Shown here: positions 1-64,000 of the stretch, in pieces | Numbering within the stretch: the first letter of the stretch is position 1 | Layout of the letters: each line of letters opens with the position of its first letter | Source: an uncultured Bacilli bacterium | Lineage (GTDB): Bacteria > Bacillota_I > Bacilli_A > RF39 > UBA660 | DNA length: 64,000 nucleotides | Direction: 5' to 3' | NCBI GenBank assembly: GCA_910589335.1 | Contig: CAJUTW010000001.1 | Span: 7,972-71,971, forward strand | The notes under the pieces: generated by a model | What the model saw: only the letters and a program-made list of their open reading frames with translations | Told to the model about the DNA's origin: nothing | Database searches by the model: none | Position numbers and translations under genes: made by a program

Positions 1-31
1 CTATCTCACTAGGGCATAGCCCACGTGAGAT

Positions 32-70
32 TAGGGAGTTCCCTAATAACCCCTTTCTTGTTTTTTGCAA
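32..70 (+). terminator. Terminator-like structured element at the window edge: nested GC-rich hairpins (CTCAC-TA-GGGC-ATA-GCCC-AC-GTGAG, then ATTAGGGA-GT-TCCCTAAT) followed by a T-run
   Basis: Perfect inverted repeats at 5-29 and 30-47, then cccctttcttgtttttt. GC-rich stems are conspicuous in a roughly 27% GC genome. Confidence 0.35.
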
Positions 71-477
71 AACACCTAAACTAACGTAAAGGTGTAATGT
101 TACAAACAAGATTAAATAATAACTATCGTTGATAATTATTATTTAATGAATTAGAAAAGGGGAGTCCTTTTCTAATTGTAAAAATATTTGCTATCGCCAC
201 TTTCATTGCTACGCAACAAAACGTGCCTCGCTCATTTTTTACATATAACTTTTTAATTAAAAGTTTAGTTTTTGATAAAAAGTACTTATTTTATAATAGT
301 ATACGAGAAATTTCGATTTTATTTTACTACCAATTTACTACTTTATATTGAGATTTCGTTTAAAAAAAAATATGTTATAATAATTGAAATATTTTGTTTT
401 GATATTGCGTAATTAAAACATATTAAAAAGAAAAAATTATTTTAAAATAATAATTAAAAAAAGAGGAGTTGGTAATC

Positions 478-1074
478 GTGGAAATTGATATCGTAGATAA
501 AATAGAGAAAAAATGTGAAATAAACTTAGATTGGTTTTATCATTCTATTTATTATGATAAAACTAAATATTCGTCTATATTAACTGAAGGAATTAAGTGC
601 AATGAATTATTACATAGGACTGGGTGTGGTGTTTATAATGGAAAATATTATATAAGTTTATCGAAAATAACTATTCCAGATAATCAATGCTTCCGTTTTT
701 ATGCCACATTAAAACCATCCTTTATTATTGATGGTATAGAACCTATCAAATGTGTAAATATAGCTGAATATGAAAGATATATTGATACAAAAGACCCAAG
801 GCGTATGGGAAACTACGATGGTGAATATCAATATTATTATTTTATTCAGCACACTTATATTATTGGAATTGTATATAATTTATTAGAAATGCAAAAAAGA
901 AAAACTAAATTCAAAAGAGATCAAATAATAGAATTGATAAAAATAAATTCATTATTAGAAGAACTTGATATTGACATTCCTATATATGATTATTCTAGAA
1001 GAGATAAAGTACTAGTTCATGAAATTAATAAAGAAAAGATAAAATATTATTCAAAAAAATTTTATGATGATTAG
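478..1074 (+). CDS. Hypothetical protein
   Basis: ORF in the six-frame track. Start moved to GTG 478, because AAGAGGAG at 461-468 sits directly against the TTG at 469. No recognisable motifs. Confidence 0.45.
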   Translation: MEIDIVDKIEKKCEINLDWFYHSIYYDKTKYSSILTEGIKCNELLHRTGCGVYNGKYYISLSKITIPDNQCFRFYATLKPSFIIDGIEPIKCVNIAEYERYIDTKDPRRMGNYDGEYQYYYFIQHTYIIGIVYNLLEMQKRKTKFKRDQIIELIKINSLLEELDIDIPIYDYSRRDKVLVHEINKEKIKYYSKKFYDD

Positions 1075-1479
1075 AAATAAGATATTTCTAATTTTAAAAT
1101 GGAGAATTATTAAAATTGAATGCTACATGCTTCATGCTACATAATAAGGGTAATACTATACCTTATTATGGCGAAGACTTTAGTGGCTACGCCACTAGTC
1201 TCGCTTACAAGACTATACCTCGATACTATGACATTGCATAGTAGTTTTTTAATATTTTAAATTAATACTTTAAAAACTTTCTGAAATTTACTACTGATTT
1301 ACTACTTTTGAAAGCAAAAATATAAGAAATTATAATAATTTATAAAAATATCTTTTAAAATCAAAAATGACATAAACGCTTATAAATACAGGTTATAACG
1401 TTATTTAAGAACTTATAAAAAGATACTCACAAAAATGCAATATTTTTTAGAAAAAAGTTAACAAAAATTGCGATGAAAA

Positions 1480-2463
1480 TTATTCATTTTCATCAATCGG
1501 TTCTTCATAATGAACGTGATATAATTGTTCATTTGCATTTCTATTTTTTGTTATAAAAAGTCCTTCACGTTTTAATAAATCTAAATTTGAATTTAATAAT
1601 CTACCAAACTGTTTAGGAGTTAATAATATATTTGCTTTGTTGATAATCTCATTACAAGTGAAGTCAAAATCTTTTTTATCAACAGCATATTTTATAAATA
1701 AAACTAAATTATAATTTATTTCTTCATCATCAATTGGATTAATAACGTTAAATATTTGATTAGAAGTTTTTTTTAAATGAATATCTTGTTCTGAAAAATC
1801 TCTATTGATAATATTTAATCTAATCAATGATTTATCGTTTTTATTTTCTATTAAAGTCAGTTTTCCGTCTACCACTGCATCAAATGCAGTACTTCCTAAT
1901 ATTTTTCCTTGTTTATTTAAGTGATGTGTAAATAAGATTGTTACATTATATTTTTCACATATACTTCTTAATTTTGGAAGTAATTTCTGACCTATATCTT
2001 GATAATTATTAATGTCATAATATATTCCTAAATTAGTGTCTTTTAACATATCAATAATTACTAATCTTCCATTTTTATATTTAGAAAATTCCATTAAATC
2101 AACCTCAAAATCTAATATACTTACTTCGCCTTTTCCATTTCTATCTATTACAAAAAAAGATTCTTTTGGAAATGAAAGACCAAGATTTTTTATTCTTTCT
2201 TGTATTTGATCAAAGTCTGATTCTGTGCTAATATAAAGTACGGGAGAGGGTATAGTATTATGTCCTAGAAATTGCGTACCATTAGTGATTGAATTGGAAA
2301 GTTGTAGGGAAAACATAGACTTTCCAACTTTAGCATTTGATACTAAGCAATATAGCCCTTTGTACTTCATTATTCCAGCAAGAATCTTTTCAATATGGAT
2401 ATGAGTCTGTTTATGGTAAAAGCAAGGAATTAATTTTGCCAGAAAAAGATATTGATAATTCAT
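1480..2463 (-). CDS. RepA/DnaB-C-like P-loop ATPase (AAA_25-type; replication or primase-associated ATPase typical of plasmids, phages and ICEs)
   Basis: Walker A SNAKVGKS, Walker B-like RLVIIDML, and a RecA-like core (VLYISTE...TILFTHHLNK). RBS AGGA lies upstream of the ATG at 2463. Confidence 0.55.
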   Translation of the reverse strand: MNYQYLFLAKLIPCFYHKQTHIHIEKILAGIMKYKGLYCLVSNAKVGKSMFSLQLSNSITNGTQFLGHNTIPSPVLYISTESDFDQIQERIKNLGLSFPKESFFVIDRNGKGEVSILDFEVDLMEFSKYKNGRLVIIDMLKDTNLGIYYDINNYQDIGQKLLPKLRSICEKYNVTILFTHHLNKQGKILGSTAFDAVVDGKLTLIENKNDKSLIRLNIINRDFSEQDIHLKKTSNQIFNVINPIDDEEINYNLVLFIKYAVDKKDFDFTCNEIINKANILLTPKQFGRLLNSNLDLLKREGLFITKNRNANEQLYHVHYEEPIDENE

Positions 2464-2831
2464 TAAATAATCCTAAATGTCATGCTTATGAAATGATAGA
2501 TGATAATAATGAAATTCTTGGAGGTGCTATTGTAGAAATAAATGATAACGATGTTAATCATTTAGATTTCCTATTTGTTAGAGTTGGTATTCAAAGTAAA
2601 GGTATTGGAGAGGCAATATGGAAAGAAGTTGATAACATATATTCAAATACAAGGCTTTGGAAAACTTGTACTCCATATTTTGATAAAAGAAATATTCATT
2701 TTTATGTAAATAAACTAAAGTTTAAAATAGTAGAATATTTTAACGAAAAACATCCTGATTCAAAAATGTTAGAGGACATTTTTGAAGAAGATAATGGAAT
2801 GTTTGAATTTGAAAAAGAAATGAATGAATAG
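2337..2831 (+). CDS. GNAT-family N-acetyltransferase (start uncertain; alternatives TTG 2436 with RBS AAGGAA, or ATG 2493)
   Basis: GNAT motif A FVRVGIQSKGIGEAIW and a downstream YF...N motif. The 5' end overlaps the divergent ATPase gene, so the true start is probably internal. Confidence 0.5.
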   Translation: MILSNIALCTSLFQQESFQYGYESVYGKSKELILPEKDIDNSLNNPKCHAYEMIDDNNEILGGAIVEINDNDVNHLDFLFVRVGIQSKGIGEAIWKEVDNIYSNTRLWKTCTPYFDKRNIHFYVNKLKFKIVEYFNEKHPDSKMLEDIFEEDNGMFEFEKEMNE

Positions 2832-2854
2832 TAATTTAGCAGTGAGGTTTAGTT

Positions 2855-3421
2855 GTGAAAAAAGTATTAAAAATAGGATTATACATAATATTAGGAATAA
2901 TGGGTTCTGTTATAGTTACATTATTATTTATAATGCTATTTAGTTTTATTTGTTCAACTTGTATTAAAACTGACGAAGAATATATTTTTGATGATATAAA
3001 AGACAGAACTAATGTTAGTTTTAAAGCTTGCAATATTATAAATGAAAAAGATACACATGGCGGATTTCTTGGAGATGGAAAAAAGAGTGTTATATATCAA
3101 TGTGATAAAAATTTTAACACAAAAAATATAAGAAAAAAATGGAACAAACTTCCTTTAAGCGAAAACTTAAATATCTATTTATATGGTGATGCAGTAAAAA
3201 ATGGAATAACTTATCCTAAAAAAGAAGAAAACGATTATGTAATTCCCAAAATAGAAAATGGATATTATTATTTCATAGATAATTATAGTTTATACTATAA
3301 GGATATTGATAACATATATAGCGACGAAAAAATATTGGATATGGGAAGATCACATAATTTTACATTAACTGTTTATGATATAGATAAAAACTATTTATAT
3401 TACTATGAAATTGATACTTAA
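2855..3421 (+). CDS. Hypothetical membrane-anchored protein
   Basis: GTG start after a GAGG RBS. N-terminal TM helix IGLYIILGIMGSVIVTLLFIMLF. Confidence 0.45.
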   Translation: MKKVLKIGLYIILGIMGSVIVTLLFIMLFSFICSTCIKTDEEYIFDDIKDRTNVSFKACNIINEKDTHGGFLGDGKKSVIYQCDKNFNTKNIRKKWNKLPLSENLNIYLYGDAVKNGITYPKKEENDYVIPKIENGYYYFIDNYSLYYKDIDNIYSDEKILDMGRSHNFTLTVYDIDKNYLYYYEIDT

Positions 3422-3434
3422 GAGGAGTTTAATT

Positions 3435-3749
3435 ATGATAACTTATAGAGAGTTTAAAGAAATAATGGATAAAACTTCAGACGGTTGTGAAATCGGAATA
3501 TATTTTAATAATGATTTTGATGATTATCTTGTAGTAAAATTTAAGGATTATATTACGATAGGAAAATTCAATTGTGCTAAAAATGAAATATATAAATTTA
3601 GCAATATTGATGAACTATATAACGCAACAATAGAAAATATGTGTTTAAAAAGAGATTGGAATAAAATAGCTGACATCTTGATAGATTTAACTTTTAGTAT
3701 CATTGAAGATAAAGATGAAATAAAAAAAATATATAATGTTGATTTATAG
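3435..3749 (+). CDS. Hypothetical protein
   Basis: ATG 3435 preceded by AGAGGAG with a 7-nt spacer. The ORF-track start at 3405 lacks an RBS. Confidence 0.45.
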   Translation: MITYREFKEIMDKTSDGCEIGIYFNNDFDDYLVVKFKDYITIGKFNCAKNEIYKFSNIDELYNATIENMCLKRDWNKIADILIDLTFSIIEDKDEIKKIYNVDL

Positions 3750-3784
3750 TATTTAGAATTATAATTTAGGAGTTAGATGAGTTT

Positions 3785-4360
3785 ATGAAAAAAGATAAAT
3801 TAGAAATTGAAATTAGTACTTTAGATGAAAAAGTTATAGAGGAGTTTTTTAATATTGCTATACAATTAAAAGAAAAAAATTTTAATCCCAAATGTTTGAA
3901 AAAATCTCGTGCTAAAATATTTATGATATTTTTGGGTTTATATTTATGTGTTCTATTAGGAACTATAATTTTTGGGATTTTCGAAGGAGATTTTCTTATA
4001 AATACCTTGTTAAATAGTGGGATTTTTGTTTTATTTTTATCTTATTTTATTAAAATGATAAAAGGTTATGTAAGTGATAAAAAAATTGTTAAGAGTACAC
4101 TTAAATCATTTTCTAAGTTTACTCTTATATTTGACACCAAGGGAATAAAACAAAAAAAGAAAACTAAAGAAATTAGTTTATGCGATTGGGAACAATTAAA
4201 GTCAATACTAATTAATGATTACTCAATTATATTTCTTTCAAATAATAATAATGAATTTGATGCTTTTCTTTATATTTCTACATACTATAAGGAAAGAGTT
4301 ATAGATATATTAACAGAGCTACATAAAGAACATTTAATAATCGATAATACTATAAGATAG
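3785..4360 (+). CDS. Hypothetical membrane protein
   Basis: RBS GGAG. Two or three central TM helices (IFMIFLGLYLCVLLGTIIFGIF, GIFVLFLSYFI). Confidence 0.45.
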   Translation: MKKDKLEIEISTLDEKVIEEFFNIAIQLKEKNFNPKCLKKSRAKIFMIFLGLYLCVLLGTIIFGIFEGDFLINTLLNSGIFVLFLSYFIKMIKGYVSDKKIVKSTLKSFSKFTLIFDTKGIKQKKKTKEISLCDWEQLKSILINDYSIIFLSNNNNEFDAFLYISTYYKERVIDILTELHKEHLIIDNTIR

Positions 4361-4415
4361 ATAACATTTTAATAAATTAAAATTTAGTATCATTGATAAT
4401 AAGTTGAGGTGTAAT

Positions 4416-4931
4416 ATGAAAAAAATATTTAAAATATTTGTAATTACTGTTGTAGCAATATTAATCATTTTATTTTTTGGATATTGTATTTTAAATTTAT
4501 TATGGAAAAAAGATTTTAATAGATTTGATTATGATAAAAGTAAAAAAGAGTTAATGGAATTTTTTAAAACAAATAAAAAAGAATTAGAGATTATTGCAGA
4601 GGAATTATATGAAAAGAAAACTTCAAAAAATAATCCTTATGAAAACATAAGATATGCTACATATAAAAATGATTCTGAATTTTCTTTCTTAAAAAAATCG
4701 GAATATATTCAATTTGATATTGATGCACAAGGGATGCTTGGTGGACAATATTATGGACTAATCTATATAAAAGATGATATATATAACAGTGATGATTTAT
4801 TTATATATGACGAAAATAAAGAAACTAGTAAGGGTAATAATATTTTTATTAGAGAAAAGATTGCTAATCATTGGTATTATTACTATGATGACTATGATGG
4901 AAAAGTAAATATAAAAGAGATAAAAAAATAG
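4416..4931 (+). CDS. Hypothetical membrane-anchored protein
   Basis: ATG 4416 after GAGGTG. N-terminal TM helix IFVITVVAILIILFFGYCILNLLW. Confidence 0.45.
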   Translation: MKKIFKIFVITVVAILIILFFGYCILNLLWKKDFNRFDYDKSKKELMEFFKTNKKELEIIAEELYEKKTSKNNPYENIRYATYKNDSEFSFLKKSEYIQFDIDAQGMLGGQYYGLIYIKDDIYNSDDLFIYDENKETSKGNNIFIREKIANHWYYYYDDYDGKVNIKEIKK

Positions 4932-4948
4932 TCATAAAGGAGTTTTAG

Positions 4949-5485
4949 ATGAAGTTTACTTTTAAAAAATATATAAGACAATTAATATTATATGATACAT
5001 TTATTACCTTATTTATAATCATTTTCTTTTTACTATTTCAAGATACAGTATTTATATTATTTGCTATATTAGTGATATTTATTTGTAATATAAATTTTTT
5101 TAGAATTATTTATAATATTAAAAAATTTCTAAAGGAACAACCAAATGATATAATTAGTAAGTTAGAAAAAGATTTAAGTAATAACTATCTAATATATGAT
5201 TCATGGTATTTAACAGATGAATATATGTTTTCTGTCGAAAGATTAGAAAAAATTAATTATAAAGATATTATGGTTGTAGAGGGAGGAATAACTCTTGTTT
5301 CAGGTAGAAATAATAATCTCGGATACAAACAAACTATATATCTAAAGAATGGAGAAAAGTATAAACTAAAAGCTCCTATAACAAGTTCAAATTCAGATAT
5401 ATTTACTGAATTTATAAAGGGAAAAAATAGTAGTACCTATTTTGGAATTATAGAAGATTATATGAAAATAAAGAAAGATATATAA
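4949..5485 (+). CDS. Hypothetical membrane protein
   Basis: RBS AGGAG. Two N-terminal TM helices. Confidence 0.45.
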   Translation: MKFTFKKYIRQLILYDTFITLFIIIFFLLFQDTVFILFAILVIFICNINFFRIIYNIKKFLKEQPNDIISKLEKDLSNNYLIYDSWYLTDEYMFSVERLEKINYKDIMVVEGGITLVSGRNNNLGYKQTIYLKNGEKYKLKAPITSSNSDIFTEFIKGKNSSTYFGIIEDYMKIKKDI

Positions 5486-5707
5486 ATTTGAAATAATATT
5501 TTGGGAGTGAGGCTATCGTTTGTGATATTCTTTTTCTTTTCATAAAAAAACAACTCTATACTAGCAGTTGTTAAAAAAAATATTATCTAAATGATTCATT
5601 TTTTGTTATAAGTTAAAAAATCTTTTCACTTATAAATATTCTTTAAGTATTTATTCGACAAACTTAGATAAGTTGTATTTCTTTCTATATCTTTTCTAAT
5701 TATGTAT

Positions 5708-5929
5708 TTAATTATTTGATTTAAATTCTACGACTTCATATAATTTATCAGATATTATATCAAGATTTTTAGGATAATCTTTGTCGTAATAATCAATTAA
5801 ATCTTTTAATAAATCGTTTATCTTTTTAGAAATTTCTTTAGTGTATGAGTAAGAAAAAATAATATTGAGACTATTTAATACATGAAACGTAATTAAAGTT
5901 GTTAAGTTTCTTTCGTATTTTTTTATCAT
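5708..5929 (-). CDS. Small hypothetical protein (73 aa)
   Basis: Isolated minus-strand ORF with an upstream GGAG RBS. Weak resemblance to Spo0E-like small helical proteins, not supported. Confidence 0.3.
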   Translation of the reverse strand: MIKKYERNLTTLITFHVLNSLNIIFSYSYTKEISKKINDLLKDLIDYYDKDYPKNLDIISDKLYEVVEFKSNN

Positions 5930-6078
5930 AAATTTTCTCCTTTCTTTAAAAAATTAATTTATTTTTAATGTTACTTAAAGTAATTGTTTTAACTTTTTTA
6001 ATAAATATTTTAAATTTTGCAATTTAATATTGTGTTATATCAAAAAATTAAGTTGTTTATTATAAAGTTTCTAAAGAA

Positions 6079-6561
6079 ATGTTTTATAAAATTAATAACT
6101 ATACTGATAAAGATAGATATAAAGAATTTCAACAAAAATTAGAAAGCGTCGAAATAAATTATATAGATTGTGATTTATATTCTCTTCCTAATTATTTAGG
6201 TGATAATACATATGATGCAATGAATTTTTCTAATATTTATGAATATTTAAATTATGGAAAGGATGTTTGTAGAGAAAATGCTTTAAAATTTTATAATTTT
6301 TTAATGCAACAAATATGTCCTAGACTTAATAAAGATGGAAAAATTATGATATCATATTGTTATGCTTTTAATCATGAAGTAGAAAGATATTTAAAAAGAG
6401 AAATGACTGAAGAAAATATAGAAAGTATATTATATCAAAAAGGAATTACTTTTGATACAAAATATTCTTTTGCAGGAAAATTTGATTGTTTATTAGATTG
6501 TCCAGCATTTAATAAAGAAGATGATATCATTTATAATGAAGAAGAGTATGAAAATAATTAA
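6079..6561 (+). CDS. Hypothetical protein
   Basis: ORF followed by a strong terminator at 6608-6638. Confidence 0.4.
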   Translation: MFYKINNYTDKDRYKEFQQKLESVEINYIDCDLYSLPNYLGDNTYDAMNFSNIYEYLNYGKDVCRENALKFYNFLMQQICPRLNKDGKIMISYCYAFNHEVERYLKREMTEENIESILYQKGITFDTKYSFAGKFDCLLDCPAFNKEDDIIYNEEEYENN

Positions 6562-6607
6562 TTTAATATCTTAGAAAATAATTAGATAAAATACCTAAAT
6601 TTTTTTT

Positions 6608-6638
6608 AACTTTCAAAATAAAATTGAAAGTTTTTTTG
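6608..6638 (+). terminator. Rho-independent terminator
   Basis: Perfect 9-bp stem AACTTTCAA/TTGAAAGTT with loop AATAAAA, then TTTTTTT. Confidence 0.6.
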
Positions 6639-6663
6639 AATAAAAATTTTTTATTGACATAAT
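6636..6663 (+). promoter_or_regulatory. Putative sigma-A promoter for the GH3 gene
   Basis: TTGAAT, 16-nt spacer, CATAAT, about 20 nt upstream of the AGGAGG RBS. Confidence 0.3.
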
Positions 6664-6684
6664 TTTTATTAGGAGGCAAGTTTT

Positions 6685-8022
6685 ATGGGTGATAAAAAGG
6701 TATATTCAATAATTGTTATAACAGGAATAATACTAATTTCTTTATTTCTAATAATTATGAATAAGAATAAATTAAATGAATTAGTTGGTAATGTTGTTGA
6801 AGTAAATGATCGTTATTTTGTAGTAGATAGTGAGGATGGTAAGTATAAATTTTCATATTTAAGTGAGAGAGATATCACAGAAAAAAGTAATATTACAATC
6901 AAATATAAAGGTAAATTAGATGAAGAAAACATTAATAAAATGGATTCTTATACTTTAACTAAAGAAACTGTTTCTATAATAGATAAATTAGAAAGTAATG
7001 GTATTTTTAGTGCATTTTACAATATGGCAAAAGAAAGATTAGATGAAATGTCACTTGATGAAAAAATAGGTCAATTATTATTAGTTAGAGTACCAGATGG
7101 AGATGCAGTTGAGGCTGTTAAAAAGTATCAATTTGGAGGATATGTTTTATTTGAGAGAGATTTTAGGAATAAAACAAAGGATGAGGTTTATCAAACTATT
7201 AAATCATATCAAGATGCTTCTATTGTTCCTATGATAATGGCAACAGATGAAGAGGGTGGTAGAGTTGTTAGAGCAAGTTCTAATCCAAAGCTTAGAAGTA
7301 CACCATTTTTATCAAGTCAGGAGTTATACAAAAAAGGTGGTTTAGATTTAATTGCAGAAGATACAATTGATAAAAGTAAATTTTTAAAAGATTTAGGTAT
7401 AAATGTTAATTTAGCTCCAGTTGTTGATGTTGTTACTGATTCTAACGCTTATATGTATAATCGTTCTTTAGGAGAAGATACAAGTACTACTTCAAAATAT
7501 GCAGAAGAAGTTATAAAAGCAAGTAAGACTGAAGATGTTTCTTATGTTTTAAAACATTTTCCAGGATATTCTAATAATAGTGATACACATACAGGTACTA
7601 GTGTAGATAGTAGAACATTAGATGAAATAAAAGAAAATGATTTACCACCATTTAAAGCAGGAATTGATGCTATGGCTGAGGCTGTTCTTGTAAGTCATAA
7701 TATTGTTGAAAGTATTGAAAAAGATACTCCAGCATCTTTATCGAAGAATGTTCATGAAATGTTACGTCAAGAATTAGTTTTTTCAGGAGTTATTATTACA
7801 GATGATTTAGATATGCTTGCAACTAAGAATAGTACTGATTTATATTTAAATGCTTTGAAGGCTGGAAATGATATGTTGATTGTTACAGATTTTGATGAAG
7901 CATTTGATTCAATTAAAACAGCAGTTAATGATAATACAATCGATACAGAAACAGTTGATAAAGCAGCATTAAGAATATTGGCTTGGAAGTATTATAAAAT
8001 ATTATTCCCAACAAAAAGCTAG
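6685..8022 (+). CDS. Membrane-anchored glycoside hydrolase family 3 beta-N-acetylhexosaminidase (NagZ/YbbD-like)
   Basis: GH3 N-domain motifs GQLLLVRVP, MATDEEGGRVVRA and KHFPGYS...DTH. N-terminal TM anchor. Confidence 0.75.
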   Translation: MGDKKVYSIIVITGIILISLFLIIMNKNKLNELVGNVVEVNDRYFVVDSEDGKYKFSYLSERDITEKSNITIKYKGKLDEENINKMDSYTLTKETVSIIDKLESNGIFSAFYNMAKERLDEMSLDEKIGQLLLVRVPDGDAVEAVKKYQFGGYVLFERDFRNKTKDEVYQTIKSYQDASIVPMIMATDEEGGRVVRASSNPKLRSTPFLSSQELYKKGGLDLIAEDTIDKSKFLKDLGINVNLAPVVDVVTDSNAYMYNRSLGEDTSTTSKYAEEVIKASKTEDVSYVLKHFPGYSNNSDTHTGTSVDSRTLDEIKENDLPPFKAGIDAMAEAVLVSHNIVESIEKDTPASLSKNVHEMLRQELVFSGVIITDDLDMLATKNSTDLYLNALKAGNDMLIVTDFDEAFDSIKTAVNDNTIDTETVDKAALRILAWKYYKILFPTKS

Positions 8023-8048
8023 AAAAGAAAACTCTTTTCTTTTTTTTA
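8021..8048 (+). terminator. Rho-independent terminator
   Basis: AGAAAAG-AAAACT-CTTTTCT hairpin followed by T8. Confidence 0.55.
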
Positions 8049-8188
8049 TATTAATGTGTATATAAATTATTAATTTGGGGAGATTATATATAGATATAAT
8101 TTATTAGTATTTTACTTATAAGAAAACTAAGTAAATATATATCTATTTATTTTATTAATATTAGTAATTAGGAAGGATGAAACAATAA

Positions 8189-8602
8189 ATGATGATGATA
8201 CCAAGAAGTAATTTTGATTTATTTGATGATATTTTTGGAGATTCTTTTTTTAAAAAAGAAGATAAAATGATGAAAACTGATATTAGAGAAACGGATAATG
8301 GCTATATAATTGATGTTGATTTACCAGGTTATAAAAAAGAAAATATTAAAATTGATGTAACTGATGGATATTTAACGATAAATGCTAAAATGAATCAAAA
8401 AAATACTGAAGATAATAACGGTAAATATGTAAGACGTGAAAGATTTTTTGGAGAATGTTCAAGAAGTTTTTATGTTGGTGAGGCAGTGGAAGATTTAGAT
8501 ATTAAAGCTAAATTTCAAAATGGTATTTTGAGTTTAGAAATTCCAAAAATTGATGAGAGAAAAAATTTACCTGAAAAAAAATATATAGAAATAAGTGATT
8601 AA
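8189..8602 (+). CDS. Hsp20/alpha-crystallin small heat-shock protein
   Basis: ACD motifs ETDNGYIIDVDLPGYKKENIKI and GILSLEIPK. Confidence 0.85.
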   Translation: MMMIPRSNFDLFDDIFGDSFFKKEDKMMKTDIRETDNGYIIDVDLPGYKKENIKIDVTDGYLTINAKMNQKNTEDNNGKYVRRERFFGECSRSFYVGEAVEDLDIKAKFQNGILSLEIPKIDERKNLPEKKYIEISD

Positions 8603-8651
8603 GAAAATAATAAAGTTATATAGTTTAGCTGTATAACTTTTTTAATATTTC

Positions 8652-8680
8652 TTGAAATATGAAAATATAGATGCTAGAAT
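8652..8680 (+). promoter_or_regulatory. Sigma-A-type promoter (TTGAAA-N17-TGcTAGAAT) upstream of the CAT-like pseudogene
   Basis: Near-consensus -35 and extended -10. The same cTTGAAATATGAAAA architecture occurs upstream of greA. Confidence 0.45.
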
Positions 8681-8689
8681 ATCTTTCTA

Positions 8690-9292
8690 ATGAGGCGAAA
8701 TTAAATTTGGTAATTCAATTTTTTTTATTCAAACTCTTATCCTTATTTAGGTGTTACATCGCCTATTAATGTTGATTATTTGGTTAAGTTATCGAAGAGT
8801 ATGTATCTTTCGTTTTATGTTTTAATGTCTTTTGTAACAATGAAAACTATTCAAGAAATAGAATAGTTTAAGTATGTGTTAGATGGTAATAGTATATATA
8901 GATATGAAAATATTAATATGAGTTTTACAGTATTAGATAAAGAACAGAAAGTACGTTTTTCGCCTGTTGTAGAGTTTGATGAAGATTTATTTGTTTTTTT
9001 AGCAAGATTTTATAAAGCAAAAGAAATAGGAGAAAAAAATAAAAATTCAAGTAAATATGATCATAATAATTTAATTTATATTACTTGTCTTCCGTGGATG
9101 AGAATTACTTCTATGATGCATCCTGTAGATGAAAAAAATAAAGATAGTATTCCAAGGATTTGTTGGGGAAAATATTTTGAAACTATAGATGGTTATAATA
9201 TTGATATGTCTATACAAGTAAATCATGGTTTTCAAGATGGATATCATTTAGGTTTGTTTTATGAAGGATTAGAGAGAAATATAAGCAATTAA
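8690..9292 (+). pseudogene. Chloramphenicol acetyltransferase (CAT)-family gene, degraded
   Basis: The C-terminal 138 aa (8876-9292) match the CAT C-terminus, including the catalytic region MSIQVNHGFQDGYHLG (CAT: LQVHHAVCDGFHVG). The upstream in-frame sequence still resembles the CAT N-terminus (YL...DYLVKLSKSMYLSFYVLMSFVT ~ KFYPAFIFLVTRV). It is interrupted by in-frame stops at 8702, 8711 and 8864. Confidence 0.5.
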
Positions 9293-9395
9293 AAAAATAT
9301 TAGTGTAGAAGAAATTACTCAATTTTTACAAAATAGTAAATTAAATAAAAAAGAAAGTGATAATTTGAAAAGATTAATGAAGTAGCTAAAGTTTT

Positions 9396-9424
9396 AGTCT
9401 AGAGTAAACTAGACTTTTTTTTTA
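9396..9424 (+). terminator. Rho-independent terminator
   Basis: Perfect AGTCTAG/CTAGACT stem followed by T9. Confidence 0.55.
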
Positions 9425-9466
9425 GATTTTGTTATAATATTAGCGTATTTAAGGAGGGGAAATGTT

Positions 9467-10351
9467 GTGATAGAAGTAAAAGAAGATACTGATACTAGGT
9501 TAGATATTTTTTTAGCGAATAATTTAGGTGTATCACGTAGTAAAGTACAAAAGTTAGTTAAAGAGGGATTAGTTACTGTTAATTTAAAAGAAGTTAGTAG
9601 TTCATATCAGGTTAAATTAAATGATAAAATAGATATAAAAGATGATTTAAATTATGAGGCAAAAGTAGAAGCTGAAAATATTTTTCTAGATGTTATATTT
9701 GAAGATGATGATTTAATGATTATTAATAAAAAAAGTGGAATGGTTGTGCATCCTGCTCCAGGACATTATTCAAAAACTTTAGTTAATGCTTTATTATATC
9801 GAAATATAAGTTGTGGAGATAATTTAAGACCAGGTATAGTTCATCGTTTAGATAAAGATACAAGTGGATTAATGATTGTTGCTAAAAATGAAGAAATGCT
9901 TGAAAAATTATCTAAAATGATTAGTGAAAAAAAGGTAGAGAGAAAATACTTAGCGATTGTTGATGGTGTGATAAAACATGAAACAGGAGAAATTGATGCA
10001 CCAATTGGAAGAGATATATCTAATAGGCAAAAAATGGCTGTTTCAGATATTAATAGTAAAGAAGCTATTACACATTTTAAAGTGTTAGAGCGATTTAATA
10101 AAAATACTTTAATTGAATGTGTTTTAGATACAGGTAGAACACATCAAATTAGAGTACATCTTGCTTATATAGGATATCCAGTTTGTAATGATCCTGCTTA
10201 TGGAAGGGGAAAATCAACAGAATTTGGGCAAATGTTACATTCTTATTCTATAAAATTTGTTCATCCAAGAACTGGAGCAATACTTAATTATGAAGTAGAA
10301 GCACCAATAGAATTTAGAGAAAAATTAGAAGAATTAAGAAATAGTAATTAA
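9467..10351 (+). CDS. RluA-family 23S rRNA pseudouridine synthase (RluD-like)
   Basis: S4 domain at the N-terminus. Catalytic HRLDKDTSGLMIVAKN and RTHQIRVHL motifs. GTG start after AAGGAGGGG. Confidence 0.85.
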   Translation: MIEVKEDTDTRLDIFLANNLGVSRSKVQKLVKEGLVTVNLKEVSSSYQVKLNDKIDIKDDLNYEAKVEAENIFLDVIFEDDDLMIINKKSGMVVHPAPGHYSKTLVNALLYRNISCGDNLRPGIVHRLDKDTSGLMIVAKNEEMLEKLSKMISEKKVERKYLAIVDGVIKHETGEIDAPIGRDISNRQKMAVSDINSKEAITHFKVLERFNKNTLIECVLDTGRTHQIRVHLAYIGYPVCNDPAYGRGKSTEFGQMLHSYSIKFVHPRTGAILNYEVEAPIEFREKLEELRNSN

Positions 10352-10430
10352 AAGTTTTAAAAATAACAAATTTGTAATGTATGGATAAAAGAAAATGTGA
10401 TAAAATATAAATATAATGTAATATGAAAAA

Positions 10431-11009
10431 ATGGAAGTGAATTATGTGAAAGGTGAAAAAGAAGAGTTTGAAAATATTATAAAAGATATTATAAGTAATG
10501 AAACAGTGCAGAAAATGAAAAATTTTAGACAACACTGTAATATATCTTGTTATGAACATTGTTATAGAACAGCTTTTTATTGTTATAAAATTTGTAAAAA
10601 ATTTAATTGGGATTATAAAGCTGTAGCTAGAGCTAGTATGTTACATGATTTGTTCTTATATGATTGGAGAGTTAAAAGTAATCGAAAAGGATTACATGCA
10701 TTTACACATCCAAAAGCAGCATATGATAATGCTTCTAGGATATTTAAATTATCAAAAAAGGAAAAAGATATAATTGTAAAACATATGTGGCCTCTTACAA
10801 TAACTCCACCAAAGTATAAAGAAAGTTATATTTTGACATTAATGGATAAGTTTTCAGCAACAAAAGAGAGCTTTGAATATACAGTTGAATGTGTAAAGAA
10901 AAATCAGACTTTAAAATATACTTATGTTTTTTTAGCTTTTATTTTGATGAACTTTTATAGAAAAGGAAAATTTGTTTTAGCGACTTTGTTAAAAATGATA
11001 TGGTTATAA
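10431..11009 (+). CDS. HD-domain phosphohydrolase-like protein
   Basis: H...MLHDLF...H...H spacing typical of HD domains. Confidence 0.4.
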   Translation: MEVNYVKGEKEEFENIIKDIISNETVQKMKNFRQHCNISCYEHCYRTAFYCYKICKKFNWDYKAVARASMLHDLFLYDWRVKSNRKGLHAFTHPKAAYDNASRIFKLSKKEKDIIVKHMWPLTITPPKYKESYILTLMDKFSATKESFEYTVECVKKNQTLKYTYVFLAFILMNFYRKGKFVLATLLKMIWL

Positions 11010-11083
11010 ATATATTTTATAGCTATTTTTCTTTGAAATATATATTTTTTATGATATAATATACGAAAAAAAGGAGTGGTAGA

Positions 11084-11617
11084 ATGAGTAAAGAAAAAAA
11101 TAAAGTATATATTTTTGATGAAAAGGGAATGAATAATTTAAAAAAAAAATTACAAAAATTAAAAGAAGAATTAGCTAGTATTCAAAGTTATATTAAAGAA
11201 TCAGCTTTTGATAGGAAAGATTTGTGTGGAATTCAAATAGATGCTCAGAGTGTTGGAAGACTTCAATTTCAAATATATACAATAGAAGAAAAATTAGAGA
11301 ATGCTGTTTTATTAGAAGAAAGTGATAAAAATGATAATATAACTTATATTGGTGATGTTTTAGAACTTTTTTTAGATTTTGGTGATGATAAAGAAAGAAT
11401 GATTTTACGTTTAGGTACAATTCATCAATTTGATAGTGAAGATGGTATAGAAGTAATTTCTATCGAAAGTGATTTAGGTAAGGCAGTATATAAGAAAGAA
11501 ATTGGTACAACAGTTTCTTATGGAAAAAATAATGAGTTTAAAGCAGAAATAATAAGAAAAGTTAATGAAATGGATAAAGAAGCTATAAATAAACCTTCTC
11601 AATTACTAAAAAAATAA
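11084..11617 (+). CDS. GreA/GreB-family transcription elongation factor paralog
   Basis: N-terminal coiled coil plus a C-terminal FKBP-like Gre motif (DGIEVISIESDLGKAVYKKEIGTTVSY). A canonical greA also lies at 27412. Confidence 0.5.
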   Translation: MSKEKNKVYIFDEKGMNNLKKKLQKLKEELASIQSYIKESAFDRKDLCGIQIDAQSVGRLQFQIYTIEEKLENAVLLEESDKNDNITYIGDVLELFLDFGDDKERMILRLGTIHQFDSEDGIEVISIESDLGKAVYKKEIGTTVSYGKNNEFKAEIIRKVNEMDKEAINKPSQLLKK

Positions 11618-11658
11618 AAAAGCGTGGCAATTAATAGTTGCTATGCTTTACTTTTTTT
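11618..11658 (+). terminator. Rho-independent terminator
   Basis: 12-bp stem (two G-U pairs) AAAGCGTGGCAA/TTGCTATGCTTT, then T7. Confidence 0.5.
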
Positions 11659-11699
11659 ATATAATAGTATTATAATCTTTTTTATAAGGGGAGAGTTGT

Positions 11700-13538
11700 A
11701 TGATAAAAATTAAAGAATTATCTTTCAATGAAGAAATTTTTAGAAATATATATTTAAGAAAATTATTAGTAGGAGAAATACAAGGACCATTAACAAATTT
11801 ACCTGGTGTAGATAAAGAATGGTTGAAATATTATTCTGAAGAACAAATAAAAAGTAATTTACCAGAAGAAACTATATCAGATTATATGGAAAAAGGAAAT
11901 TTAGAATATCTTAATAATTATGCAATAATATATTTTGATAAAAAGATAACTTATAGAGAATTTTTTCAAAGACGAGATGAATGTGTTGCTAGTCTTATAA
12001 AAAATAATATTAGACAAGGAGATGTTGTAACAATATGTATGCCAGGTACTCCAGAGACTTTAGTAGTTTTTTATGCATTAAATAAAATAGGTGCAATAGC
12101 ACATATGGTTCATCCATTGTCTAGTGAAAATCAAATTAAAGACTATGTTAATAAAGTAGATTCAAAATTAATTATAACTATTGATGCATCATATGAAAAA
12201 GTAAAAAATATTTGTGATCAGACTAATATTAAAAAAATTGTAAATGTTGCTCCAAATGATTCTATGCCTTTTCCTTTAAACATAATTTATCCACTTACTA
12301 AATCTGCTACAAAAGTTAAAGATAAAAAGAATATGGTTAGTTGGAAAGATTTTTTAAAAGAAGGTAAAAATGTTAATGTTGAGAATTATATTGTAGGATA
12401 TAATAAAGATCGAATTTCTGTTCTTTTACAAACTGGTGGAACAACAGGAATATCTAAGTGTGTTGCATTAACTGATTATAATTTTAATTCAATGGTTGAA
12501 CAATTTAAAGTTAATGCACAAAATTTTGAACGTGGAGATCGTATGTTAACTATAATGCCCCCATTTCATGGATTTGGATTATGTAGTTCTATGCATTTAC
12601 CACTTTCATATGGTGTTACTATTGTATTAATTCCTAAGATAAATATAGAGCAAATTGATAAATTAATTATGAAATATTCAATTAATGACATAATTGGAGT
12701 ACCAACTTTATTTAGAGGAATGAAAATGGTAGTTAATAAGAAGAAAGAATTAGGAAAAATAAAAAATTTTAATTTGTCAAATATGAAGTATGCAGTAAGT
12801 GGAGGTTCGCTTGTAAATAATGGATTCGAAAAAGAAATTGACGATTTCATAGGAATTAATGGAGGAAATATTAAATTAAGTAAAGGTTATGGTTTGTCTG
12901 AAGCTGTTGCAGGAGTAACATTTGCTGATCAAACTATGAAAGATGAAAATTCAGTTGGAATACCTATGATACATACAAATATTAAAATAGTAGATCCTGA
13001 GACAGGATATGAATTAGAAAATAATCAAGTTGGAGAGATATGTATTAATGGTCCAACTGTTATGAAGGAGTATTATAAAAATCCTTTAGAAACTAAAGAG
13101 GCATTAATAGATGGATGGTTACATACAGGTGATTTTGGTTATATTAATTCAGGACAATTATACTTTTGTGATCGTAAAGGAAATATGATTATTTCTAGTG
13201 GTGTTAATGTATATCCTAATGAAATAGAGCAGGTTATTGAGTCACATAAAGCAGTAGCTTCCTGTGCTGTAATAGGAGTAAAACATCCATATAAAGAAGA
13301 AGTTCCTAAAGCGTTTATATGTTTAAAAGAAGGGTATGAGCCATCAGATGAATTAGATAGAGAGATTGAAAATCTTTGTAGAAAAAATTTAGATAGGTAT
13401 TCGCAACCATATTCTTATGAGTATATAAAAGAATTACCTCATACACTTTTAGGAAAAGTAAGTCATGCAGAGTTAAAAAAAGAAGAAGAGTTAAATAATA
13501 ATCAGGGTAAAGTATTAAAAAAAATCGGAGGAATATAA
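11700..13538 (+). CDS. AMP-forming acyl-CoA synthetase (long-chain fatty acid-CoA ligase family)
   Basis: AMP-binding motifs LLQTGGTTGISKCV, YGLSEA and GWLHTGD. Confidence 0.8.
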   Translation: MIKIKELSFNEEIFRNIYLRKLLVGEIQGPLTNLPGVDKEWLKYYSEEQIKSNLPEETISDYMEKGNLEYLNNYAIIYFDKKITYREFFQRRDECVASLIKNNIRQGDVVTICMPGTPETLVVFYALNKIGAIAHMVHPLSSENQIKDYVNKVDSKLIITIDASYEKVKNICDQTNIKKIVNVAPNDSMPFPLNIIYPLTKSATKVKDKKNMVSWKDFLKEGKNVNVENYIVGYNKDRISVLLQTGGTTGISKCVALTDYNFNSMVEQFKVNAQNFERGDRMLTIMPPFHGFGLCSSMHLPLSYGVTIVLIPKINIEQIDKLIMKYSINDIIGVPTLFRGMKMVVNKKKELGKIKNFNLSNMKYAVSGGSLVNNGFEKEIDDFIGINGGNIKLSKGYGLSEAVAGVTFADQTMKDENSVGIPMIHTNIKIVDPETGYELENNQVGEICINGPTVMKEYYKNPLETKEALIDGWLHTGDFGYINSGQLYFCDRKGNMIISSGVNVYPNEIEQVIESHKAVASCAVIGVKHPYKEEVPKAFICLKEGYEPSDELDREIENLCRKNLDRYSQPYSYEYIKELPHTLLGKVSHAELKKEEELNNNQGKVLKKIGGI

Positions 13539-13539
13539 A

Positions 13540-14967
13540 ATGAAAGTTGCATTTGATGTTGATGGAGTTTTTACTGATTTAGAAAAATTTCAACTAAATT
13601 ATGGTAAAAAGTTTTTTAAGAATGTTAAGAATATTGATGATACAGGCTATGATATTTGTGATATTTTTCATTGTAGTAGAGAGGAAAGAGAAAAATTTTG
13701 GACAAAATATATATGGAAATATAGTTTAGCAGAACCTATTAGAAAAGATGCAAAATTAGTTATTGATAAGCTGAAAGAAGATGAAAATGAAATCTATATT
13801 ATTACTGGGAGAGCTCATACTACTGAGGATAATGCTATTGGTAGTTTGTTTCGAAAGATAATTGAATATTGGTTAAGAAAAAATGGTATAAAATACGATG
13901 GGATATATTATTGTGCAGAAGATAATAATTCTGATGAAAAGTTTATGATTTGTCAAAAATTAGGCATAGATGTTATGGTTGAAGATAAAAAGGAAAACAT
14001 TGATAAGATTGGTGAAATTGCTGATGTTATTTGTATGAATGCTAAATATAATCGAGATATTAATAGAGAAAATGTTTTTCGTGTTGATGATTTTTCACAA
14101 ATTTATAATTTCCTTTGTAATAAAAAAGATAAAATAGATGAAAATATAAAAAGATTTTCTAAAGATGAATTTAAAACTAGCTATGGTATAGTTAGAGCAA
14201 TTGGTACTCCTATTTTTAAATTCCTTTTGAAACCTACTATTATTAATAAAGAATTTATTCCTAATGATGGACCATTACTATTATGTGGAAATCATCTACA
14301 TGTTTGGGATCAATTTCCAGTTATATGTTCTACAAAGAGGACTACACATTGGATGTCCAAAAAAGAATATTTTGATGGTAAAATGGGACCATTTTTTAGA
14401 AAAACAGGTGCTATTTCTGTAGATCGATTTGGCAATCCTCATGAATCTGTAAATGAAGCTTTAAATTATTTAGCAATAGGTAGTGCAGTGGGACTTTTTC
14501 CTGAAGGAACTAGAAATCATTTGAAGATGAGTAAAATTAAAGAATTATATGATGAAGTTAATTGTGGTTTATCTGAAGAAGAATTTAGTCAGATTTTGAT
14601 AGAACAGCAACCATTATTGTCTCAAATTAATATTTTAAGACAATTATATCTTGATGGGGAAATATCACAAAAAGAATATATGGATGCGATTATTAATGTA
14701 GATTCTTATTTGAAAAATAATTTTTCTGAAAACTTTTATTATGACTCTTTACTTTTACCTTTTAAATTTGGTGCTGTTTCAATGGCACAGAAAAGTAATG
14801 CAACAATAGTTCCTTTTGCTGTAACTGGTGATTATAAAATTGGTAATGATAATTTGGTTGTTAATTATGGAGAAGGTTTTAAAATTAGTGATAGGTCTTT
14901 AGAAGAGGCTAATACTGAATTAAGAAAAAATGTTTTGGCTTTATTAAAACAAAATAAAAAAATGTAA
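13540..14967 (+). CDS. Fusion protein: N-terminal HAD-like (5'-nucleotidase-type) domain plus C-terminal PlsC-type lysophospholipid acyltransferase
   Basis: HAD motif I FDVDGVFTD. Acyltransferase HX4D (GNHLHVWD) and FPEGTR motifs. Confidence 0.65.
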   Translation: MKVAFDVDGVFTDLEKFQLNYGKKFFKNVKNIDDTGYDICDIFHCSREEREKFWTKYIWKYSLAEPIRKDAKLVIDKLKEDENEIYIITGRAHTTEDNAIGSLFRKIIEYWLRKNGIKYDGIYYCAEDNNSDEKFMICQKLGIDVMVEDKKENIDKIGEIADVICMNAKYNRDINRENVFRVDDFSQIYNFLCNKKDKIDENIKRFSKDEFKTSYGIVRAIGTPIFKFLLKPTIINKEFIPNDGPLLLCGNHLHVWDQFPVICSTKRTTHWMSKKEYFDGKMGPFFRKTGAISVDRFGNPHESVNEALNYLAIGSAVGLFPEGTRNHLKMSKIKELYDEVNCGLSEEEFSQILIEQQPLLSQINILRQLYLDGEISQKEYMDAIINVDSYLKNNFSENFYYDSLLLPFKFGAVSMAQKSNATIVPFAVTGDYKIGNDNLVVNYGEGFKISDRSLEEANTELRKNVLALLKQNKKM

Positions 14968-14971
14968 CTCA

Positions 14972-15000
14972 TTGTAAAGTTATATTTTTTTTGGTATAAT
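14972..15000 (+). promoter_or_regulatory. Sigma-A-type promoter (TTGTAA-N17-TGgTATAAT) for the hybrid kinase gene
   Basis: Extended -10 consensus about 27 nt upstream of the start. Confidence 0.45.
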
Positions 15001-15026
15001 TTACTAAGATAGAGAGTGGTATTATT

Positions 15027-17393
15027 ATGAATTCTATAATTTTTCAAATATGTAGTATTTTTTATATTTTTATGTTAATGATTTTCTTTTTTAGTAAAAA
15101 AAGAGTAAATACAGAGGAAAATAAAATATTTTCTTATATCCTTATTTGTAATTTTATTGGATTAATTTTAGATATATTTAGCATTTTTACAATTTTATAT
15201 TCAGATAAAATACCAATTATTAATATTTTAGTTTGTAAAGGATATTTAGTATATTTACTTTCATGGATTACTTTATTTACTATTTATATTTTTGTTATTT
15301 CAAAGAAAAAAGATGATTTAAAAAAATATAATGAATGCATTATAAGAGTTAAAAAAAATCTTTTTGTTATTTTTGGTTTCTTTTTCGGCTTTATTTTTAT
15401 TTTACCTTTATATTATAATAAAACACCAGGTTATGTTTATTCATATGGTCCTGCTGCATATGTTTTATATTTATATAGTGGAGTTTGTTTGATTGTATGG
15501 ATTATTGTATTATTAAAAAGCTATAAAAATATTAAGCGAATGAAATGTCTTCCTATTTTTTCATATATGGTTTTAGGTACTATTGTGATATTTATTCAAT
15601 TATTAAATCCTAGTTTATTGTTAATGACTTCTATGGAAAGTTTTATTATATTTATTATGTATAATACTATTGAAAATCCAGATGTTAAAATGATTCAAGA
15701 GTTGGAGGTTGCTAAAGATCAAGCATATAGAGCAAATCAAGCTAAAACTGATTTTTTATCTAGTATGTCTCATGAGATTAGAACTCCTTTAAATGCTATA
15801 GTTGGTTTTAGTGATTGTATAGTAGATGCTAAAAGTTTAGATGAAGCTAAAGATAATGCTCAAGATATTGTTAATGCTTCACAAACTTTATTAGAAATCG
15901 TTAATGGTATTTTAGATATTTCAAAAATTGAAGCAGGTAAAATAGAAATTGTAAATTCTAATTATAATGCTCCAAATATTTTTTTAGAACTTGCTAAATT
16001 AATAACTCCAAAGATGAGAGAAAAGGGACTTGATTTTTCTTTTAATATTGCTGGAGATATTCCTAATACCTTATGTGGTGATCATGCAAATTTGAAAAAA
16101 GTCATTACAAATTTACTTAGTAATGCATGTAAATATACTGAGCGTGGGTTTGTACATTATGAAGTTAATTGTGTAAATAGTAATAATATTTGTAAATTGA
16201 TAATTTCTGTAGAAGACTCAGGACAAGGTATAAAGAATGATGATGTTGATAAATTGTTTACAAAGTTTCAAAGATTTGATGAAGAAAAAAATGCAACTAT
16301 AGAAGGTACTGGACTTGGTCTTGCAATTACAAAACAATTAGTTGAACTTATGGGTGGAAGGATATTAGTTCATACTGTTTATGGACAAGGTTCTAAGTTT
16401 ACAGTTGTTGTAAATCAAAAAATAGAAAAAGATGATGATAAAAATAAAAAAAGGTTAAAATCGACACTAGATCTTAAAAATGTAAAAATATTATTAGTTG
16501 ATGATACTCTTCTTAATTTAAAAGTTGCAATGAAACTTTTTCAAAAGTATAATGCGAATATGATTGATACTTGTGATAGTGGATTTTTATGTTTAGAAAA
16601 GATAAAATCAGGAGAAGTTTATGATATAATTTTACTTGATGATATGATGCCTAAAATGAGTGGAGTTGAAACTTTAAAAAAATTAAGAGAAATTCCTGGA
16701 TTTAATATTCCAGTTGTTGCAATGACAGCGAATGCTATTAGTGGAATGCGAGAAAAATATATAGAAGATGGTTTTAATGATTATTTAGCTAAACCTATTG
16801 AAAAAGAACAATTAATTCATGTTTTAAATAATATCTTAGGTAGAAGTATTACAGAAAGTATTGAAATTCCAAGAGAAGAGATTGATGCAGCAATTAGAAA
16901 TGATAGTGAAAAGTTTAATCAAAAAGTAATTCCAGTTGGAGAGATAGAAACATTAGAGATAGAAGATGATAATATGAATCAGTTTAGAAGTATGACGGAA
17001 AAAGACGAAAATATTGCTAATAGTAGTTTTGATGGTTATAGTTATTTAGAAAATAATGGTGTAGACTTAGAATATGCGTTAAGTTTACTTGGAGATATTG
17101 AAATGTATAATATGACTATTAGTGATTTTTCAGAAGAAGTTGAAGAAAAATGGAATAATATAACTTTATATAAAAATAATAATGATATGAAAAATTATAC
17201 AATAGATGTACATTCTCTAAAAAGTGATTGTAAATATTTAGGTTTTATGAAACTTGCAGATATTTCATATCAACATGAACTTAAAAGTAGGGAAAATGAT
17301 TTAGAGTTTGTAAATAATAATTTTGAAAAATTAGAAAAAGAATATAAAAAAGTCTTAGAAATCACTAAGACATATGTTAAAAATATTAAATAA
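15027..17393 (+). CDS. Hybrid sensor histidine kinase (7TM sensor, HisKA, HATPase, REC, HPt)
   Basis: Seven N-terminal TM helices. H-box SHEIRTPLNAI. N/G boxes (LLSNACKYT, DSGQGI, GTGLGLAI). Receiver with LLDDMMPKMSG. HPt with HSLKSDCKYLG. Confidence 0.85.
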   Translation: MNSIIFQICSIFYIFMLMIFFFSKKRVNTEENKIFSYILICNFIGLILDIFSIFTILYSDKIPIINILVCKGYLVYLLSWITLFTIYIFVISKKKDDLKKYNECIIRVKKNLFVIFGFFFGFIFILPLYYNKTPGYVYSYGPAAYVLYLYSGVCLIVWIIVLLKSYKNIKRMKCLPIFSYMVLGTIVIFIQLLNPSLLLMTSMESFIIFIMYNTIENPDVKMIQELEVAKDQAYRANQAKTDFLSSMSHEIRTPLNAIVGFSDCIVDAKSLDEAKDNAQDIVNASQTLLEIVNGILDISKIEAGKIEIVNSNYNAPNIFLELAKLITPKMREKGLDFSFNIAGDIPNTLCGDHANLKKVITNLLSNACKYTERGFVHYEVNCVNSNNICKLIISVEDSGQGIKNDDVDKLFTKFQRFDEEKNATIEGTGLGLAITKQLVELMGGRILVHTVYGQGSKFTVVVNQKIEKDDDKNKKRLKSTLDLKNVKILLVDDTLLNLKVAMKLFQKYNANMIDTCDSGFLCLEKIKSGEVYDIILLDDMMPKMSGVETLKKLREIPGFNIPVVAMTANAISGMREKYIEDGFNDYLAKPIEKEQLIHVLNNILGRSITESIEIPREEIDAAIRNDSEKFNQKVIPVGEIETLEIEDDNMNQFRSMTEKDENIANSSFDGYSYLENNGVDLEYALSLLGDIEMYNMTISDFSEEVEEKWNNITLYKNNNDMKNYTIDVHSLKSDCKYLGFMKLADISYQHELKSRENDLEFVNNNFEKLEKEYKKVLEITKTYVKNIK

Positions 17394-17461
17394 TTATTTG
17401 AAATAAAAGGAATTGTGTCAATTTTTGGAAACAATTCTTTTTTACTTAAATTATCTATTTT

Positions 17462-17917
17462 TTAATTAATTATATAAATTGTAAGAGATAAAATACTGGC
17501 GAATAAAGATAGTAAAATATAAGGAATTAGAAGTTTACTTTGTTTACTTTGAATTAAAGCTGTTTCTTCATATAAAAATAAAGTTGATATAAAAGTTCCT
17601 AATGATGAGATAAATCCTAAAAATGGATTTTTTAACATAAAAAATAAAATTGGAAATGATTGATTAAATATATAGTTTATTAATAAAGTTATTTTGTAAC
17701 TTATTTTTATATCTTTAAATTTAAAAGATATAAAAATATTATAAATTGATATAGAAATAAGTATGTAAATAATTGTCCAGGATATACTATAAAATAATGG
17801 TGGTGGAGTAAAGAATGGTAAATTTATTTCATTAAAATAGTTATAATTTATAGGTAAAATATTATTTAGAAACCATGGTGTTAAGCATAAAATATAAATA
17901 AAGATTTTTTTTAACAA
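17462..17917 (-). CDS. TspO/MBR-family (tryptophan-rich sensory protein)-like membrane protein
   Basis: Five TM helices with PPPLFYSISWTIIY, resembling the TspO PP..F...W motif. Confidence 0.45.
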   Translation of the reverse strand: MLKKIFIYILCLTPWFLNNILPINYNYFNEINLPFFTPPPLFYSISWTIIYILISISIYNIFISFKFKDIKISYKITLLINYIFNQSFPILFFMLKNPFLGFISSLGTFISTLFLYEETALIQSKQSKLLIPYILLSLFASILSLTIYIIN

Positions 17918-17986
17918 ATAATCATCTCCTCTTTAAATATTTTATGTTTTATATTATAATAATATTAGTCTTTTAGGAGGAATTTT

Positions 17987-19141
17987 ATGGAAAGTGAATT
18001 ATTGTTAGATAATAAAAATGTTATTACTATGAAATTGTTACATTACTTTATTACTGAGAAGAATTATAATCCTATTATTTTACAAGGTGTTGAAAATGAA
18101 ATATGGCTTGAAAATTTAGAAGAGGATTGTAAAGTAGTTAGAATTGTATCTGGGTATATACATAATGATGAACAATTTAATTTTGATGTTTTTAAGACTA
18201 AAAGAATTTTAAAGAAGATAAAGAAAAAAACATTTACTTTTAGTGTAAATGTTATGAGTATCTTTTTAGATATGGGAGAGAATGTTACAAAAGAGATTAA
18301 TGTTGATCCTAAGCTTATGTGTATTAATGTTCATAATGAAGAGGATATTGTAAAGAGTGATATTATTAAAAATAAGTTTCCGGATTTAGATAGTAAAATG
18401 GTTTATAATGAAAATGGTATGGAATTATTTGTGAAGATTACAAATGATATAAATAAACATAATAAAGATGATGCTAGTAGATTAGAAGAAGTTTTTAAAA
18501 GTAAAGTTCCATATATAACTTATTTTTTAATTGCTTTTAATATATTTTTATTTATATTACCAATGGTAATAGGGCAATATGAGCATATTATTAGAATGTT
18601 TAGTATACATGGTCCTAGTATTAGATCAGGTCAATATTATAGATTACTTACTGGTATTTTCTTACATGGAAGTCTTATGCATTTAATTTTTAATTGTTAT
18701 GCATTATATGTAATAGGTACACAAATTGAGAATTTTTTAGGTAAATTTAAATATATAATTATTTATTTATTTTCTGGAATTATAGGAGCATTTTTCTCAA
18801 TTATTTTTGGAGGTAATATTTTATCAATAGGTGCAAGTGGTGCGATATTTGGTCTTATGGGTGCTTTAGTTTATTTTGGTTATTTTTATAGAGTCTATTT
18901 AGGAAATGTTTTAAAGAGTCAAATTATTCCTTTAATATTATTAAATCTTGCGATTGGTTTTTTAGGAGAGGGAATAGATAATGCTGCTCATATAGGTGGT
19001 TTAATTGGAGGATTATTTATAACAATGGCTTTAGGTGTAAAAGATAAGTCATCAAAGATAGAGAAAGTAAATGGATTTATTATTACAGTATTATTCTTCT
19101 CTTTTGTTGCTTATATGGGACTTATTTTAGCTGGTAAATAA
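17987..19141 (+). CDS. Rhomboid-family intramembrane serine protease with an N-terminal cytoplasmic domain
   Basis: Catalytic GASGAIFGLMGA (Ser) and AHIGGLIGG (His) motifs in a 6-TM core. Confidence 0.8.
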   Translation: MESELLLDNKNVITMKLLHYFITEKNYNPIILQGVENEIWLENLEEDCKVVRIVSGYIHNDEQFNFDVFKTKRILKKIKKKTFTFSVNVMSIFLDMGENVTKEINVDPKLMCINVHNEEDIVKSDIIKNKFPDLDSKMVYNENGMELFVKITNDINKHNKDDASRLEEVFKSKVPYITYFLIAFNIFLFILPMVIGQYEHIIRMFSIHGPSIRSGQYYRLLTGIFLHGSLMHLIFNCYALYVIGTQIENFLGKFKYIIIYLFSGIIGAFFSIIFGGNILSIGASGAIFGLMGALVYFGYFYRVYLGNVLKSQIIPLILLNLAIGFLGEGIDNAAHIGGLIGGLFITMALGVKDKSSKIEKVNGFIITVLFFSFVAYMGLILAGK

Positions 19142-19209
19142 TTAGTTTTATTGTATTAAATATAGATTAATGGTAAAATTATGATATGATATTAGAGTGA
19201 GGTGATAAT

Positions 19210-19464
19210 ATGCCACAAGAAAAAACTAGTTTATTTGATATTAGAGAAATTGATGCAGAACTTACAAGAGTTACTTTGAAAGAAGTATATGAAGCTTTAG
19301 AAGAAAGAGGTTATAATCCAACTAATCAAATTGTTGGTTACTTAATTAGTGGAGACCCTGGGTATATTTCAAGTTATAAAGATGCTAGAAATAAAATTCA
19401 AGAAATTGATCGTGCTAAGATAGTAGAAATTTTACTTGTAGAATTTCAAAATTATAATAAATGA
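19210..19464 (+). CDS. IreB-family regulatory phosphoprotein (UPF0297, YrzL-like)
   Basis: [30 protein letters not shown] signature. First gene of the conserved yrzL-ruvX-yrzB-mltG block. Confidence 0.8.
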
Positions 19465-19871
19465 AATATTTAGGTTTAGATTTAGGAAGTAGAACTTTAG
19501 GTGTTGCAGTAAGTGATAAAACTGGATTAATTGCTAGTAATTATAAAGTTATACGTCATAATGAAGAGTATGATAGATTACTTAATGAAGTTTTGTTATT
19601 AGTTAAAGAATTAGAAATAGAAGCAATTGTATTAGGATTTCCTAAAAATATGAATAATACAATAGGCCCTAAGGGAGAATTAAGCTTAAATTTTAAAGAA
19701 GAATTAGAAAAAATAGTTAATATACCTGTTTTTTTGCAAGATGAAAGACTTTCTACTAAAAGTGCAACTGATATGTTGATACAGGGAAATGTTTCTAGAA
19801 AAGCAAGAAAAAAAGTGGTGGATAGTGTTGCTGCTACAATAATATTACAAACATATTTAGATAGGAGTTAG
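19461..19871 (+). CDS. ruvX: Holliday-junction resolvase-like RNase YqgF/RuvX
   Basis: [20 protein letters not shown]-terminus. ATGA overlap with the upstream gene. Confidence 0.85.
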
Positions 19872-19876
19872 AAAAT

Positions 19877-20179
19877 ATGAAAAAAAATACGTTTACAATG
19901 TTAGATGAAAATGGAAATGAAGTAGTATATGATGTATTATTTACATTTGAAAGTGATGAGACAAATAAAAATTATATTGTTTATACAGATAATAAAAAAG
20001 ATGAAACTGGTAATGTAGAAGTTTATGCATCTATTTATGATCCAAATGATCCTAAGAGTAAATTAGAAGCAATTACTACTGAAAAGGAATGGAAAGTAAT
20101 TGAAACAATTTTAGATACATTACAAGAAGAAGTTAGAAACAAGATGGGTAAATCTGAGCAAGAAAATATTGAGCAATAG
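19877..20179 (+). CDS. DUF1292 (YrzB-like) protein
   Basis: LDENGNEVVYDVLFTFESDETNKNYIVYTD signature, in conserved synteny. Confidence 0.7.
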   Translation: MKKNTFTMLDENGNEVVYDVLFTFESDETNKNYIVYTDNKKDETGNVEVYASIYDPNDPKSKLEAITTEKEWKVIETILDTLQEEVRNKMGKSEQENIEQ

Positions 20180-20203
20180 CTCTTTATTTTTTCTGGAGGT
20201 TAT

Positions 20204-21271
20204 ATGGTAGTAAAATTAAAAAGACCAAAGCCACTTTTAATTATTATAATATTTCTTATAACTTTGTTTTTAATTATTGGAGTTTTTGGATATTTATGTA
20301 GCTCAACTAATTATAAAAGTAAAGATAAAATAGAAATAGAAATTACTAGTGGGACAAGTACTTCTGAAATTGCAAATATTTTAAAAGATAAGAAGTTAAT
20401 TAAAAGTGAATTATTATTTAAAGCTTATGTTAAAATTTATAATGTTAAATTAAAGGCAGCAACTTATATTTTTAGTAAAAGTATGAATTTAAAAGAAATA
20501 GTTAATGAATTAGAAAAGGGAAGTAATTATAATCCTAATTTAATAAAATTAACTTTTAAAGAAGGAGAAAGAGTAACTGATTATGCAAAAGTCATTTCTG
20601 TAAAAACTAATAATAGTTATGAAAGTGTAATTGCTACTTTTAAAGATTATAATTATATAAATAGTTTAATTTCTAAATATTGGTTTTTATCTAGTGCTAT
20701 TTTAGATCCTAATATTTATTATCCTTTAGAAGGTTATTTAGCTCCTGATACATATTATTTTGATAATAAAGATGTAAGTGTTACTGAAATTATTGAAACT
20801 ATGTTAAATGAAATGAATAAGAAGCTTGAAAAATATAAAAGTAGTTTAGGAGATAAAGTTCATGAAAGATTAACGATGGCATCTATTGTAGAGTTAGAAG
20901 GAACTAATATTACTAATCGTAAAATGATTGTTGGAGTCTTTAATAATAGAATTAACAAAGGAATGAATCTTGGTAGTGATGTTACGACTTATTATGGTTT
21001 ACAAGCTGCAATGACAAGTGATTTAACAACTGAGGAGTTTGCTAGTATTAATTCATATAATACGAGAGCTGTTGGAATGGTTGGAAAGATGCCTATAGGG
21101 CCTATATGTAATCCTAGTGATTCAAGTATAGAGGCTAGTATTAGTCCTACTTTAAATGATTATTTATTCTTTGTTGCAGATAAACATGGTAATATATTTT
21201 ATACAAAAACTAATCAAGAACATGATCAAAAAGTAGCAGAGATTAAAGCAAAAGGTGATTGGATTTGGTAG
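20204..21271 (+). CDS. mltG: Endolytic murein transglycosylase MltG (YceG-like)
   Basis: N-terminal TM helix and a YceG domain. Confidence 0.8.
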   Translation: MVVKLKRPKPLLIIIIFLITLFLIIGVFGYLCSSTNYKSKDKIEIEITSGTSTSEIANILKDKKLIKSELLFKAYVKIYNVKLKAATYIFSKSMNLKEIVNELEKGSNYNPNLIKLTFKEGERVTDYAKVISVKTNNSYESVIATFKDYNYINSLISKYWFLSSAILDPNIYYPLEGYLAPDTYYFDNKDVSVTEIIETMLNEMNKKLEKYKSSLGDKVHERLTMASIVELEGTNITNRKMIVGVFNNRINKGMNLGSDVTTYYGLQAAMTSDLTTEEFASINSYNTRAVGMVGKMPIGPICNPSDSSIEASISPTLNDYLFFVADKHGNIFYTKTNQEHDQKVAEIKAKGDWIW

Positions 21272-21295
21272 TTATTATAAAGGAATGAAGAGAAG

Positions 21296-21886
21296 ATGAA
21301 TGAAAATATTATTAGACAAATAAAAAATTATGCAGATAAAGAAAATGTTCCGATTATGACTGATGATGGAATTAATTATTTAATTAATTATATAAAAGAA
21401 AATGCTGTTAAAAATATTTTAGAAATTGGTACTGCTATTGGGTATTCAGCTATTATGATGTGTAGTGTTAGTGATGATATATTTGTAACTACTATTGAAA
21501 GAGATGAAAAAAGGTATTTAGAAGCTTTAAAAAATATAAAGTTATTAGGTTTAGAGAATAGAATTAGATTAATTTATAAAGATGCTTTAGAGGTAGTAAT
21601 TGATGAAAAATATGATTTAATTTTTATAGATGCTGCTAAAGCTCAAAACATTAAGTTTTTTGAAAAATTTGAAAATAATTTAAATAATAATGGTACAATT
21701 ATTACAGATAATATGAATTTTCATGGTTTAGTTTTAAAAAATGATAAAGAAATTACTAGTAGAAATTTACGACAATTAGTAAGAAAAGTTAAAAACTATA
21801 AGACGTTTTTAGAAGAAAATGACAAATATACTACAGAATTTCTTGATATAGGTGATGGAGTTGCTGTTAGTAAAAGAAAAATATAG
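21296..21886 (+). CDS. Class I SAM-dependent O-methyltransferase (family 3, YrrM-like)
   Basis: SAM motif LEIGTAIGYSA and an acidic FIDAAK motif. Confidence 0.8.
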   Translation: MNENIIRQIKNYADKENVPIMTDDGINYLINYIKENAVKNILEIGTAIGYSAIMMCSVSDDIFVTTIERDEKRYLEALKNIKLLGLENRIRLIYKDALEVVIDEKYDLIFIDAAKAQNIKFFEKFENNLNNNGTIITDNMNFHGLVLKNDKEITSRNLRQLVRKVKNYKTFLEENDKYTTEFLDIGDGVAVSKRKI

Positions 21887-21917
21887 AATAATATTTTCTA
21901 TATAAGAGGGTGATTTA

Positions 21918-22787
21918 ATGTCTTTAATTCAGATTTTAGATTGTAGTGAAGCACTTGGTACTTGTTGTAGTGATTATGGATTAGTTACAGTGTTAGATTC
22001 ATGTCGAAAAATACTTAATTTAATACAATTAGTTGCACCTATAATCTTAATTGTTTGGAGTTGTGTTGGATTAATAAGTTTAATAATTAATCCAGAAGAA
22101 AAAAAGTTAAAAAAGTCTTTAATAAATAAGTATTTAGCTGCGGTTTTATGTTTTTTTATTCCAGTTATTATTGATGCTATGTTAGGTTTAATGCCTGAAA
22201 CTTTTAGTGTTTCGGCTTGTTGGAAACAAGCGCAAGTTTCTGCTGAAATTGTTAGAAGTTTAAGAAATGAATATATAAGTGAAAAAGATAAAACTCAATC
22301 TCCTATTTTACTTAATCCTGATGAATATGAACCAGGAGATGAGAGAGAAGAACCTGTTGTTGGAAGTTCTAATTCGGTTAATGGTGGTTCTGGAGCGGGA
22401 AGTAAAAAAGGAAAAGAGATAGTAAAATACGCTAGAAGTTTTGTTGGACAAAGATATGTTTGGGGAGGATTTTGGAATGGTGAGTTGCCATATACTGGAA
22501 CAGATTGTAGTGGGTTTGTACAAGGTGTTTTTGCTCATCATGGTATAAGTTTAGGAAGAGATACTACTTCACAATGGGCAGATAAAAGTAAATTTACTAT
22601 TGTTGAGGGTGAAATTAAAGCAGGAGATTTAGTTATGTATAGTGAGCATGTTGGTATTTTAACAGGTAATGGTAATGAAATAATTCATGCTAAAGGAACA
22701 AATTATGGAATAGTTATTGATTCTGATTATAAAACGTGTTCTTCTAAAGCTATATTTGGAATTATGAGAATAAATGGAGTAAATTAG
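21918..22787 (+). CDS. NlpC/P60 cell-wall peptidase fused to an N-terminal Cys-flanked two-TM module
   Basis: NlpC/P60 catalytic Cys (TDCSGFV) and His (HVGIL). The N-terminal 110 aa are homologous to ORFs 42776 and 43188 (DC.G ... TM ... FFIP ... TM ... CW). Confidence 0.75.
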   Translation: MSLIQILDCSEALGTCCSDYGLVTVLDSCRKILNLIQLVAPIILIVWSCVGLISLIINPEEKKLKKSLINKYLAAVLCFFIPVIIDAMLGLMPETFSVSACWKQAQVSAEIVRSLRNEYISEKDKTQSPILLNPDEYEPGDEREEPVVGSSNSVNGGSGAGSKKGKEIVKYARSFVGQRYVWGGFWNGELPYTGTDCSGFVQGVFAHHGISLGRDTTSQWADKSKFTIVEGEIKAGDLVMYSEHVGILTGNGNEIIHAKGTNYGIVIDSDYKTCSSKAIFGIMRINGVN

Positions 22788-22795
22788 GAGGCTAT

Positions 22796-23581
22796 ATGTT
22801 TGATGTTGATGTAAGAAAAAAAAGTAATTTCAATCAAAATTCAACAAAGAAAAAGCATAGTCATTTTGATAAAAAAACAAAAACTATATTTGCTGTTTGT
22901 CTATCAATATTTCTTATAGTCTTTTTAGTTTTTTATGTTTTTAATAAAAATAAAGAAGAAGATTATAAAGATATAAAAGAAAATAAAAAAGAGTTTTTAG
23001 TTTATACTAAGTATAAAAAAACAAATACTAATTATAAAATCTTTGTACCTTATGTAAATATTCAAAGTGATATTATTAAACAAGTTAATAAAGATATTGA
23101 TTTATTTACAGAGGAATTTATAAGTGCAAAAAAGTGTTCTATAATTTATGAGTATAGTATTAGTGGAATAATCTTATCTGTAGTTGTAAAAGTAATAGAT
23201 TATACTACGCAATATGCTCCAGATGTTTATTTTAGAAGTTATAATATTAATTTATCTACACTTGAAGTTATTTCTGATGAGGCATTATTAGGTTTTTTTG
23301 GAACAGATTATAATAATGTTGAAGTTTTAATTTCAGAACAATTTAAATTATATCATCAAGAAATTGTTGAAGAAGGATATTATCATCAAGATGAATGTAA
23401 TTATAATTGTTTTTTAAATTATCGTGGAATTGATGATTATATGGATAATGTTGTTTTTTATGTTAAAAATGGAGACTTGGTTGCTTATAAATCGTTTGTG
23501 TTCTTTTCTATTTTTGGTGAAGAAGAATATTTTGAAGATGAAGATTACGAATTTTTAATAGTAAAAACTGATAAAAATTAA
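22796..23581 (+). CDS. Hypothetical membrane-anchored protein
   Basis: N-terminal TM helix. Inserted together with the NlpC/P60 gene inside the conserved OMT-U32 synteny. Confidence 0.45.
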   Translation: MFDVDVRKKSNFNQNSTKKKHSHFDKKTKTIFAVCLSIFLIVFLVFYVFNKNKEEDYKDIKENKKEFLVYTKYKKTNTNYKIFVPYVNIQSDIIKQVNKDIDLFTEEFISAKKCSIIYEYSISGIILSVVVKVIDYTTQYAPDVYFRSYNINLSTLEVISDEALLGFFGTDYNNVEVLISEQFKLYHQEIVEEGYYHQDECNYNCFLNYRGIDDYMDNVVFYVKNGDLVAYKSFVFFSIFGEEEYFEDEDYEFLIVKTDKN

Positions 23582-23587
23582 ATTTTT

Positions 23588-23624
23588 GGAAGAAAGTTTA
23601 AATGCAATTACTTTCTTTTTTTTT
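23588..23624 (+). terminator. Rho-independent terminator
   Basis: GGAAGAAAGT/ACTTTCTTT stem followed by T9. Confidence 0.5.
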
Positions 23625-23656
23625 CGTTATATTGTATACTATGTTGGAGGTGGACT

Positions 23657-24526
23657 ATGAAGCTTTTAATTGAACCTAGTAATAAAAATAAATTATATTT
23701 AGATATTGTTGATGGTGTTATTTTACCTCTTGATGATTTAGCAGTTGAGAGTAATATTTATTTTACTTTAGAAGAAATAGAAAAAATATCGAAAAATTAT
23801 AATGATGTTGAAATCTTTGTAAAAATTAATAAAAATTTAATGAATAATGATATAGATAAAGTAAGAGATATTTTAATTAAATTAGATAAGCTTAAAATTA
23901 AGGGAATATTTTTTTATGATTTAGCTATTTTACAACTAAAAAAAGAATTAAATTTAGATGTTGATTTAGTTTGGAATCAAACTCATATGGTTAATAATTA
24001 TAAAACGTGTAATTATTATTTTGAAAAAGGTGTTAAATACGCACTTCTTGGAAAAGAAATAACATTAGATGAGATAAAAGAAATATTAGAAAAAAGTAAA
24101 ATTATTAGTATGGTAGAAGTTGTTAGTAGACCAAGTGTTGCTTTTTCAAAAAGAAAATTAGTTAGTAACTATTTAAAGAATGAAGGAAGAGCTTTAGAAA
24201 ATAAACTTACAATAAAAGAAAAAATAACAGATACTTTTTATGATGTTGTTGAAGATAAGAATGGAACTAGTTTTTATTTAAATAGGATTATGAATGGAAC
24301 TAGTATTATTAAAGAGTTATTTGATAATGAGTGTAGTTATATTATTTTTAGAGAGTATGGTTTGGAAGATAATTTTTTTCAGTTAATCATTGATACTAAG
24401 AAATATATTTTGAATGGTTGTCTTGAAAATGATTATAATGATTATGTTGATAAATATAAAATATTGGGTGATGATACTAATTTCTTTTTTAAGAAGACTA
24501 TTTATAGGGTGAAGAAAAATGGATAA
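23657..24526 (+). CDS. Peptidase U32-family protein (YrrN-like)
   Basis: Position and size in the yrrN/yrrO pair. U32-like core. Confidence 0.55.
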   Translation: MKLLIEPSNKNKLYLDIVDGVILPLDDLAVESNIYFTLEEIEKISKNYNDVEIFVKINKNLMNNDIDKVRDILIKLDKLKIKGIFFYDLAILQLKKELNLDVDLVWNQTHMVNNYKTCNYYFEKGVKYALLGKEITLDEIKEILEKSKIISMVEVVSRPSVAFSKRKLVSNYLKNEGRALENKLTIKEKITDTFYDVVEDKNGTSFYLNRIMNGTSIIKELFDNECSYIIFREYGLEDNFFQLIIDTKKYILNGCLENDYNDYVDKYKILGDDTNFFFKKTIYRVKKNG

Positions 24527-25724
24527 AATAGAATTATTATCTCCTGCTGGAGATTTGGAAAGACTTAAAGTAACTCTTTTATATGGGGCTGATGCTGTAT
24601 ATATTGGTGGTGAAAAATATAGTTTAAGGGCTAATGCTACTAATTTTTCTTTAGAAGATATTAGAGAAGGGTGTCAATTTGCTCATAAACTTTCGAAAAA
24701 GGTTTATCTTACTTTAAATATTGTTTTTCATAATGAAGATATGGAAGAGGTAGAGAAATATATTAATGATGTAGTTCTTTGTGGAATTGATGCTTTTATA
24801 GTTAGTGACCCTTTTTTAATTTCTTATATTAAAAGTAATTATCAAGTAGAAGTTCATTTATCTACACAAAATTCAACTAGTAATTATGAGGCTGTTTCAT
24901 TTTTTAAAAATGAGGGTATTGATAGGGTTGTTTTAGCTCGAGAATTATCTTTATTAGAAATTAAAGAAATTATTGATAAAACTTTAATTGATGTTGAAGT
25001 TTTTATACATGGAGCAATGTGTACTTGTTTTAGTGGAAGGTGTGCTTTATCAAATTATGTTACGAATCGTGATGCTAATAGAGGTGGTTGTGCTCAAATT
25101 TGTAGATTTGCTTTTTCTAATGATGGGTATAATGATTTTACTTTTGCTACAAAAGATAATAATTTAGCGGATTATATTGGGGATTTAATTGATATTGGTG
25201 TTGCAAGTTTAAAAGTTGAGGGAAGAATGCGATCTTTATATTATTTAGCAACAGTTATAGGAACGTACCGAGAAATAATAGATAATTATTATAATAATAG
25301 TTTAACAGAAGAAAAAATGTCTATATTTAAGAAGAGACTTGATAGAGTTGCTAATAGGGAGACATCTTCACATTATCTTTTAAAAGAAGCTGATTATACT
25401 GATCAATATTATACTGGAAGAAGTGAAGTTTCTAATCAAGATTATTTAGGACAAGTAATTAGTTATAATAAAGATAAAAAATTACTGAAATTTTATGAGA
25501 GAAATTATTTTGAAGTAGGTGATACTATAGAATTATTTACATCTAGTGGTGAGCATTTTGAATTTAAAGTAGAAAAGTTATATGATGAAGATATGAATTT
25601 AATTGAAGTTGCAAGACATCCAGATAATATATATTATTTAGAAGTAGATTGTGATTTTTCAATTGAAGAATATGCGATGTTAAAAATTGTTAGGAGATTA
25701 AAAGATGAAAAAGAATTTTTATAA
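24519..25724 (+). CDS. Peptidase U32-family protein (YrrO/RlhA-like)
   Basis: U32 signature E...HGAMCTCFSGRCALSNY and EGRMRS. Confidence 0.8.
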   Translation: MDKIELLSPAGDLERLKVTLLYGADAVYIGGEKYSLRANATNFSLEDIREGCQFAHKLSKKVYLTLNIVFHNEDMEEVEKYINDVVLCGIDAFIVSDPFLISYIKSNYQVEVHLSTQNSTSNYEAVSFFKNEGIDRVVLARELSLLEIKEIIDKTLIDVEVFIHGAMCTCFSGRCALSNYVTNRDANRGGCAQICRFAFSNDGYNDFTFATKDNNLADYIGDLIDIGVASLKVEGRMRSLYYLATVIGTYREIIDNYYNNSLTEEKMSIFKKRLDRVANRETSSHYLLKEADYTDQYYTGRSEVSNQDYLGQVISYNKDKKLLKFYERNYFEVGDTIELFTSSGEHFEFKVEKLYDEDMNLIEVARHPDNIYYLEVDCDFSIEEYAMLKIVRRLKDEKEFL

Positions 25725-26103
25725 AGTACCTTTATATAAATCAAGTACAAATATTATGAGTTTAAAAAGAGCAGGAGAGATTGTTTGTTATTCTGGACGC
25801 TTTGGTGTTAGAGAAGTTGTGACTGATAAAAAAATTGCTATATTAAATATTTTAGAAATTAATAAAAAAACTACAAGTGAGTATGTTTCTAAAAGGAGTA
25901 GAATTTTAAAATATTTACATAGTAAAGCTTTAAACGAAGAAGGAGTTAAACTTTATATTAAAGAAGAAGATTTAAATAAAGCTAAGCCGATTACTGAAAA
26001 AGAATTTAATGAATATTTTGATAATTTTAATGATTTGGAAATTAATCAAATTCTTAAAAATATTTATGAGTATCAATTAAAAAATCAAAAAGTAAAAAAA
26101 TAA
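25705..26103 (+). CDS. Hypothetical protein
   Basis: ORF with an RBS. Confidence 0.4.
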   Translation: MKKNFYKVPLYKSSTNIMSLKRAGEIVCYSGRFGVREVVTDKKIAILNILEINKKTTSEYVSKRSRILKYLHSKALNEEGVKLYIKEEDLNKAKPITEKEFNEYFDNFNDLEINQILKNIYEYQLKNQKVKK

Positions 26104-26114
26104 TAGGAGTTATT

Positions 26115-27242
26115 ATGAATGATAAGTTAGATTTAGCTAAAAATAATTTTTTAAATAAAGAAAAAAATTTAAGTTGTTATGCAACTAAAAGTAGTGATGC
26201 TATTAGAATAGAAGAAGATAAGTCTTTAAATGATATACGTCCTAATTTTTTTCATGATATAGATAAAATTATATATTCTCTTAGTTATATGAGATATTTA
26301 GATAAAACTCAAGTTTTTTCGCGAATAGAAAATGATCATATTAGTAAAAGAATAACACATGTGCAAATGGTTAGTAAAATAGCAAGAACGATTGGTAGGG
26401 CACTAAACTTAAATGAGGATTTAATCGAGGCAATTGCACTGGGACATGATATAGGACATACTCCTTTAGGACATTTTGGAGAGACTTTATTAAATGAAAT
26501 ATCATTAAGAGAGCTAAATCTTTATTTTGCACATAATATACAGAGTGTTAGACATTTAATGAGTGTTGAAAATAATGGAAGGGGTTTCAACTTAAGTATT
26601 CAAGTTTTAGATGGGATAATGTGTCATAATGGAGAGATGCTTAATTCAAAATATGAACCTGTAAAAAAAGATACTGTAGAATTTTTAAGAGATTATGAAT
26701 TATCATATAAAGATTTAGAAACATCTAGAAAGATGCATCCTATGACATTAGAAGGTTGTGTTGTAAGAATTAGTGATATTATAGGGTATATAGGTAGAGA
26801 TATAGAAGATGCTGTTAGACTAAATAGAATTAAATTAGAAGACATTCCTTCAAATATTACAAATGTACTAGGTAAGACTAATAGTTCAATTGTAAATACA
26901 ATAGTTTTAGATATCATTGAAAATAGTATTAATAAACCCTATATTAAAATGAGTGATAAAGTTTTTAAAGCTTTATTTGAACTTAAAAAATTTAATTATA
27001 AAAATATTTATGATTATAGTTTAAAATTGGAAGATAAAGAATATTATAGAAAAGGTATGAATAAAATATTTGATAGATATTTAAAAGATATTGAAAATAA
27101 AAATTATGATAGTATAATTTTTAAAATATTTTTAAATGACCAAGTTGATAAATATAATAAAGAAACTAGTGATAAGAGAAAAGTTATTGATTTTATAGCT
27201 GGAATGACTGATGAGTTATTTTTTAAAGAAATTGAGAAGTAA
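26115..27242 (+). CDS. dGTPase-like HD-domain triphosphohydrolase
   Basis: HVQMVSKIAR...LGHDIGHTPLGH HD motifs. Confidence 0.75.
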   Translation: MNDKLDLAKNNFLNKEKNLSCYATKSSDAIRIEEDKSLNDIRPNFFHDIDKIIYSLSYMRYLDKTQVFSRIENDHISKRITHVQMVSKIARTIGRALNLNEDLIEAIALGHDIGHTPLGHFGETLLNEISLRELNLYFAHNIQSVRHLMSVENNGRGFNLSIQVLDGIMCHNGEMLNSKYEPVKKDTVEFLRDYELSYKDLETSRKMHPMTLEGCVVRISDIIGYIGRDIEDAVRLNRIKLEDIPSNITNVLGKTNSSIVNTIVLDIIENSINKPYIKMSDKVFKALFELKKFNYKNIYDYSLKLEDKEYYRKGMNKIFDRYLKDIENKNYDSIIFKIFLNDQVDKYNKETSDKRKVIDFIAGMTDELFFKEIEK

Positions 27243-27324
27243 TAGTAAATTTTTGTAAAGAAAGAAAAGTTTATAGAAAAATTTAATATACTTGAATAGG
27301 CTTTATTAAAATATTTTATATAAC

Positions 27325-27353
27325 TTGAAATATGAAAAAAAATGTGCTATACT
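27325..27353 (+). promoter_or_regulatory. Sigma-A-type promoter (TTGAAA-N17-TGcTATACT) for greA
   Basis: Near-consensus promoter, about 55 nt upstream of the greA start. Confidence 0.45.
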
Positions 27354-27411
27354 TTAGCATGTTGAATCTAGATATACCTAGAAAAAGCTAATTAAAACAG
27401 AGGTGATGAAA

Positions 27412-27882
27412 ATGGGAAGTAAGAATACAGTTTATTTAACACAGGAAGGGTTAGACGATTTAAAAAAGGAATTAGATAATTTAATAAACGTACGCCGCCC
27501 AGAAAATATACAAGCTATAAAAGAAGCAAGATCTTTAGGAGACTTATCTGAAAATGCAGAATATGATGCTGCTAGAAATGAACAAGCTCAAATAGAAGGT
27601 AGAATTCAACAATTAGAGAAGATGTTAGAAAATGTATCTATTATTACTGAAGTAACTACAGATAAAGTAGGAATAGGTAATACAGTTTCAATTAAATATG
27701 TTGATGATGATGAAGAAGATGAATATAAAATTGTTGGTAGTCAAGAAGCTGATCCATTTGAGAGTAAAATCTCTAATGAGAGTCCAATTGCTCAAGCATT
27801 ATTTGAACATAAAGTTGGAGATATTGTTACTGTTGAAAGTCCAAATGGAAACTACGATATAGAAATTATAGAAATAAGCTAA
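27412..27882 (+). CDS. greA: Transcription elongation factor GreA
   Basis: LTQEGLDDLKKEL ... GDLSENAEYDAA ... C-terminal FKBP-like domain. ATG 27412 after AGAGGTG. Confidence 0.9.
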   Translation: MGSKNTVYLTQEGLDDLKKELDNLINVRRPENIQAIKEARSLGDLSENAEYDAARNEQAQIEGRIQQLEKMLENVSIITEVTTDKVGIGNTVSIKYVDDDEEDEYKIVGSQEADPFESKISNESPIAQALFEHKVGDIVTVESPNGNYDIEIIEIS

Positions 27883-27936
27883 ATTTCGACATAATAATTT
27901 GTAAAGATAATTTATTCTAAATACAGGTGATGTATT

Positions 27937-28836
27937 ATGAAAAAAATTATCTTTATTTTTTTTATTTTTCTTTTAATTAACTTTTTTATTTTTAGATATG
28001 ATGGAGTTAGTAAAACTAAAATTAAAGACTCATTACAAGAAGAAATAATGCCTATTAGAAATAGAGAAGGAGATTTTTTAGGGATAATATCTGTTATAAC
28101 TATACCTAAAGATATGAAAGATAAAACAATTAAAATAAATTCAAGTATTTTTGGAGGAATAAATGAATTTAAAAATATGGAAGAAGGGTCTAATTTAATT
28201 CAGTTAAAAATTATTAATAAATCTAAATATAAGTATAAATATATTAAAAATTCTTTAAAAATAAGTACAGTAGATAATAAAGATAATTCTAATTATAATA
28301 CTAAAGTAAAAGGATTTGATAAATTATATATAACAGATGATTTTTTACCATATAGAGTTAATAATACAGCTATTAAAGAATTAGACTTAGATAATCCTAA
28401 TTATAAGAATATTGATAATAGATTAAAAGAGATTGGTTATAGAGGGATTTGTGAAATAGATAAATACTATCTAGATTTTTATAATAAAAAGTATAATTTA
28501 AATATAGATAAATTAGAAAAGTTTTCTAATTCAATAATGAAAGAAATATTTGATGGAGAATCTTTAAAAGAATTTGAAAATAATAAAAAAATAGTTTCTT
28601 TAGCATATTATTATTTTTATAACAATATATTAACTTTTACTTTTAATAATAAGACTAAGAGTATTAAAAATTATATGGATGATTTAAATTTTAATAAAAA
28701 GTTTATTAATATAAAGAAAAAAAGTGAAGTGAAAATAAAAGATATGAGTTTAAATGTTAGTGATAAATATATGAGTGATGCTTTTAATAGTTATAAATAT
28801 ATTGGGAAATTTGAATTTAGATTAAATCGCTCTTAG
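27937..28836 (+). CDS. Hypothetical Lys/Asn-rich secreted or anchored protein
   Basis: N-terminal hydrophobic segment. Confidence 0.4.
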   Translation: MKKIIFIFFIFLLINFFIFRYDGVSKTKIKDSLQEEIMPIRNREGDFLGIISVITIPKDMKDKTIKINSSIFGGINEFKNMEEGSNLIQLKIINKSKYKYKYIKNSLKISTVDNKDNSNYNTKVKGFDKLYITDDFLPYRVNNTAIKELDLDNPNYKNIDNRLKEIGYRGICEIDKYYLDFYNKKYNLNIDKLEKFSNSIMKEIFDGESLKEFENNKKIVSLAYYYFYNNILTFTFNNKTKSIKNYMDDLNFNKKFINIKKKSEVKIKDMSLNVSDKYMSDAFNSYKYIGKFEFRLNRS

Positions 28837-28912
28837 TAGTGATTTTTTTCTTTAAAAAAATATTAAAATAATGTATACTTAGAATAGATAATAATAAGGG
28901 AGCGTTGATATT

Positions 28913-30466
28913 GTGATTATTAGGAAACCTTATGCTTTTTTAATTAAAAATTTTAAGAAGCTACATATATTTTTACTTTTATTAAGTTTATTTGTTGCTT
29001 ATAAATTGATAAATGTAAGTAGTTTTATTAATGAATTTATGAATTTGGGTATATATGATGCTTTTAATGAACCAATAAGTAAGCATATTTCATTTTTACT
29101 TTCTTTATCAATTTTGTTGTTAATTGTTGGATCTATTTCTATTCTTTTACTTTTAAGACATAAAAAGAAACCTTGGAAAATATATTTAGTTCCTTTTTTT
29201 GAGTATTTAGCTTTATTCTTTGTACTTGGAATGGTTAAAAGTTTTTTTGCTAATTATACAAATGATATTGAAACTACAGATTTAAGATTATCAAGAGACT
29301 TATTATTTATTTTTATATTTTTACAATTACCAGCAATATTTATATATGGAATGAGAGTATTTGGTCTTGATATTTCGAAATTTAATTTTAATATGGATCA
29401 GGAGTTTTTAGAGTTAAGTGAAGCTGATAGAGAAGAAGTTGAAATTAGTATAAATGTTGATAAACATTCTTTTAAGCGATTGTTTAAGAAATTTATTAGA
29501 AATATTAATTATTTTTATTTAGAACATAAAGGTATATGTAGAATTGTTTTAGTATTTATTGGACTTTTTATAGTTTATAATTCTTATAAATTTATTTTTG
29601 TTAATAATAGAAGTTATACAGAGGGAGATTTATATAGTGCTAATGGGTATAGTATAAAAATTAATAAAAGTTATTTTACTAATAAAGATTATAATGGAAA
29701 TGTTATTAGTAATAAAAGTAATTTTGTAATACTTAGTTTGACTATTAAAAATAATAGTGTTCCTAGAAAATTAAATTTAGATAATTTTCATATAAAGAAT
29801 GGAGTTAAAGATTATACTACTACTAGAAAAATGTATGCTAAAGAATTTGAAGATTTAGGAAATGCTAGTGATTCTTCAAAGGAATTAAAAAGAGATGAAG
29901 TTTTTGAAGTAATTATAATATATAAAGTAGATAAGGATTTAAAGAAAGAGAATTTTGTTTTATTTTATCAAGAGTTTGATGATAGTCATAAATTAAGAAA
30001 GATTAAGCTTAATTTGGAAGATTTACGAGAGATTAAAGAAGAGAAAGAATTAGTGCTTGGTGATGATTTAGAAGTAGATGTTTATAAGAAGAAAGATACA
30101 ATTAGTTTTAATTATTTAGAATTTCTTAATACAGCTTCATATGTATCTAGAAGGTGTAGTGGTTCTAATTGTGAAAGAATTACTGAGGAATTTAGTGTAG
30201 ATGAGAATTTTAAAATATTACTATTAGAGTTTGGTTCATTAGAGTATGAAGCCAAAAATATGATTGACTTTTTAACTAAGTATGGTAAAATTGTCTATAA
30301 GGATAGTGAAGGTAAAGTAAGGACTTTAAAGTATGAAAATCCTATAAAAAAGAACTATTATGGAAAGAGTATCTTTATAAAGGTTCCAAAAGAAGTAGAA
30401 GGTTCAGAAGAAGTAAAACTTTTATTTACGATTAGAAATAAAAAACATTCGTATAGATTGGTCTAG
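28913..30466 (+). CDS. Hypothetical polytopic membrane protein with a large extracytoplasmic C-domain
   Basis: Four or five N-terminal TM helices. Ends 8 nt before the first gene of the pilus/T4SS cluster. Confidence 0.4.
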   Translation: MIIRKPYAFLIKNFKKLHIFLLLLSLFVAYKLINVSSFINEFMNLGIYDAFNEPISKHISFLLSLSILLLIVGSISILLLLRHKKKPWKIYLVPFFEYLALFFVLGMVKSFFANYTNDIETTDLRLSRDLLFIFIFLQLPAIFIYGMRVFGLDISKFNFNMDQEFLELSEADREEVEISINVDKHSFKRLFKKFIRNINYFYLEHKGICRIVLVFIGLFIVYNSYKFIFVNNRSYTEGDLYSANGYSIKINKSYFTNKDYNGNVISNKSNFVILSLTIKNNSVPRKLNLDNFHIKNGVKDYTTTRKMYAKEFEDLGNASDSSKELKRDEVFEVIIIYKVDKDLKKENFVLFYQEFDDSHKLRKIKLNLEDLREIKEEKELVLGDDLEVDVYKKKDTISFNYLEFLNTASYVSRRCSGSNCERITEEFSVDENFKILLLEFGSLEYEAKNMIDFLTKYGKIVYKDSEGKVRTLKYENPIKKNYYGKSIFIKVPKEVEGSEEVKLLFTIRNKKHSYRLV

Positions 30467-30474
30467 GAGGCTTT

Positions 30475-32274
30475 ATGGAAAAGAAAATTATAAGAAATAT
30501 TAAAATTTTAATTGTGGTTGCTTTAATAGCAGCCTTTGTGTGGTTTATAGTAGTATCTCCAATGATAACATTTCATAAAAATGAGGAAAGTTTAGAAAAT
30601 GCAGCAAAAAGATATTTTGAAATAAATAAAGAACAGTTACCAACAGGAGAGAGAGTTAAGACAATTACTTTAAAAGAATTATATAATGATTCATATTTAA
30701 AAGAAGATTTTTATTCTCCTTATAGTAAGAAAAGTTGTTCTATTACAAATAGTTGGGTAAAGGTTAGAAGAGAAAATAATGAATTTAAATACTATGTATA
30801 TTTAGATTGTGGAATACTTAATTCTAAAATAGATCATGATGGACCAGATATTAAGTTAAATGGAGATAGTAAGATTACTTTGGGTGTTGATGAAGTATAT
30901 AAAGAACTAGGAGTTAAAAGTGTAGTTGATAATAACGATGGAAAACTAGATGTTAAAGATGTAACTATAAAAGGAAAAGTAGATACAAGTAAGATTGGTA
31001 CTTATGAAATAGAATATATAGCTTTTGATAAACTTAGTAATAAAACTGTTGTCACTAGAGAAGTTAGTGTTGTTAAAAAAATTAAAAATGTTGTTAAAAA
31101 AGATTTAGGAAATGTTACTAATTATTCTGGAAATCCAACTAACAATTATATTATGTTATCAAATATGATTTTTAGAATATTTGGATTAGATGATAATGAT
31201 AATGTTATTATAGTAGCTGATCAAGATATTGCTAATGTTAATCATTCTAAGTTAGACAAATGGTTAAATTATTATTATAAGCATTTAAATAGTGATGCTA
31301 AAAAAATGCTTGTTAAAAGTAAATTCTGTAATATGGATATTACTGATAATACTTTAGATACTTTACAATGTAATAGTTATACGAAAGAGAAAAATGTATA
31401 TATTCCTTCTATAGTAGAAGTTAATAAAGCACAAGCAGGAGATACTAATTTTATGAAGACTTTTACAATGTCTTGGGTTTCTAATAAGAAAAGTGATAAG
31501 GAAGCATATGTTACTAGAAAATATTTTGTTGGTGATGCAGCTGGTAAAAGTTTTTTAAGTTACAATATTGATGATAATTATGGGGTAAGACCTATGATGA
31601 TTATGAATGGTAATACTAATATTCTTGGAGGAGATGGTTCGTTTTTAAATCCATATTATTTTGAAGATATTAATATAGGAGCTACTAGTAGTTTAGTTAA
31701 TGAGAGAAAAACTGGTGAGTATATTGAAGATCATGGTACATTATGGAGAATAATTGATACTATGGATGATGGTACTACAAAAGTTATTACAGTAGATACT
31801 TTAGGATATGGTATGGATAGTCCAAAGATTTATACTGAGGCAGAAATTATTAAATATAATCCAAATAATAAAAATAATATAGCTTATTATATCAATAATA
31901 ATTTAAATGATTATGTTGATACAAGTAATTTTGTTAATCATGAAATAGAGGTTCCTATTTATAAAGATAAAATAATTTATGGAAAAGAAATAGAAACAAA
32001 AAAATATAAAGTTAAACTTTCTGCTCCAAATATGTATGAAATGTTTAGTGCACAATCTGCAACTGAAAAATTTGCAAATTCACGTTCATATTGGTTATTA
32101 AATACTTCTAATACTAAAAGAAAAACAGGAGCAATTACTGATATAGGAGTTCCTGTTAATGAAGAAATGCAATTGTATGATACTTATGGATTCCGATTAG
32201 TTGCTTATTTGAAAAAGGATAAAGTTATAGTTAGTGGAGAAGGTACTTATTATTATCCATATATAATAAAATAG
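30475..32274 (+). CDS. Membrane-anchored surface protein, paralog A (homologous over its full length to ORF 54135)
   Basis: N-terminal TM. Shared motifs YF...LPT, C-S/T...YL-CG, LWRI(I/V), (Y/W)WLL, (V/I)RP..(I/Y) and a G(E/D)GT...P(Y/F).I.K C-terminus. Confidence 0.5.
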   Translation: MEKKIIRNIKILIVVALIAAFVWFIVVSPMITFHKNEESLENAAKRYFEINKEQLPTGERVKTITLKELYNDSYLKEDFYSPYSKKSCSITNSWVKVRRENNEFKYYVYLDCGILNSKIDHDGPDIKLNGDSKITLGVDEVYKELGVKSVVDNNDGKLDVKDVTIKGKVDTSKIGTYEIEYIAFDKLSNKTVVTREVSVVKKIKNVVKKDLGNVTNYSGNPTNNYIMLSNMIFRIFGLDDNDNVIIVADQDIANVNHSKLDKWLNYYYKHLNSDAKKMLVKSKFCNMDITDNTLDTLQCNSYTKEKNVYIPSIVEVNKAQAGDTNFMKTFTMSWVSNKKSDKEAYVTRKYFVGDAAGKSFLSYNIDDNYGVRPMMIMNGNTNILGGDGSFLNPYYFEDINIGATSSLVNERKTGEYIEDHGTLWRIIDTMDDGTTKVITVDTLGYGMDSPKIYTEAEIIKYNPNNKNNIAYYINNNLNDYVDTSNFVNHEIEVPIYKDKIIYGKEIETKKYKVKLSAPNMYEMFSAQSATEKFANSRSYWLLNTSNTKRKTGAITDIGVPVNEEMQLYDTYGFRLVAYLKKDKVIVSGEGTYYYPYIIK

Positions 32275-32289
32275 TTAGGAGTAAGTAGT

Positions 32290-33123
32290 ATGGCTAGAAA
32301 GAAAAAGAAAAATAAATATAAAATATTTGTGTGTTTTGTTATTTTTTCTATACTTTTATTTGGTTTTATAGGTCTTCTATTATTTAAAAAATATTTTAAA
32401 GTTGAAGAAAGTATTTTTGAAATTGAATCAAGAAGTAGTAATGTAGTAGAAAATAAGAAAAAAGATAATGATGAATATGAGACGATAGGATGGTTGAGGG
32501 TACAAGGTACAAATATAGATTGTCCTATAATAACTGGAAAAACTGAATTATATAAATATCCTGTTGAGCTTGAGAATTATGGTTGGATGACAAATAAGGA
32601 TAGAAAAAATTATAATGTCATGAATATATTTGGTCATAATATTTTCAATTTAGGACCTTCTCCTAAAAAAAGTTCAAATAATTTTAAACGGTTTGAAGAG
32701 TTAATGAATTTTATTTATCATGATTTTGCACAAGAAAATAAATATATACAATTTACAATTAATGGAAAAGATTATGTTTATAAAATATTTTCAGTAAGTA
32801 TTATTTATGCTTCTGATGTTGATATGTTTCCTGAAGGAGAATATAGTAAGCAAGAGAAAAAAGATTATATTAAATTACTTAGAGATAATAGTATTTATGA
32901 TTATGATGTTGATGTATTAGAAGAAGATGATTTAATTTCTATTGTAACTTGTACTAGATTTTTAGGAACTGATGCATATAGAGATATTCTTGTTAGTGGT
33001 AGACTTGTGAGAGATGATGAAAAAATCTATAATAATTATTCTGTTGATAAAAATAATAATTATAAAAAAATAGATAAAGTTTTGAAAGGTGATGATAATA
33101 ATGAAGAAATTGGTTCTGCCTAA
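32290..33123 (+). CDS. srtB: Class B sortase
   Basis: Aligns with S. aureus SrtB: IGWLRVQGTNIDCPIITGKT, active His (IFGHNIF), catalytic Cys LISIVTCT and conserved Arg RDILVSGRLV. N-terminal membrane anchor. Confidence 0.8.
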   Translation: MARKKKKNKYKIFVCFVIFSILLFGFIGLLLFKKYFKVEESIFEIESRSSNVVENKKKDNDEYETIGWLRVQGTNIDCPIITGKTELYKYPVELENYGWMTNKDRKNYNVMNIFGHNIFNLGPSPKKSSNNFKRFEELMNFIYHDFAQENKYIQFTINGKDYVYKIFSVSIIYASDVDMFPEGEYSKQEKKDYIKLLRDNSIYDYDVDVLEEDDLISIVTCTRFLGTDAYRDILVSGRLVRDDEKIYNNYSVDKNNNYKKIDKVLKGDDNNEEIGSA

Positions 33124-35941
33124 AAGAATAATAGGGGTTTTTATTTTAATATGTATTTCTTTAGTTCCTTTCTTTAGTGTTGATGCTAAAGATAAAAGTA
33201 AATGTGAAGAAGTTCTTAGTGAAGATGCTGTAAAAAGATATGGCCTTCAATTTGAACCAAAAAATAAAAAAGAAAAGAAGTTTGTCATATCAATGGATCC
33301 TCAGACTGATAATAAAACGCTTCTTAGCAAATTAAAAAAAATAAAATTTAAGGTTATTAAAATAAATGGCTTTGAACAAAATCTCCCAACAGGAACTCTT
33401 AATTATAAAAATGATTTGGTTATGAATGCAGTTTGGCAAACAGTTGGAGACGAAAAGATAATGTCTGTTACATTAGAGTCAACTGTGGCGGATGTAGATG
33501 GTGATTTTTGTAAAGGAAAAGGAGTTATTCGTTTTACTTTAACATATATAAAGGGTGGTGATCCTCAAGAGCACAATGTATATATTGATACAAGTGATCT
33601 TGATAATGATAAAATAGATACAACAAATCCAATAGATTGTAACTCTAGTCCTAAAAGTGATTTAGATCGATTATTTTGCAATGCCAAAAAAAAGGTTTTA
33701 GAAAAACAACCAAGAGCAAAAAATAAAAAAAATTCAATTCATTTTAGTTTTGATGGAAAATATTATTCTGGTTATAATGATGATAAAGAAGTTAAATATG
33801 AATTAAAATGGGATAAATTTGATTTAGAAGAAAAAGATACTCCTACTTTTAAATGTGATTATAAAAGTGCTTATTCGTTAGATGAATTACAAGGAGATAA
33901 TTATTATAAAGAAGAAAACAAAAGTTATTTATATGGTTCTGGAAGTTATGAAATTCCTTTCAAATATAATTATCATTATTCTCCTGGTAGTGATCCTGAA
34001 ACACATAGTACATCATGTAAGGTTAAATGTGAAGAGGCTGTTACCATTGAATATGGACCTCCAGTAGCTTCTAAGGCTGGATTATGTTTTGAATATAAAG
34101 TAAAGGTTACAAGTGTAGTTAATTGTAGTATGACTAAACCACCTGAACCTCCAAAAACAGATTTTAGTTATTGTGATCCTGCTCCTATTTGTACTACAAG
34201 CAGTGGTTTTGTAAGTAATCAAGGTGGTCCAAATGAAGAGTTTGATAGTTGTATAAAAAATTGTGATGGTGGAAAATATACAGATAAATGTAATAATAAA
34301 TGCTATGAAGAAGTTTATAATAATTCTTTAGAAAAAGTAATGTTTAATTCATTGCAAATAGGTGCAATTGAAAAAATGGCAAACAGTAAATCAAAAATTA
34401 CAAAAAATAGAAAAAAAATTACTAAAAAGAATAATTTAAATAGACTTATTCAACATGATGAAAGTTACTTTTCAATGAATAATTGTAAAGCGATAAATAA
34501 TGGTGGATGTTATGCTAAAAATTCTGATGGTTCTATAAGATGGGAAGGAGGACCAACATTCGCTGGACGTTGGTATGATAATAACCCTCATAAAGATTAT
34601 AGTGAATATGTTAAAGACGGCTTTGGTTTTTGGCGACATCTATATAGAAACAAAAATGAAAAAGGAGAAATTATTGAAACTATTTGTACTGATAATTGTA
34701 AATGGGTTGGATGTGATAATGCTAAGTATTTAAATCCAAAATTTGCAGAACAAGATTATATAAATAACAAAAAGATTTATGATCAAGCTAAAAAGTTATG
34801 TAAAGCAGCAGCTAGTTGTTCAACAACAACAGCAACATTTACTATCTCTGTAGATTATAAACACAATGTAAAAAATGGAAATGGTTTTGAAACAAAATCT
34901 GAAACTATTGATTTCCCTTATGAAAATAAAAAAGATAAATTAAACAGTAATGGTACTAATACAGTGTGTAAGTCAGGAGATGCTCTTTGTAGATCAACTT
35001 TATTAGACAATGATGGATGCTATAAAGATAAAGAAAATGAAAGATGGTACAGAGCTGAATGGAGTTTCCCTGGAACATGGATTGAAAATAAAACTGGTAA
35101 TATAACTTATGTTCCAAAAACAGGTACAGATTGGCAAAATATGAAACAAAAATTTTGTATTCCATTAGATGCATTGGATGTTAACCAAAAATGGTGGAGA
35201 TATTATTACAATAAAAAATTAGCTACACCTAATTCTACAACAGATCCATCATATAAGAATGAATGTGGAAATAACTCTAATTCAATTACTAATCCTGCAA
35301 ATGTTACAAAAGAGGATATTACATGGAATATTCATGCTAAAACTAGAAAATTTGGTTTTTATGCATGGAATATTAATATAGATTGTTTCTATGCTTTAAA
35401 TAGTAATCCTGCAAATGTTTCTACTAGTGATGATAAATCTAAGCAAGATAAATGTATTATTAATGATCAAAAGGGTTCAAATGATTATAAAATAAGACCA
35501 GTAGATTTAACTAATCTATTCCCTGCTACTGATGGTGGAGATAGTAATTTAACTGATCCTAAGAGTACTGGAAGAACACCAGGATTTAACTGGTCACAGT
35601 ATGCTAATACAGGAAATAAAAATTTAAGTTATGCAAGTAAACCTAGTGAATATGTAGAAACTGTTCAAAGATTAGGATATAAAGTTTATAATGATGAAAA
35701 TTTGGATTATCAATTCATTTTAACTAGAGATATATTAAATGATATGAAGACTACAACTAAAGTTAATGGAAAAAATTATACTGAATTTAATGGTAAGACT
35801 GAAGTAAAAAATGGAGTTGTTCATTATATAAGTAGTGCTATTAGAAGTGGTAGTGAATTAAGTAAGGCCAAGAAAAAAATACCAGATAGTGGTAATATAT
35901 TCTGTAATAATATGAAAAATTATAGTCAGGGCTGTAGATAG
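33101..35941 (+). CDS. Large (947 aa) secreted cysteine-rich protein of unknown function
   Basis: Signal peptide MKKLVLPKRIIGVFILICISLVPFFSVDA. Many paired Cys. No C-terminal sorting signal. Confidence 0.5.
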   Translation: MKKLVLPKRIIGVFILICISLVPFFSVDAKDKSKCEEVLSEDAVKRYGLQFEPKNKKEKKFVISMDPQTDNKTLLSKLKKIKFKVIKINGFEQNLPTGTLNYKNDLVMNAVWQTVGDEKIMSVTLESTVADVDGDFCKGKGVIRFTLTYIKGGDPQEHNVYIDTSDLDNDKIDTTNPIDCNSSPKSDLDRLFCNAKKKVLEKQPRAKNKKNSIHFSFDGKYYSGYNDDKEVKYELKWDKFDLEEKDTPTFKCDYKSAYSLDELQGDNYYKEENKSYLYGSGSYEIPFKYNYHYSPGSDPETHSTSCKVKCEEAVTIEYGPPVASKAGLCFEYKVKVTSVVNCSMTKPPEPPKTDFSYCDPAPICTTSSGFVSNQGGPNEEFDSCIKNCDGGKYTDKCNNKCYEEVYNNSLEKVMFNSLQIGAIEKMANSKSKITKNRKKITKKNNLNRLIQHDESYFSMNNCKAINNGGCYAKNSDGSIRWEGGPTFAGRWYDNNPHKDYSEYVKDGFGFWRHLYRNKNEKGEIIETICTDNCKWVGCDNAKYLNPKFAEQDYINNKKIYDQAKKLCKAAASCSTTTATFTISVDYKHNVKNGNGFETKSETIDFPYENKKDKLNSNGTNTVCKSGDALCRSTLLDNDGCYKDKENERWYRAEWSFPGTWIENKTGNITYVPKTGTDWQNMKQKFCIPLDALDVNQKWWRYYYNKKLATPNSTTDPSYKNECGNNSNSITNPANVTKEDITWNIHAKTRKFGFYAWNINIDCFYALNSNPANVSTSDDKSKQDKCIINDQKGSNDYKIRPVDLTNLFPATDGGDSNLTDPKSTGRTPGFNWSQYANTGNKNLSYASKPSEYVETVQRLGYKVYNDENLDYQFILTRDILNDMKTTTKVNGKNYTEFNGKTEVKNGVVHYISSAIRSGSELSKAKKKIPDSGNIFCNNMKNYSQGCR

Positions 35942-35962
35942 GTAAGGGAGTGATAGGTAGAT

Positions 35963-36463
35963 ATGAATAAGGCGATGTTAACAGTTGGAATAATTTTACT
36001 AAGTTTAATATCTTTACTTTTATTAAATGTATTAAGTAATTATTCGACTGGTGGAGAATTAGACTATTACTTAGTTAAAGAGACAACAGATGCAGCAATG
36101 GTTGATGCTATTGATAAAACTTATTTAAGAACATGTGGGCTATATCGTATTGATAAAGAAAAGTTCGTTGAGAGCTTTCTTTATCGATTCGCTGATAGTG
36201 TAGACACAACAAGAGATTATAAAATTGGATTTTATGATATTAATGAAGTACCGCCTAAAGTAAGTGTTAAGGTTGATTCATTAACTGTTCTAAGTTTTAA
36301 AGCAAAAAAAACTGATGCTGAAGGTAATGTAAGTGAAGATACAAGTGCTGCTACAATAACAACAAACTACGATGCAATATTAGAAGAAAAATATATTTCT
36401 GATCCTGCTGTCGAAGAGGGGCTTACAAGTAATAATTCTTACTTGTGTAAGCCACTAAGTTAG
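35963..36463 (+). CDS. Hypothetical N-terminally anchored protein, possibly a pseudopilin-like (TadE/TadG-like) protein
   Basis: N-terminal TM followed by N-Y-S/T, as in the two TadE-like ORFs (LVVNYTKA, FNVNYTKA versus NVLSNYSTG). Confidence 0.3.
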   Translation: MNKAMLTVGIILLSLISLLLLNVLSNYSTGGELDYYLVKETTDAAMVDAIDKTYLRTCGLYRIDKEKFVESFLYRFADSVDTTRDYKIGFYDINEVPPKVSVKVDSLTVLSFKAKKTDAEGNVSEDTSAATITTNYDAILEEKYISDPAVEEGLTSNNSYLCKPLS

Positions 36464-36478
36464 AAAGAGAGGAATAAA

Positions 36479-37288
36479 ATGGGTAATTTAACTACAGGTT
36501 TAAAAAAATTTATGCAAAATAAAAATACTGTAACAGTAGTTGGTGTAATATTAGCTATTATAGTTTTATATGTTGCATATACATGGAGGATTAATAAAGC
36601 TGTTAATCCTCAAGTAGTTCCTTATGCTGCAGAACAAATTAATGCAGGAACACAAATTACAGAAAGTATGATTGCTACTAGAGAAGTTCCACCATCAATG
36701 ATTTCTGGAGATGTTTTAATAAATAAAGGAGATATAATCGATAAATATGCTGCTGCTGATACTGTAATTCCAGAAGGAAGTTTATTTTACAGAAGATCAG
36801 TAGTAGAAAAAGAACAGTTACCAGCAAATATAATTTTGGATTATCCAAAGGGGCATGTTCTTTATAATCTTTCAGTTAGTACAGAAAGTACTTACGGAAA
36901 TTCTGTTTATCCAGGAAATTATATAGATATTTATTTAAAAGCAGTTAATAAAATAGATGAATCAAACCCTGCAGCTTTAACAGCAGATGCTGATAAAATT
37001 ATGTTAGGTAAACTTATGTCTAATATTAAAGTTTTAGCAGTAAAAGATTCAGATGGAAATCCGGTTTTCCAAAATATTGATGAAAATAGAAAACCAGCAA
37101 TGATAGTGTTTGCGGTTCCAGAAGAATATTATATTTTACTTAAAAAAGCAGAATATATGAGAACTTATGATACTTCATTAAATATAGTTCCTACTAATGA
37201 AAGTTTAAAAGATGAACCAGCTGATTTGGAAATTAGTAGTGATCAGTTAAAAGAATGGATTAATTTACATACAGTAATGGATCAATAA
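36479..37288 (+). CDS. cpaB: Flp/Tad pilus assembly protein CpaB/RcpC (SAF domain)
   Basis: N-terminal TM plus a SAF-like segment (ITESMIATREVPPSMISGDVLINKGDI). Confidence 0.65.
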   Translation: MGNLTTGLKKFMQNKNTVTVVGVILAIIVLYVAYTWRINKAVNPQVVPYAAEQINAGTQITESMIATREVPPSMISGDVLINKGDIIDKYAAADTVIPEGSLFYRRSVVEKEQLPANIILDYPKGHVLYNLSVSTESTYGNSVYPGNYIDIYLKAVNKIDESNPAALTADADKIMLGKLMSNIKVLAVKDSDGNPVFQNIDENRKPAMIVFAVPEEYYILLKKAEYMRTYDTSLNIVPTNESLKDEPADLEISSDQLKEWINLHTVMDQ

Positions 37289-37325
37289 AAAAAGAATAAA
37301 GAATAAAAATAAGGGTGTGAGTTAG

Positions 37326-38819
37326 ATGAATGGTAGTATTTTTGATAAATTAGATTTTGGACCTTTTCGTTCACTTTTGGATAATGATGATATTACAGAT
37401 ATATCCTATGATAATAATGGACAAATATGGATACGTTCACTAACTCAAGGATCTTTAAGAGTTGAGGTAGAAGGAGCTACTCCAGATTTTGTAGAAAAGT
37501 TAGCATTTCAATGTTCAAATGTTATGGGAACAACATTTAATAATGCTAAACCATTTCTAGATGCAGAAAGTGCTGAGTTACGTATGAACTTTGTACATGA
37601 GTCAATAGCTACAAATGGAATAGCCCTTGTAATTCGTAAAACTCCGGCCAAGATAAGACTTGAAAAAGAAAAGCTAATTGAAGAGGATTATTTTACACCA
37701 GCAATTCATGATTTTTTAATAAAGTGTGTTGAAGGGCATTGTAATATAATGGTTGCTGGTGAAACTGGTTCTGGTAAGACTGAGTTTGTTAAATATTTAG
37801 CTAGTCATACTAAGACTAACGAAAAAATTATTACTATAGAAGATACTTTGGAACTTCATTTAGATAAGATATTTCCTCAAAGAGATATTGTTGCTATGAA
37901 AACTAATAATGTAGCAAGTTATTCTGATGTTTTAGTTACTTGTATGCGTCAGAATCCTAAATGGATATTATTATCCGAAGTTCGTAGTGCTGAGGCGGTA
38001 TCTGCGGTACGTAACTCAATTTCTTCAGGACATAATATTTTATCTACAATTCATGCCGATAAAGCATCAGCTATTCCATATCGTTTATATTCTTTAATGG
38101 AAACTGATTTGGATGTTCATCAATTTCTTACAACAATTTATAGATATATTCAATTAGGAGTTCATATTAAAGCTTTCTACAGTAAAGAATATGGAAAGTT
38201 TCATCGTGAACTTGATGAAGTATCTGAATTTTATGTTGATGATAATAATGAACCTAAATCAAGAATTATTTATCAAAAGATTTTTGGAAAACCAATTATG
38301 TGTCGACCTAGTGATCATTTAATTGAATATCTTGAAAATCAGAATATAGATGTAAGTGAAATTATAAAAGATTTACCAAAGGATTTACCACTTGTTAAAG
38401 CTGAAGATGAGAATATTACTTCTGATAATAATAATGAGGATGGAGATTCTTCATCTAATTTAGTAGATGATAATAAAGCTGATAATACTAATGATGTTAT
38501 TCCTGATGCTGCTTCTAATCCTATTGTAGCTGATAATTCTTCAAATCAGTCAAATGAGGTAGTTGCTAATAATCAAAATACTGTTTCAACTGATACTCAA
38601 GTAGTTGAACAACCTGTAATTCAGGCAGTAGCACAACCAGAGGTGGTAGAAGTAGTTAATGAACAAAAGAGTATTCCACCTATGCAAGAGGGAACAAATA
38701 ACGTTCAGTTATCATCTATTCCAATTGTTCAATCAGTTATTCCGCAACAAGTAGTTGAACAGCCAATTAATCCAGTTTTAAATAATCAAATTTCAACAAT
38801 AGCAAAATTAGATGAATAG
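37326..38819 (+). CDS. tadA: Tad/Flp pilus ATPase CpaF/TadA (secretion NTPase superfamily) with a 130-aa low-complexity C-terminal extension
   Basis: Walker A GETGSGKT, Walker B/Asp box RQNPKWILLSEVR, His box GHNILSTIHA. Confidence 0.8.
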   Translation: MNGSIFDKLDFGPFRSLLDNDDITDISYDNNGQIWIRSLTQGSLRVEVEGATPDFVEKLAFQCSNVMGTTFNNAKPFLDAESAELRMNFVHESIATNGIALVIRKTPAKIRLEKEKLIEEDYFTPAIHDFLIKCVEGHCNIMVAGETGSGKTEFVKYLASHTKTNEKIITIEDTLELHLDKIFPQRDIVAMKTNNVASYSDVLVTCMRQNPKWILLSEVRSAEAVSAVRNSISSGHNILSTIHADKASAIPYRLYSLMETDLDVHQFLTTIYRYIQLGVHIKAFYSKEYGKFHRELDEVSEFYVDDNNEPKSRIIYQKIFGKPIMCRPSDHLIEYLENQNIDVSEIIKDLPKDLPLVKAEDENITSDNNNEDGDSSSNLVDDNKADNTNDVIPDAASNPIVADNSSNQSNEVVANNQNTVSTDTQVVEQPVIQAVAQPEVVEVVNEQKSIPPMQEGTNNVQLSSIPIVQSVIPQQVVEQPINPVLNNQISTIAKLDE

Positions 38820-38831
38820 GGAGGTGTTAAG

Positions 38832-39734
38832 ATGTATTTTACTGAATTATTAATAATAATAATTGTTGTAGTAGGTATATTTTTATACAGAAATTATAAA
38901 GGAGAAAATGTTGGAAAATATGTAATTAATCAAGTACAAACTGTTTATGATAAATTTGCTCCTTATTCATTTAAAGTTGTTAGAGAAAAAACTAAGCAGT
39001 TAGGACAGGAATATACTCCTAGACAATATGCCATTCAAATATCTTTGTTTGCTGGATTTGCAGCAGTTGTTACATATTTATATTTTTATAATTTAATAAT
39101 AAGTTTAATTTATGCAATTGCCGCTGTTTCTTTTGTTCCATACCTTACATATTTAAGATGTAAAAAAGTATATTCTGAATTTATATTCGAGCAAGTACAA
39201 GTTTATACTTCAAATACAATAATGGAATTTGCAACTACTCAATCTTTTGTTAAAGCATTAGAAGGTGTTAGAGATTCTGGTGTTTTAGAAGATCCAGTGT
39301 TAAGTGATGTTAATCAAATGATAAATATGAGTTATGATAATGGTACGATAGATGAAGCTTTAGAATATATGAGTAGATTATATCCTTATTATATAGTTAA
39401 GAATATGCATCAATTATTTTTACAGATTACTAAAGAAGGTGCACAAAATTCTGCTGATTCCCTAGAAAATATGCAATTAGATATTGATATGCTAGTAGAG
39501 AGTGTTTATCGTGATAGAATCGAGAGAGCTTCATTTCATAAGTCTTTTTTACAATTTGGTATTATGCTTTATTTAATGGTAATGCTTGTGCAATATTTGT
39601 TAGGTAGAGAAACTTATTTAGTTTTATTAGAGCGATGGTATATTCAAATTTTAATGCATGGTGTTTTAATTGTTAATACATATTTTCTCTTAAAAGGGGA
39701 AAAATACTATAATGAGAATGTAGGTGCTGAGTAA
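38832..39734 (+). CDS. tadB: TadB-like platform protein (T2SSF/GspF domain)
   Basis: TM - helical cytoplasmic domain - TM topology, directly after the ATPase gene. Confidence 0.65.
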   Translation: MYFTELLIIIIVVVGIFLYRNYKGENVGKYVINQVQTVYDKFAPYSFKVVREKTKQLGQEYTPRQYAIQISLFAGFAAVVTYLYFYNLIISLIYAIAAVSFVPYLTYLRCKKVYSEFIFEQVQVYTSNTIMEFATTQSFVKALEGVRDSGVLEDPVLSDVNQMINMSYDNGTIDEALEYMSRLYPYYIVKNMHQLFLQITKEGAQNSADSLENMQLDIDMLVESVYRDRIERASFHKSFLQFGIMLYLMVMLVQYLLGRETYLVLLERWYIQILMHGVLIVNTYFLLKGEKYYNENVGAE

Positions 39735-40537
39735 TGGAGATATTAGTAGTAGGTGCAGTTATAATGTTTATCTTAATTTATAATAATACTATAGATAAAG
39801 ATAAATTTTTTGCTGATAATCAAAAATACTTAGAGGCCTTTAAAGAAGATGACTATCAGTTTTTAGTATATGCTAAATATGGTGAAGATGTGGATATAGA
39901 TCAATTATATTCTAAACGAGTAACCAATGCCTTTATTGTATTTCTTGTAATATTAGCGCTTACAATTACTGGTGGTGATTCGGCGGAAATAATTAATTCT
40001 CAATTTTTTCTTAATTTAGTTTTATCTACCGTAATTGCTGTTTTAGTTTTTAAAATGCCTTATATGGAATTAAAAAGATATTATAAGTTACATCTTCATG
40101 AAATAGATGTAATGTTACCATACTATCTAAAAAGTTTAGAGATTTTAATTCAACATTATACTGTTCCAGTTGCAATTGGTAAATCAATAGGAGATGCTCC
40201 TGATATATTTAGACCTGGACTTAGAAGAATGATTGATAGGATAAATTCTGGAGATGCTTCAGTTGATCCATATATGGAATTTGCTAATACATATCCTGTT
40301 AGGGATTCTATGCGTATGATGAGACTTTTGTATCGTTTAGGAATAGGGTCACAAGAGAAAAAACAAGAAAGATTGATGATGTTTTCTAAGACAGTATCAA
40401 GCTTACAGAATAAGGCAAGAGAAACTAAATATAAGGAAAGACTTTCACATATGGAAAGTCAAACAATGGTTATGCTTGTTGTAACTGGTATTGGAGTTAT
40501 GCTTGTAATTTTAATTTCAATGATGATGATGTTTTAA
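39734..40537 (+). CDS. tadC: TadC-like platform protein (T2SSF/GspF domain)
   Basis: Same TM - cytoplasmic domain - TM topology, paired with the TadB-like gene. Start overlaps the upstream stop. Confidence 0.65.
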   Translation: MEILVVGAVIMFILIYNNTIDKDKFFADNQKYLEAFKEDDYQFLVYAKYGEDVDIDQLYSKRVTNAFIVFLVILALTITGGDSAEIINSQFFLNLVLSTVIAVLVFKMPYMELKRYYKLHLHEIDVMLPYYLKSLEILIQHYTVPVAIGKSIGDAPDIFRPGLRRMIDRINSGDASVDPYMEFANTYPVRDSMRMMRLLYRLGIGSQEKKQERLMMFSKTVSSLQNKARETKYKERLSHMESQTMVMLVVTGIGVMLVILISMMMMF

Positions 40538-40547
40538 TTAAAATATG

Positions 40548-40576
40548 TTGTTAAAAATAATTAGATTTGTTATAAT
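40548..40576 (+). promoter_or_regulatory. Strong sigma-A-type promoter (TTGTTA-N17-TGtTATAAT) for the small pilin-like ORF
   Basis: Consensus extended -10, 33 nt upstream of ATG 40610. Confidence 0.55.
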
Positions 40577-40609
40577 TAATTTGTAAAAATAAGAAAGGAT
40601 GGGATAATA

Positions 40610-40759
40610 ATGAAAGCAGCTACAGGAGAATTAAATTTAACAGTAATTACTTTACTTGCTATTGCGGCAGTAATTGCATTTTTCTGGGCAATGTGGCCAA
40701 GTATTTCTGAAACAATTAATGGACAATGGACAAATATAAGTACATATGGAGCTAAATAG
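40610..40759 (+). CDS. Small (49 aa) Flp-type pilin candidate (absent from the ORF track)
   Basis: MKAATG/ELNLTVITLLAIAAVIAFFWAMW: short charged leader, Gly, then a hydrophobic helix. RBS AAGGATGG with an 8-nt spacer. Own consensus promoter. Position between tadC and tadE is typical of flp. Confidence 0.5.
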   Translation: MKAATGELNLTVITLLAIAAVIAFFWAMWPSISETINGQWTNISTYGAK

Positions 40760-40771
40760 GGGTGTTATTAG

Positions 40772-41215
40772 ATGAGAGATGGATTTGGAGGTATTTTAAA
40801 TATAGTTTTTATTGTAATATTTTTACTTATTGTAGAAGGTGTTTTAGGTTTAGTTGTTAATTATACTAAAGCTTTTAAGATGAAAAACAATGTTATTTCA
40901 ATGATAGAACAATATGAAGCTGCAGGTTGTTTTGAAAACTCAGGAAATAGTGCATGTGTTAAAAGAATAATTGATAAAGCTAAAGAAATAGGATACTCTC
41001 CTACCTCTCTTAACTGTCCTAGTGGGTATGATTCAGTTTACGATTTATTTTGTTATAGAGGGGAAATTGTAAAAAATACTGATAATTATACAAGTTCAAA
41101 ACCAACTGTATATAAAGTTGTAACTCAGGTAGATTTAAATTTACCACTTATAAGTAATATTTTAGGATTTAGTATTTTTCAGGTATCAGGAGACACTGAA
41201 GTTGTTGAGTCTTAA
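40772..41215 (+). CDS. TadE-like pseudopilin (paralog 1)
   Basis: MRDGFGGILNIVFIVIFLLIVEGVL TM plus NYTKAFKMKN, the TadE-like N-terminal domain pattern. Tandem paralog. Confidence 0.6.
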   Translation: MRDGFGGILNIVFIVIFLLIVEGVLGLVVNYTKAFKMKNNVISMIEQYEAAGCFENSGNSACVKRIIDKAKEIGYSPTSLNCPSGYDSVYDLFCYRGEIVKNTDNYTSSKPTVYKVVTQVDLNLPLISNILGFSIFQVSGDTEVVES

Positions 41216-41233
41216 TGGTTAGAAGGTGATTTT

Positions 41234-41677
41234 GTGCGTGATGCTTTGGGAGGAACAGTAGTTATTACAATAATTGTTATTTTTATAGTTTTTGTTTCAG
41301 CTTATTTAGCATTTAATGTTAATTATACTAAGGCTTTTAAGATGAAGAATAAAATTATTTCGACTTATGAGGAGTATAATGGTAAATGTGAAACTGATTG
41401 TAAAACAAAAATAAAAGAATATGCTGAAAGTATTGGTTATAAACCTAATCTTAATTGTGGTAGTTATGATGAAGACAGTAATGGATTATATTGTTATAAA
41501 TTAATGGAAGTTAAAAAGAATGCTTGTGATGAAGGATCTAAAAAATATTATAAAATTCAAACAAAAATTGATATAAGAGTTCCAATTGTTGATAGTATTT
41601 TAGGATTACAAGTTTTTGCTATAAGTGGAGATACAAAAGTATTTGAAGATAAATTTTCTTCTGGAAATTGCAAATAG
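41234..41677 (+). CDS. TadE-like pseudopilin (paralog 2)
   Basis: MRDALGGTVVITIIVIFIVFVSAYL plus NYTKAFKMKN. GTG start after AAGGTGA. Confidence 0.6.
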   Translation: MRDALGGTVVITIIVIFIVFVSAYLAFNVNYTKAFKMKNKIISTYEEYNGKCETDCKTKIKEYAESIGYKPNLNCGSYDEDSNGLYCYKLMEVKKNACDEGSKKYYKIQTKIDIRVPIVDSILGLQVFAISGDTKVFEDKFSSGNCK

Positions 41678-41707
41678 TATTTAAAATAAAAAGGATGTTG
41701 ATAAGGA

Positions 41708-42718
41708 ATGAATGTTATTGTAGCTAATACACAACAAAATGAGTTATCTAATTTAGATATTGATATTATAAAAAGTATTTCTGGTGTGTATGAGGCAGCA
41801 GAAATCGTTGAAATGTTTAAAAGTTTTTTTTATAGTAAGATGATTTTAGATGTTACTGCTATTAAACATTATAATGATTTAAAGACTTATGAGTTATTAA
41901 TTCAAGGTTTGGATCCTGAAAAAATAATTTTTTTATTACCTGAAGGAAGTGAACTATGTACTTCAAATTTTTTATCACATCTTATATCAATTGGTATTTA
42001 TAATTTTACAACTAATTTAAATGGTATAAAATTTTTATTAAAAAAGCCTAATACATTAAAAGATGTAGAACATATTAGAAAAATGGCTGGAATGGAAAAC
42101 TCTACAGAAACAGGAGCAAGTGTTGCTACTGTTACTACAAAAGTAGAAAGTGGAACAACTGTCATTGGTGTTAGAAATGTGACAGAACATGCTGGAGCTA
42201 CAACTTTCATATATATGTTAAAAAAAGAGTTAGCAATTGTTTATGGACAAGATAATGTAATTGCTATTGAAATTGATAAAAATGATTTTCAATTATTTAA
42301 TGATAAACATATGGTTTCTTGTAAACAGAGTGAAATTAAAAATATGTTTCAAAAATATAGTAATGCAACAATTATTTTAGTAGATCTTAATGGAAATGTA
42401 GAAGATGCATTCTGTGGAGAAGTTTTATATTTAGTAGAGCCTAGTACTTTAAGACTTAATAAAGTAGTTAGAAGAAATCGAAATTGTTTTAGTAAATTAG
42501 TTGGTAAAAAAGTTATTTTGAATCAAAGCTTACTTTTAAATAATGATGTTTTTGATTTTGAGAGTGAAGCAGGTATTAAAGTTTTTTATAATTTGCCGCC
42601 ACTTGATGAGCGAAAAAGAAATGCTATAATAAATGATTTTTTAACTAAATTAGGTTTATTTAATAAGAGTGTAAAAAACAATTCAGGAAATAAGATATTT
42701 GGATTGTTTAGACGCTAA
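41708..42718 (+). CDS. TadZ/CpaE-like pilus localisation protein with a degenerate nucleotide-binding motif
   Basis: N-terminal receiver-like region. ParA/MinD-like segment VIGVRNVTEHAGATTFIYMLKKELA lacks the canonical GK[ST]. Confidence 0.4.
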   Translation: MNVIVANTQQNELSNLDIDIIKSISGVYEAAEIVEMFKSFFYSKMILDVTAIKHYNDLKTYELLIQGLDPEKIIFLLPEGSELCTSNFLSHLISIGIYNFTTNLNGIKFLLKKPNTLKDVEHIRKMAGMENSTETGASVATVTTKVESGTTVIGVRNVTEHAGATTFIYMLKKELAIVYGQDNVIAIEIDKNDFQLFNDKHMVSCKQSEIKNMFQKYSNATIILVDLNGNVEDAFCGEVLYLVEPSTLRLNKVVRRNRNCFSKLVGKKVILNQSLLLNNDVFDFESEAGIKVFYNLPPLDERKRNAIINDFLTKLGLFNKSVKNNSGNKIFGLFRR

Positions 42719-42722
42719 TAAT

Positions 42723-42751
42723 TTGACAAATAATGATATATAGTGTATTAT
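42723..42751 (+). promoter_or_regulatory. Strong sigma-A-type promoter (TTGACA-N17-TATTAT)
   Basis: Consensus -35, 17-nt spacer, TG-adjacent -10, upstream of ORF 42776. Confidence 0.55.
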
Positions 42752-42775
42752 GTTAGTAGTGAAGGAGAGGTTTAG

Positions 42776-43114
42776 ATGTTAGATTTAGTACAAATTGGAA
42801 CAGATGCGTGTGGAGGATTATTACCTTTAGTAAAAGTAATATATGCAGCAATCAAGTTAGTTATGGTTATAATTCCTATTGCTTTAATTATATATGGAAC
42901 AATAGATTTAGGAAAAGCAGTTATTGCAAGTGATGAAAAAGAAGTTAAATCTGCTCAAAGTAGACTAATTAAACGTATGATTTACGCAGCTCTTATATTC
43001 TTTATTCCAATGTTAGTTGGTGTAGTTATGAATATCGTATCTGCTGGTGAACAAGGAGATACTGAAAGCTGGAATAATTGTTGGCAAGCTGTAACTGGTG
43101 GAGATAGTGAATAG
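42776..43114 (+). CDS. Small Cys-flanked two-TM membrane protein (VirB2/TrbC-like topology), family member 1
   Basis: TDACGG ... TM ... FFIP ... TM ... NCWQAV. Homologous to the N-terminus of the ORF 21918 NlpC/P60 protein and to the ORF 43188 C-terminus. Confidence 0.55.
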   Translation: MLDLVQIGTDACGGLLPLVKVIYAAIKLVMVIIPIALIIYGTIDLGKAVIASDEKEVKSAQSRLIKRMIYAALIFFIPMLVGVVMNIVSAGEQGDTESWNNCWQAVTGGDSE

Positions 43115-43163
43115 TAATAGTAATTATTGCTATTTTTTTTTTATTTTGATATACTTATTATGT

Positions 43164-43172
43164 TATAATGTA
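43164..43172 (+). promoter_or_regulatory. Extended -10 element (TGtTATAAT) after a hairpin/T10 terminator-like sequence at 43115-43160
   Basis: tgttataat precedes the GGAG RBS and ATG 43188. Confidence 0.35.
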
Positions 43173-43187
43173 TGCGGAGTGTGTTTT

Positions 43188-43715
43188 ATGCGAAAAAGAA
43201 TATTAGTATTATTAGTATTAATTATGTCGTTTATGTTAATTATTCCAATAGAAGCTGATGCTCTTCCTAGTAGAGAAATTAATAATAATGAGTTATCTGA
43301 AAATGTTTTTATGTTAACTAAAATAGATAATATGAAGAAGAAAAAGAAAAAAACAGAACCAATAACTGATATTGATGATGTTGATGATTTATTGGATGAT
43401 TATGATCAAGAACAGGATTGTAATGGGTCTAATTCTATCTTTGGAGATCCTGAAGATGAGGATTCTGTAGCATGGCTTTTACAACAGGCTTTAAATTATA
43501 TTAAAGTTATTGGACCAATTTTAGTTGTAATTTTAAGTAGTATAGATTTTGTTTATGTAATAGTTAAGAGTGATGATGAGGCAATGAAAAAAGCTACAAA
43601 GAAATTAACTTATAGAATTATTTTAGCTCTTCTTTTATTCTTTATTCCTACATTAGTTCAAGTAGCATTAGATTTATTTGGAATGGCAACTGATCCTACT
43701 TGTGGTTTACATTAA
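43188..43715 (+). CDS. Secreted-leader two-TM membrane protein (VirB2/TrbC-like topology), family member 2
   Basis: Signal peptide MRKRILVLLVLIMSFMLIIPIEADA, an acidic region, then QDCNG ... TM ... LLFFIPTLV ... TM ... PTCG. Confidence 0.55.
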   Translation: MRKRILVLLVLIMSFMLIIPIEADALPSREINNNELSENVFMLTKIDNMKKKKKKTEPITDIDDVDDLLDDYDQEQDCNGSNSIFGDPEDEDSVAWLLQQALNYIKVIGPILVVILSSIDFVYVIVKSDDEAMKKATKKLTYRIILALLLFFIPTLVQVALDLFGMATDPTCGLH

Positions 43716-43734
43716 ATAAAAAGAGGTGAATTTT

Positions 43735-45891
43735 ATGGGAGATAGTAATTTAGAAGTTTCTAGTGTTACTAATGATATTATTAGAAATTTATTTTCTACA
43801 TTAGATAAACCTGCTTATTGGTTATTAGGCTTAGTTTACCAATTGTTTTTTAATGTTGCTTCTGCTGATTTGTTTAGTAATCAAACAGTAATGAATTTTT
43901 ATAAAAGAATCCAATTGATTATTGGAGTTTTTATGATGTTTCAACTAGCTGTTACTATAATTAGAGGAATAGTTAATCCTGATACTTTTACGGATTCGAA
44001 AAATGGTGCAACTAATTTAATTAAGAGAGTAGCAATTTCTTTAGTTTTAATGACTCTCTTAGTTCCTATAAATATTCCGGGTGCAAAAAACGAATGGGAA
44101 AGACAGCTTAATAATCATGGGTTTTTATTTGGTGGTCTTTATTCACTACAACATAGAGTACTTAGTAATAATACATTAGGTAGACTTATACTTGGAAATG
44201 ATGATTCGGCTGAATCGTTTACTGAAAGTGATTTTAATGATGATGATAGTAGTTTAGCAAAGTCTGCTAGAATTTTTACATCGACGATTCTAAAAGGATT
44301 TTATAGAATAAATTTAATTCCTTATGAAGATCGTGTTCATAAAAAAGGTAGAGATGACGCTACTATAAATGAAAATAGAGTATGTAAAAATATGGATGAT
44401 GCAATACTAAATTCTTATACAAGACTTGATGCAGATCCTGGAGATATCATTGCTTTAGTTACATATGATTGTGAATATGAAGCAGCTGAATCTAATGCGA
44501 TACAAAATGTTATTAGTTTAATTAATAAGAAATGGGCTGGTCAGATGCGATATGGATTTGCTTATATGCCTTTTATATCAGCAATTGTTGCATTTGTATT
44601 TGTATTTATTCTTCTTAATTTTACTGTTGAAGTTGCTGTTCGAGCTGTTAAATTGGCTGTATTAAGATTAATTGCTCCAATACCTATTATTTCATATATG
44701 GATCCTAAAGGAGGAAAAGATTCTGCTTTCGGTTCTTGGGTTAAAACTTTAACGACAACTTATTTAGATTTATTTATAAGATTAGCTACTGTATACTTTG
44801 TGTTATTCTTAATACAAGATATGATAGTTAATGGTATTTATATTAATCAAGGAGAAGGAATTTTAGGGGTACTGTCATTTATCTTAATTTTAATTGGTTT
44901 ATTTGTTTTTGCAAAACAAGCACCTAAGTTTATTAAACAAGTTTTAGGAATAAAAGATGAAGGTGGTAAGTTCTTAAGTGGAATTAGTGATTTAGCTGCT
45001 GCTACTTCTATTGCTGCTGGAACTGTTGGTTCTGCTCTTAATAGTTTTCGTGCTGCTAAAGAAGAAAATGATGCTTTACATGAAGGCAGTGTACTTAATG
45101 GATTTAGAAATTTTGGTTCTGCAATAGCAGGTGCTATTGGTGGTGGAGCAGCTGGTGCTAAAGCCTTTATGGGAAAAGATGCTTCTGCTCAAGCTGTTAG
45201 AGCAGCTATGGATCAAAGAAATGCTATGCGTGCAGCTCATTCAACTGCTACAGGTAGACTTGCAAGTAATGCATATGGTTTGCTTCGAGGTGAATCTTTA
45301 GCAGCTAGAGATCAAGCTATATTAGAAGCTAATAAGGCAGCATCTACATCAATTAAAGCATTTAAAACAACAGCTGTGGAAGAGGCTATGAAAAAAGGAA
45401 GTTACGGAAACGTATCAACTGCTAATGATAGGTTTGGAAGATTAACAGGAATTAACTTTAATTATCGTCAATTGGAAGCTGCGATTAATACAAAGGATAA
45501 TAGTGGTAATTTTGATTATACAGATTCTACTGGAACTGTACATCATTTGAATGCTGCATGGTTTGATTCTTCAGTTATGGCTGATATTGAAGATAGTCAA
45601 ACAGCTAATTATTTAAAAAGTGATTATGATGAACATACTGGTAAATTTGCAAATAATAAACTTAATACTGATTGGCGTAATGCTAAACATGATATGTCAG
45701 AAGCTAAAATAGATTATCGTGGAAATTATCTTGGAGATATTGGAGCTGGTTCAGGAGTTAATATTAATGGTGCAGATTATGCTTATAAAGATATTGGTAA
45801 GAGCATAGGTGTTGCCAATGAAAATGTTGCTAATATGAATACAGATATGAAACATATTATGAATCGTGCTAATAGTCAAAACAAAAAATAG
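43735..45891 (+). CDS. VirB6/TrbL-like polytopic T4SS channel protein (ConG/TcpH-like) with a long Ala/Gly-rich C-terminal extension
   Basis: Periplasmic N-domain followed by at least five TM helices (FISAIVAFVFVFILL, LAVLRLIAPIPII, LATVYFVLFLIQDMIV, ILGVLSFILILIGLFVF). Confidence 0.6.
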   Translation: MGDSNLEVSSVTNDIIRNLFSTLDKPAYWLLGLVYQLFFNVASADLFSNQTVMNFYKRIQLIIGVFMMFQLAVTIIRGIVNPDTFTDSKNGATNLIKRVAISLVLMTLLVPINIPGAKNEWERQLNNHGFLFGGLYSLQHRVLSNNTLGRLILGNDDSAESFTESDFNDDDSSLAKSARIFTSTILKGFYRINLIPYEDRVHKKGRDDATINENRVCKNMDDAILNSYTRLDADPGDIIALVTYDCEYEAAESNAIQNVISLINKKWAGQMRYGFAYMPFISAIVAFVFVFILLNFTVEVAVRAVKLAVLRLIAPIPIISYMDPKGGKDSAFGSWVKTLTTTYLDLFIRLATVYFVLFLIQDMIVNGIYINQGEGILGVLSFILILIGLFVFAKQAPKFIKQVLGIKDEGGKFLSGISDLAAATSIAAGTVGSALNSFRAAKEENDALHEGSVLNGFRNFGSAIAGAIGGGAAGAKAFMGKDASAQAVRAAMDQRNAMRAAHSTATGRLASNAYGLLRGESLAARDQAILEANKAASTSIKAFKTTAVEEAMKKGSYGNVSTANDRFGRLTGINFNYRQLEAAINTKDNSGNFDYTDSTGTVHHLNAAWFDSSVMADIEDSQTANYLKSDYDEHTGKFANNKLNTDWRNAKHDMSEAKIDYRGNYLGDIGAGSGVNINGADYAYKDIGKSIGVANENVANMNTDMKHIMNRANSQNKK

Positions 45892-45914
45892 AATAAAGAG
45901 GAGTGTGAGATATA

Positions 45915-46226
45915 GTGAATTATTTAATTCCTGCTAATACGAAGAAGGGGCAATTAATATTAGGTTTATTTAGACCTTTTGATTTGGGATTGTTTGCAGG
46001 AGGAGTGTTGGTAACTGTAATATTACTAGCATTTCTTCCTTTAAATAATACGGCTGTTACTATTTTAATACTTAGTCCAGCTTTTATTACTGGTTTTTTA
46101 GTTATGCCAGTTCCTTATTATCATAATATGTTAAATATTATAGTCGAGATGTATGAGTTTTTTACGAATCGTCAGACTTATAGATGGAAAGGTTGGTGTT
46201 ATAAAAGTGTCCAAAAAAGGAAATAG
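45915..46226 (+). CDS. VirB3-like/PrgI-family small membrane protein
   Basis: 103 aa with two TM helices, immediately upstream of and overlapping VirB4. GTG start. Confidence 0.5.
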   Translation: MNYLIPANTKKGQLILGLFRPFDLGLFAGGVLVTVILLAFLPLNNTAVTILILSPAFITGFLVMPVPYYHNMLNIIVEMYEFFTNRQTYRWKGWCYKSVQKRK

Positions 46227-46758
46227 TAGTGGTTTTACTGAGGATTGGTTACCAGTTAGAGCCATTCAAAATAATATGATTATTACTCGTGATAATTTTA
46301 AAGTTAGTGGAGTAAAAATTTCTCCGCGAAATATATTTATTTTGGATCCGCAAATGCAAAATAATATGTTAGTTGCACTTAGAAATTTTTATAATACAAT
46401 TGATTATGAGTTTTGGTTAGTAGTTGCTGATAGACCAGTTGATATATCTGTATATATGTCACAGATGCAATTACTACTAAATGATACACAATCTCCTGCT
46501 GTTAGAAAGCTAATTATGCAAGATATACAAAAAGGGGAAACTTTTATTACTAATAATGTTGTTGATACTGAATATTATTTTATGTTTAAGTCAAAAGATC
46601 AAGATTTACTTATGAAGAGAGTTCGTCAAATGATTAATGGACTTGCAACGTGTGGATTGAATGCTTCACTTATTAGTAATTCAGATTTAAGATTAGTACT
46701 TGAAAACTTCCTAAATGGAGGTACTACTACAGAGTTTGGAACGGTGATGCCAGTATGA
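46153..46758 (+). CDS. virB4: VirB4-like ATPase, N-terminal segment (separate frame; true start uncertain, perhaps GTG 46207)
   Basis: Gram-positive VirB4 N-domain pattern (EDWLPVRAIQNNMIITRDNFKVSGVKISPRNIFIL...). Ends in an ATGA overlap with the next ORF. Confidence 0.6.
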   Translation: MSFLRIVRLIDGKVGVIKVSKKGNSSGFTEDWLPVRAIQNNMIITRDNFKVSGVKISPRNIFILDPQMQNNMLVALRNFYNTIDYEFWLVVADRPVDISVYMSQMQLLLNDTQSPAVRKLIMQDIQKGETFITNNVVDTEYYFMFKSKDQDLLMKRVRQMINGLATCGLNASLISNSDLRLVLENFLNGGTTTEFGTVMPV

Positions 46759-48545
46759 GTATAGGTTTAAGAAGTCAATTAGCTCCTAAGGGGTTACATT
46801 TTAATTCAAGTGATTTTATCATAAGTGATAAATATGCAACAATTTTAACAGTTGTTTCTTATCCAAAATATATTATGCCAGGATATTTATCTTCTTTAAC
46901 TAATATGTCAGGAATTAAGGTTGTTGTTAAACATATACCTGTTCCTTTTCAAGAAATGGCTAAAATGTTAAATAAACAAGTTGCTGATTTAAAAGAAAAA
47001 TATCAAACTGAAAGAGATCAAACTGTTCGTGAAAGAATTAGACAGGATGCAGAAAGTTTAGAATATTTTACTTCTATGCTTGCTGGTAGTCAGGCTCGTA
47101 TTTTTGATTTTCAAATGCATATTATGATTACAGCTGATACAAAAGAAGAACTTGAATTAAAGAAACTTAATGTTAGAAATTATTTAGATTCAATGGAGTT
47201 AAAAGCTATAGCTTTACGTTTTGAACAAGAAAAAGTATTAAAATCTATCTTACCTATTTTTCCTGCACAAGATGTTGAACAGAGAATTGGAACACCGATT
47301 CCTTCTGTAACTATTTCAGCAATGTACCCTTTTATTTTTGATAGTATAAAAGATCCAGGACTTTCAACTTTACTTGGAGTTGACTTTTCTGGAGGAGTTA
47401 TTTTATTTAATCAATTTTTATATAAAATACGTAAAGAAAATAATAGAAATAATGCTAATATGATTATTTTAGGTACATCGGGATCTGGAAAATCTACAGC
47501 AGCTAAATTAATGCTTAGAACTCATATTAGAAATGGATGTCAAATTGTAATAATTGATCCTGAAGATGAATTTAGAGAACTTACTCGTACATTTGGTGGA
47601 GATACAGTTGATATTGGAAAGGGTGGAGAATTTGGTTTAATTAATCCACTTGAAATTGTTATTGATGCTGATGAAGAAGAAATAAAACAAGGATTAGGTT
47701 ATACAGTTTTAACTAGAACTTTACAATTTTTAAAAGCATTTATGAAGTATTATGATCCTTCTATAGAAGAAGATGTATTAACAATGTTTTCTGAAATTGT
47801 ACAAGATACTTATAAAAGATTTGGAATAGATTTTAATGCTGATTTTTCAAGATATACATCAGCTGATTATCCTACTTTTAGTGATGTTTATGCAACTATA
47901 AAAGGTAGGCTTATGTCAATGACTGATCAAACACAAGAACGTGATATTATGGAAAGACTTGAATTAAAAGTTAGACCAATTGTTAAAGAATTGAAATTCT
48001 ATTTTGATGGTCATACAACAATTAGAAAAGATAGCGATTTCATGGTTTTTAATATAAAAGAATTAATGAACAGTGACTCAACTGTTAAAAATGCTTTATT
48101 CTTTAATGTATTAAAATATGCTTGGGGTCTTTGTTTAGATTTTAATGTTGATACAGTTTTAATGGTAGATGAGGCGCATGTTTTACTTGGAGATAATAAT
48201 GCATTAGGAGCTGATTTCTTGGCTCAAGTTCAACGTCGTGCTCGTAAGTATAATACAGGTACAATAATTATTACTCAACAACCTAGTGATTTTTCTAATC
48301 AAGCTGTTATAACACAAGGAAAAGCTATTTTTGATAATTCATCATATTATCTTGTTATGGGGCTTAAAAAACAAGCTGTTGAAGATTTATCTTTATTAAT
48401 AGATTTAAATGAAAGTGAAAAAGAAAGTATTAAACGTTATTCTCAAGGAGAGGCTTTATTCGTTTGTGGAAATAGGCGTATGAGAATTAATATTGCAGTT
48501 ACTCAAGAAGAGTTAGACTCTTTTGGAGTAGGTGGAGGTTTTTAG
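46755..48545 (+). CDS. virB4: VirB4-like T4SS ATPase, C-terminal segment (ConE/TcpF/PrgJ-type)
   Basis: Walker A GTSGSGKST, Walker B LMVDEAHVLL, IIITQQPSD motif. Confidence 0.85.
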   Translation: MSIGLRSQLAPKGLHFNSSDFIISDKYATILTVVSYPKYIMPGYLSSLTNMSGIKVVVKHIPVPFQEMAKMLNKQVADLKEKYQTERDQTVRERIRQDAESLEYFTSMLAGSQARIFDFQMHIMITADTKEELELKKLNVRNYLDSMELKAIALRFEQEKVLKSILPIFPAQDVEQRIGTPIPSVTISAMYPFIFDSIKDPGLSTLLGVDFSGGVILFNQFLYKIRKENNRNNANMIILGTSGSGKSTAAKLMLRTHIRNGCQIVIIDPEDEFRELTRTFGGDTVDIGKGGEFGLINPLEIVIDADEEEIKQGLGYTVLTRTLQFLKAFMKYYDPSIEEDVLTMFSEIVQDTYKRFGIDFNADFSRYTSADYPTFSDVYATIKGRLMSMTDQTQERDIMERLELKVRPIVKELKFYFDGHTTIRKDSDFMVFNIKELMNSDSTVKNALFFNVLKYAWGLCLDFNVDTVLMVDEAHVLLGDNNALGADFLAQVQRRARKYNTGTIIITQQPSDFSNQAVITQGKAIFDNSSYYLVMGLKKQAVEDLSLLIDLNESEKESIKRYSQGEALFVCGNRRMRINIAVTQEELDSFGVGGGF

Positions 48546-48574
48546 AAAATAGAAAAGAAGTAAGGTGATGTAGT

Positions 48575-50914
48575 GTGCCATATCAAAGTCGAAGACAAAC
48601 AAGAAAAAAAGAACAACCTGAAAATGGTGTTGAACCTGAGGTATTAAACACATCAGATGTTGATCCTGCATCACAAAAAAAGCAGGAGCGTCAAGAAGCG
48701 ACTAAAAATGCATTAAAAACTGGTCTTAAAGGAGCAGGAGCTTATGTAGGTGGACCTCTTGGTGCTTATGCTGCAGATAAGTTAGCAAATTCTAAGACTG
48801 GACAAAAAGCACTTAATAAAGGTGCACAGACTCTAAATAAGATACCTGGTATCGGAAGAATTACTAATCGAGTTAATAAAACTGGTGCAATTGATGCCAC
48901 TGATAAAGGAATAGATTTATTTTCTAAATTTGGTGGAAAGAATAAAATTTCTAATAAAAATGTAGAAGTAGGAGGACAAGAGAGTAGTCTTCCTTCTTCT
49001 AGTTCAACAGGTAGCGAAGATGATAGTTCTAGTAAGCAAATAGCAGGGCTTCCTACTAAGTCTAAGATGCCATCTTTTTTAGGGGATAAAGATAAAAATA
49101 AGGATAGTGAAGCAAAAGGTACTGCGAAAGTTAATATACAAATTTTTAAAACAGTAATCTTTGTTTTTGGTCCAATAATTGTAATAATTTTATTATTTTA
49201 TATGGTAATTGCAGGAGTTGCTGGTTTATTTTCTGATTATGAGGATGCTTTTGGAATTAGTCAAACAGTAGGGGAAGAAACAGGAGATGTATATTTTCAA
49301 GCATCTAGTGAAGAACAACAGAAATTTTTTGATAGAGTAAATAATGTAAAACTAGAGTATCAAGCTAATGGAAAAATTGTTGATCCATTAAAAATTGTTG
49401 CTGTTTATCATGTTTTATCACTTAATGGAGCAAATTTAAAATATGAAACTATGGATGATGCAGTTATTAGAAAGATTGCTGATGCAATGTTATTTGATGG
49501 AACTTCTTATAGTGAAGATACTTTTAAAGAAAATTTAATTGCTTATATAATTCCAGAGTATTTACCTAATACTTTAGCAGGAGAGAGAGAACAACTTGCC
49601 GATGATATTTTGGATTATGTTTCTAGATATTACAATTTAATTGGAAAAGAAGAAAATTCAAGTGTTTGTGCATCGATTGGTAGTTGTGTTTATGATATTA
49701 AAGGTTTTGCTTTATCTAATAATGGAAATGTTGCTAAGGCAATGCAAATTAAAGATTTAAAGGTGCGTCTTATGGAATGTGGTGGTGGTTATGGTAGTGG
49801 AAGCTATAATACACCAATAGATCAGGATTTAGTTAATTTTGAAGATTATGTAGCAGGAGTTGCTTATGCTGAAGTTGGTCCTGATGCTCATGTTGAAGCT
49901 TTAAAAGCTCAAATGGTTGCAGCAAGAAGTTATGCTTTAGCTCGTCCTACTGCAATGGGAAATGCTTTAGGAAAAAAATTGGAACAAGAGAATGGGGAGT
50001 GGATTTTACAGATTTCTTCTTGTGTTGCTGATCAAGTATTTTGTAATATTAATGAAGGTTGCTCTTATATGGGAGGAGGAGATGGTCAAGGGGGAGTTGT
50101 TAGAAGTGGAATAGTGCCAGGTGCTATAAGAACTAGACCACCTCTTCCAGAAGGACATCCTCTTAGAACAGTTGCTGCTGAGACTCAAGGTGAAGTTTTG
50201 GTTAATCAACAAGGTTATGTTATATCGACAGGATTTTTAGCAACGGAACAAAGAATATTTATGGCTTTGGCTAGTCAAGGTTTAAATTATAAACAAATTT
50301 TATTGCAAGTTTACAATCAAGGTAATCGTAATTATGGAGCTTTTGATATAGCAAAAGGTAGTTGTAATAACGGAAGTTCATCTAATTGTCAATCTGATAA
50401 TAATAATAATAATAATTATGCAAATTGGAAGCAATATGTAGGTCCTTGGATTAATACTCCAATAGGTACTAGTGGTAATACTATAAAAGGTATAGGATGT
50501 TTAGTTACTTCTGTTTCAATGTTAATTGCTAAAAGTGGAGTTCCTACTGTAATAAATAATTTTAATCCAGGTACTTTTGTTGAGTTTTTAAACAATAATG
50601 GTGGATTTTCTGGAGGAAACTTTAATTGGCCTGCTGCTACAGTTGCTGCTCCAACATTTAAATATCAACGCGGTATAGATGTATTAGGATGGTCTAAAAA
50701 GGATAAACTTAATAAAATAAAAGAAATTGTTAACCAACCTGGATTATATGCAGTTGCAGAAGTTAAGGGAGATACTGGTCAACATTGGGTAGCAATTGAT
50801 TCTGTTACTGGAGATACTATTAAAATGATGGATCCTGGAAGTTCTTCATCTGATATGTGGAGTGAATATAATTGGAACAATACTTCTAGAATAGTTTATT
50901 ATAAAGTTGGATAG
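48575..50914 (+). CDS. T4SS-associated multidomain cell-wall hydrolase (VirB1 functional analog): membrane anchor, SpoIID/LytB-like domain, C-terminal papain-like cysteine peptidase (C39_2/CHAP-like)
   Basis: SpoIID motif DYVAGVAYAEVGPDAHVEALKAQMVAARSYAL. Cys-His pair GIGCLVTSVSM ... GQHWVAIDS. TM at about residues 185-210. Confidence 0.65.
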   Translation: MPYQSRRQTRKKEQPENGVEPEVLNTSDVDPASQKKQERQEATKNALKTGLKGAGAYVGGPLGAYAADKLANSKTGQKALNKGAQTLNKIPGIGRITNRVNKTGAIDATDKGIDLFSKFGGKNKISNKNVEVGGQESSLPSSSSTGSEDDSSSKQIAGLPTKSKMPSFLGDKDKNKDSEAKGTAKVNIQIFKTVIFVFGPIIVIILLFYMVIAGVAGLFSDYEDAFGISQTVGEETGDVYFQASSEEQQKFFDRVNNVKLEYQANGKIVDPLKIVAVYHVLSLNGANLKYETMDDAVIRKIADAMLFDGTSYSEDTFKENLIAYIIPEYLPNTLAGEREQLADDILDYVSRYYNLIGKEENSSVCASIGSCVYDIKGFALSNNGNVAKAMQIKDLKVRLMECGGGYGSGSYNTPIDQDLVNFEDYVAGVAYAEVGPDAHVEALKAQMVAARSYALARPTAMGNALGKKLEQENGEWILQISSCVADQVFCNINEGCSYMGGGDGQGGVVRSGIVPGAIRTRPPLPEGHPLRTVAAETQGEVLVNQQGYVISTGFLATEQRIFMALASQGLNYKQILLQVYNQGNRNYGAFDIAKGSCNNGSSSNCQSDNNNNNNYANWKQYVGPWINTPIGTSGNTIKGIGCLVTSVSMLIAKSGVPTVINNFNPGTFVEFLNNNGGFSGGNFNWPAATVAAPTFKYQRGIDVLGWSKKDKLNKIKEIVNQPGLYAVAEVKGDTGQHWVAIDSVTGDTIKMMDPGSSSSDMWSEYNWNNTSRIVYYKVG

Positions 50915-50922
50915 GAGAATTT

Positions 50923-51711
50923 ATGAGAAAGACGAAAACCTATATTAAATTGTTTATTATTTTGTTAGTGTTTTTTATAGTTATGTTTTTAATTTTTGGT
51001 ATTAATAATATAAAACAAAGTAATTATCAGACAACATTATTAATAGGTAATAATACAATATGGAATTATAATAAAAATAAATGGATAAATATTTCTACTA
51101 GAGATTCCATTGAAAAGTTAAATTGGAAAGAATATAACATTTATTTGGACAATAAAGAATTTGGTAAATATTTCTTATGGCATGATGATAAATGGTATGC
51201 TTTTGATAAGAATAAGAATGCTGTAAAACTTGATGGTAATCTGTTGGCTTATAAAGCAAATTTTAAAATGAAATTTTTAGATTTTTCTAAAAAACAAATT
51301 ACAGATAGAACTTATGTAGATTATGTTTTAGAAGAGAATGATTTAAGTTTATCCAGTCAGTTTACAGCTTTTTATAAATTTGATATTGATTTTGATAATG
51401 ATAAAAATTTAGAAGAGTTCTTTATAATAAGTAATGCTTTTCCATTTGATTTTAATCCTGAAAAAATATTTTCGATAGTATTTATGGTTAAAAATAATAA
51501 GGTATATTATTTATATAATGATATTAGTAATAACAGAGAATCATTAAATGGGTGTAAACCTTATTTAAATGGTGTTCTTGATACAAATAATGATAAAACC
51601 TACGAAATAATATTAAGTTGTGCAAGATATAGTGTTTCAGAATCAATCGATATGTTATATAAATTTGATAAAGAAAAAGATGCTTTTAAAATAGTAATTT
51701 CTAATCAATAA
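50923..51711 (+). CDS. Hypothetical N-terminally anchored protein, possibly the VirB8-like scaffold by position
   Basis: Single N-terminal TM. Sits between the hydrolase and the coupling protein. Confidence 0.3.
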   Translation: MRKTKTYIKLFIILLVFFIVMFLIFGINNIKQSNYQTTLLIGNNTIWNYNKNKWINISTRDSIEKLNWKEYNIYLDNKEFGKYFLWHDDKWYAFDKNKNAVKLDGNLLAYKANFKMKFLDFSKKQITDRTYVDYVLEENDLSLSSQFTAFYKFDIDFDNDKNLEEFFIISNAFPFDFNPEKIFSIVFMVKNNKVYYLYNDISNNRESLNGCKPYLNGVLDTNNDKTYEIILSCARYSVSESIDMLYKFDKEKDAFKIVISNQ

Positions 51712-51767
51712 TTAATGACAGTTTTAAAAAGTTACGTTATAATATAGGGAGAGGAGGAAGTAGTGGT

Positions 51768-54119
51768 ATGAAATTGAAATTTAGAGCAGATCCTGAGGAT
51801 TTATTAATATTTGGAATATTTGCGATTTTCTTACTTTACGTGGTTGCTATTGGAGTTGTAAATTTACATACATTTGCGTCTGAAGGACATTTAGCAGGAC
51901 TTAATCCTTTACCTGCATTTGGACCTGATTATTTATTTTCAACAATCTTTTTATATTTATTATTTTTACTTGGAATTTTTGCTAGTGTAAGTTCTATGTT
52001 TTTTGAAAGTGAAAAAGGTTTTGGTATTACAACTGATAAAAAAGATAAAGGTTATTCAAGATGGGCAAAAGAGAAAGAAATTAAAGAAGAACTAGAAATG
52101 GTTGGAGTTAAACAAGCTGATTCTAAAGTATCAGGAGTTCCTTTAATTTTAAATGAAGAAGAGATGTGGGTTGATAATAGTGAATATCACTCTTTAGTAA
52201 TAGGAGCTACTGGTTCTGGTAAAACTCAAACAGTTATTTTGCCACTTGTTCATAGTTTAGCAAAAGCTAAAGAGTCAATGATTATTACCGATCCTAAAGG
52301 TGAAATTTATGAAAAGACTAGTAATATGCTTAGAGCTAGAGGATATCAAATTCTACTTTTAAATTTCCGTGATCCACAAAATGGTAACGCATGGAATCCT
52401 ATGACTTTGCCGTATGAAATGTATAAGGCTGGTAATCAAGATAAATCAATTGAGTTACTTGATGATTTGGCTTTAAATATTTTATATGATGCTTCTAATA
52501 AAAATGCAGATCCTTTTTGGGAGAAAACATCAGCAGATTATTTTTCAGGAGTTGCTCTTGGATTATTTGAAGATGCTAAACCAGAAGAGATAAATATTAA
52601 TAGTATTTCTTTAGCAACAACAGTTGGAGAAGAAAAATTTGGTGGATCAACATATATTAAAGAATATTTTGGAGCAAAAGATCCTAATAGTCCTGCTTCT
52701 ATTAATGCATCAAGTACAATTATGGCACCAACTGAGACTAAAGGAAGTATTTTATCTGTATTTAAGCAAAAAGTTAAGTTATTTGCATCTCGAGAGAATT
52801 TATCTGAAATGTTATCTCACAGTGATATAGATTTAGAAAGTATTGGTGAGAAACCTACAGCTGTATTTATTGTTATTCAAGATGAGAAAAAAACATATCA
52901 CTCCTTAGTAACTATCTTACTAAAACAAATTTATGAAACTTTAATTAGTGTTGCGCAAAAACACGGTGGAAAATTACCAATAAGAACTAATTTCTTGCTT
53001 GATGAGTTTGCTAATATGCCACCTCTAAAAGATGTTACAACAATGATTACTGCTGCACGTTCTAGAAAAATTAGATTTACAATGATTATTCAAAACTTTG
53101 CTCAACTTGATTCTGTATATGGTAAGGAAGATGCTGAAACTATTCGCGGTAACTGTGGTAATATTATTTATTTAATTACTACTGAGCTTAAAGCCTTAGA
53201 AGAAATATCTAAAATGTGTGGAGAGGTTAAATCTAAAAAAGATGATAAAACGGCTTCTACTCCATTAGTTACAGTATCTGATTTACAAAGAATGAAGCAG
53301 TTTGAAGTAATAATTTTACGTATGCGTAAACAGCCATTTAAAACTAAGTTTACTCCATATTTTAAACTTAATTGGGGTAAAACTTATCCTGAAGCTAGTT
53401 ATCCTTCAAGAGAGAAAGAAGTTGTTAAAACTTTTGATATTAAAGAATATGTAAAAGCGCAAAAGAAGAAAAAATTATTAGAGATGATGAATTCAGCAGA
53501 TGATAAAGATAAAGAACTTGGCAATATGCCAGGTATGCCTGGAATTCCAGGAATGCCTAACTTTCCTGGATTACCAGGAATGCCACCATTTCCTAAGACT
53601 AATCCAATGGTTGAAAAATTACCTCCTGAATTACAAGAAGCAAGAGAAAAAAGAAATATGGGTCCAAATATTCCAGATTTTTTAACTAGAAAAAATTCTG
53701 ATAATCAAGAATCTAACAATTTACCTAATATTCCAGATTTTGAAACATTTAAAAAACAAATGGAAGCTTCTGATAATACTTTTAATCCTTTTGCTCCTTC
53801 TAAAACATCAGCACCATCTTTAAATAAAAGTGATGATGATTTAGGATTTGATGTTGATGAACTTGTTAAGAAAATAGATGCAAAAATAGCAGAATTAGAA
53901 GAGGAAGAAAAAAGACAAAAAGAAGCTGAAGGAAAAGTTAATAATCAAATATCTTCAAAACCTCTTGAAGATAAGAAGTCTGATAGTATTTTATATAAAA
54001 ATGAAGATAAGAATATCAAAAATGAAGAAAATAATAAAGTTCAAACTAAACCAAGTAATTTAAGCTTAGAAGATGATAGTGATGAAGATGATTTCTTTGA
54101 TGATTTCTTTGATAGTTAG
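51768..54119 (+). CDS. virD4: VirD4/TraG-family type IV coupling protein with a Pro-rich repeat and an acidic C-terminal tail
   Basis: Two N-terminal TM helices. Walker A GATGSGKTQT, Walker B FLLDEFANM, RSRKIRFTMIIQNFAQL. Tail has GMPGIPGMPNFPGLPGMPPFP and EDDSDEDDFFDDFFDS. Confidence 0.8.
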   Translation: MKLKFRADPEDLLIFGIFAIFLLYVVAIGVVNLHTFASEGHLAGLNPLPAFGPDYLFSTIFLYLLFLLGIFASVSSMFFESEKGFGITTDKKDKGYSRWAKEKEIKEELEMVGVKQADSKVSGVPLILNEEEMWVDNSEYHSLVIGATGSGKTQTVILPLVHSLAKAKESMIITDPKGEIYEKTSNMLRARGYQILLLNFRDPQNGNAWNPMTLPYEMYKAGNQDKSIELLDDLALNILYDASNKNADPFWEKTSADYFSGVALGLFEDAKPEEININSISLATTVGEEKFGGSTYIKEYFGAKDPNSPASINASSTIMAPTETKGSILSVFKQKVKLFASRENLSEMLSHSDIDLESIGEKPTAVFIVIQDEKKTYHSLVTILLKQIYETLISVAQKHGGKLPIRTNFLLDEFANMPPLKDVTTMITAARSRKIRFTMIIQNFAQLDSVYGKEDAETIRGNCGNIIYLITTELKALEEISKMCGEVKSKKDDKTASTPLVTVSDLQRMKQFEVIILRMRKQPFKTKFTPYFKLNWGKTYPEASYPSREKEVVKTFDIKEYVKAQKKKKLLEMMNSADDKDKELGNMPGMPGIPGMPNFPGLPGMPPFPKTNPMVEKLPPELQEAREKRNMGPNIPDFLTRKNSDNQESNNLPNIPDFETFKKQMEASDNTFNPFAPSKTSAPSLNKSDDDLGFDVDELVKKIDAKIAELEEEEKRQKEAEGKVNNQISSKPLEDKKSDSILYKNEDKNIKNEENNKVQTKPSNLSLEDDSDEDDFFDDFFDS

Positions 54120-54134
54120 AAAGGATGTTAAAAT

Positions 54135-55349
54135 ATGAATTCAAATTTTAATATGGTAAAAAAACCTAAAAAAGAAGAAGTAATTGAAGAGGAAGAAGAG
54201 ACTTTATTAGAAGAAATAGAAGATAAAAATAAAGTTTTATCAGCTCGTAAGAGAATGTATAAAATGATGAAAATAATTATTTTTGGTACTATAATTTTAT
54301 TAGTAATCTTATATATTTGTTCAATGTTTATAAAAAAAGATTATTCTTATACAGAGATTGAAAAGATTGTAAAAGATGCTGCTATTTCATACTTTAAAGA
54401 TAATCCTAATAGTTTACCTACTGAAGAAGGAAATATAGTAGAAATTGATGCAAGTAATTTAGTTGTTGCTGAAAAAATGAAAGATTTAGGTGAATATACT
54501 AAAGAAGGTGTTGTTTGTTCGGCAACAGTTCAGGTTGAAAAGTCTGGTGATCAATTTTTATATACTCCATATTTAAATTGTGGAGATAAATATACTACAG
54601 AAGAGTTATATAAAAGATTAATTAAAGATGAGAACATAGTAAATTCAGGTTATGGTTTATATCAAAATAATGGAGCTTATCATTATCGTGGAGAAAAGGT
54701 AGATAATTATCTTCAATTAGATGAAACACTTTGGAGAATAGTAAAGATTACAGCTAATAATAATATTGTTTTAATAAGTAATGATGGAATTACATATGAA
54801 CAACCTTGGGATAATAGATTTAATGAAAGAAATAAATTTACATCAGGATTTAATAATTATAGTTCTAGTAGAGTAAAAGAATATTTAGATAAAGTTTATT
54901 CTAATCCTGTAAAAGAAAAAGGTGAAATTTTATTATCTGATAAAGATAAGTCTAAATTAGTTTCTTATAACTTATGTACAGGTAAGAGAGATGCTAATAG
55001 TACTGCAAAGGATAATTCTTTAGAATGTACTGAAGTATTACAAAATCAAAAATATGGTTTATTAACTTTATCAGATTATTTATATGCTAGTATTGATTCA
55101 AGTTGTCAAAATGCTGCAACTAAGACTTGTCAAAATTATAATTATTTAGTAAAAAAAGGAAAATCTTGGTGGTTACTTACTGGTGATACAATAGATGATT
55201 CTATCGTGTATGCAGTTAAAGAAAGTGGAGCTGTATCTAGACAAATGGCAAGTAATTATCATACTATAAGACCAGTAATTTATTTGAATAGTAAAGTTTT
55301 ATATAAAAGTGGAGATGGAACACTTGAAAAACCTTTTAAAATTAAATAG
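54135..55349 (+). CDS. Membrane-anchored surface protein, paralog B (homolog of ORF 30475)
   Basis: Same motif set as ORF 30475 (YF...LPTEEG, CSATV...YLNCG, LWRIV, WWLL, IRPVIYL, GDGTLEKPFKIK). Confidence 0.5.
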   Translation: MNSNFNMVKKPKKEEVIEEEEETLLEEIEDKNKVLSARKRMYKMMKIIIFGTIILLVILYICSMFIKKDYSYTEIEKIVKDAAISYFKDNPNSLPTEEGNIVEIDASNLVVAEKMKDLGEYTKEGVVCSATVQVEKSGDQFLYTPYLNCGDKYTTEELYKRLIKDENIVNSGYGLYQNNGAYHYRGEKVDNYLQLDETLWRIVKITANNNIVLISNDGITYEQPWDNRFNERNKFTSGFNNYSSSRVKEYLDKVYSNPVKEKGEILLSDKDKSKLVSYNLCTGKRDANSTAKDNSLECTEVLQNQKYGLLTLSDYLYASIDSSCQNAATKTCQNYNYLVKKGKSWWLLTGDTIDDSIVYAVKESGAVSRQMASNYHTIRPVIYLNSKVLYKSGDGTLEKPFKIK

Positions 55350-55405
55350 GAGTCTGTTATATAATAGATTCTTTTTTTTGCATTTATTATAATGGAGGTG
55401 AGTAT

Positions 55406-55687
55406 ATGAATATTGATATTAATAGTATTCTTAAAATGAATTCTTCAAATATAATAGATATTAGAGATAGAAATAGTTATGTAATGGGACATATTCCACA
55501 AGCTATAAATATTGAAGAGTATGATTTATTATTTAATACAAATAAATACTTAAATAAAAATTCTATTTATTATATATATTGTGATTTAGGAAATAGAAGT
55601 GGTCAATTAGCAATGAAACTTAGAAAAGATGGTTATAATGTTATCAATATAGAAGGTGGTTATCATAATTACTTGTTAAGAAAATAG
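55406..55687 (+). CDS. Rhodanese-domain protein
   Basis: Active-site loop YIYCDLGNRSG. Confidence 0.65.
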   Translation: MNIDINSILKMNSSNIIDIRDRNSYVMGHIPQAINIEEYDLLFNTNKYLNKNSIYYIYCDLGNRSGQLAMKLRKDGYNVINIEGGYHNYLLRK

Positions 55688-55721
55688 ATTTATAATATAA
55701 TAGTTATGAAGGTGATAATAA

Positions 55722-56300
55722 TTGGAAATAATTAATTATATTATTGATTATAGTACTAAATTTATAGCTACTGGTGGAATACCTTTTGGATTTTTGTTAG
55801 TTTTTATAGAATGTTTTATTCCAGCATTACCATTAAGTATTTTTGTTGCTTTAAATGTTAATGCATTTGGAGTGTTTATTGGAACTCTAATTTCATGGAT
55901 TGCTACTTGTTTAGGAAGTTTCTTATGTTATTTATTATTTTCTTTTTTAGAAGAGAAATTTATTAGTAAATGGTTTAATAATAAAACTAAAAAACTTATT
56001 ACAAAAGGAACATTAAAATTTAAAACAATTGGTTTTTCTGAATTAGTATTAATAATAACATTACCTTTTACTCCATCTTTTTTAGTTAATATTTTATCAG
56101 GGATAGCTGGAGTATCAAAAGAAAAATTTATTTCAGCTTTATTAATAGGTAAAGTATTTACAATAATTTTTTGGGGGTATATTGGAAAAAGTTTTATTGA
56201 AAGTATTACAGATATAAGTTCTATTTTTTATATAATTATAGCTTTAATAATTTCATATATTTTATCTAAAATTGTTAGTCGAAAAATGAATATTGAATAA
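55722..56300 (+). CDS. DedA/TVP38-family membrane protein
   Basis: Polytopic membrane protein with a DedA-like pattern. TTG start. Confidence 0.5.
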   Translation: MEIINYIIDYSTKFIATGGIPFGFLLVFIECFIPALPLSIFVALNVNAFGVFIGTLISWIATCLGSFLCYLLFSFLEEKFISKWFNNKTKKLITKGTLKFKTIGFSELVLIITLPFTPSFLVNILSGIAGVSKEKFISALLIGKVFTIIFWGYIGKSFIESITDISSIFYIIIALIISYILSKIVSRKMNIE

Positions 56301-56315
56301 AAAGGAGAAAATTAT

Positions 56316-57383
56316 ATGGATTATGTTATTATTTTATTGCTTATTGTTTTAATTATTTTAGTAGTTATTTCATTATTTAAAAATATAAATGAATCAAATA
56401 TTACAGAAAGACTTGGTAAGCTTGAACTAGAAGTTATGCGTGAGATTGGAAACTTTAAATCTGATTTAAGTAGAAATATGAATGAAGATTTTTCTAAATT
56501 TAATGAAAGTGTTGAAAAGAGACTTCTTATGATTAATGAGAAAGTTAATGAAAGACTTGATCAAAATTTTGAAAAAACTAATAAAACTTTTATGAATGTT
56601 ATAGAAAGACTTTCAAAAATTGATGAGGCACAGAAAAAGATTGAAACTTTGTCAGGAGATATTGTTAGTTTACAAAGTATTTTAACAGATAAGAAGACAA
56701 GAGGAATATTTGGAGAAGTTAATTTAAAACATATTTTAACAAGTGTTTTTGGTGAAAAGAATGATAAAATCTATAAAATTCAATATACTTTATCTACTGG
56801 TGTAATTGCAGATAGTGTTTTATTTGCTCCTGAACCATTAGGAACTATTTGTATTGATTCAAAATTTCCACTTGAAAATTATCAATTAATGGTTGATAGA
56901 AAATTGTCAGAAGAAACGCGAAAAAGTTATTTAAAAAATTTTAGAATTGATATGAAAAAACATATTGATGCTATTAGTAATAAATATATAATTCCGGGAG
57001 AAACTACAGATCAAGCTATATTATTTTTACCTGCAGAAGCTATTTTTGCTGAACTTAATGCTTATCACTCTGATATTATAAATTATGCTTATAAAAAAAG
57101 AGTATGGATTACTAGTCCAACCACGCTTATATCTACTTTAACAGTAATTGAGATGATTATAAAAAATTTAGAAAGAGATAAATATAGTTCAATTATACAT
57201 GAAGAGCTAAACAAACTAGGTCTTGAATTTGCAAGATATAAAGAACGTTGGGATAAATTAGCAAGAAGTATTCAAACAGTTAATAAAGATGTTGAAAATG
57301 TATCTATAACTGCAGATAAGATTTCTAAGAAATTTCAAACTATTAATAAAGTTGAACTTATAGAAAATGATGAAAGAACTTAA
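56316..57383 (+). CDS. rmuC: DNA recombination protein RmuC
   Basis: N-terminal TM, long coiled coil, C-terminal RmuC nuclease-like region. Confidence 0.65.
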   Translation: MDYVIILLLIVLIILVVISLFKNINESNITERLGKLELEVMREIGNFKSDLSRNMNEDFSKFNESVEKRLLMINEKVNERLDQNFEKTNKTFMNVIERLSKIDEAQKKIETLSGDIVSLQSILTDKKTRGIFGEVNLKHILTSVFGEKNDKIYKIQYTLSTGVIADSVLFAPEPLGTICIDSKFPLENYQLMVDRKLSEETRKSYLKNFRIDMKKHIDAISNKYIIPGETTDQAILFLPAEAIFAELNAYHSDIINYAYKKRVWITSPTTLISTLTVIEMIIKNLERDKYSSIIHEELNKLGLEFARYKERWDKLARSIQTVNKDVENVSITADKISKKFQTINKVELIENDERT

Positions 57384-57400
57384 TATAGTTCTTTTTTTTA
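57374..57400 (+). terminator. Rho-independent terminator
   Basis: AGAACT-TAATAT-AGTTCT hairpin followed by T8. Confidence 0.5.
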
Positions 57401-57422
57401 ATAATTTAGAATAAAATATTTT

Positions 57423-57629
57423 ATGATTACTAGAATAATACTTTTTTTAGTCAGTTTTTGTATGATGGTTTTTGGGCTTTCTTTTATATTAATATACATA
57501 AATCTATTTACTTTTGGATATAATATTTATGAATATTTAGAATATATTTTTAAAAGAATAGAGTGTTTATGTTTTTTTTGTGGTTTTCTTTTAATGTTAT
57601 TTTTACTTAAGAAAAGGAGAAAAAAATGA
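57423..57629 (+). CDS. Small hypothetical membrane protein
   Basis: 68 aa with two TM helices. Confidence 0.35.
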   Translation: MITRIILFLVSFCMMVFGLSFILIYINLFTFGYNIYEYLEYIFKRIECLCFFCGFLLMLFLLKKRRKK

Positions 57630-58252
57630 ATTATATATATGATTTAGTACTTAATTTTAGTGAAAATGAAAGAATTTTAGAATTTTATGAATGGATGAAG
57701 GAAGATGTTTTATCAACAATAGCAAAAATACCAATTATTAGAATTAATAGATTTCAAATGAATGATATTTTGAATAATAAAATTAGTGTTACTAAAACAT
57801 TCTTAAAAAAATATGAAAATAAAACTTTATTAGATGATGGGAGTTTATTAAAATATTCTTTTTTAGTTACTGATTTAAGTAAAGTTATAGCTTTAGAATT
57901 TAGTAGTAATGGAGAAGTTATAAGACGTAGCAGTTTATTACTTGATGAAGAAGAAGCAGTTATAGAAGAAAGTTTAGATTATCAGGAAGAAGAATTAAAT
58001 TATAAAATAATAAGAAATTATTTAAAGTTTGATTTTTTAACAAGAGATGAAAGAAAAATCAGAAGTAGCTTAATTAATGAACTAAATTATTTATATAAAA
58101 ATAAAAAGTATGATGAGATAAATTATCTTTATGAAGAATTATATAATGAAAAAATTAATATTCATGATAAATATAAATTTTTAATAGATGATATTAGTAA
58201 TAATTATTCATCAAAATATAATAAAATTTATGATATTATTAAAATGACTTAA
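57626..58252 (+). CDS. Hypothetical protein
   Basis: ORF with an ATGA overlap to the upstream gene. Confidence 0.4.
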   Translation: MNYIYDLVLNFSENERILEFYEWMKEDVLSTIAKIPIIRINRFQMNDILNNKISVTKTFLKKYENKTLLDDGSLLKYSFLVTDLSKVIALEFSSNGEVIRRSSLLLDEEEAVIEESLDYQEEELNYKIIRNYLKFDFLTRDERKIRSSLINELNYLYKNKKYDEINYLYEELYNEKINIHDKYKFLIDDISNNYSSKYNKIYDIIKMT

Positions 58253-58316
58253 ATTAAGTCTTTTTAATTTAGTATAAAATACTTATTTTTGTTTAAAATA
58301 ATTTTAGGTGATAAAT

Positions 58317-59060
58317 ATGCCAAATGTACATAGTGCAATATCTTTTGGTCTTGTAAATATTCCTATAATTATGAATCCTTTAATTAAAAATAATGATACT
58401 TCTTTTAATCAATTACATGAAAAATGTTTAAATAGAGTTAGATATATAAAATTTTGTGATCATTGTAAAAAGAATTTAAAAGAAGCAGATATTATAAAAG
58501 GCTATGAATATGAGAAAGATCATTATTTAACTTTTCAAAAAGCTGAATTAGATAAATTAAAACCTGAAAATGAAAAAGAAATTGAAATAGTATCTTTTAT
58601 AAATATAAATGAAATTGATCCAGTTTATTTTGAGAAAAGTTATATTTTAGAGACAGAAAAAGGAAATAAAGCTTATAATCTTTTTTTAGAAGCTTTAAAA
58701 AAGACAAAAAAAGTTGCTTTAGCAAAAACGGTTATTGGAAGTAAATTTTATTATTGTATTTTAAGATTTACTAATTTTGGAATAATTATGACTACTTTAT
58801 TTTTTTATGAAGAGGTTAATCTTGATGATTTGAATAAAAGTGTAAAAGTAAATTCTAAGGAATTGGATTTAGCAATTAGAATAATTGAGGAGAGAAGTGG
58901 GAAGTTTGAACCAGAAAAATATAAGGATGAATATCAGGATAATATTAAACAAGCTATAGAAGATAAACTAAATGGTAAAGCAATAAAGAAAGGTAAAAAG
59001 AAACAAAAGCAACAAGTATCTGATTTATTAGAAGCGCTTGAGAAGAGTTTAAAAAAATAG
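58317..59060 (+). CDS. ku: Ku protein (non-homologous end joining)
   Basis: N-terminal SAISFGLVNIPI Ku core motif. Lys-rich C-terminal tail. ATG 58317 after AGGTGA. Confidence 0.85.
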   Translation: MPNVHSAISFGLVNIPIIMNPLIKNNDTSFNQLHEKCLNRVRYIKFCDHCKKNLKEADIIKGYEYEKDHYLTFQKAELDKLKPENEKEIEIVSFININEIDPVYFEKSYILETEKGNKAYNLFLEALKKTKKVALAKTVIGSKFYYCILRFTNFGIIMTTLFFYEEVNLDDLNKSVKVNSKELDLAIRIIEERSGKFEPEKYKDEYQDNIKQAIEDKLNGKAIKKGKKKQKQQVSDLLEALEKSLKK

Positions 59061-59948
59061 ATGGATTTATTTGAAAATAGGGATTTTAGTCCTATGTTGT
59101 TGTCAGAAGAAAAAGATGCTTTTGATTCAAAAGAGTTTATATTTGAATTAAAATTTGATGGAACTAGGGCTTTAATTTTTGTGTCTCAAAAGAACTTAGT
59201 TATTATGAATAGACATGGAAAGAATATTACATATTTATATCCTGAATTACAAGAGATAAAAAATTATATAAAAGAAAAAGTTATATTTGATGGAGAAATA
59301 GTTGTTTTTAAAGAAGGAAAACCTTCTTTTTTGAAATTGCAGGAGAGAGCACATTTAAAAAATAAATTAAAGATTAATTATCAAAGTAAAAATAATCCAG
59401 TAATATTTGTTTGTTTTGATATTTTATATAAAAATAAAAATCTTATAAATAACACATTATTAGAAAGAAAAAAAATATTATCTAAGTTCATAGATAATGA
59501 TTATTTTTTAAAGAATAAGTATATTGAAAATGATGGAAAATTATTATTTAAAAATATTAAAAAATTAGGTCTTGAAGGTATTGTTGCTAAAAGAAAAAAT
59601 AGTAAATATCAAATTAATAAAAGAACTGATGATTGGATTAAAATAAAAAATTTATTAAAAGAGTCTTTTTATGTTGGTGGATATATAGAAACAAAAAAAA
59701 GTATATCTTTGCTTTTAGGAGAGATGAAAAATAATAAACTATTTTATGTTGGTAGAGTAGTAATATCAACTAAAGAATCTTTATATAAAAGTATTAAAAG
59801 TAGTAAGATAATTAATAAGACAAATTTTGAGAAAGATATTGTGGGAGCTAATTATATAATTCCTAAATTTAAATGTTTTGTGGAATATATGGAAAGAACT
59901 AAAACTAATCATTTAAGACAACCTGTTTTTAGAGGAGAAGATAAGTGA
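59061..59948 (+). CDS. ligD: ATP-dependent DNA ligase (LigD ligase domain only)
   Basis: Adenylation motif I ELKFDGTRAL. 295 aa, with no polymerase or phosphoesterase domain. Confidence 0.75.
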   Translation: MDLFENRDFSPMLLSEEKDAFDSKEFIFELKFDGTRALIFVSQKNLVIMNRHGKNITYLYPELQEIKNYIKEKVIFDGEIVVFKEGKPSFLKLQERAHLKNKLKINYQSKNNPVIFVCFDILYKNKNLINNTLLERKKILSKFIDNDYFLKNKYIENDGKLLFKNIKKLGLEGIVAKRKNSKYQINKRTDDWIKIKNLLKESFYVGGYIETKKSISLLLGEMKNNKLFYVGRVVISTKESLYKSIKSSKIINKTNFEKDIVGANYIIPKFKCFVEYMERTKTNHLRQPVFRGEDK

Positions 59949-60010
59949 GATTTTTTTTATAAGAGAAAAATGTGTTTTATAAAATAAAAATCTTGGATAT
60001 GAGGTATGAG

Positions 60011-60052
60011 AAAAGTGTGTAGTTTTTTTACTAACTTACACACTTTATTTTA
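60011..60052. terminator. Bidirectional terminator between convergent ligD and trpS
   Basis: AAGTGTGTAG / CTTACACACTT stem flanked by T-runs on both strands. Confidence 0.45.
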
Positions 60053-60122
60053 CACTCTTCACTCTTATAAAAAGTATTTAGTGAATATTTATCTTAAAAT
60101 TTAAAATTAAAGTAGCAAAACT

Positions 60123-61136
60123 TTAATAATCTATCTTCATAGCATCTTTTATTTTTTTCATAGTATCTTTTGCTTTATTTTGAGCAACTTGAGTTCCGTT
60201 ATCTAGAATTTCTTTAACAAGATCTTTATTTTCTTCATATTGTTTTCTTCTTTTTCTAATTGGTTCTAAAAAATTATTCATAGCTTCAATAAGTTCTTTT
60301 TTACAAGCTACACAACCTCTTGCTCCTTTTTTACATTCACTACATACTGTATTAGTATTTTCTATCGTATTAACTAATTTATGGTAATAGTAAACCATAC
60401 ATTTATCAGGATCAGCAGGATCATCTTTTTTAATTTTATTTGTGTCAGTTAAAGCCATCATAATTTTTTTCTTAATTGTTTCTTCATCATCTATCAAATA
60501 AATAGCATTTCCAAGACTTTTTCCCATTTTTTCATTACCGTCTAATCCTTTAACTCTTGTAGTATTACTAAGTACTTGTTGAGGTTCTTTTAAAATATTT
60601 CCATAAATAGAATTGAATTTTCTAACTATTTCGCGGCATTGTTCTAGTAATGGTAATTGGTCATCGCCAACAGGAATTAGCTCTCCATCAAAAACAGTTA
60701 TATCTGCAGCTTGTGAGACAGGATAACCTAAAAAACCATAAGTTATACTTTCTCCATTAGTTCCAAATAATTCTTTTTTTTGAGCAATCTCGTTTTTTAC
60801 AGTAGGATTTCTTTGAAGTCTAGATACAGTAACTAGATTGCTATAAAATACAGTTAATTCAGCAATTTCTGGTATTTTAGATTGTATGAAAAAATGAACT
60901 TTATTAGGATCAAGTCCTATTGCTAATAAATCTTTTGTAATTTCGTAAACATTTTTTCTAACTTTTTCAGGATTATCAAAATTATCAGTTAAAGCTTGAA
61001 CATCAGCAATTTCTAAATAAAAGTCGTAATCTTCTTGCATCTTTAAATAGTTTTGTCCAGCTCCAAAATAATGTCCTAAATGAAGATTACCAGTAGGTCG
61101 TAGTCCTGTTAAAATAATTTTTTTCATATATTTCAC
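60123..61136 (-). CDS. trpS: Tryptophan--tRNA ligase
   Basis: HIGH motif TGNLHLGHY and KMSKS-like KMGKSLGN. Confidence 0.9.
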   Translation of the reverse strand: MKYMKKIILTGLRPTGNLHLGHYFGAGQNYLKMQEDYDFYLEIADVQALTDNFDNPEKVRKNVYEITKDLLAIGLDPNKVHFFIQSKIPEIAELTVFYSNLVTVSRLQRNPTVKNEIAQKKELFGTNGESITYGFLGYPVSQAADITVFDGELIPVGDDQLPLLEQCREIVRKFNSIYGNILKEPQQVLSNTTRVKGLDGNEKMGKSLGNAIYLIDDEETIKKKIMMALTDTNKIKKDDPADPDKCMVYYYHKLVNTIENTNTVCSECKKGARGCVACKKELIEAMNNFLEPIRKRRKQYEENKDLVKEILDNGTQVAQNKAKDTMKKIKDAMKIDY

Positions 61137-61188
61137 TTCCTATTTCTTAATTCTATCATATTCATAAAAAAAATAGAAGAGAACTCTT

Positions 61189-61773
61189 CTAAAATAATAA
61201 GTTTGGCATATAAAGACTTAAAAATCCAAATAATAAGCCACATAAAGCACCTATAAGATGACCTGAATGATATATTTTTTTATTTCCTTCTAAAAATCCC
61301 TTTTTTAATTCATCAATTATATAAAATATACATATTAATATTAATGTAATAGGAATTTTACCTTCAGTTAGATTAGAAAATGAACTTAAAACAATTAGCA
61401 TAAAGACATTGCTACTAGCACCACATATCGCATAATTATTAAATATTATATTAAATAATGAAACAATAAGTGAAGTTGATAGAAGCATTATTAAAAGATT
61501 AATACTTCCATATTTTTCTTCAATCATAGGACCAATTAAAAGTATATATAAAAAATTACTTACTAAATGATCCCAATCTTTATGACCAATACTGTGAGTA
61601 AATAGTCTAATATATGTTAGAGGATTAAGAAAAGATGATCGATAAGAAGAAAATAATAATTTGTTAGTTTTGCCATTAGTTAGAAAGTTAAAAAAACAAG
61701 CTATTAAAGATATAATTAAGTAAGTTATAATAACTTTTGAATTATAATCAAATTGAAAATTAAAATTATTCAT
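61189..61773 (-). CDS. Rhomboid-family membrane protease (second copy), apparently co-transcribed with trpS
   Basis: GASSN (Ser) and SGHLIGALCG (His) motifs in a 6-TM protein. 52-nt gap to trpS. Confidence 0.6.
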   Translation of the reverse strand: MNNFNFQFDYNSKVIITYLIISLIACFFNFLTNGKTNKLLFSSYRSSFLNPLTYIRLFTHSIGHKDWDHLVSNFLYILLIGPMIEEKYGSINLLIMLLSTSLIVSLFNIIFNNYAICGASSNVFMLIVLSSFSNLTEGKIPITLILICIFYIIDELKKGFLEGNKKIYHSGHLIGALCGLLFGFLSLYMPNLLF

Positions 61774-61925
61774 ATAGACTCCTTTTATTATTACTAAATA
61801 TATATTATCATAAAATATTAAAGAAAAATAAATTTAATTTTGATTTATAGAAGTATTTTTATAATTACTATGGTTTATTAAGATAAGTTTTGCTATAATT
61901 AAAAAAAGATAGAGAGGGGTAAATT

Positions 61926-62801
61926 ATGAAAATATTCAATAATATATGTAATTATTTAAGTAAAATTACTACAATTGATAAAAATATTATTGAAGTTATA
62001 TTTTTATCGATTTTAATATTTCTTTTATTTGCTTTTATAAAATTTATTGCTAAAAAGATTATCAGAGGAAAAGTTACTGGAAGAGGAGAATATGTATTAA
62101 ATCAGTCTTTTAAAGTTATTATTAATGCTGTTGAGGTTTTAACTTTATTATTGATATGGGCAGAATATATTAAAAATTTATTTACACTTATTTCTGTTTT
62201 GTCTGCTGCTATGACTATTGCTTTACGAGATATTATTTTGAATTTTTTTTGTGGTATTTATATAAAAATTAAAAAACCATTTAAAGTAGAAGATAGGATA
62301 CAAATTGGAGATATTAAAGGAGATGTTATGAATATTTCTACTTTAGATTTTGAATTGTTAGAAGTGTCAACAAAAGATGATAATGGACAGTCTACAGGAG
62401 TTGTTGTTTCTTTTCCTAATTCTATTGTCTTTAAAGATCCAATAAAAAATATAAATAGGGGATTTAAATATATATGGAATGAATTAGTTGTTAATATTTG
62501 TGTAGATAAAGACTTATTAAAAAATAAACAGGAAATATATAAAATTATTAATAGTATAGAAACAATAAAGAGTATTCCTATAAAAATGAAAAATCAAATA
62601 AATGAAATTAATCCAGAAAATAGAGTTTATTTTAATAAATATGATCCAATAATTTATACAAAAATAGTAAATGATCATATTGAACTTACAGTGAGATATT
62701 TAATGCATCCTAAAAAGTCAAGATTTGTTGAAAGTGTTATTTGGAATAAAATATATGAAGCTTATCAAGATAATAGAATAGATTTATATTTAAAAAGTTA
62801 A
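61926..62801 (+). CDS. MscS-family mechanosensitive channel
   Basis: TM3-like AAMTIALRDIILNFFCGIY followed by the beta-domain IQIGDIKGDVMNIS. Confidence 0.7.
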   Translation: MKIFNNICNYLSKITTIDKNIIEVIFLSILIFLLFAFIKFIAKKIIRGKVTGRGEYVLNQSFKVIINAVEVLTLLLIWAEYIKNLFTLISVLSAAMTIALRDIILNFFCGIYIKIKKPFKVEDRIQIGDIKGDVMNISTLDFELLEVSTKDDNGQSTGVVVSFPNSIVFKDPIKNINRGFKYIWNELVVNICVDKDLLKNKQEIYKIINSIETIKSIPIKMKNQINEINPENRVYFNKYDPIIYTKIVNDHIELTVRYLMHPKKSRFVESVIWNKIYEAYQDNRIDLYLKS

Positions 62802-62816
62802 AAATAAAGAATTTTA

Positions 62817-63893
62817 TTAATTCTTTATTTTTTGTTCTATAAAACTTCTATTATTAAGTAATCTTTCATCATTAGGATTCATTGATATAGCAATATCTAC
62901 AAAGTAAAGTGATAAAAGATAATTTTTTTGATAATAGTAAGATAAAGATAATAAATCAAAGATAGTACTATCCCAACTAAATGTTTCATTAATATATACT
63001 TTTTGATGATTCTTTATTTGAAGTGCTTTTAAACAGTATTTTTCAATGGCTTTATAATTATTTTCTTCATAAGCTAAAAGTGCTCTTTCGACATAAGCAT
63101 CTCTTAAATTAGGAGCTTCATTTATAGCTTTTAAATACCATTTTTTAGCATTTTTAAAGTCATTTTTGGCTTTATAGGATCTTGCGATAAATCTCATTGA
63201 TGCTGCTCGTTCTAATGTCCAAGTAGCAGATTTTAATTTAAGATGTTTTTTTAGAGTTTTTATGCATTTATCGTGTAATTGATTAAACATATATTCTCTT
63301 CCTAAATAATGCATATTACGATCGTCTTCTGGATCTTCTTTAACTGATAATTCTAGAAGCTTTAAATATGAACTACGTGATTTTTTGTGATCAGGATAAT
63401 GATTTAGAGTAATACTATCAATTGTAATGGAATGTTGATTAGTTCCTTTATATTTTAATACTTCGTGAACTGGGTGTGTCCAAATAAAATTATCACGACT
63501 ATGCATTTTTTCAATATAAAAATTTACTTTTGGTTTACCAAATTTATCTAATGACCAATTATAATTATATCTAGCATTAGTTGTTTCTTTTGTCCAAAAT
63601 TTTTCAATTTCTTGACGCCAACCACTAACAAATATTTCATCTAAATCGGTACAAATACATACATCAGTATCTTTAGGAACTAAATCTAGAGATTTGTTTC
63701 TAGCAGTATCAAAACGCCAAGGAGAAATTATTTCTTGATAAACATTTACTCCTAGTTTTTTTAATTCATTGACAGTATTATCTGTAGAACCAGTATCTAA
63801 TACATATATTTCATCAGCTTCTTTCATACTTTCATACCATCTTTTAACAAATTTTTCTTCATTTTTAGAAATTGCATAAACACATATTTTCAT
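62817..63893 (-). CDS. Family 2 glycosyltransferase with C-terminal TPR repeats
   Basis: GT2 N-terminus VYAISKNEEKFVKRW ... DTGSTD. TPR-like repeats in the C-terminal half. Confidence 0.6.
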   Translation of the reverse strand: MKICVYAISKNEEKFVKRWYESMKEADEIYVLDTGSTDNTVNELKKLGVNVYQEIISPWRFDTARNKSLDLVPKDTDVCICTDLDEIFVSGWRQEIEKFWTKETTNARYNYNWSLDKFGKPKVNFYIEKMHSRDNFIWTHPVHEVLKYKGTNQHSITIDSITLNHYPDHKKSRSSYLKLLELSVKEDPEDDRNMHYLGREYMFNQLHDKCIKTLKKHLKLKSATWTLERAASMRFIARSYKAKNDFKNAKKWYLKAINEAPNLRDAYVERALLAYEENNYKAIEKYCLKALQIKNHQKVYINETFSWDSTIFDLLSLSYYYQKNYLLSLYFVDIAISMNPNDERLLNNRSFIEQKIKN

Positions 63894-64000
63894 TTAATCA
63901 CCTAATATAGAATATGTTTAAAAATATAATTTATTAAGAAATATAAAATAAAATAGACAAGATGCAATACTTGTTATTTCAAGTGAATTTTTTTAAAAAG

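Follow-up and report, generated by a model that had tools for sequence, protein, structure and literature searches.

A conserved 49-codon gene encodes a candidate pilin-like subunit within a type IV secretion cluster of uncultured gut Bacilli

Which protein, if any, could form a surface fibre in a Gram-positive-type T4SS cluster that also carries a T2SSE-family ATPase? The window, the whole 64-kb stretch of DNA analysed here, contains such a cluster, and a short ORF (ORF49) lies within it directly after the ATPase gene and two genes for polytopic membrane proteins (Table 1). ORF49 runs from the ATG at 40610 to the TAG at 40759, and its product is MKAATGELNLTVITLLAIAAVIAFFWAMWPSISETINGQWTNISTYGAK. 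An earlier note had described it as an unlisted pilin-like ORF with its own promoter, placed between tadC and tadE, and had judged it the likeliest fibre subunit of the entire machine. It is unlisted only in a six-frame track with a length cut-off. Homologues were called many times in earlier gene-caller output and labelled hypothetical proteins; annotation pipelines scarcely notice this 49-codon gene.

Table 1. Coordinates of ORF49, its expression signals and the neighbouring genes in the window.
Feature	Coordinates	Strand	Evidence or remark
DUF5411 protein, N-terminal membrane helix	35963..36463	+	Pfam E 3.9e-43; syntenic in all relatives examined
CpaB/RcpC-like protein (SAF and RcpC domains)	36479..37288	+	Pfam SAF 1.7e-6, RcpC 9e-6 (just below cut-off)
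T2SSE-family secretion ATPase (CpaF/TadA/VirB11/FlaI superfamily)	37326..38819	+	Pfam T2SSE PF00437 3e-27
300-aa polytopic membrane protein, candidate platform protein	38832..39734	+	'tadB' position; no family match
267-aa polytopic membrane protein, candidate platform protein	39734..40537	+	'tadC' of the earlier note; no family match
Sigma-70/SigA-type promoter, extended -10	40548..40576	+	Same architecture in 81/81 distinct orthologous loci
Shine-Dalgarno site AAAGGATGGG	40594..40603	+	About 10 nt before ATG 40610
ORF49, candidate pilin-like subunit	40610..40759	+	49 aa; conserved homologues, pN/pS
147-aa protein (MRDGFGG and hydrophobic helix), candidate minor-pilin-like partner	40772..41215	+	'tadE' of the earlier note
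147-aa paralogue (-RDALGG and hydrophobic helix)	41234..41677	+	GTG start; 42% identical to first copy
336-aa cytoplasmic protein, deviant P-loop-like GVRNVTEHAGATT	41708..42718	+	TadZ/CpaE-like position; putative role
VirB2-like T4SS_pilin protein, 112 aa, rival candidate fibre subunit	42776..43114	+	PF18895 E 3e-4; promoter-like site 42723
Second T4SS_pilin-domain protein	43098..43715	+	PF18895 5.9e-6; promoter pattern match 43127

ORF49 is a real gene under strong purifying selection. Its homologues, which are 48–69 aa long, form 821 clusters at 90% identity, and a search with the family profile yields 536 clusters at 50% identity. Uncultured gut Bacilli from human, ruminant, rabbit and mouse hosts have a homologue of equal size at the corresponding place, in 186 species-level genomes. 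The reading frame is unbroken in all 85 copies examined, and the gene keeps its fixed place inside the machine operon at every locus examined. Variation is 0.27 at third codon positions versus 0.07–0.11 at positions 1 and 2; pN/pS is 0.25 overall, and in codons 1–14 a pN of 0.01 stands against a pS of 0.45. Rfam has no match at this stretch.

The product consists of a short polar N-terminus (MKAATGE), a single hydrophobic helix and a 20-aa polar tail. The hydrophobic core spans approximately residues 8–29 and follows a polar stretch of 7–9 residues, which agrees with the helix and short leader first described. The N-terminus is near-invariant in the family (M-K-x-A-x-G-E-L-N-x-T-x-x-T) and is followed by one hydrophobic helix; M1, K2, A4, G6, E7, L8, T11, T14 and A17 are each at least 90% conserved in 127 diverse members. 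Conservation is centred on the membrane helix and not on the exported part. The C-terminus varies in sequence and length (46 to 101 aa), and the longer forms are Cys-rich. A distant relative carries tandem duplicates of the small gene.

The promoter proposed directly upstream of ORF49 is present, with a -35 element TTGTTA (40548–40553), a 17-nt spacer, the TG dinucleotide at 40568–40569 and a -10 element TATAAT (40571–40576). Within the window alone this consensus match says little, because 94 promoter-like matches occur across 33–48 kb where shuffled sequences give an expectation of 98.6. The promoter becomes convincing because it is conserved across loci: each of the 81 distinct loci has a TTGnnn-N17-TGnTATAAT-like sequence 30–55 nt 5´ of the ATG, while the flanking intergenic bases vary, and elsewhere the pattern arises by chance at a rate of only about 0.005–0.02 per 110 nt. 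The ribosome-binding site is conserved too, with an AAGGA-type site 8–15 nt 5´ of the ATG in 80 of the 81 loci. A conserved strong promoter together with such a site fits an abundant structural subunit.

Two qualifications apply to the promoter. The next gene begins 13 nt past the ORF49 stop codon and no terminator-like site is present there, so transcription of the downstream genes probably starts from this promoter as well; it is conserved and lies directly before ORF49, yet it is probably not ORF49's own in the exclusive sense. It is also not literally the best in the region, as the earlier note had it, since a promoter-like site at 42723 scores 11/12. Nor is it unique, because similar conserved promoters precede both downstream VirB2-like genes; within 6 kb on either side of ORF49, such promoters occur only before these three genes. 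In relatives, a conserved promoter is found at the relative position of the 112-aa VirB2-like gene, and the promoter of the second T4SS_pilin gene is kept at the same offset in 38 of 79 loci. An ATG near 43188, downstream of the promoter match at 43127, is probably where this second gene truly starts. The two PF18895 genes have their own conserved promoters and are as good candidates for the fibre subunit as ORF49; the claim that ORF49 is the likeliest one for the entire machine goes too far.

The genes upstream of ORF49 resemble parts of a type-IV-filament machine to different degrees. The ATPase matches the NCBIfam VirB11, TadA-type and FlaI models alike, at about 96–112 bits and below the cut-off of each. 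The CpaB-like protein scores 38.8 bits (6e-10) against TIGR03177 (pilus_cpaB), below the curated cut-off of 71, and its hhalign comparison with CpaB is non-significant. Neither polytopic membrane protein has a match in Pfam, NCBIfam or PDB sequence searches, hhalign gives probabilities of 0.1–2% against T2SSF, and their comparison with four bona fide TadB/TadC sequences is non-significant. By HMM comparison the 300-aa protein is weakly linked to pLS20 gene 38 and to a homologue in Peribacillus (E about 1e-4), and its counterpart on a C. perfringens plasmid aligns with T2SSF at E 0.01 over profile positions 10–119 of 125. For the 267-aa protein, hhalign gives a probability of 92.5% for pLS20 gene 39-type proteins versus 2% for T2SSF. 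Its AF2 model, built from a 37-sequence alignment of 85–92% identity, is of low confidence (pLDDT 59); Foldseek finds nothing significant with it (E of at least 1.9), and PilC and TcpE are among the weak matches.

Downstream, the first 147-aa protein has a conserved N-terminal motif, M-[KR]-[DE]-A-[FY]-G-G, and the signature M-[KR]-x-x-x-G is common to both 147-aa proteins and ORF49. In hhalign, the N-terminus of the first 147-aa protein aligns to that of the ORF49 family with E 0.0016 and a probability of 16%. The AF2 model of the first copy (pLDDT 82.7) contains a 45-residue helix (residues 3–47), a second helix (residues 61–73) and a β-sheet of four strands. The agreement with TadE/TadF is one of general architecture only, namely a long N-terminal helix and a sheet. 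No Pfam family matches the 147-aa protein, TadE/TadF (PF07811) included; profile searches of the family find no PDB relative, and no pilin is among the Foldseek matches of the confident model. The labels tadC and tadE given earlier to the two genes that flank ORF49 are therefore not borne out by the Pfam, NCBIfam, hhalign and Foldseek results. The 336-aa protein that follows has no Pfam match either, and its hhalign comparison with TadZ is non-significant (E 0.05).

Direct comparison of ORF49 with pilin families gives a largely negative picture. Flp_Fap and VirB2/TrbC, the families named for comparison in the earlier note, yield no match, and neither does T4SS_pilin. The ORF49 protein does not match Flp_Fap (PF04964) at E up to 0.1, and when the 127 family members are searched at E up to 1, 106 families turn up and Flp_Fap is absent from the 25 commonest. 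Pfam and NCBIfam searches with ORF49 return no type IV pilin/N-methylation, Pilin_N, TrbC/VirB2 or T4SS_pilin match. The N-terminus reads MKAATG-ELNLTV, which places Glu at +1, directly after the Gly, and Thr at +5 relative to Gly6; the protein has no E-Y pair and carries neither the Flp motif G|x-x-x-x-E-Y nor the type IV motif G|[FMLIV]-x-x-x-E (canonical G|F-x-x-x-E). The commonest weak Pfam match in the family is Pilin_N (archaeal type IV, PF07790), found in 23 of the 127 members at E 0.004–1 (best E 0.0038). All of them fall short of the curated cut-off of 25.2 bits: in the two members examined in detail, the matches begin at Gly6 and score 16.9–17.5 bits. The window protein itself has none. 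A PDB search with the family profile finds no solved pilin. No Peptidase_A24 prepilin peptidase is detected by Pfam among the scanned ORFs of the 64-kb window, the GxGD[x][KR] motif is absent from every window ORF of at least 100 aa, and no prepilin peptidase is annotated in the 20-kb related loci. A chimeric sequence (P0298), in which a Flp-type leader (…KGQTLVEY…) is joined to an ORF49-family helix and tail, was set aside as a direct link to Flp; it is given no weight because it comes from a single 729-bp contig with 0.59x coverage and no context.

The family nevertheless has the pattern of type IV pilins, with a constant N-terminus, a variable C-terminus and an N-terminal signature common to its neighbours. 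It is plausible that ORF49 is pilin-like by architecture and context while standing outside every known pilin family. What supports the earlier pilin-like reading is the architecture, the shared N-terminal motif, and the T2SSE ATPase and CpaB-like gene upstream; pilin family matches for ORF49 and, in the window, a prepilin peptidase are lacking.

We favour, with the balance about even, the reading that ORF49 is the small, abundant building block of a type-IV-filament-like (Tad/Com/archaeal-pilus-like) module within a Gram-positive-type T4SS cluster of low-GC gut Bacilli. The protein would enter the membrane via its helix, and a prepilin-type peptidase with its gene elsewhere may cut it after Gly6. 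Together, the ATPase and both membrane proteins would then pull it out of the membrane and polymerise it, and the 147-aa proteins would prime or cap the filament. The product would be a short fibre or piston through the cell wall, which could help the adjoining VirB4/VirB6/VirD4 channel to reach the partner cell or DNA; the internal promoter would provide the excess of subunits that such a fibre needs. A further and more tentative proposal is that ORF49 represents a pilin family not recognised before, whose minimal N-terminus is non-canonical and class-III-like and which may need no dedicated peptidase. Its fibre would belong to a hybrid machine, a single-membrane T4SS of which a type-IV-filament module (ATPase, platform, CpaB-like and minor subunits) is an integral and co-transcribed component. 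The cluster looks chromosomal in these reduced-genome gut Bacilli. A megablast search of 36–44 kb against plasmids gives no match, and the cluster shows neither a relaxase nor an integrase. Given its apparently chromosomal location and the missing relaxase, it may function in the uptake of DNA, the exchange of chromosomal DNA or the attachment of cells to one another, as opposed to plasmid conjugation.

It is possible, if doubtful, that ORF49 is instead a single-pass membrane subunit of the T4SS/ATPase complex, for instance a factor for assembly, a stator-like piece or an accessory of the channel, which is abundant and conserved and does not polymerise. The single hydrophobic helix and the lack of a pilin family match agree with this, as does the lack of a prepilin peptidase in the window. 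The best PDB match of the family profile, which is non-significant, is the membrane anchor helix of ATP synthase subunit b, and plasmids of the pLS20 type have a differently built 47–60-aa single-helix protein, annotated as unknown, near the same ATPase. However, a non-polymerising accessory does not obviously need a dedicated strong promoter kept at all 81 loci. Fibre subunits exposed at the surface typically combine a constant N-terminus, a hypervariable Cys-rich C-terminus and tandem duplication, the pattern seen here, and the N-terminal motif common to the two larger neighbours also speaks for the filament subunit.

Very unlikely is a peptide exported to act on other cells (bacteriocin-like, signalling or holin-like) and not part of the machine. 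The short, hydrophobic product, the Cys-rich tails of some relatives and the CPBP/Rce1-type protease genes near some related clusters would suit such a role; against it stand the fixed place of the gene in the machine operon, the conservation centred on the membrane helix, the absence of a double-glycine leader of usual length, and the absence of an adjacent dedicated transporter or immunity gene. That ORF49 is the VirB2/TrbC-type conjugative pilin of the T4SS itself is highly improbable. It is small, hydrophobic and encoded within a T4SS cluster, but VirB2-type pilins have two membrane helices whereas ORF49 has one hydrophobic segment, PF04956 and PF18895 match none of the 127 family members even at E up to 1, and 2 kb downstream the cluster has two genuine PF18895 genes. 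An untranslated leader, a chance ORF or an Rfam RNA, which the shortness of the ORF and the frequency of promoter-like matches in an AT-rich genome might suggest, is refuted by the comparative data on codon positions, selection and frame given above and can practically be dismissed.

A literature search on DUF5411, on pili or secretion in RF39, and on Gram-positive conjugation with Tad or VirB11 returned no description of the ORF49 module. In the window cluster and in related ones, a T2SSE ATPase occurs together with a micro-protein that is conserved and strongly promoted, and with larger partners that match it. A filament, if built, would add a new pilin family and offer a handle on cell contact and DNA exchange in widespread uncultured gut Bacilli. 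There is also a practical warning, in that a 49-codon gene without a Pfam model may be among the key structural genes of a 26-kb machine.

The Tad machine consists of Flp, TadA/CpaF, TadB, TadC, CpaB/RcpC, TadE, TadF and TadZ. The ORF49 module resembles it in the very small subunit (about 43–49 aa) with one hydrophobic helix, in the gene order (a secretion ATPase, then two polytopic membrane proteins that look like paralogues), and in the presence of a CpaB/RcpC-like gene. Two larger proteins carry the ORF49 N-terminal signature as TadE/TadF carry that of Flp, and relatives have tandem copies of the subunit gene. In contrast to Flp, ORF49 has no Flp_Fap match and no G|xxxxEY motif, and its polar N-terminus has only 6–7 residues with Glu after the Gly. 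No TadV/CpaA peptidase is found in the 64-kb window; a secretin is absent from the cluster, which is expected for a single-membrane cell. The platform and TadE-like proteins have no detectable homology to their Tad counterparts, and the module forms part of a T4SS operon. Archaeal type IV pilins and class III signal-peptide proteins likewise have a short polar leader and a hydrophobic helix and do not require Glu at +5, whereas ORF49 lacks the charged residue at -2 next to the Gly.

A functional parallel for a T4SS accompanied by a type-IV-filament machine is found in IncI (R64) and TP114, where a type IV pilus beside a separate conjugative T4SS promotes contact (PMC12857230, PMC9045228). In that case the pili are canonical type IVb structures made by double-membrane bacteria; their PilS/PilV pilins and PilU peptidase are recognisable, and their genes form a separate cluster.

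Recent reviews state that VirB11 homologs are universally absent from Gram-positive T4SSs, which use adhesins and not pili, and note as the sole exception the pLS20 family with an unexplained VirB11-like gene (PMC12857230, PMC12102498, PMC8557374). The hybrid-machine reading, if true, would contradict the textbook view that Gram-positive T4SSs lack VirB11-type ATPases and pili. Genes 36–41 of pLS20 encode the VirB11-like ATPase, two membrane proteins, a 120-aa protein and a 47-aa protein, and all are labelled 'unknown' (PMC8557374). The pLS20 family differs from the window cluster in several respects: it has no CpaB-like or DUF5411 genes, it resides on a plasmid with a relaxase, and its small protein (47–60 aa, MLDQN-DR-WW-IGAV...) has another N-terminus without the Gly6 motif. 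The two share the order of an ATPase, two membrane proteins and tandem small single-helix proteins, followed by VirB2-like, VirB6, VirB4 and VirD4 genes; the ATPases are 32–35% identical, and the second membrane protein is homologous according to the hhalign result described above. If the ORF49 module builds a filament, this would explain the orphan ATPase module of pLS20/pXO-type plasmids.

ORF49, a 49-aa candidate pilin-like gene, lies between a 267-aa membrane-protein gene, which stops at 40537, and a 147-aa gene. Its product is composed of a short polar N-terminus, a single hydrophobic segment in the hydropathy scan (approximately residues 8–29), and a 20-residue polar tail. A search of 5.8 billion proteins yielded 821 clusters of homologues; the best 120 of the 821 are 47–76 aa long with 73–98% identity, and all are unnamed or hypothetical, with no Pfam domain. 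When 1.84 billion representatives were searched exhaustively with a profile, 536 clusters came up at E ≤1e-3 and 113 at E ≤1e-10. The gene is present in 186 species-level genomes (one genome scanned per species) from the gut of human, ruminant, rabbit and mouse, which are labelled as Bacilli bacterium, uncultured Tenericutes/Mollicutes, Mycoplasma sp. CAG:877, Erysipelotrichaceae and Candidatus Faecimonas. The last is placed by NCBI as Bacilli incertae sedis, and we take these names to be equivalent to the RF39-like small-genome gut Bacilli group. Among 79 distinct DNA versions, the variation is 0.27 at third codon positions versus 0.11 at first and 0.07 at second positions, with a pN/pS of 0.25 (pS 0.45 and pN 0.01 over codons 1–14), which indicates that ORF49 is a real gene. 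Together with the lack of any Rfam match at ORF49, these values exclude, so far as sequence can, the untranslated leader raised as an alternative in the earlier note.

Because the window has a G+C content of ~25%, promoter-like matches are as common in it as in shuffled sequence (94 observed versus 98.6 expected). The match ahead of ORF49 is by itself no proof; comparison across genomes supplies it. The pattern TTGnnn-N17-TGnTA(T/A)A(A/C)T is located 30–55 nt 5´ of the ORF49-family ATG in 81/81 distinct loci, against a background of ~0.02 per 110 nt in related loci, while the adjacent columns interchange A and T freely. The Shine-Dalgarno site is kept in 80/81 loci. The consensus promoter and good RBS described in the earlier note are thus borne out; its rank as the best promoter in the region does not stand, since the site at 42723 scores higher on the two hexamers. 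In the 64-kb window the pattern occurs six times, in every case on the + strand, which suggests that it is quite specific for real promoters here. The sole other strict TTGnnn-N17-TGnTATAAT match of the window is at 14972, in the gap before a hybrid histidine-kinase gene (15027).

Within ±6 kb of the ORF49 gene in 79 loci, the pattern recurs at three places only: before ORF49 (79 loci) and before each of the two VirB2-like (T4SS_pilin, PF18895) genes 2.0–2.7 kb downstream, where extended −10 promoters lie 2.0–2.75 kb past ORF49 in 47/79 and 38/79 loci. Only these three small pilin-like genes therefore have conserved internal promoters, as expected for subunits needed in excess, and each of the three products is a candidate for the fibre subunit. 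The 205-aa ORF at 43098 probably starts at an ATG near 43188, just past the 43127 promoter match, which gives a signal-peptide-like start (MRKRILVLL…). The gene following ORF49 starts 13 nt past its stop (within ~35 nt in most relatives) and no terminator-like site was found after ORF49, so its promoter probably drives the downstream genes too.

Pfam and NCBIfam scans of the window ORFs revealed a single long + strand operon (~28.9 to 55.3 kb), which is a Gram-positive-type T4SS with an additional ATPase module.

Features of ORF49 and its cluster (window positions; single numbers are gene positions)
Feature	Position	Strand	Remark
Two proteins (299, 517 aa)	27937, 28913	+	no family match
Ig-like surface protein	30475	+	
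Sortase-like protein	32290	+	
950-aa protein	33089	+	
DUF5411 protein	35963	+	
SAF/RcpC (CpaB-like) protein	36479	+	
T2SSE-family ATPase	37326	+	
Two polytopic membrane proteins	38832, 39734	+	
ORF49 promoter-like site	40548–40576	+	TTGTTA 40548–40553, 17-nt spacer, TG, TATAAT 40571–40576
ORF49 Shine-Dalgarno site	40594–40603	+	AAAGGATGGG
ORF49	40610–40759	+	ATG start; product MKAATGELNLTVITLLAIAAVIAFFWAMWPSISETINGQWTNISTYGAK
Two 147-aa paralogues	40772, 41234	+	
336-aa protein	41708–42718	+	
Promoter sites of VirB2-like genes	42723–42751, 43127–43155	+	extended −10
Two T4SS_pilin (PF18895) proteins	42776, 43098	+	
TrbL/VirB6-like protein	43726	+	
Two small proteins	45915, 46153	+	no family match in the window
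VirB4-like ATPase	46755	+	
SpoIID-type wall hydrolase	48575	+	
262-aa protein	50923	+	no family match
VirD4 coupling protein	51768	+	
DUF6273 protein	54135	+	

In relatives, the counterpart of the 46153 protein matches TraC-like (PF26593). The gene order is kept in close relatives and also in a more distant one, where the ORF49-type gene is tandemly duplicated (94 and 82 aa, Cys-rich tails), again 3´ of a 150-nt gap. Two or three tandem copies occur in the relatives L093 (10001–10552), L090 (838–1353), L007 (9917–10449) and L008 (6335–6911), and the longer forms carry Cys-rich tails. In MT835474.1, a faecal scaffold with the unverified label ‘Bacteriophage sp.’, a different tandem small-helix pair lies directly 5´ of a related ATPase. 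Housekeeping genes border the cluster (27400–56300) on either side (greA at 27403; rhodanese, DedA/VTT and rmuC at 55406–57383), and Pfam detected neither a relaxase nor an integrase in it. Given the 186 genomes with the small gene, the cluster looks chromosomal and lineage-wide rather than a plasmid or ICE, and it resembles the T4SSs similarly reported in Patescibacteria (PMC12102498). A few kb 3´, Ku and an ATP-dependent DNA ligase form a non-homologous end-joining pair (58308–59948). The GC skew is strongly positive over 2–60 kb and negative over 60–62 kb, and gene orientation also switches there; the switch at ~60000 could be a replication origin, a terminus or a local inversion boundary.

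Across 127 diverse ORF49-family members, conservation reaches 90% or more at M1, K2, A4, G6, E7, L8, T11, T14 and A17, whereas the part past the helix varies (total length 46–101 residues, often with paired cysteines), a pattern that reads as that of type IV pilins. The short N-terminus with Gly6 ahead of a hydrophobic helix, a feature shared with the 147-aa proteins, is reminiscent of prepilin leaders of six residues (MKAQKG|F in Pseudomonas PilA). The commonest weak Pfam match is archaeal type IV Pilin_N (23/127 members, best E 0.0038), which starts at Gly6. The 147-aa proteins share the N-terminal motif. It reads MRDGFGG and -RDALGG in the window and, over the set of relatives, M-[KR]-[DE]-A-[FY]-G-G and M-x-[DE]-x-x-G-[GS]; the distant locus has MREAIGG and MREVIGG beside the small gene's MKEATGE. 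hhalign aligns MKeATGE-LNmTVITI with MkDAFGGILNiv-Iav at E 0.0016, with a probability of 16% owing to the short aligned stretch. The nearly invariant E-L-N-[LM]-T at E7–T11 (40628–40642) fits the bacterial N-glycosylation sequon D/E-x-N-x-S/T, and there is a further N-[IL]-S close to the C-terminus; the fit may be coincidental. In P0298 (L089, 123–317), a classic Flp-type leader (MRLKLNNKGQTLVEY…) is fused to an ORF49-family helix and tail. Its source is a lone low-coverage 729-bp metagenome contig: either recombination in nature has linked the two pilin types here, or the assembly is chimeric.

The neighbours' names in the earlier note, ‘tadC’ (267 aa) and ‘tadE’ (147 aa), are not demonstrable. 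For the 267-aa protein, hhalign shows homology to pLS20 gene 39-type proteins (92.5%), whereas three weak results tie it to T2SSF platform proteins: an hhalign match of 2% over the cytoplasmic domain, Foldseek hits of its low-confidence model to PilC and TcpE that are not significant, and a full-length T2SSF match at E 0.01 of the counterpart that the other membrane protein has in C. perfringens. The confident 147-aa model (pLDDT 82.7) combines an N-terminal helix of 45 residues with another helix and a sheet of four strands, and matches no solved pilin. The CpaB-like assignment (E 6e-10, under the curated cut-off) is better than the platform one. The ATPase clearly belongs to the T2SSE family, as a candidate member of its TadA, VirB11 or FlaI branch. 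The cytoplasmic 336-aa protein stands at the TadZ/CpaE position of Tad loci and contains a P-loop-like motif in degenerate form (GVRNVTEHAGATT); hhalign with TadZ aligns exactly this motif, at only E 0.05.

Against a pilin, no ORF49-family member reaches a curated pilin threshold, and the window protein has no match at all. Canonical pilin motifs are absent due to the Glu directly after the Gly, the family profile has no solved relative, and no prepilin peptidase was found in the window or the 20-kb related loci. We give roughly even chances to ORF49 encoding the subunit, made in abundance, of a type-IV-filament-like module that works with the T4SS. The main rival, which we hold less probable, is that ORF49 is a small membrane subunit of this machine that does not polymerise. 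As a filament subunit, we infer, the product would insert into the membrane through its helix, and a peptidase whose gene lies elsewhere may cleave it behind Gly6. Polymerisation by the ATPase and the two membrane proteins, with the 147-aa proteins as priming or capping subunits, would then yield a fibre or piston that passes through the wall and cooperates with the adjoining T4SS channel.

No paper describing this module or family was found in the literature. The ATPase's nearest plasmid relatives (32–35% identity) are on pLS20-type Bacillus, pXO-type and a C. perfringens plasmid. Like the window, these carry the ATPase, then two membrane proteins, and later VirB2-like genes; between them lie a 120-aa protein and tandem 47–60-aa single-helix proteins. 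All of these skeleton genes are ‘unknown’ in the pLS20 family paper, which states that Gram-positive conjugative elements make no pili (PMC8557374). By the membership tests the ORF49 protein is no Flp, classical type IV or VirB2 pilin and, judged by threshold, no archaeal one either; in anatomy and context it nevertheless works like a pilin.

Follow-up and report, generated by a model that had tools for sequence, protein, structure and literature searches.

Three copies of a cysteine-flanked hairpin of the PF18895 (T4SS_pilin) family in an uncultured Bacilli bacterium: two at the head of a type IV secretion cluster and one on a cell wall hydrolase

Results

Three genes and their neighbourhoods

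We analysed a stretch of 64,000 nucleotides from an uncultured bacterium of the RF39 lineage of Bacilli (the window), in which three open reading frames of the forward strand encode a module of two transmembrane segments (TM1 and TM2) flanked by cysteines. The first gene, A (ORF 42776, positions 42776 to 43114), encodes a leaderless pilin-like hairpin protein of 112 aa with the layout C12-TM1-basic loop-TM2-C102-W. The second, B (ORF 43188, positions 43188 to 43715), encodes 175 aa: a Sec-type signal peptide (aa 1-25), a variable linker of lysine and acidic residues and the hairpin (aa 70-175), which runs from C78 to a C172-G-L-H end. The start codon at position 43188 is consistent with the alignment of homologues, and the N-terminal extensions of B-type relatives reach about 450 aa. 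The third, C (ORF 21918, positions 21918 to 22787), encodes 289 aa: an N-terminal hairpin (aa 1-111, with C9, C16, C17 and C101-W), a disordered linker and an NlpC/P60 endopeptidase domain (aa 177-283). Neither A nor C has a signal peptide or the leader typical of VirB2. The initial annotation had placed two copies of the module among type IV secretion system (T4SS) genes and the third on an NlpC/P60 protein some 20 kb upstream, and all three ORFs exist as it described them.

A and B lie in the middle of a long cluster transcribed in one direction. Its upstream half (32290 to 42718, forward strand) is Tad-like: a sortase, a 950-aa secreted protein with 32 Cys, a DUF5411 protein, a CpaB-like protein and a T2SSE ATPase are followed by two TadB/C-like ORFs, a 49-aa ORF (40610-40759), two Cys-rich paralogues of 147 aa and a 336-aa ORF. 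Directly 3' of B comes a VirB6/TrbL-like polytopic membrane protein (43726 to 45891, forward strand; PF19597 TrbL_4, 2.5e-8), which also has weak matches to the pLS20_p028 and Mbov_0396 families. The next interval (45915 to 48545, forward strand) holds a 103-aa ORF, ORF 45915, and a split VirB4. The N-terminal part of this VirB4 is ORF 46153-46758, which aligns to positions 81-276 of the Mbov_0397 VirB4 family NF045975 (6e-17) and whose homologues match the TraC-like family PF26593; the ATPase is ORF 46755-48545, with P-loop_TraG, AAA_10 and DUF87 domains. The last interval (48575 to 54119, forward strand) encodes a 779-aa wall hydrolase with a SpoIID domain (PF08486, 1e-10), a 262-aa ORF and a VirD4-type coupling protein (PF02534, 7e-57).

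In the window and in 80 related loci alike, A and B immediately precede the VirB6-like and VirB4 genes; we collected these loci in a genome scan with the A family as the only query. The whole cluster (Tad-like half, A, B and T4SS genes) is collinear in all 80 of these species loci, with VirB4 identities of 79-97%. On one related contig VirB4 is 97.7% identical, against 86% for RmuC, 84% for the tRNA-synthetase encoded by ORF 60123 (PF00579, class I W/Y) and 81% for DedA. The neighbours of the cluster are the same in relatives on both sides; for the downstream side, a metagenome scan with the DUF6273 neighbour supplied a single informative locus. No relaxase and no integrase or DDE recombinase was found in the cluster or its flanks by Pfam and NCBIfam scans, and there is no tRNA gene within the window. 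A tblastn search of 72,556 known plasmids with A, the module of C and two divergent relatives returned no match, in a search whose low-complexity filter may hide transmembrane proteins. The cluster does not resemble an integrative and conjugative element (ICE) of recent acquisition; a relaxase of a novel type may be present among the ORFs that have no annotation.

C is encoded apart from the T4SS genes, about 20 kb from A and B, between mltG/methyltransferase and U32 peptidase genes, and this order is conserved (IreB-RuvX-DUF1292-MltG-methyltransferase-C-x-U32-U32). Its endopeptidase domain is clear (PF00877, 1.3e-17), and its catalytic C197, H244 and H257 do not vary across 63 sequences. Among the matches listed, many full-length homologues have both domains. 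Relatives of the catalytic domain in the PDB include Tn916-like CTn hydrolases (about 1e-6 to 1e-7), along with MepS and CwlO, and phage tail-lysin PHROGs are matched as well. When we examined 51 proteins with the module at their N-terminus, 28 carried NlpC/P60, 4 CHAP, 2 Amidase_5 and 1 M23.

Regulatory elements around A and B

Upstream of A lies a promoter-like site (42723 to 42751, forward strand; TTGACA-17-TATTAT, 11 of 12 consensus positions), followed by the ribosome-binding site GAAGGAGAGG. In 10 aligned loci its TTGACA is near-invariant, at least 90% conserved. The promoter-like region of B (43127 to 43169, forward strand) consists of TTGCTA-17-TATACT and then an extended -10 element, TGTTATAAT. 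Its nucleotides are conserved as TTTTGATATACTTATTATGxTATAAT in 15 of the closest sources when the pattern is strict, and more distant ones have it in a looser form. Since promoter-like matches as such were not enriched (38 found, 35 expected from shuffles), the support for both sites comes from this conservation among related loci, which bears out the earlier proposal that A and B have separate promoters.

Between the two genes stands a hairpin followed by T10, which resembles an intrinsic terminator (43109 to 43142, forward strand; arms 43109-43119 and 43125-43135, T10 at 43133-43142; -9.2 kcal/mol, z -2.67). A terminator scan missed it because it contains a single G-C pair. Of 81 related loci, 78 have a hairpin AATAGCAA..TTGCTATT with a T-run 3' of the A gene, and within this element TTGCTATTTTTTTTTT is invariant across 6 aligned loci. 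The separation of A from B by a terminator-like hairpin, already noticed in the initial annotation, is thus a conserved property of the locus.

One homologous module of a known family

The three modules had been proposed to be copies of one pattern, and we found them to be one homologous domain of about 100 aa. With compositional adjustment, BLASTP gave E-values of 7e-13 for A and B (36% identity over 67 aa), 6e-10 for A and C and 6e-9 for B and C. For a non-circular test we built one HMM per protein from its homologues, excluding the sequence of the window, and searched the 347 six-frame ORFs of the window. The HMM of A found B (2.5e-12) and C (1e-10), that of B found A (6.7e-15) and C (3.9e-11), and that of C found A (5.4e-15) and B (9.6e-11). 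The sole further match below E = 1 was a marginal one, to the N-terminus of the VirB6-like protein (0.0077). The window holds exactly three copies. The family HMMs are specific despite the many other membrane proteins in the window, and hence the similarity does not merely reflect hydrophobic composition.

The proposed motif held approximately. The FFIP string is exact in all three copies, and the C-W/G that was to follow TM2 is C-W in A and C and C-G in B. At the N-terminal flank, however, D-C-x-G is literally present in B only (QDCNG), the corresponding contexts being DACGG in A and LDCSE...GTCC in C. The invariant non-hydrophobic positions of the module are two prolines, the cysteines and the charged loop.

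All three proteins match the Pfam family PF18895 (T4SS_pilin). Its gathering score is 26.6; B exceeds this with 27.2 bits, and C (22.1) and A (21.3) are just below it. The PF18895 label is precomputed for many close homologues of A, B and C, and 32 of the 51 relatives with an N-terminal module match the family. At E<=1e-3 a profile of the module retrieved 10,334 cluster representatives, and at E<=1e-10 it retrieved 5,284. The module belongs to an already-known Pfam family, and hence not to a new one. A is the most conserved of the three proteins; its 779 homologues have about 70-90% identity, and its loop is nearly invariant.

Cysteines, charge and topology

The flanking cysteines are conserved in each family: C12 (100%) and C102 (99%) among the homologues of A, C78 (99%) and C172 (98%) among those of B, and each of C9, C16, C17 and C101 (99-100%) among those of C. 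We then took 142 relatives, one representative per 50%-identity cluster; these are not phylogenetically independent, and 132 of the 142 have Cys on both flanks while in 134 of the 142 the number of flank Cys is even. Representatives lacking the C-terminal Cys carry 2 or 4 Cys on their N flank. The Cys counts of those cluster proteins for which a signal peptide or membrane segment is predicted are likewise all even (32, 4, 6, 2 and 2). It had been suggested that the conserved outer Cys pair could form a disulfide; conservation, parity and covariation all fit this suggestion, and the sequences point to an outer-side disulfide between the flanking Cys. It counts against it that the cluster encodes no thiol-disulfide oxidoreductase (CxxC) and that the host organism is presumably an anaerobe.

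Positive charge is concentrated in the loop, with a mean K+R of 4.35 against 0.70 and 1.06 in the two flanks (142 relatives). Since the loop is basic and the hydrolase domain of C is necessarily extracellular, we infer an N-out/C-out topology, that is, a hairpin with both termini, and hence both Cys flanks, outside the membrane. The AlphaFold2 (AF2) models of A and C consist of two long helices and a short third one (helices 16-51, 54-91 and 96-108 in A, pLDDT 77), and their confidence is lowest at the cysteine flanks.

Comparison with VirB2 and TrbC

The module had also been likened to VirB2/TrbC pilins. The PF18895 match, the hairpin topology and the basic loop agree with this view, while a profile-profile match to real VirB2/TrbC proteins does not come with them. 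The classical VirB2/TrbC family PF04956 gave no match at E<=1 for A, B or C, and when the module profiles A1 and A2 were compared by hhalign with an alignment of 8 annotated VirB2/TrbC proteins, the probabilities were 0.1% and 1.0%. (An A. tumefaciens VirB2 sequence, 99% identical to annotated virB2 genes, served as a probe only.) As to the fold, the AF2 models do give the helical hairpins expected from the comparison, but searches against known structures returned non-specific matches. A pilin function of the module is thus proposed here next to VirB2 comparisons that are negative in sequence and non-specific in fold.

Discussion

The proposed explanation

We think it fairly probable that A, B and the N-terminus of C are PF18895 domains forming disulfide-stapled N-out/C-out hairpins, with A and B serving the T4SS and C anchoring a hydrolase. 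Each module would be a long helical hairpin inserted in the membrane with its basic tip toward the cytoplasm, or toward a lumen if the subunits polymerise. The outer Cys would form one disulfide in A and in B (1+1 Cys) and two in C (3+1 Cys). Such a bond would tie together the N- and C-terminal ends, as a redox counterpart of the head-to-tail cyclisation by which some conjugative pilins (TrhA, TrbC) are stabilised. A may be the abundant core subunit, as it is the most conserved protein, leaderless and flanked by a conserved promoter and terminator of its own; this promoter-gene-terminator layout is the sole hint, and an indirect one, that A polymerises. B would be a Sec-exported variant displaying its variable charged N-terminal extension outward. 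Both would feed the machine of VirB6-like, split-VirB4 and VirD4 proteins encoded directly downstream, which together with the Tad-like module makes up a chromosomal apparatus of stable gene order across a lineage of uncultured gut Bacilli. In C, a dedicated hairpin subtype, C...GxCC...CW, would tether an active NlpC/P60 endopeptidase to the external side of the membrane, whether as a plain anchor or by docking the enzyme into a pilin or VirB6 assembly.

The hairpin could instead be a generic two-helix domain which anchors or docks extracellular parts to the membrane or to the VirB6-like platform, forming no polymer, with A as a small scaffold or assembly factor. We hold this to be rather unlikely, but several results lean toward it. 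C lies in a conserved housekeeping neighbourhood, that of mltG, and the role of the hairpin may therefore exceed that of a pilin; fusions to NlpC/P60, CHAP, Amidase_5 and M23 domains recur, and proteins of the B type carry long N-terminal extensions. Neither sequence nor specific fold links the module to VirB2, and Gram-positive T4SSs are generally without pili according to reviews (PMC12857230). On the other hand, A has no attached domain to dock and is nevertheless the most conserved protein, in a layout typical of a high-copy structural subunit. Its near-invariant loop suggests a specific interaction surface, and PF18895 is associated with T4SS pilin arrays (PMC12102498).

It is much less probable that A and B are VirB3-like small membrane subunits, counterparts of TcpD/TcpE, PrgI or ConC, rather than VirB2-like pilins. 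Like TcpD/TcpE (PMC12857230), they are small two-TM proteins encoded 5' of VirB4, and the initial annotation had itself called for this comparison. We found, however, that A, B and C match neither TcpE (PF12648) nor any VirB3 family at E<=1; moreover, the slot adjacent to VirB4 is occupied by the 103-aa ORF 45915 and ORF 46153, and the VirB6-like gene stands between A/B and VirB4. Finally, short hydrophobic two-TM proteins could resemble one another by composition, or be membrane proteins of the holin or bacteriocin-immunity type unrelated to secretion (the hairpin and wall hydrolase of C loosely recall a holin-lysin pair, and its catalytic domain matches phage tail lysins), but this is extremely improbable: composition is ruled out by the adjusted E-values of 1e-9 to 1e-13 and the reciprocal specificity of the HMMs, as well as by the invariant prolines, Cys and charged loop, the module has no holin or immunity match in Pfam or PHROGs, and both loci are conserved, chromosomal and non-phage. 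We rejected a holin, immunity or TcpE/VirB3 identity, the family matches being absent.

The reading of disulfide-stapled hairpins can be carried further, to a form that we regard as unlikely: a T4SS filament or conduit of disulfide-"cyclised" VirB2-like subunits, with A as the major and B as the outward-decorated minor subunit, in which C-like fusions are modular pilins that bring a peptidoglycan-cutting enzyme into the structure or beside it, and the cluster is a vertically inherited core organ of a partner-dependent lifestyle. If this were true, it would go against the present view that VirB2 is missing from all Gram-positive T4SSs but those of Patescibacteria; the apparatus would parallel the T4SS and pilin array that are essential in Patescibacteria, and it might serve to exchange DNA or nutrients with neighbouring cells.

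Relation to known systems

The likeness to the classical pilins VirB2, TrbC, TraA and TrhA lies in size, helical hairpin, outside ends and positively charged loop, and also in the position of the gene at the head of a virB3/virB4/virB6 block. The termini of TrhA and TrbC are covalently joined, and cyclisation of TrhA is required for pilus biogenesis (PMC12037004, PMC13434634); here a putative disulfide would take the role of their peptide-bond closure. The proteins of the window differ from classical pilins in their monoderm host and in the want of a long leader in A and C.

The genomes of the RF39 lineage are reported to be reduced, and the nearest parallel is found in Patescibacteria. VirB2-like arrays occur in chromosomal, mostly relaxase-less T4SSs of Patescibacteria (PMC12102498, PMC12857230), and the PF18895 family, treated to date chiefly in that group, has been linked to T4SS pilin arrays (PMC12102498). 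The two systems share the HMM family and tandem paralogues near virB4/virB6, as well as a T4SS of monoderm type in a chromosomal cluster, with relaxase undetected, in an uncultured lineage. Our host, in contrast, belongs to the Bacilli (Bacillota) and has wall-metabolism genes. It has two copies only, of distinct architectures (the leaderless A; B with signal peptide and extension), and its T4SS is joined with the Tad-like module in one collinear cluster. These descriptions of the Patescibacteria arrays (PMC12102498, PMC12857230) do not mention paired flanking Cys or hydrolase fusions.

The order pilin-like protein, polytopic TM protein, VirB4 is also that of Mbov_0395 (NF045849), Mbov_0396 (NF045889) and Mbov_0397 (NF045975) in the Mycoplasma ICE. 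Against NF045849, whose cut-off is 40, A and B score no more than 14-15 bits; unlike in the ICE, VirB4 is split, a mobile element is absent, and a wall hydrolase and the Tad-like module are present.

C resembles the VirB1-like hydrolases of Gram-positive systems (CwlT, PrgK, TraG of pIP501, Orf14 of Tn916-like elements/CTn) in joining a membrane segment to NlpC/P60. It differs from them in being encoded outside the T4SS cluster, which has its own SpoIID-domain hydrolase, and in having a pilin-family hairpin as its anchor. In concept, it may also be set beside the modular type IV pilin PilB of Streptococcus sanguinis (PMC8179133), where a functional domain is grafted on a pilin module and would be exposed along the filament; type IV pilins are another superfamily than VirB2-like ones, and entry of C into a filament is hypothetical.

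Significance

A recent review holds that Gram-positive T4SSs have no VirB2-type pilins, Patescibacteria being the sole exception (PMC12857230), and our literature search found no published account of such a T4SS in RF39-like Bacilli. Because nearby housekeeping genes are less conserved than this machine, and a relaxase went undetected, we suggest that here, independently, a T4SS may have been co-opted a second time and come to define a lineage. The even number of flanking Cys leads to a simple structural idea, that a disulfide replaces the cyclisation of the pilin. That one hairpin subtype is repeatedly fused to wall hydrolases indicates that a pilin fold has been reused as an enzyme carrier, and such hydrolase-carrying hairpins may explain how these machines cross a thick cell wall. 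PF18895 pilin-like genes head the T4SS in at least 80 species-level genomes of this gut Bacillota lineage, and probably in 135 or more; the lineage carrying the cluster is common in animal and human guts.

Homology of the module and its family

The three ORFs of the initial annotation are confirmed in this strongly skewed chromosomal segment of 24% G+C: A (42776-43114, 112 aa), B (43188-43715, 175 aa, with the ATG at 43188 as the start consistent with the alignment of its homologues) and C (21918-22787, 289 aa). They had been proposed to share a module, a Cys-flanked hairpin of two transmembrane (TM) segments; the module measures about 100 aa. With composition-adjusted BLASTP, A matches B with an E-value of 7e-13 (36% identity over 67 residues) and C with 6e-10, while B matches C with 6e-9. 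As a non-circular control, we built one HMM per protein from database homologues, the window sequences being left out, and ran it against all 347 six-frame ORFs of the window of at least 40 aa. Each family HMM recovers both other proteins (1e-10 to 7e-15) and gives no further match at E<1 among these ORFs, except for a marginal one between the HMM of C and the N-terminus of the VirB6-like protein (0.0077); a joint module profile finds exactly three copies in the window. This means that the similarity reflects homology and not TM composition. The motif first described is almost correct: FFIP is exact in all three proteins and the Cys after TM2 is followed by W in A and C and by G in B, while D-C-x-G is literal only in B.

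The single Pfam family matching all three hairpins is PF18895, "Type IV secretion system pilin". The score of B (27.2 bits) is over the gathering score of 26.6, those of A (21.3) and C (22.1) are slightly under it, and in precomputed annotation many close homologues of the three proteins bear this label. None of the three matches TrbC/VirB2 (PF04956), TcpE (PF12648) or any holin or bacteriocin immunity family, and the NCBIfam Mycoplasma ICE "Mbov_0395 pilin-like" model is matched weakly (14-15 bits against a cut-off of 40). We hold the homology and the family assignment for nearly certain.

A module profile made of 46 trimmed A-, B- and C-type sequences, searched against 1.84 billion cluster representatives, recovers 10,334 of them at E<=1e-3 and 5,284 at E<=1e-10. 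The module is therefore not a new family, but a large and already catalogued one. For a survey we took the best 142 of the new representatives, a single one for each cluster at 50% identity, which are not independent samples: 30 are short, A-like proteins; in 53, which are B-like, a signal peptide and an extension (of at most about 450 aa, without Pfam domain) precede a C-terminal module; and 57 are C-like, with an N-terminal module. A domain scan of 51 C-like proteins showed NlpC/P60 in 28, CHAP in 4, Amidase_5 in 2, M23 in 1 and other cysteine-peptidase domains in 2. Fusions are always terminal and never in the loop, which agrees with solved conjugative pili, in which the termini are both exposed on the outside and the basic loop is turned towards the lumen.

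Topology and cysteines

Over the 142 representatives, the loop averages 4.35 K+R, the N flank 0.70 and the C flank 1.06; judged from these charges, the hairpin clearly appears to obey the positive-inside rule. The catalytic residues C197, H244 and H257 of C are invariant in its homologues. As the loop is basic and the NlpC/P60 domain of C necessarily acts outside the membrane, the hairpin should be N-out/C-out and its conserved cysteines extracytoplasmic, in line with the orientation initially proposed. The AF2 model of A has helices at 16-51, 54-91 and 96-108, that of C has an equivalent hairpin, and confidence is lowest at the flanks in both.

The flanking cysteines are near-invariant among homologues: C12 (100%) and C102 (99%) in A, C78 (99%) and C172 (98%) in B, and C9, C16, C17 and C101 (99-100%) in C, besides the catalytic C197. 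Both flanks contain Cys in 132 of the 142 representatives; 134 have an even total of flank cysteines, mostly as 1+1 (71) or 3+1 (54); a CC pair occurs in 54 of the 57 N-terminal modules (subtype C...GxCC...CW). Four representatives have lost the C-terminal Cys, and their N flank then holds 2 or 4, informative exceptions which point the same way, towards pairing of flank cysteines. Eight representatives have an odd number, three of them seemingly truncated. Cys counts are likewise even (32, 4, 6, 2 and 2) in other cluster proteins for which a signal peptide or membrane segment is predicted. For paired, even-numbered and outward-facing cysteines disulfides would be the best explanation, and we consider an outer disulfide quite probable.

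B-type proteins end in C-G-[IL]-x (window 43662-43715, relatives P0373-P0501). In 44 of the 142 representatives, exactly three residues follow the conserved C-terminal Cys, a constant spacing that might be a signal for processing or recognition. LDLVQIGTDACGGL, at the N-terminus of A (42779-42820), is similar to LDLFGMATDPTCGL, at the C-terminus of B (43668-43709), with 7 of 14 residues identical, which may be the trace of an ancestral tandem hairpin or a common recognition motif surrounding the Cys.

The cluster around A and B

A and B lie in a cluster (32290-54119) that opens with a sortase gene, directly followed by that of a 950-aa secreted protein with 32 Cys (33089-35941), which has no Pfam or NCBIfam match and no LPXTG-type C-terminus. 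Also upstream of A are a DUF5411 gene, a CpaB-like gene, a T2SSE (Tad-type) ATPase gene, two TadB/C-like ORFs and, within 40610-41677, a 49-aa ORF (MKAATGELNLTVITLLAIAAVIAFFW...), which may be a Flp-like pilin, ahead of two Cys-rich 147-aa paralogues (40772 and 41234) with TadE-like hydrophobic N-termini; these last three ORFs have no Pfam or NCBIfam match over threshold. B is followed by a TrbL/VirB6-like protein, a 103-aa ORF (45915), a 201-aa ORF (46153-46758) matching positions 81-276 of NF045975, the Mycoplasma ICE VirB4 model (6e-17), the VirB4 ATPase (ORF 46755, 596 aa), a SpoIID-domain hydrolase, a 262-aa ORF and the VirD4 coupling protein. The 201-aa ORF shares 4 bases with the start of the ATPase ORF and overlaps the end of ORF 45915; VirB4 appears to be split in window 45915-48545.

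Separate promoters for A and B and a terminator between them had been proposed, and promoter-like sites conserved in relatives are indeed found at both. TTGACA-17-TATTAT precedes A, its TTGACA being near-invariant across divergent loci; for B, the block TTGCTA-T10-..TGATATACTTATTATGxTATAAT is conserved in nucleotides while the flanking codons drift. The terminator-like hairpin with T10 lies at 43109-43135 (-9.2 kcal/mol, z -2.7); a terminator scan missed it because it has only one G-C pair. In 78 of 81 loci, a hairpin AATAGCAA..TTGCTATT with a T-run lies after the gene of A. Such an arrangement, in which a small gene has its own promoter and terminator and a second promoter serves the machinery, is what one expects where the small gene encodes a subunit required in large excess. 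The conservation of this hairpin (window 43109-43155) goes beyond structure, with the palindrome ATAGCAA..TTGCTAT, whose 3' arm coincides with TTGCTA, the -35-like hexamer of the promoter of B; a regulator might also use this hairpin as its operator.

In a scan of one genome per species, a relative of A is encoded in 135 genomes, all of them MAGs, labelled as uncultured Bacilli, Mollicutes, Tenericutes or Erysipelotrichaceae, Candidatus Faecimonas, Candidatus Onthousia (both Bacilli incertae sedis at NCBI) or Clostridium sp. CAG:417; these lineages presumably belong to the GTDB order RF39. The cluster is collinear from sortase to VirD4 in all 80 loci fetched from species-level MAGs, with identities to the window of 79-97% for VirB4, 44-90% for A and 33-66% for B. 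VirB4 is better conserved than nearby housekeeping genes: on contig L096 of a related genome, which also has B and C homologues, it is 97.7% identical, against 86% for RmuC, 84% for the tRNA-synthetase ORF 60123 (PF00579, class I W/Y) and 81% for DedA. The downstream neighbours of the cluster are unchanged on L096, and the upstream ones are common to relatives too. Searches of the cluster, its flanks and the window found no integrase, relaxase or tRNA gene, though a novel relaxase may be present among the unannotated ORFs. With tblastn, A, the C module and two divergent relatives had no match on 72,556 known plasmids; the low-complexity filter of BLAST may conceal TM proteins. The cluster thus has the appearance of a chromosomal apparatus passed on vertically, and not of an ICE acquired in recent times. 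It parallels the T4SS of Patescibacteria, which are chromosomal, mostly relaxase-less and accompanied by VirB2-like arrays (PMC12102498), in being chromosomal, with pilin-family genes and no relaxase found.

The core-genome locus of C

C has 418 full-length homologues at E<=1e-3, and the 120 listed among them are 51-98% identical. Their gene order is always IreB-RuvX-DUF1292-MltG-O-methyltransferase-C-(~250-aa protein)-U32-U32-HD-GreA, which makes C a core chromosomal gene amid cell-wall and housekeeping genes. The sortase gene follows at a distance of about 10 kb and A at about 20 kb, both downstream of C; judged from contigs of matching length, C shares a contig with A or B in at least 7 other assemblies. 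Its catalytic domain resembles those of generic DL-endopeptidases, including MepS, CwlO and the hydrolases of Tn916-like CTns. Two relatives that are more distant have an inserted gene of 224 aa, encoding a prepilin N-methylation domain (PF07963; L003 9728-10402, L004 9739-10413), immediately after C and its partner gene, which ties this neighbourhood to pilus-type genes.

Interpretation

We propose that A would be the abundant core subunit, and B its Sec-exported, outward-decorated variant, of a hairpin assembly that cooperates with the ATPases VirB4 and VirD4 and with the VirB6-like platform. On its outer side, each subunit would be closed by a disulfide joining its N and C flanks, a functional counterpart of the peptide-bond cyclisation of TrbC (PMC13434634) and of TrhA, which needs it for pilus biogenesis (PMC12037004). 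C would present a wall hydrolase through its dedicated hairpin subtype, either as a plain anchor or docked to the same assembly. Polymerisation and any link between C and the T4SS are, like the disulfide, inferred, and we regard the explanation as a whole as rather likely. That the module is instead a non-polymerising anchor or docking domain would fit C and the absence of any VirB2 signal; it leaves the conservation and expression layout of A unexplained, and we consider it unlikely. A VirB3-like role of A and B is very improbable, as the slot of VirB3 and of the VirB4 N-terminus is already filled and no family match speaks for it. An artefact of composition, a holin or an immunity protein was tested, is unsupported and has a negligible probability.

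According to a 2025 review, VirB2-type pilins are missing from the T4SSs of Gram-positive bacteria, Patescibacteria being the sole exception (PMC12857230); the module in a Bacillota lineage, contrary to this statement, thus appears to be new with respect to the literature searched. So do the conservation and even number of the flanking cysteines, the repeated occurrence of hydrolase fusions, one of them fixed at a core-genome locus, and the collinear Tad-like and T4SS cluster, conserved across the lineage with no relaxase detected. No description of this sortase/Tad-like/T4SS cluster was found in that literature.

Two minor observations concern the surroundings of the cluster. Its G+C content is 27-32% (window 34000-54000) against 20-25% in the flanks, despite its synteny and apparent vertical inheritance; the reason may be constraint on its highly conserved proteins and not foreign origin. 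Downstream of it, at 58308-59948, lies an NHEJ pair (Ku and ATP-dependent DNA ligase genes), which is missing from the otherwise syntenic L096.

Follow-up and report, generated by a model that had tools for sequence, protein, structure and literature searches.

The closest described systems, plasmids pCP13, pBT9727/pAW63 and pBMB67, share a common layout made up of a small two-helix membrane protein, a ~200-aa PF26593 protein and a ~600-645-aa ATPase. In pCP13 of Clostridium perfringens, the Pcp locus runs PcpB6 - PcpI - PcpJ - TopA - PcpB4, with a VirB6-like protein, PcpI of 93 aa (DUF5592), PcpJ of 214 aa (PF26593) and PcpB4 of 632 aa, and conjugation has been shown experimentally for pCP13-family plasmids (PMC8941779). 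The trio of B. cereus-group plasmids consists of a PrgI/DUF5592 protein (104-111 aa), a 222-227-aa protein and a VirB4/DUF87 ATPase (630-645 aa), e.g. PrgI of 111 aa, a hypothetical protein of 227 aa and a DUF87 ATPase of 630 aa in pBMB67 and pCT72, or 104, 222 and 645 aa in pBT9727, which was used here to represent the pAW63 (DQ025752.1) family. CDS 11, 10 and 9 of pAW63 itself encode 105, 223 and 645 aa (PMC1196294), and both it and pBT9727 appear among plasmids with experimentally shown transfer (PMC9673590). The trios of the pAW63/pBT9727/pXO2 family and of pBMB67/pCT72 adjoin a TrbL/pLS20_p028 VirB6-like gene and VirD4.

Single VirB4 polypeptides are found in other related systems. Fused VirB4s of Mollicute ICEs and Clostridioides are covered by the curated families NF045975 (Mbov_0397, 894 positions) and NF045971 (CD1110, 752 positions). 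In the Gram-negative MPF-T system of R388, TrwK/VirB4 is one polypeptide of 823 aa; cryo-EM structures of TrwK/VirB4 and TrwM/VirB3 are available (7O41-7O43, 8RTB, 8RTD), and VirB3 wraps round the VirB4 N-terminal domain (PMC9259494).

Layout and gene context of the locus

The window, i.e. the whole 64-kb stretch of DNA that was analysed, comes from a genome of 24% GC and carries a chromosomal T4SS locus with the gene order VirB6-VirB3-VirB4. The initial annotation had described three ORFs, at 45915-46226, 46153-46758 and 46755-48545, as a VirB3-like gene and the N- and C-terminal parts of VirB4 (here N-piece and ATPase piece), and both the positions and, by homology, the identities were confirmed. 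The features are as follows.

43726..45891, + strand: VirB6/TrbL-like polytopic membrane protein, 721 aa (Pfam TrbL_4, E 2.5e-8), directly upstream of the VirB3-like ORF
45915..46226, + strand: probable VirB3-like (PrgI/TcpE-type) small membrane protein, 103 aa, GTG start and TAG stop
46153..46758, + strand: longest possible N-piece ORF, 201 aa, from the non-conserved ATG 46153
46186..46198, + strand: GGAAAGGTTGGTG, Shine-Dalgarno-like stretch 8 nt upstream of GTG 46207
46207..46758, + strand: VirB4 N-piece (PF26593, 'TraC-like'), 183 aa from the conserved GTG, TGA stop
46743..46748, + strand: GGTGAT, Shine-Dalgarno-like, 6 nt ahead of the ATG of the ATPase piece
46755..46758, + strand: ATGA, start codon of the ATPase piece overlapping the stop codon of the N-piece
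46755..48545, + strand: VirB4 C-terminal (ATPase) piece, 596 aa, ATG start
47472..47498, + strand: Walker A GTSGSGKST, residues 240-248 of the ATPase piece (coordinates computed from the ORF start)
48575..50914, + strand: SpoIID-domain cell-wall hydrolase candidate, VirB1 analogue, 779 aa (Pfam SpoIID, E 1e-10)
51768..54119, + strand: VirD4-type coupling protein, 783 aa (Pfam T4SS-DNA_transf, E 7e-57; TraG-D_C, TrwB_AAD_bind)

VirB4 is surrounded by an operon-like array (TrbL_4, VirB3-like, SpoIID, T4SS-DNA_transf (VirD4), T4SS_pilin, T2SSE) and thus has VirB3-like, VirB6-like, coupling-protein and hydrolase neighbours; all neighbouring T4SS genes are intact. In NCBIfam, the 721-aa VirB6/TrbL-like protein weakly matches two families of conjugation membrane proteins, pLS20_p028 and Mbov_0396. 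Searches of the 64-kb window for a relaxase or an integrase detected neither. In contrast, pCP13 is plasmid-borne, encodes a MobP2 relaxase and has an NlpC/P60 hydrolase instead of SpoIID, and the B. cereus-group systems are likewise plasmid-borne with relaxases present.

Genetic code 4 (TGA = Trp) was weighed because Mollicutes is the label of some relatives and the best NCBIfam match is to an ICE family from Mycoplasma. It was rejected on the grounds of zero in-frame TGA within the gene bodies of the window, where table 11 ORFs take up 85% of the + strand. Under code 4 the end of the N-piece would shift just 2-4 codons downstream, so the conclusion would be unchanged. TGA is rare as a stop codon in the window (2 of 58 ORFs).

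Identity and boundaries of the two VirB4 pieces

Among curated families, NF045975 and NF045971 score best for both pieces, which match them collinearly even though members of these families are single polypeptides. The N-piece matches NF045975 (VirB4_plasma) at positions 81-276 (E 6e-17) and the ATPase piece at positions 295-891 (E 8e-108), leaving a gap of ~18 positions, while the ATPase piece matches NF045971 (CD1110 VirB4-like) with E 2e-52. Scores of 61 and 361 bits are far below the equivalog cut-off of 590, hence this is a related family to which the locus does not belong as a member. The ATPase piece further matches TIGR00929, the superfamily that it shares with R388 TrwK, as well as Pfam P-loop_TraG, AAA_10 and DUF87, and it contains the Walker A motif already recognised in the initial annotation. 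PDB 4AG5, the VirB4 C-terminal domain, matches residues 202-595 (E 3e-54), so that residues 1 to ~200 correspond to the latter half of the VirB4 N-terminal domain and ~202-595 to the RecA-like ATPase domain. The crystallised VirB4 construct of T. pseudethanolicus, a protein that is reportedly the subject of Wallden's 2012 PNAS study, begins at the equivalent of residue ~202. VirB4 had been described as split before its ATPase domain; more precisely, it is the N-terminal domain that is broken and divided over two ORFs, with ~200 residues from the break to the crystallised ATPase domain and ~240 to Walker A.

PF26593 is known for the N-piece and its homologues from precomputed Pfam annotations, being recorded on a protein identical to the window ORF and on every listed homologue; a Pfam scan of the N-piece with a library copy without PF26593 gave no match. 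An AlphaFold2 model of the N-piece (pLDDT 78) searched with Foldseek against the PDB had R388 TrwK/VirB4 chains as all of its best 14 matches, with modest similarity (TM 0.39-0.49, E 6e-4 to 3e-2, identity 7-11%). With predicted masses of ~21 kDa and ~68 kDa, the two pieces add up to 779-797 aa, in line with the ~790 aa first estimated. Together, they are by homology a member of the VirB4/TraC-type T4SS ATPase family with a putative function in secretion.

The plasmid systems agree with the window in having a stand-alone PF26593 protein of ~180-230 aa and an ATPase of ~600-645 aa, preceded by a ~90-110-aa two-helix protein, for which homology is weak, and a VirB6-like gene. PcpB4 residues 23-624 align with residues 13-586 of the ATPase piece at an identity of only ~26%, and residues 30-618 of the pBT9727 ATPase with 13-568; all three proteins start at the same homologous position. 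The pBMB67 C-piece (residues 13-630) aligns with residues 215-800 of P0210, a fused metagenomic relative. The N-piece of pBMB67 matches that of the window by tblastn (23% identity, E 1e-8), whereas PcpJ has no pairwise similarity to the window N-piece and is connected by PF26593, and the 222-aa protein of pBT9727 reached a best BLASTP E of 5.6 and an hhalign probability of 25% against the N-piece family. In a profile search with PcpJ and the pBT9727 protein, all 120 matches listed carry PF26593, among them B. cereus-group proteins of 215-228 aa and one protein with 99% identity to PcpJ. The ~215-aa proteins of the pCP13/pAW63 type would thus be linked to the N-piece through precomputed PF26593 assignments.

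Stand-alone homologues of the N-piece (179-235 aa) extend down to 24% identity. In both searches seeded with the window protein, all 120 matches listed were stand-alone PF26593 proteins of 182-213 aa, and no fused protein was found among the homologues listed. P0121 (276 aa), considered as a possible fusion, was rejected since it runs on into unrelated sequence. True fusions are represented by P0144, a fragment of a fused relative (35% identity), by P0196 (839 aa) and by P0210 (800 aa). In P0196, residues 31-185 align with N-piece residues 11-170 and residues 229-835 with ATPase-piece residues 2-587, the break falling in a poorly conserved linker, and P0210 aligns collinearly in the same way. 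The fission of VirB4 was probably a single event that happened long ago.

Conservation, junctions and rival explanations

The exact 201-aa protein occurs in 35 blocks of the collection, and in all 24 contigs read, which come from independent samples, the 596-aa ORF follows with the same ATGA junction. For comparison, genomes of RF39-like uncultured gut Bacilli were used, 43 at species level, in which the N-piece is 60-95% identical. Comparing orthologues for split versus fused genes, as the initial annotation had proposed, showed N-piece and ATPase piece as separate ORFs in 43 of 43 genomes; neither these relatives nor the window have a single VirB4 polypeptide of ~750-900 aa. Extra stops or frameshifts were absent from both pieces across the 43 genomes. 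Over 41 comparisons with the window as reference, in which synonymous sites were largely saturated (dS 0.5-2.7), dN/dS ranged over 0.04-0.22 in the N-piece; within the ATPase piece it was 0.04-0.24 across the first 200 codons and 0.02-0.17 beyond them. There is accordingly neither the relaxed selection nor the sporadic disruption of a pseudogene, and the same split position is found in distant plasmids.

The junction reads ...GTG ATG CCA GT[ATGA]GT, confirming the stop/start overlap that had been noted. ATGA is shared by the window and 39 of the 43 relatives, three others have TAATG and one (L048) a 10-nt overlap with another frame relation, while the ATG of the ATPase piece is invariant among relatives. 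The B. cereus-group plasmids differ in having short gaps or a TAATG overlap and GGAGG-type Shine-Dalgarno sequences, and in pCP13 a topoisomerase gene (topA) separates the VirB4 halves. ATGA overlaps are common in operons, and the information lies in their conservation, not in the pattern itself. The GGTGAT motif, embedded in the final codons of the N-piece, is invariant in 44 of 44 sequences. It is complementary to AUCACC near the 3' end of 16S rRNA. In 43 of the 44 sequences it is made of the codons ACG and GTG (ATG GTG in L046), both rare in these genes (ACG 3.5-6% of Thr, GTG 3-4% of Val). The Shine-Dalgarno-like motifs at the two junctions coincide with the conserved protein motifs FGTVM and WKGWC; their conservation could therefore be partly at the protein level, an explanation which the rare codons counter for the ATPase-piece motif alone.

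The product of the 103-aa ORF contains two hydrophobic helices. The motif YLIPANTK is conserved at its N terminus and RWKGWCYK towards its C terminus, after which comes a Lys-rich tail that varies. Sub-threshold Pfam matches to TcpE in 5 of 12 orthologues and to PrgI in 1 of 12, an hhalign match to the annotated PrgI-family protein of pBMB67 (probability 63%, E 6.8e-5) and a position equal to that of the PrgI/DUF5592 genes in pBMB67, pBT9727 and pCP13 point to a probable VirB3-like protein of the PrgI/TcpE type. An intact VirB3-like ORF precedes the N-piece in 42 of 43 relatives; in the remaining one (L039) it is partial and appears disrupted. The overlap with the N-piece had been given as up to 74 nt because the first start codon after a stop was taken, but the equivalent of ATG 46153 is cut off from the conserved start by an in-frame stop in at least 25 of the 43 related genomes. 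With GTG 46207 as the N-piece start, the real overlap is 20 nt in the window and 11-44 nt among relatives. The VirB3-like stop is TAG at 46224-46226, relatives keeping TAG or TAA. The stretch GGAAAGGTTGGTG codes for WKGWC within the VirB3-like gene and is kept among relatives retaining the overlap; it may be a ribosome-binding site, although the WKGWC protein motif could also explain its conservation. Both 45915 and 46755 are divisible by 3, which places the VirB3-like and ATPase ORFs in one frame and leaves the N-piece alone in +1, so that two frames are used and not three as originally described.

Four explanations had been offered for the split, namely a real division of the gene with coupled translation, programmed frameshifting, an error in sequencing and a mutation that inactivates the gene; the first of them has held. 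Single-base indels at ~46150-46230 and 46750-46760, breaking one VirB3-VirB4 or VirB4 gene, would be expected to leave the 1-nt frame change that is seen at each junction, and an A6 run lies near the first. However, an assembly error is ruled out by the identical 201+596 pair and its junction, which recur in contigs from many independent samples and assemblers; moreover, all 43 other species are split with three distinct junction forms, start codons lie precisely at the junctions and the pCP13 halves have another gene between them. The probability of a sequencing or assembly error is practically negligible. A decaying T4SS with VirB4 as a two-fragment pseudogene is just as hard to credit. The chromosomal locus, with no relaxase or integrase detected in the window, could fit a degenerating element, but the split in 43 of 43 genomes together with dN/dS of 0.02-0.24 in both pieces (41 comparisons, dS near-saturated) rules out a pseudogene, and the lack of further disruptions in the 43 genomes, the intact neighbouring T4SS genes and the same architecture in plasmids reported conjugative (PMC9673590, PMC8941779) likewise speak against it.

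Programmed -1 frameshifting or transcriptional slippage near 46700-46758, which would yield a functional full-length VirB4 of ~780 aa, is highly improbable. It is true that 42 of 43 relatives have the ATPase ORF in the -1 frame with respect to the N-piece and that 55 nt are open in both frames before the stop in the window, yet across the 44 sequences this permissive stretch ranges over 4-82 nt. It falls to 4 nt in L042; in L048, where the frame relation also differs, it is 14 nt. X_XXY_YYZ heptamers were found in only 4 of 44 sequences, at non-homologous places, and none in the window, i.e. there is no conserved slippery heptamer in a conserved overlap. The invariant ATG and Shine-Dalgarno-like motif would be unnecessary for frameshifting, the genes of pBMB67 and pBT9727 are non-overlapping, each with its own strong Shine-Dalgarno sequence, and pCP13 has topA in between. 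Taken together, the invariant ATG, the rare-codon Shine-Dalgarno-like motif, the 4-nt minimum and the heptamer in 4 of 44 sequences rule out a conserved frameshift. At the upstream overlap, ribosomes shifting by +1, or the loss of 1 nt from the transcript, within the A-rich 20 nt (46207-46226) might produce a minor VirB3-like::VirB4-N fusion beside the separate proteins, mimicking covalent VirB3-VirB4 fusions elsewhere, but this is quite unlikely. It would be consistent with A-runs of 6-8 nt in the overlap of 28 of 43 sequences scored (42 relatives and the window), with the reading of ...YKSVQK into GNSSGFTEDW when one A is removed in the window, and with the covalent VirB3-VirB4 association in R6K, as cited in PMC3548315. 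On the other hand, the run in the window is merely A6, Lys-rich tails at 24% GC account for A-runs without slippage, the frame of VirB3-like relative to the N-piece varies (+1 in most relatives, -1 in L041 and L044-46), pBT9727 and pCP13 have intergenic gaps at the equivalent place and no fused protein appears among the homologues listed. The fusions known in other systems, to which the initial annotation had pointed, are real but inapplicable to this locus, where a stop separates VirB3-like from the N-piece in another frame and VirB3-like is a separate gene in the window and 42 of 43 relatives.

Proposed coupled translation and annotation of the locus

We regard VirB4 of this locus as a naturally fissioned gene that now forms two separate, translationally linked genes, with a probability of about 0.9. 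Judged from the sequences compared, the split layout is ordinary for this class of machine and neither an error nor a broken gene, because it is conserved and common to working conjugative plasmids. The locus is a new case of a known but little-discussed architecture, for which no discussion was found in the literature searched, and otherwise an ordinary gene fission with translational coupling. The genes virB3-like, virB4-N and virB4-C are presumably co-transcribed. Each downstream start lies within or beside the end of the upstream gene with a Shine-Dalgarno-like motif buried in the upstream coding sequence, and translation would presumably proceed by coupled initiation (termination-reinitiation). 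A separate protein of ~21 kDa (46207-46758) would then carry the initial ~180 residues of the VirB4 N-terminal domain, and a ~68-kDa protein (46755-48545) the latter half of this domain together with the ATPase domain. The expectation is that both pieces come together again non-covalently as a VirB4-like subunit and also assemble with VirB3.

Since R388 VirB3 wraps round the VirB4 N-terminal domain, the detached N-piece may carry the VirB3 contact. A rather unlikely extension is that one ancient fission defines a large Gram-positive T4SS clade, comprising RF39-like gut Bacilli and pCP13, pAW63/pXO2-like and pBMB67-like systems, in which the first subdomain became a free adaptor, possibly contacting VirB3. 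If so, stoichiometry or assembly timing of the N-piece on the ATPase hexamer could be regulated, e.g. with one N-piece on each inner but not outer VirB4, or by occasional VirB3::N slippage fusion. The split offers a natural system for studying the docking of the VirB4 N-terminal domain to VirB3 and the ATPase ring, and the N-piece as detached first VirB4 subdomain would provide a testable role for a conserved Gram-positive conjugation gene of unknown function.

While the gene arrangement gives no sign of a broken secretion machine, the locus is misrepresented by annotation pipelines that seek a full-length VirB4 of ~800 aa or take the upstream ATG as the N-piece start. In related contigs annotated with the upstream ATG, the VirB3-like gene was not called. 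The N-piece is labelled 'hypothetical' in pCP13 (PcpJ) and pBMB67, and in pAW63 the 223-aa gene (CDS 10) is annotated not as part of VirB4 but as a DNA repair ATPase ('ATPase involved in DNA repair'; PMC1196294).

A VirB4 encoded by two overlapping genes

The split of VirB4 is real: the gene is truly divided, the division is conserved, and translation of the parts is presumably coupled. This is the correct choice among the alternatives raised by the initial annotation, which had also considered a programmed frameshift, a sequencing error and an inactivating mutation. According to the ORF list and the sequence, the three ORFs are arranged as described there, including the ATGA overlap, and are flanked by two larger genes:

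43726-45891, + strand: TrbL/VirB6-like membrane protein, 721 aa, upstream flank of the split set
45915-46226, + strand: VirB3-like ORF, 103 aa, GTG start, TAG stop
46153-46758, + strand: VirB4 N-terminal piece (N-piece), longest ORF, 201 aa, ATG start, TGA stop
46755-48545, + strand: VirB4 ATPase piece, 596 aa, ATG start overlapping the N-piece TGA as ATGA
48575-50914, + strand: SpoIID-domain protein, 779 aa, downstream flank of the split set

Two reading frames are in use, not three as had been stated: the VirB3-like ORF and the ATPase piece share one, since both begin at a position divisible by 3 (45915 and 46755), and the N-piece alone lies in the +1 frame. The break had been placed before the ATPase domain; it lies instead in the middle of the VirB4 N-terminal domain, of which the first ~200 residues of the ATPase piece are still part. 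The ATPase piece matches P-loop_TraG, AAA_10 and DUF87 in Pfam and, in NCBIfam, the Mbov_0397 ICE VirB4 family NF045975 (positions 295-891 of 894, E 8e-108), the CD1110 VirB4-like family (E 2e-52), TraC and VirB4_CagE. The N-piece matches positions 81-276 of the same NF045975 (E 6e-17), and the two pieces are thus collinear with one VirB4. Likewise, in two fused metagenomic relatives (P0196, 839 aa; P0210, 800 aa), residues ~15-185 align to the N-piece and residues ~226-835 to the ATPase piece, and the junction coincides with their poorly conserved linker. For the N-piece modelled with AlphaFold2 (pLDDT 78), the best 14 Foldseek matches in the PDB were all chains of R388 TrwK/VirB4, with modest TM-scores of 0.39-0.49.

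The small upstream ORF 45915-46226 is a probable VirB3 analogue, judging from its pair of hydrophobic helices, matches of its orthologues to TcpE and PrgI that stay below threshold, an hhalign probability of 63% against the annotated PrgI-family protein of plasmid pBMB67, and its position in the gene order. The detached N-piece might fold against the other half of the N-terminal domain, carried on the ATPase piece, and may be the part that touches the VirB3-like protein; matched amounts of the three proteins would follow from the close packing of the genes and the coupling of their starts.

Conservation of the split and its two junctions

Within the assembly collection, 35 blocks contain the exact 201-aa N-piece protein. 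We examined 24 contigs carrying it, from various samples and assemblers, and the six displayed all had the identical junction and 596-aa ORF (one ORF cut by the contig end). A scan with one genome per species yielded 43 loci, all from uncultured gut Bacilli or 'Mollicutes' MAGs of RF39 type, among them 'Mycoplasma sp. CAG:877', with N-piece identities of 60-95%. In this comparison of split versus fused orthologues, as the initial annotation had suggested, N-piece and ATPase piece were separate ORFs in 43/43 loci, and the VirB3-like ORF was intact in 42/43. In the remaining locus (L039, 3887-4001; RUG13941), the VirB3-like protein is represented by no more than its initial ~43 residues, in a different frame and without overlap with the N-piece, and the gene may be disrupted or rearranged. 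The junction between N-piece and ATPase piece reads ATGA in 39 of the 43 genomes and the window and TAATG in three (L044-46), while in L048 the two ORFs overlap by 10 nt and stand in another frame relation. Pairwise Nei-Gojobori comparison of relatives with the window gave a dN/dS of 0.04-0.22 in the N-piece; within the ATPase piece, the ratio was 0.04-0.24 over the initial 200 codons and 0.02-0.17 over the remainder. The dS was 0.5-2.7. Sequencing error and pseudogenisation by an inactivating mutation are excluded because the split is conserved across samples and species at such low dN/dS (0.02-0.24 overall).

A conserved programmed frameshift joining N-piece and ATPase piece is not supported either. 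Both frames are open over 82 nt at most, and in L042 and L048 over as little as 4 and 14 nt, respectively; a canonical slippery heptamer is present in just 4/44 sequences, at non-homologous sites, with none in the window overlap of the two frames. What is conserved at this junction fits a separate start of the ATPase piece. Its ATG is invariant in 44 sequences, as is a GGTGAT six nt upstream, which is complementary to AUCACC near the 3' end of 16S rRNA. In 43/44 sequences this motif is formed by an ACG and a GTG codon, and since within these genes both are rare (3.5-6% of Thr and 3-4% of Val codons), their use reflects selection on nucleotides, as expected for an embedded, putative ribosome-binding site.

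At the first junction, a 74-nt overlap between VirB3-like ORF and N-piece had been proposed, which holds as an upper bound; the real overlap is 20 nt, counted from GTG 46207. ATG 46153 is not the real N-piece start: at least 25 relatives have an in-frame stop after the equivalent position, and this stretch encodes, in the other frame, the conserved VirB3-like C-terminal motif (…NRQTYRWKGWCYK). The sole conserved start is the ATG, GTG or TTG equivalent to GTG 46207, which is preceded by GGAAAGGTTGGTG, overlaps the VirB3-like gene by 11-44 nt among relatives and gives an N-piece of 181-193 aa (183 aa in the window, a form used in many database gene calls). Where callers choose the non-conserved upstream ATG (200-201 aa), the VirB3-like gene goes uncalled (window 46153-46206; 9736-10001 in the related contigs L054/L055), and public annotations of the N-piece family therefore often lack VirB3. 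An obligatory fusion of VirB3 to the VirB4 N-terminal part is argued against by the relative frame of the two genes, which in L041 and L044-46 differs from that in the remaining relatives. A-runs of 6-8 nt are found in this overlap (window 46207-46226; L007-L049) in 28/43 scored sequences, and a 1-nt slip there would join both proteins in one; Lys-rich tails, encoded in a genome of 24% GC, probably explain the runs.

Distribution of the split architecture

The locus adds an example from RF39-like gut Bacilli to an architecture that database entries and known conjugative plasmids already show. When the N-piece, or a profile built from its distant members, served as query, thousands of matches came back; among the at least 120 matches listed per search, all were stand-alone proteins of 182-213 aa with Pfam PF26593 'TraC-like'. 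An exhaustive representative search recovered stand-alone homologues 179-235 aa long, with identity as low as 24%, and also fused VirB4s of 800-839 aa; P0144 is a fragment of another fused relative. Annotation of the split architecture is poor, and within the reach of our searches no literature discussion of it was found.

Bacillus thuringiensis plasmids pBMB67 and pCT72 have the same layout, with TrbL, PrgI (111 aa), a 'hypothetical' protein (227 aa) and a DUF87 ATPase (630 aa), a TAATG at the first junction and an own GAGGGAG SD at the second. So does pBT9727 of the pAW63/pXO2 type (104, 222 and 645 aa), and CDS 11, 10 and 9 of pAW63 measure 105, 223 and 645 aa, CDS 10 being labelled 'ATPase involved in DNA repair' (PMC1196294). 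Clostridium perfringens pCP13 carries pcpB6, pcpI (93 aa), pcpJ (214 aa), topA and pcpB4 (632 aa) (see also PMC8941779), the topoisomerase gene lying exactly between the N-piece gene pcpJ and the ATPase gene pcpB4 (7028-9139), so that a read-through product is impossible there. PcpJ and the 222-aa pBT9727 protein have no pairwise similarity to the window N-piece, and hhalign gave a probability of 25% for the latter against the N-piece family. Among the at least 120 matches listed for a profile of these two proteins, all carry PF26593; one of them shares 99% identity with PcpJ, and others are B. cereus-group proteins of 215-228 aa. Moreover, the partner ATPases of pCP13 and pBT9727 begin at the same homologous position as the window ATPase piece. 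PMC9673590 lists both pAW63 and pBT9727 among plasmids with experimentally shown transfer, and conjugation of pCP13-family plasmids was shown experimentally, with pcpB4 called crucial (PMC8941779). A split VirB4 is thus compatible with a working machine.

Genomic setting of the secretion locus

The T4SS genes all run in one direction and make up a single array from ~27.9 to 55.3 kb (27900-55350), in this order:

Start: surface Ig-like protein, sortase, 950-aa unknown, DUF5411, CpaB/RcpC-like protein
Middle: T2SSE (VirB11-like) ATPase, several unknowns, two T4SS_pilin proteins
End: VirB6-like, VirB3-like, split VirB4, SpoIID, 262-aa unknown, VirD4, DUF6273

The array is flanked by GreA on one side (27403-27882) and rhodanese/DedA/RmuC on the other (55406-57383), with housekeeping genes around, and Pfam and NCBIfam recognised no relaxase or integrase in the whole 64-kb window. 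Because a different species (87% N-piece identity; L054/L055 1-20603) keeps the same gene order and downstream flank, the locus looks chromosomal and vertically maintained, and it may be a vertically inherited T4SS and not a recent ICE.

TGA is almost avoided as a terminator in the window: the 58 + strand ORFs end in TAA (30), TAG (26) or TGA (2), the latter at 46756-46758, the ATGA junction of the split VirB4, and at 59946-59948. It is not a sense codon, since no gene body among these ORFs has an in-frame TGA. About 6 kb upstream of the cluster, amid housekeeping genes, an NlpC/P60 hydrolase (21918-22787) has a T4SS pilin-like N-terminal segment (Pfam T4SS_pilin, E 1.7e-4). Further, a run of small ORFs without family matches (469-6561), adjoining an opposite-strand AAA_25/KaiC-like ATPase (1480-2463), may be the remnant of another mobile element.
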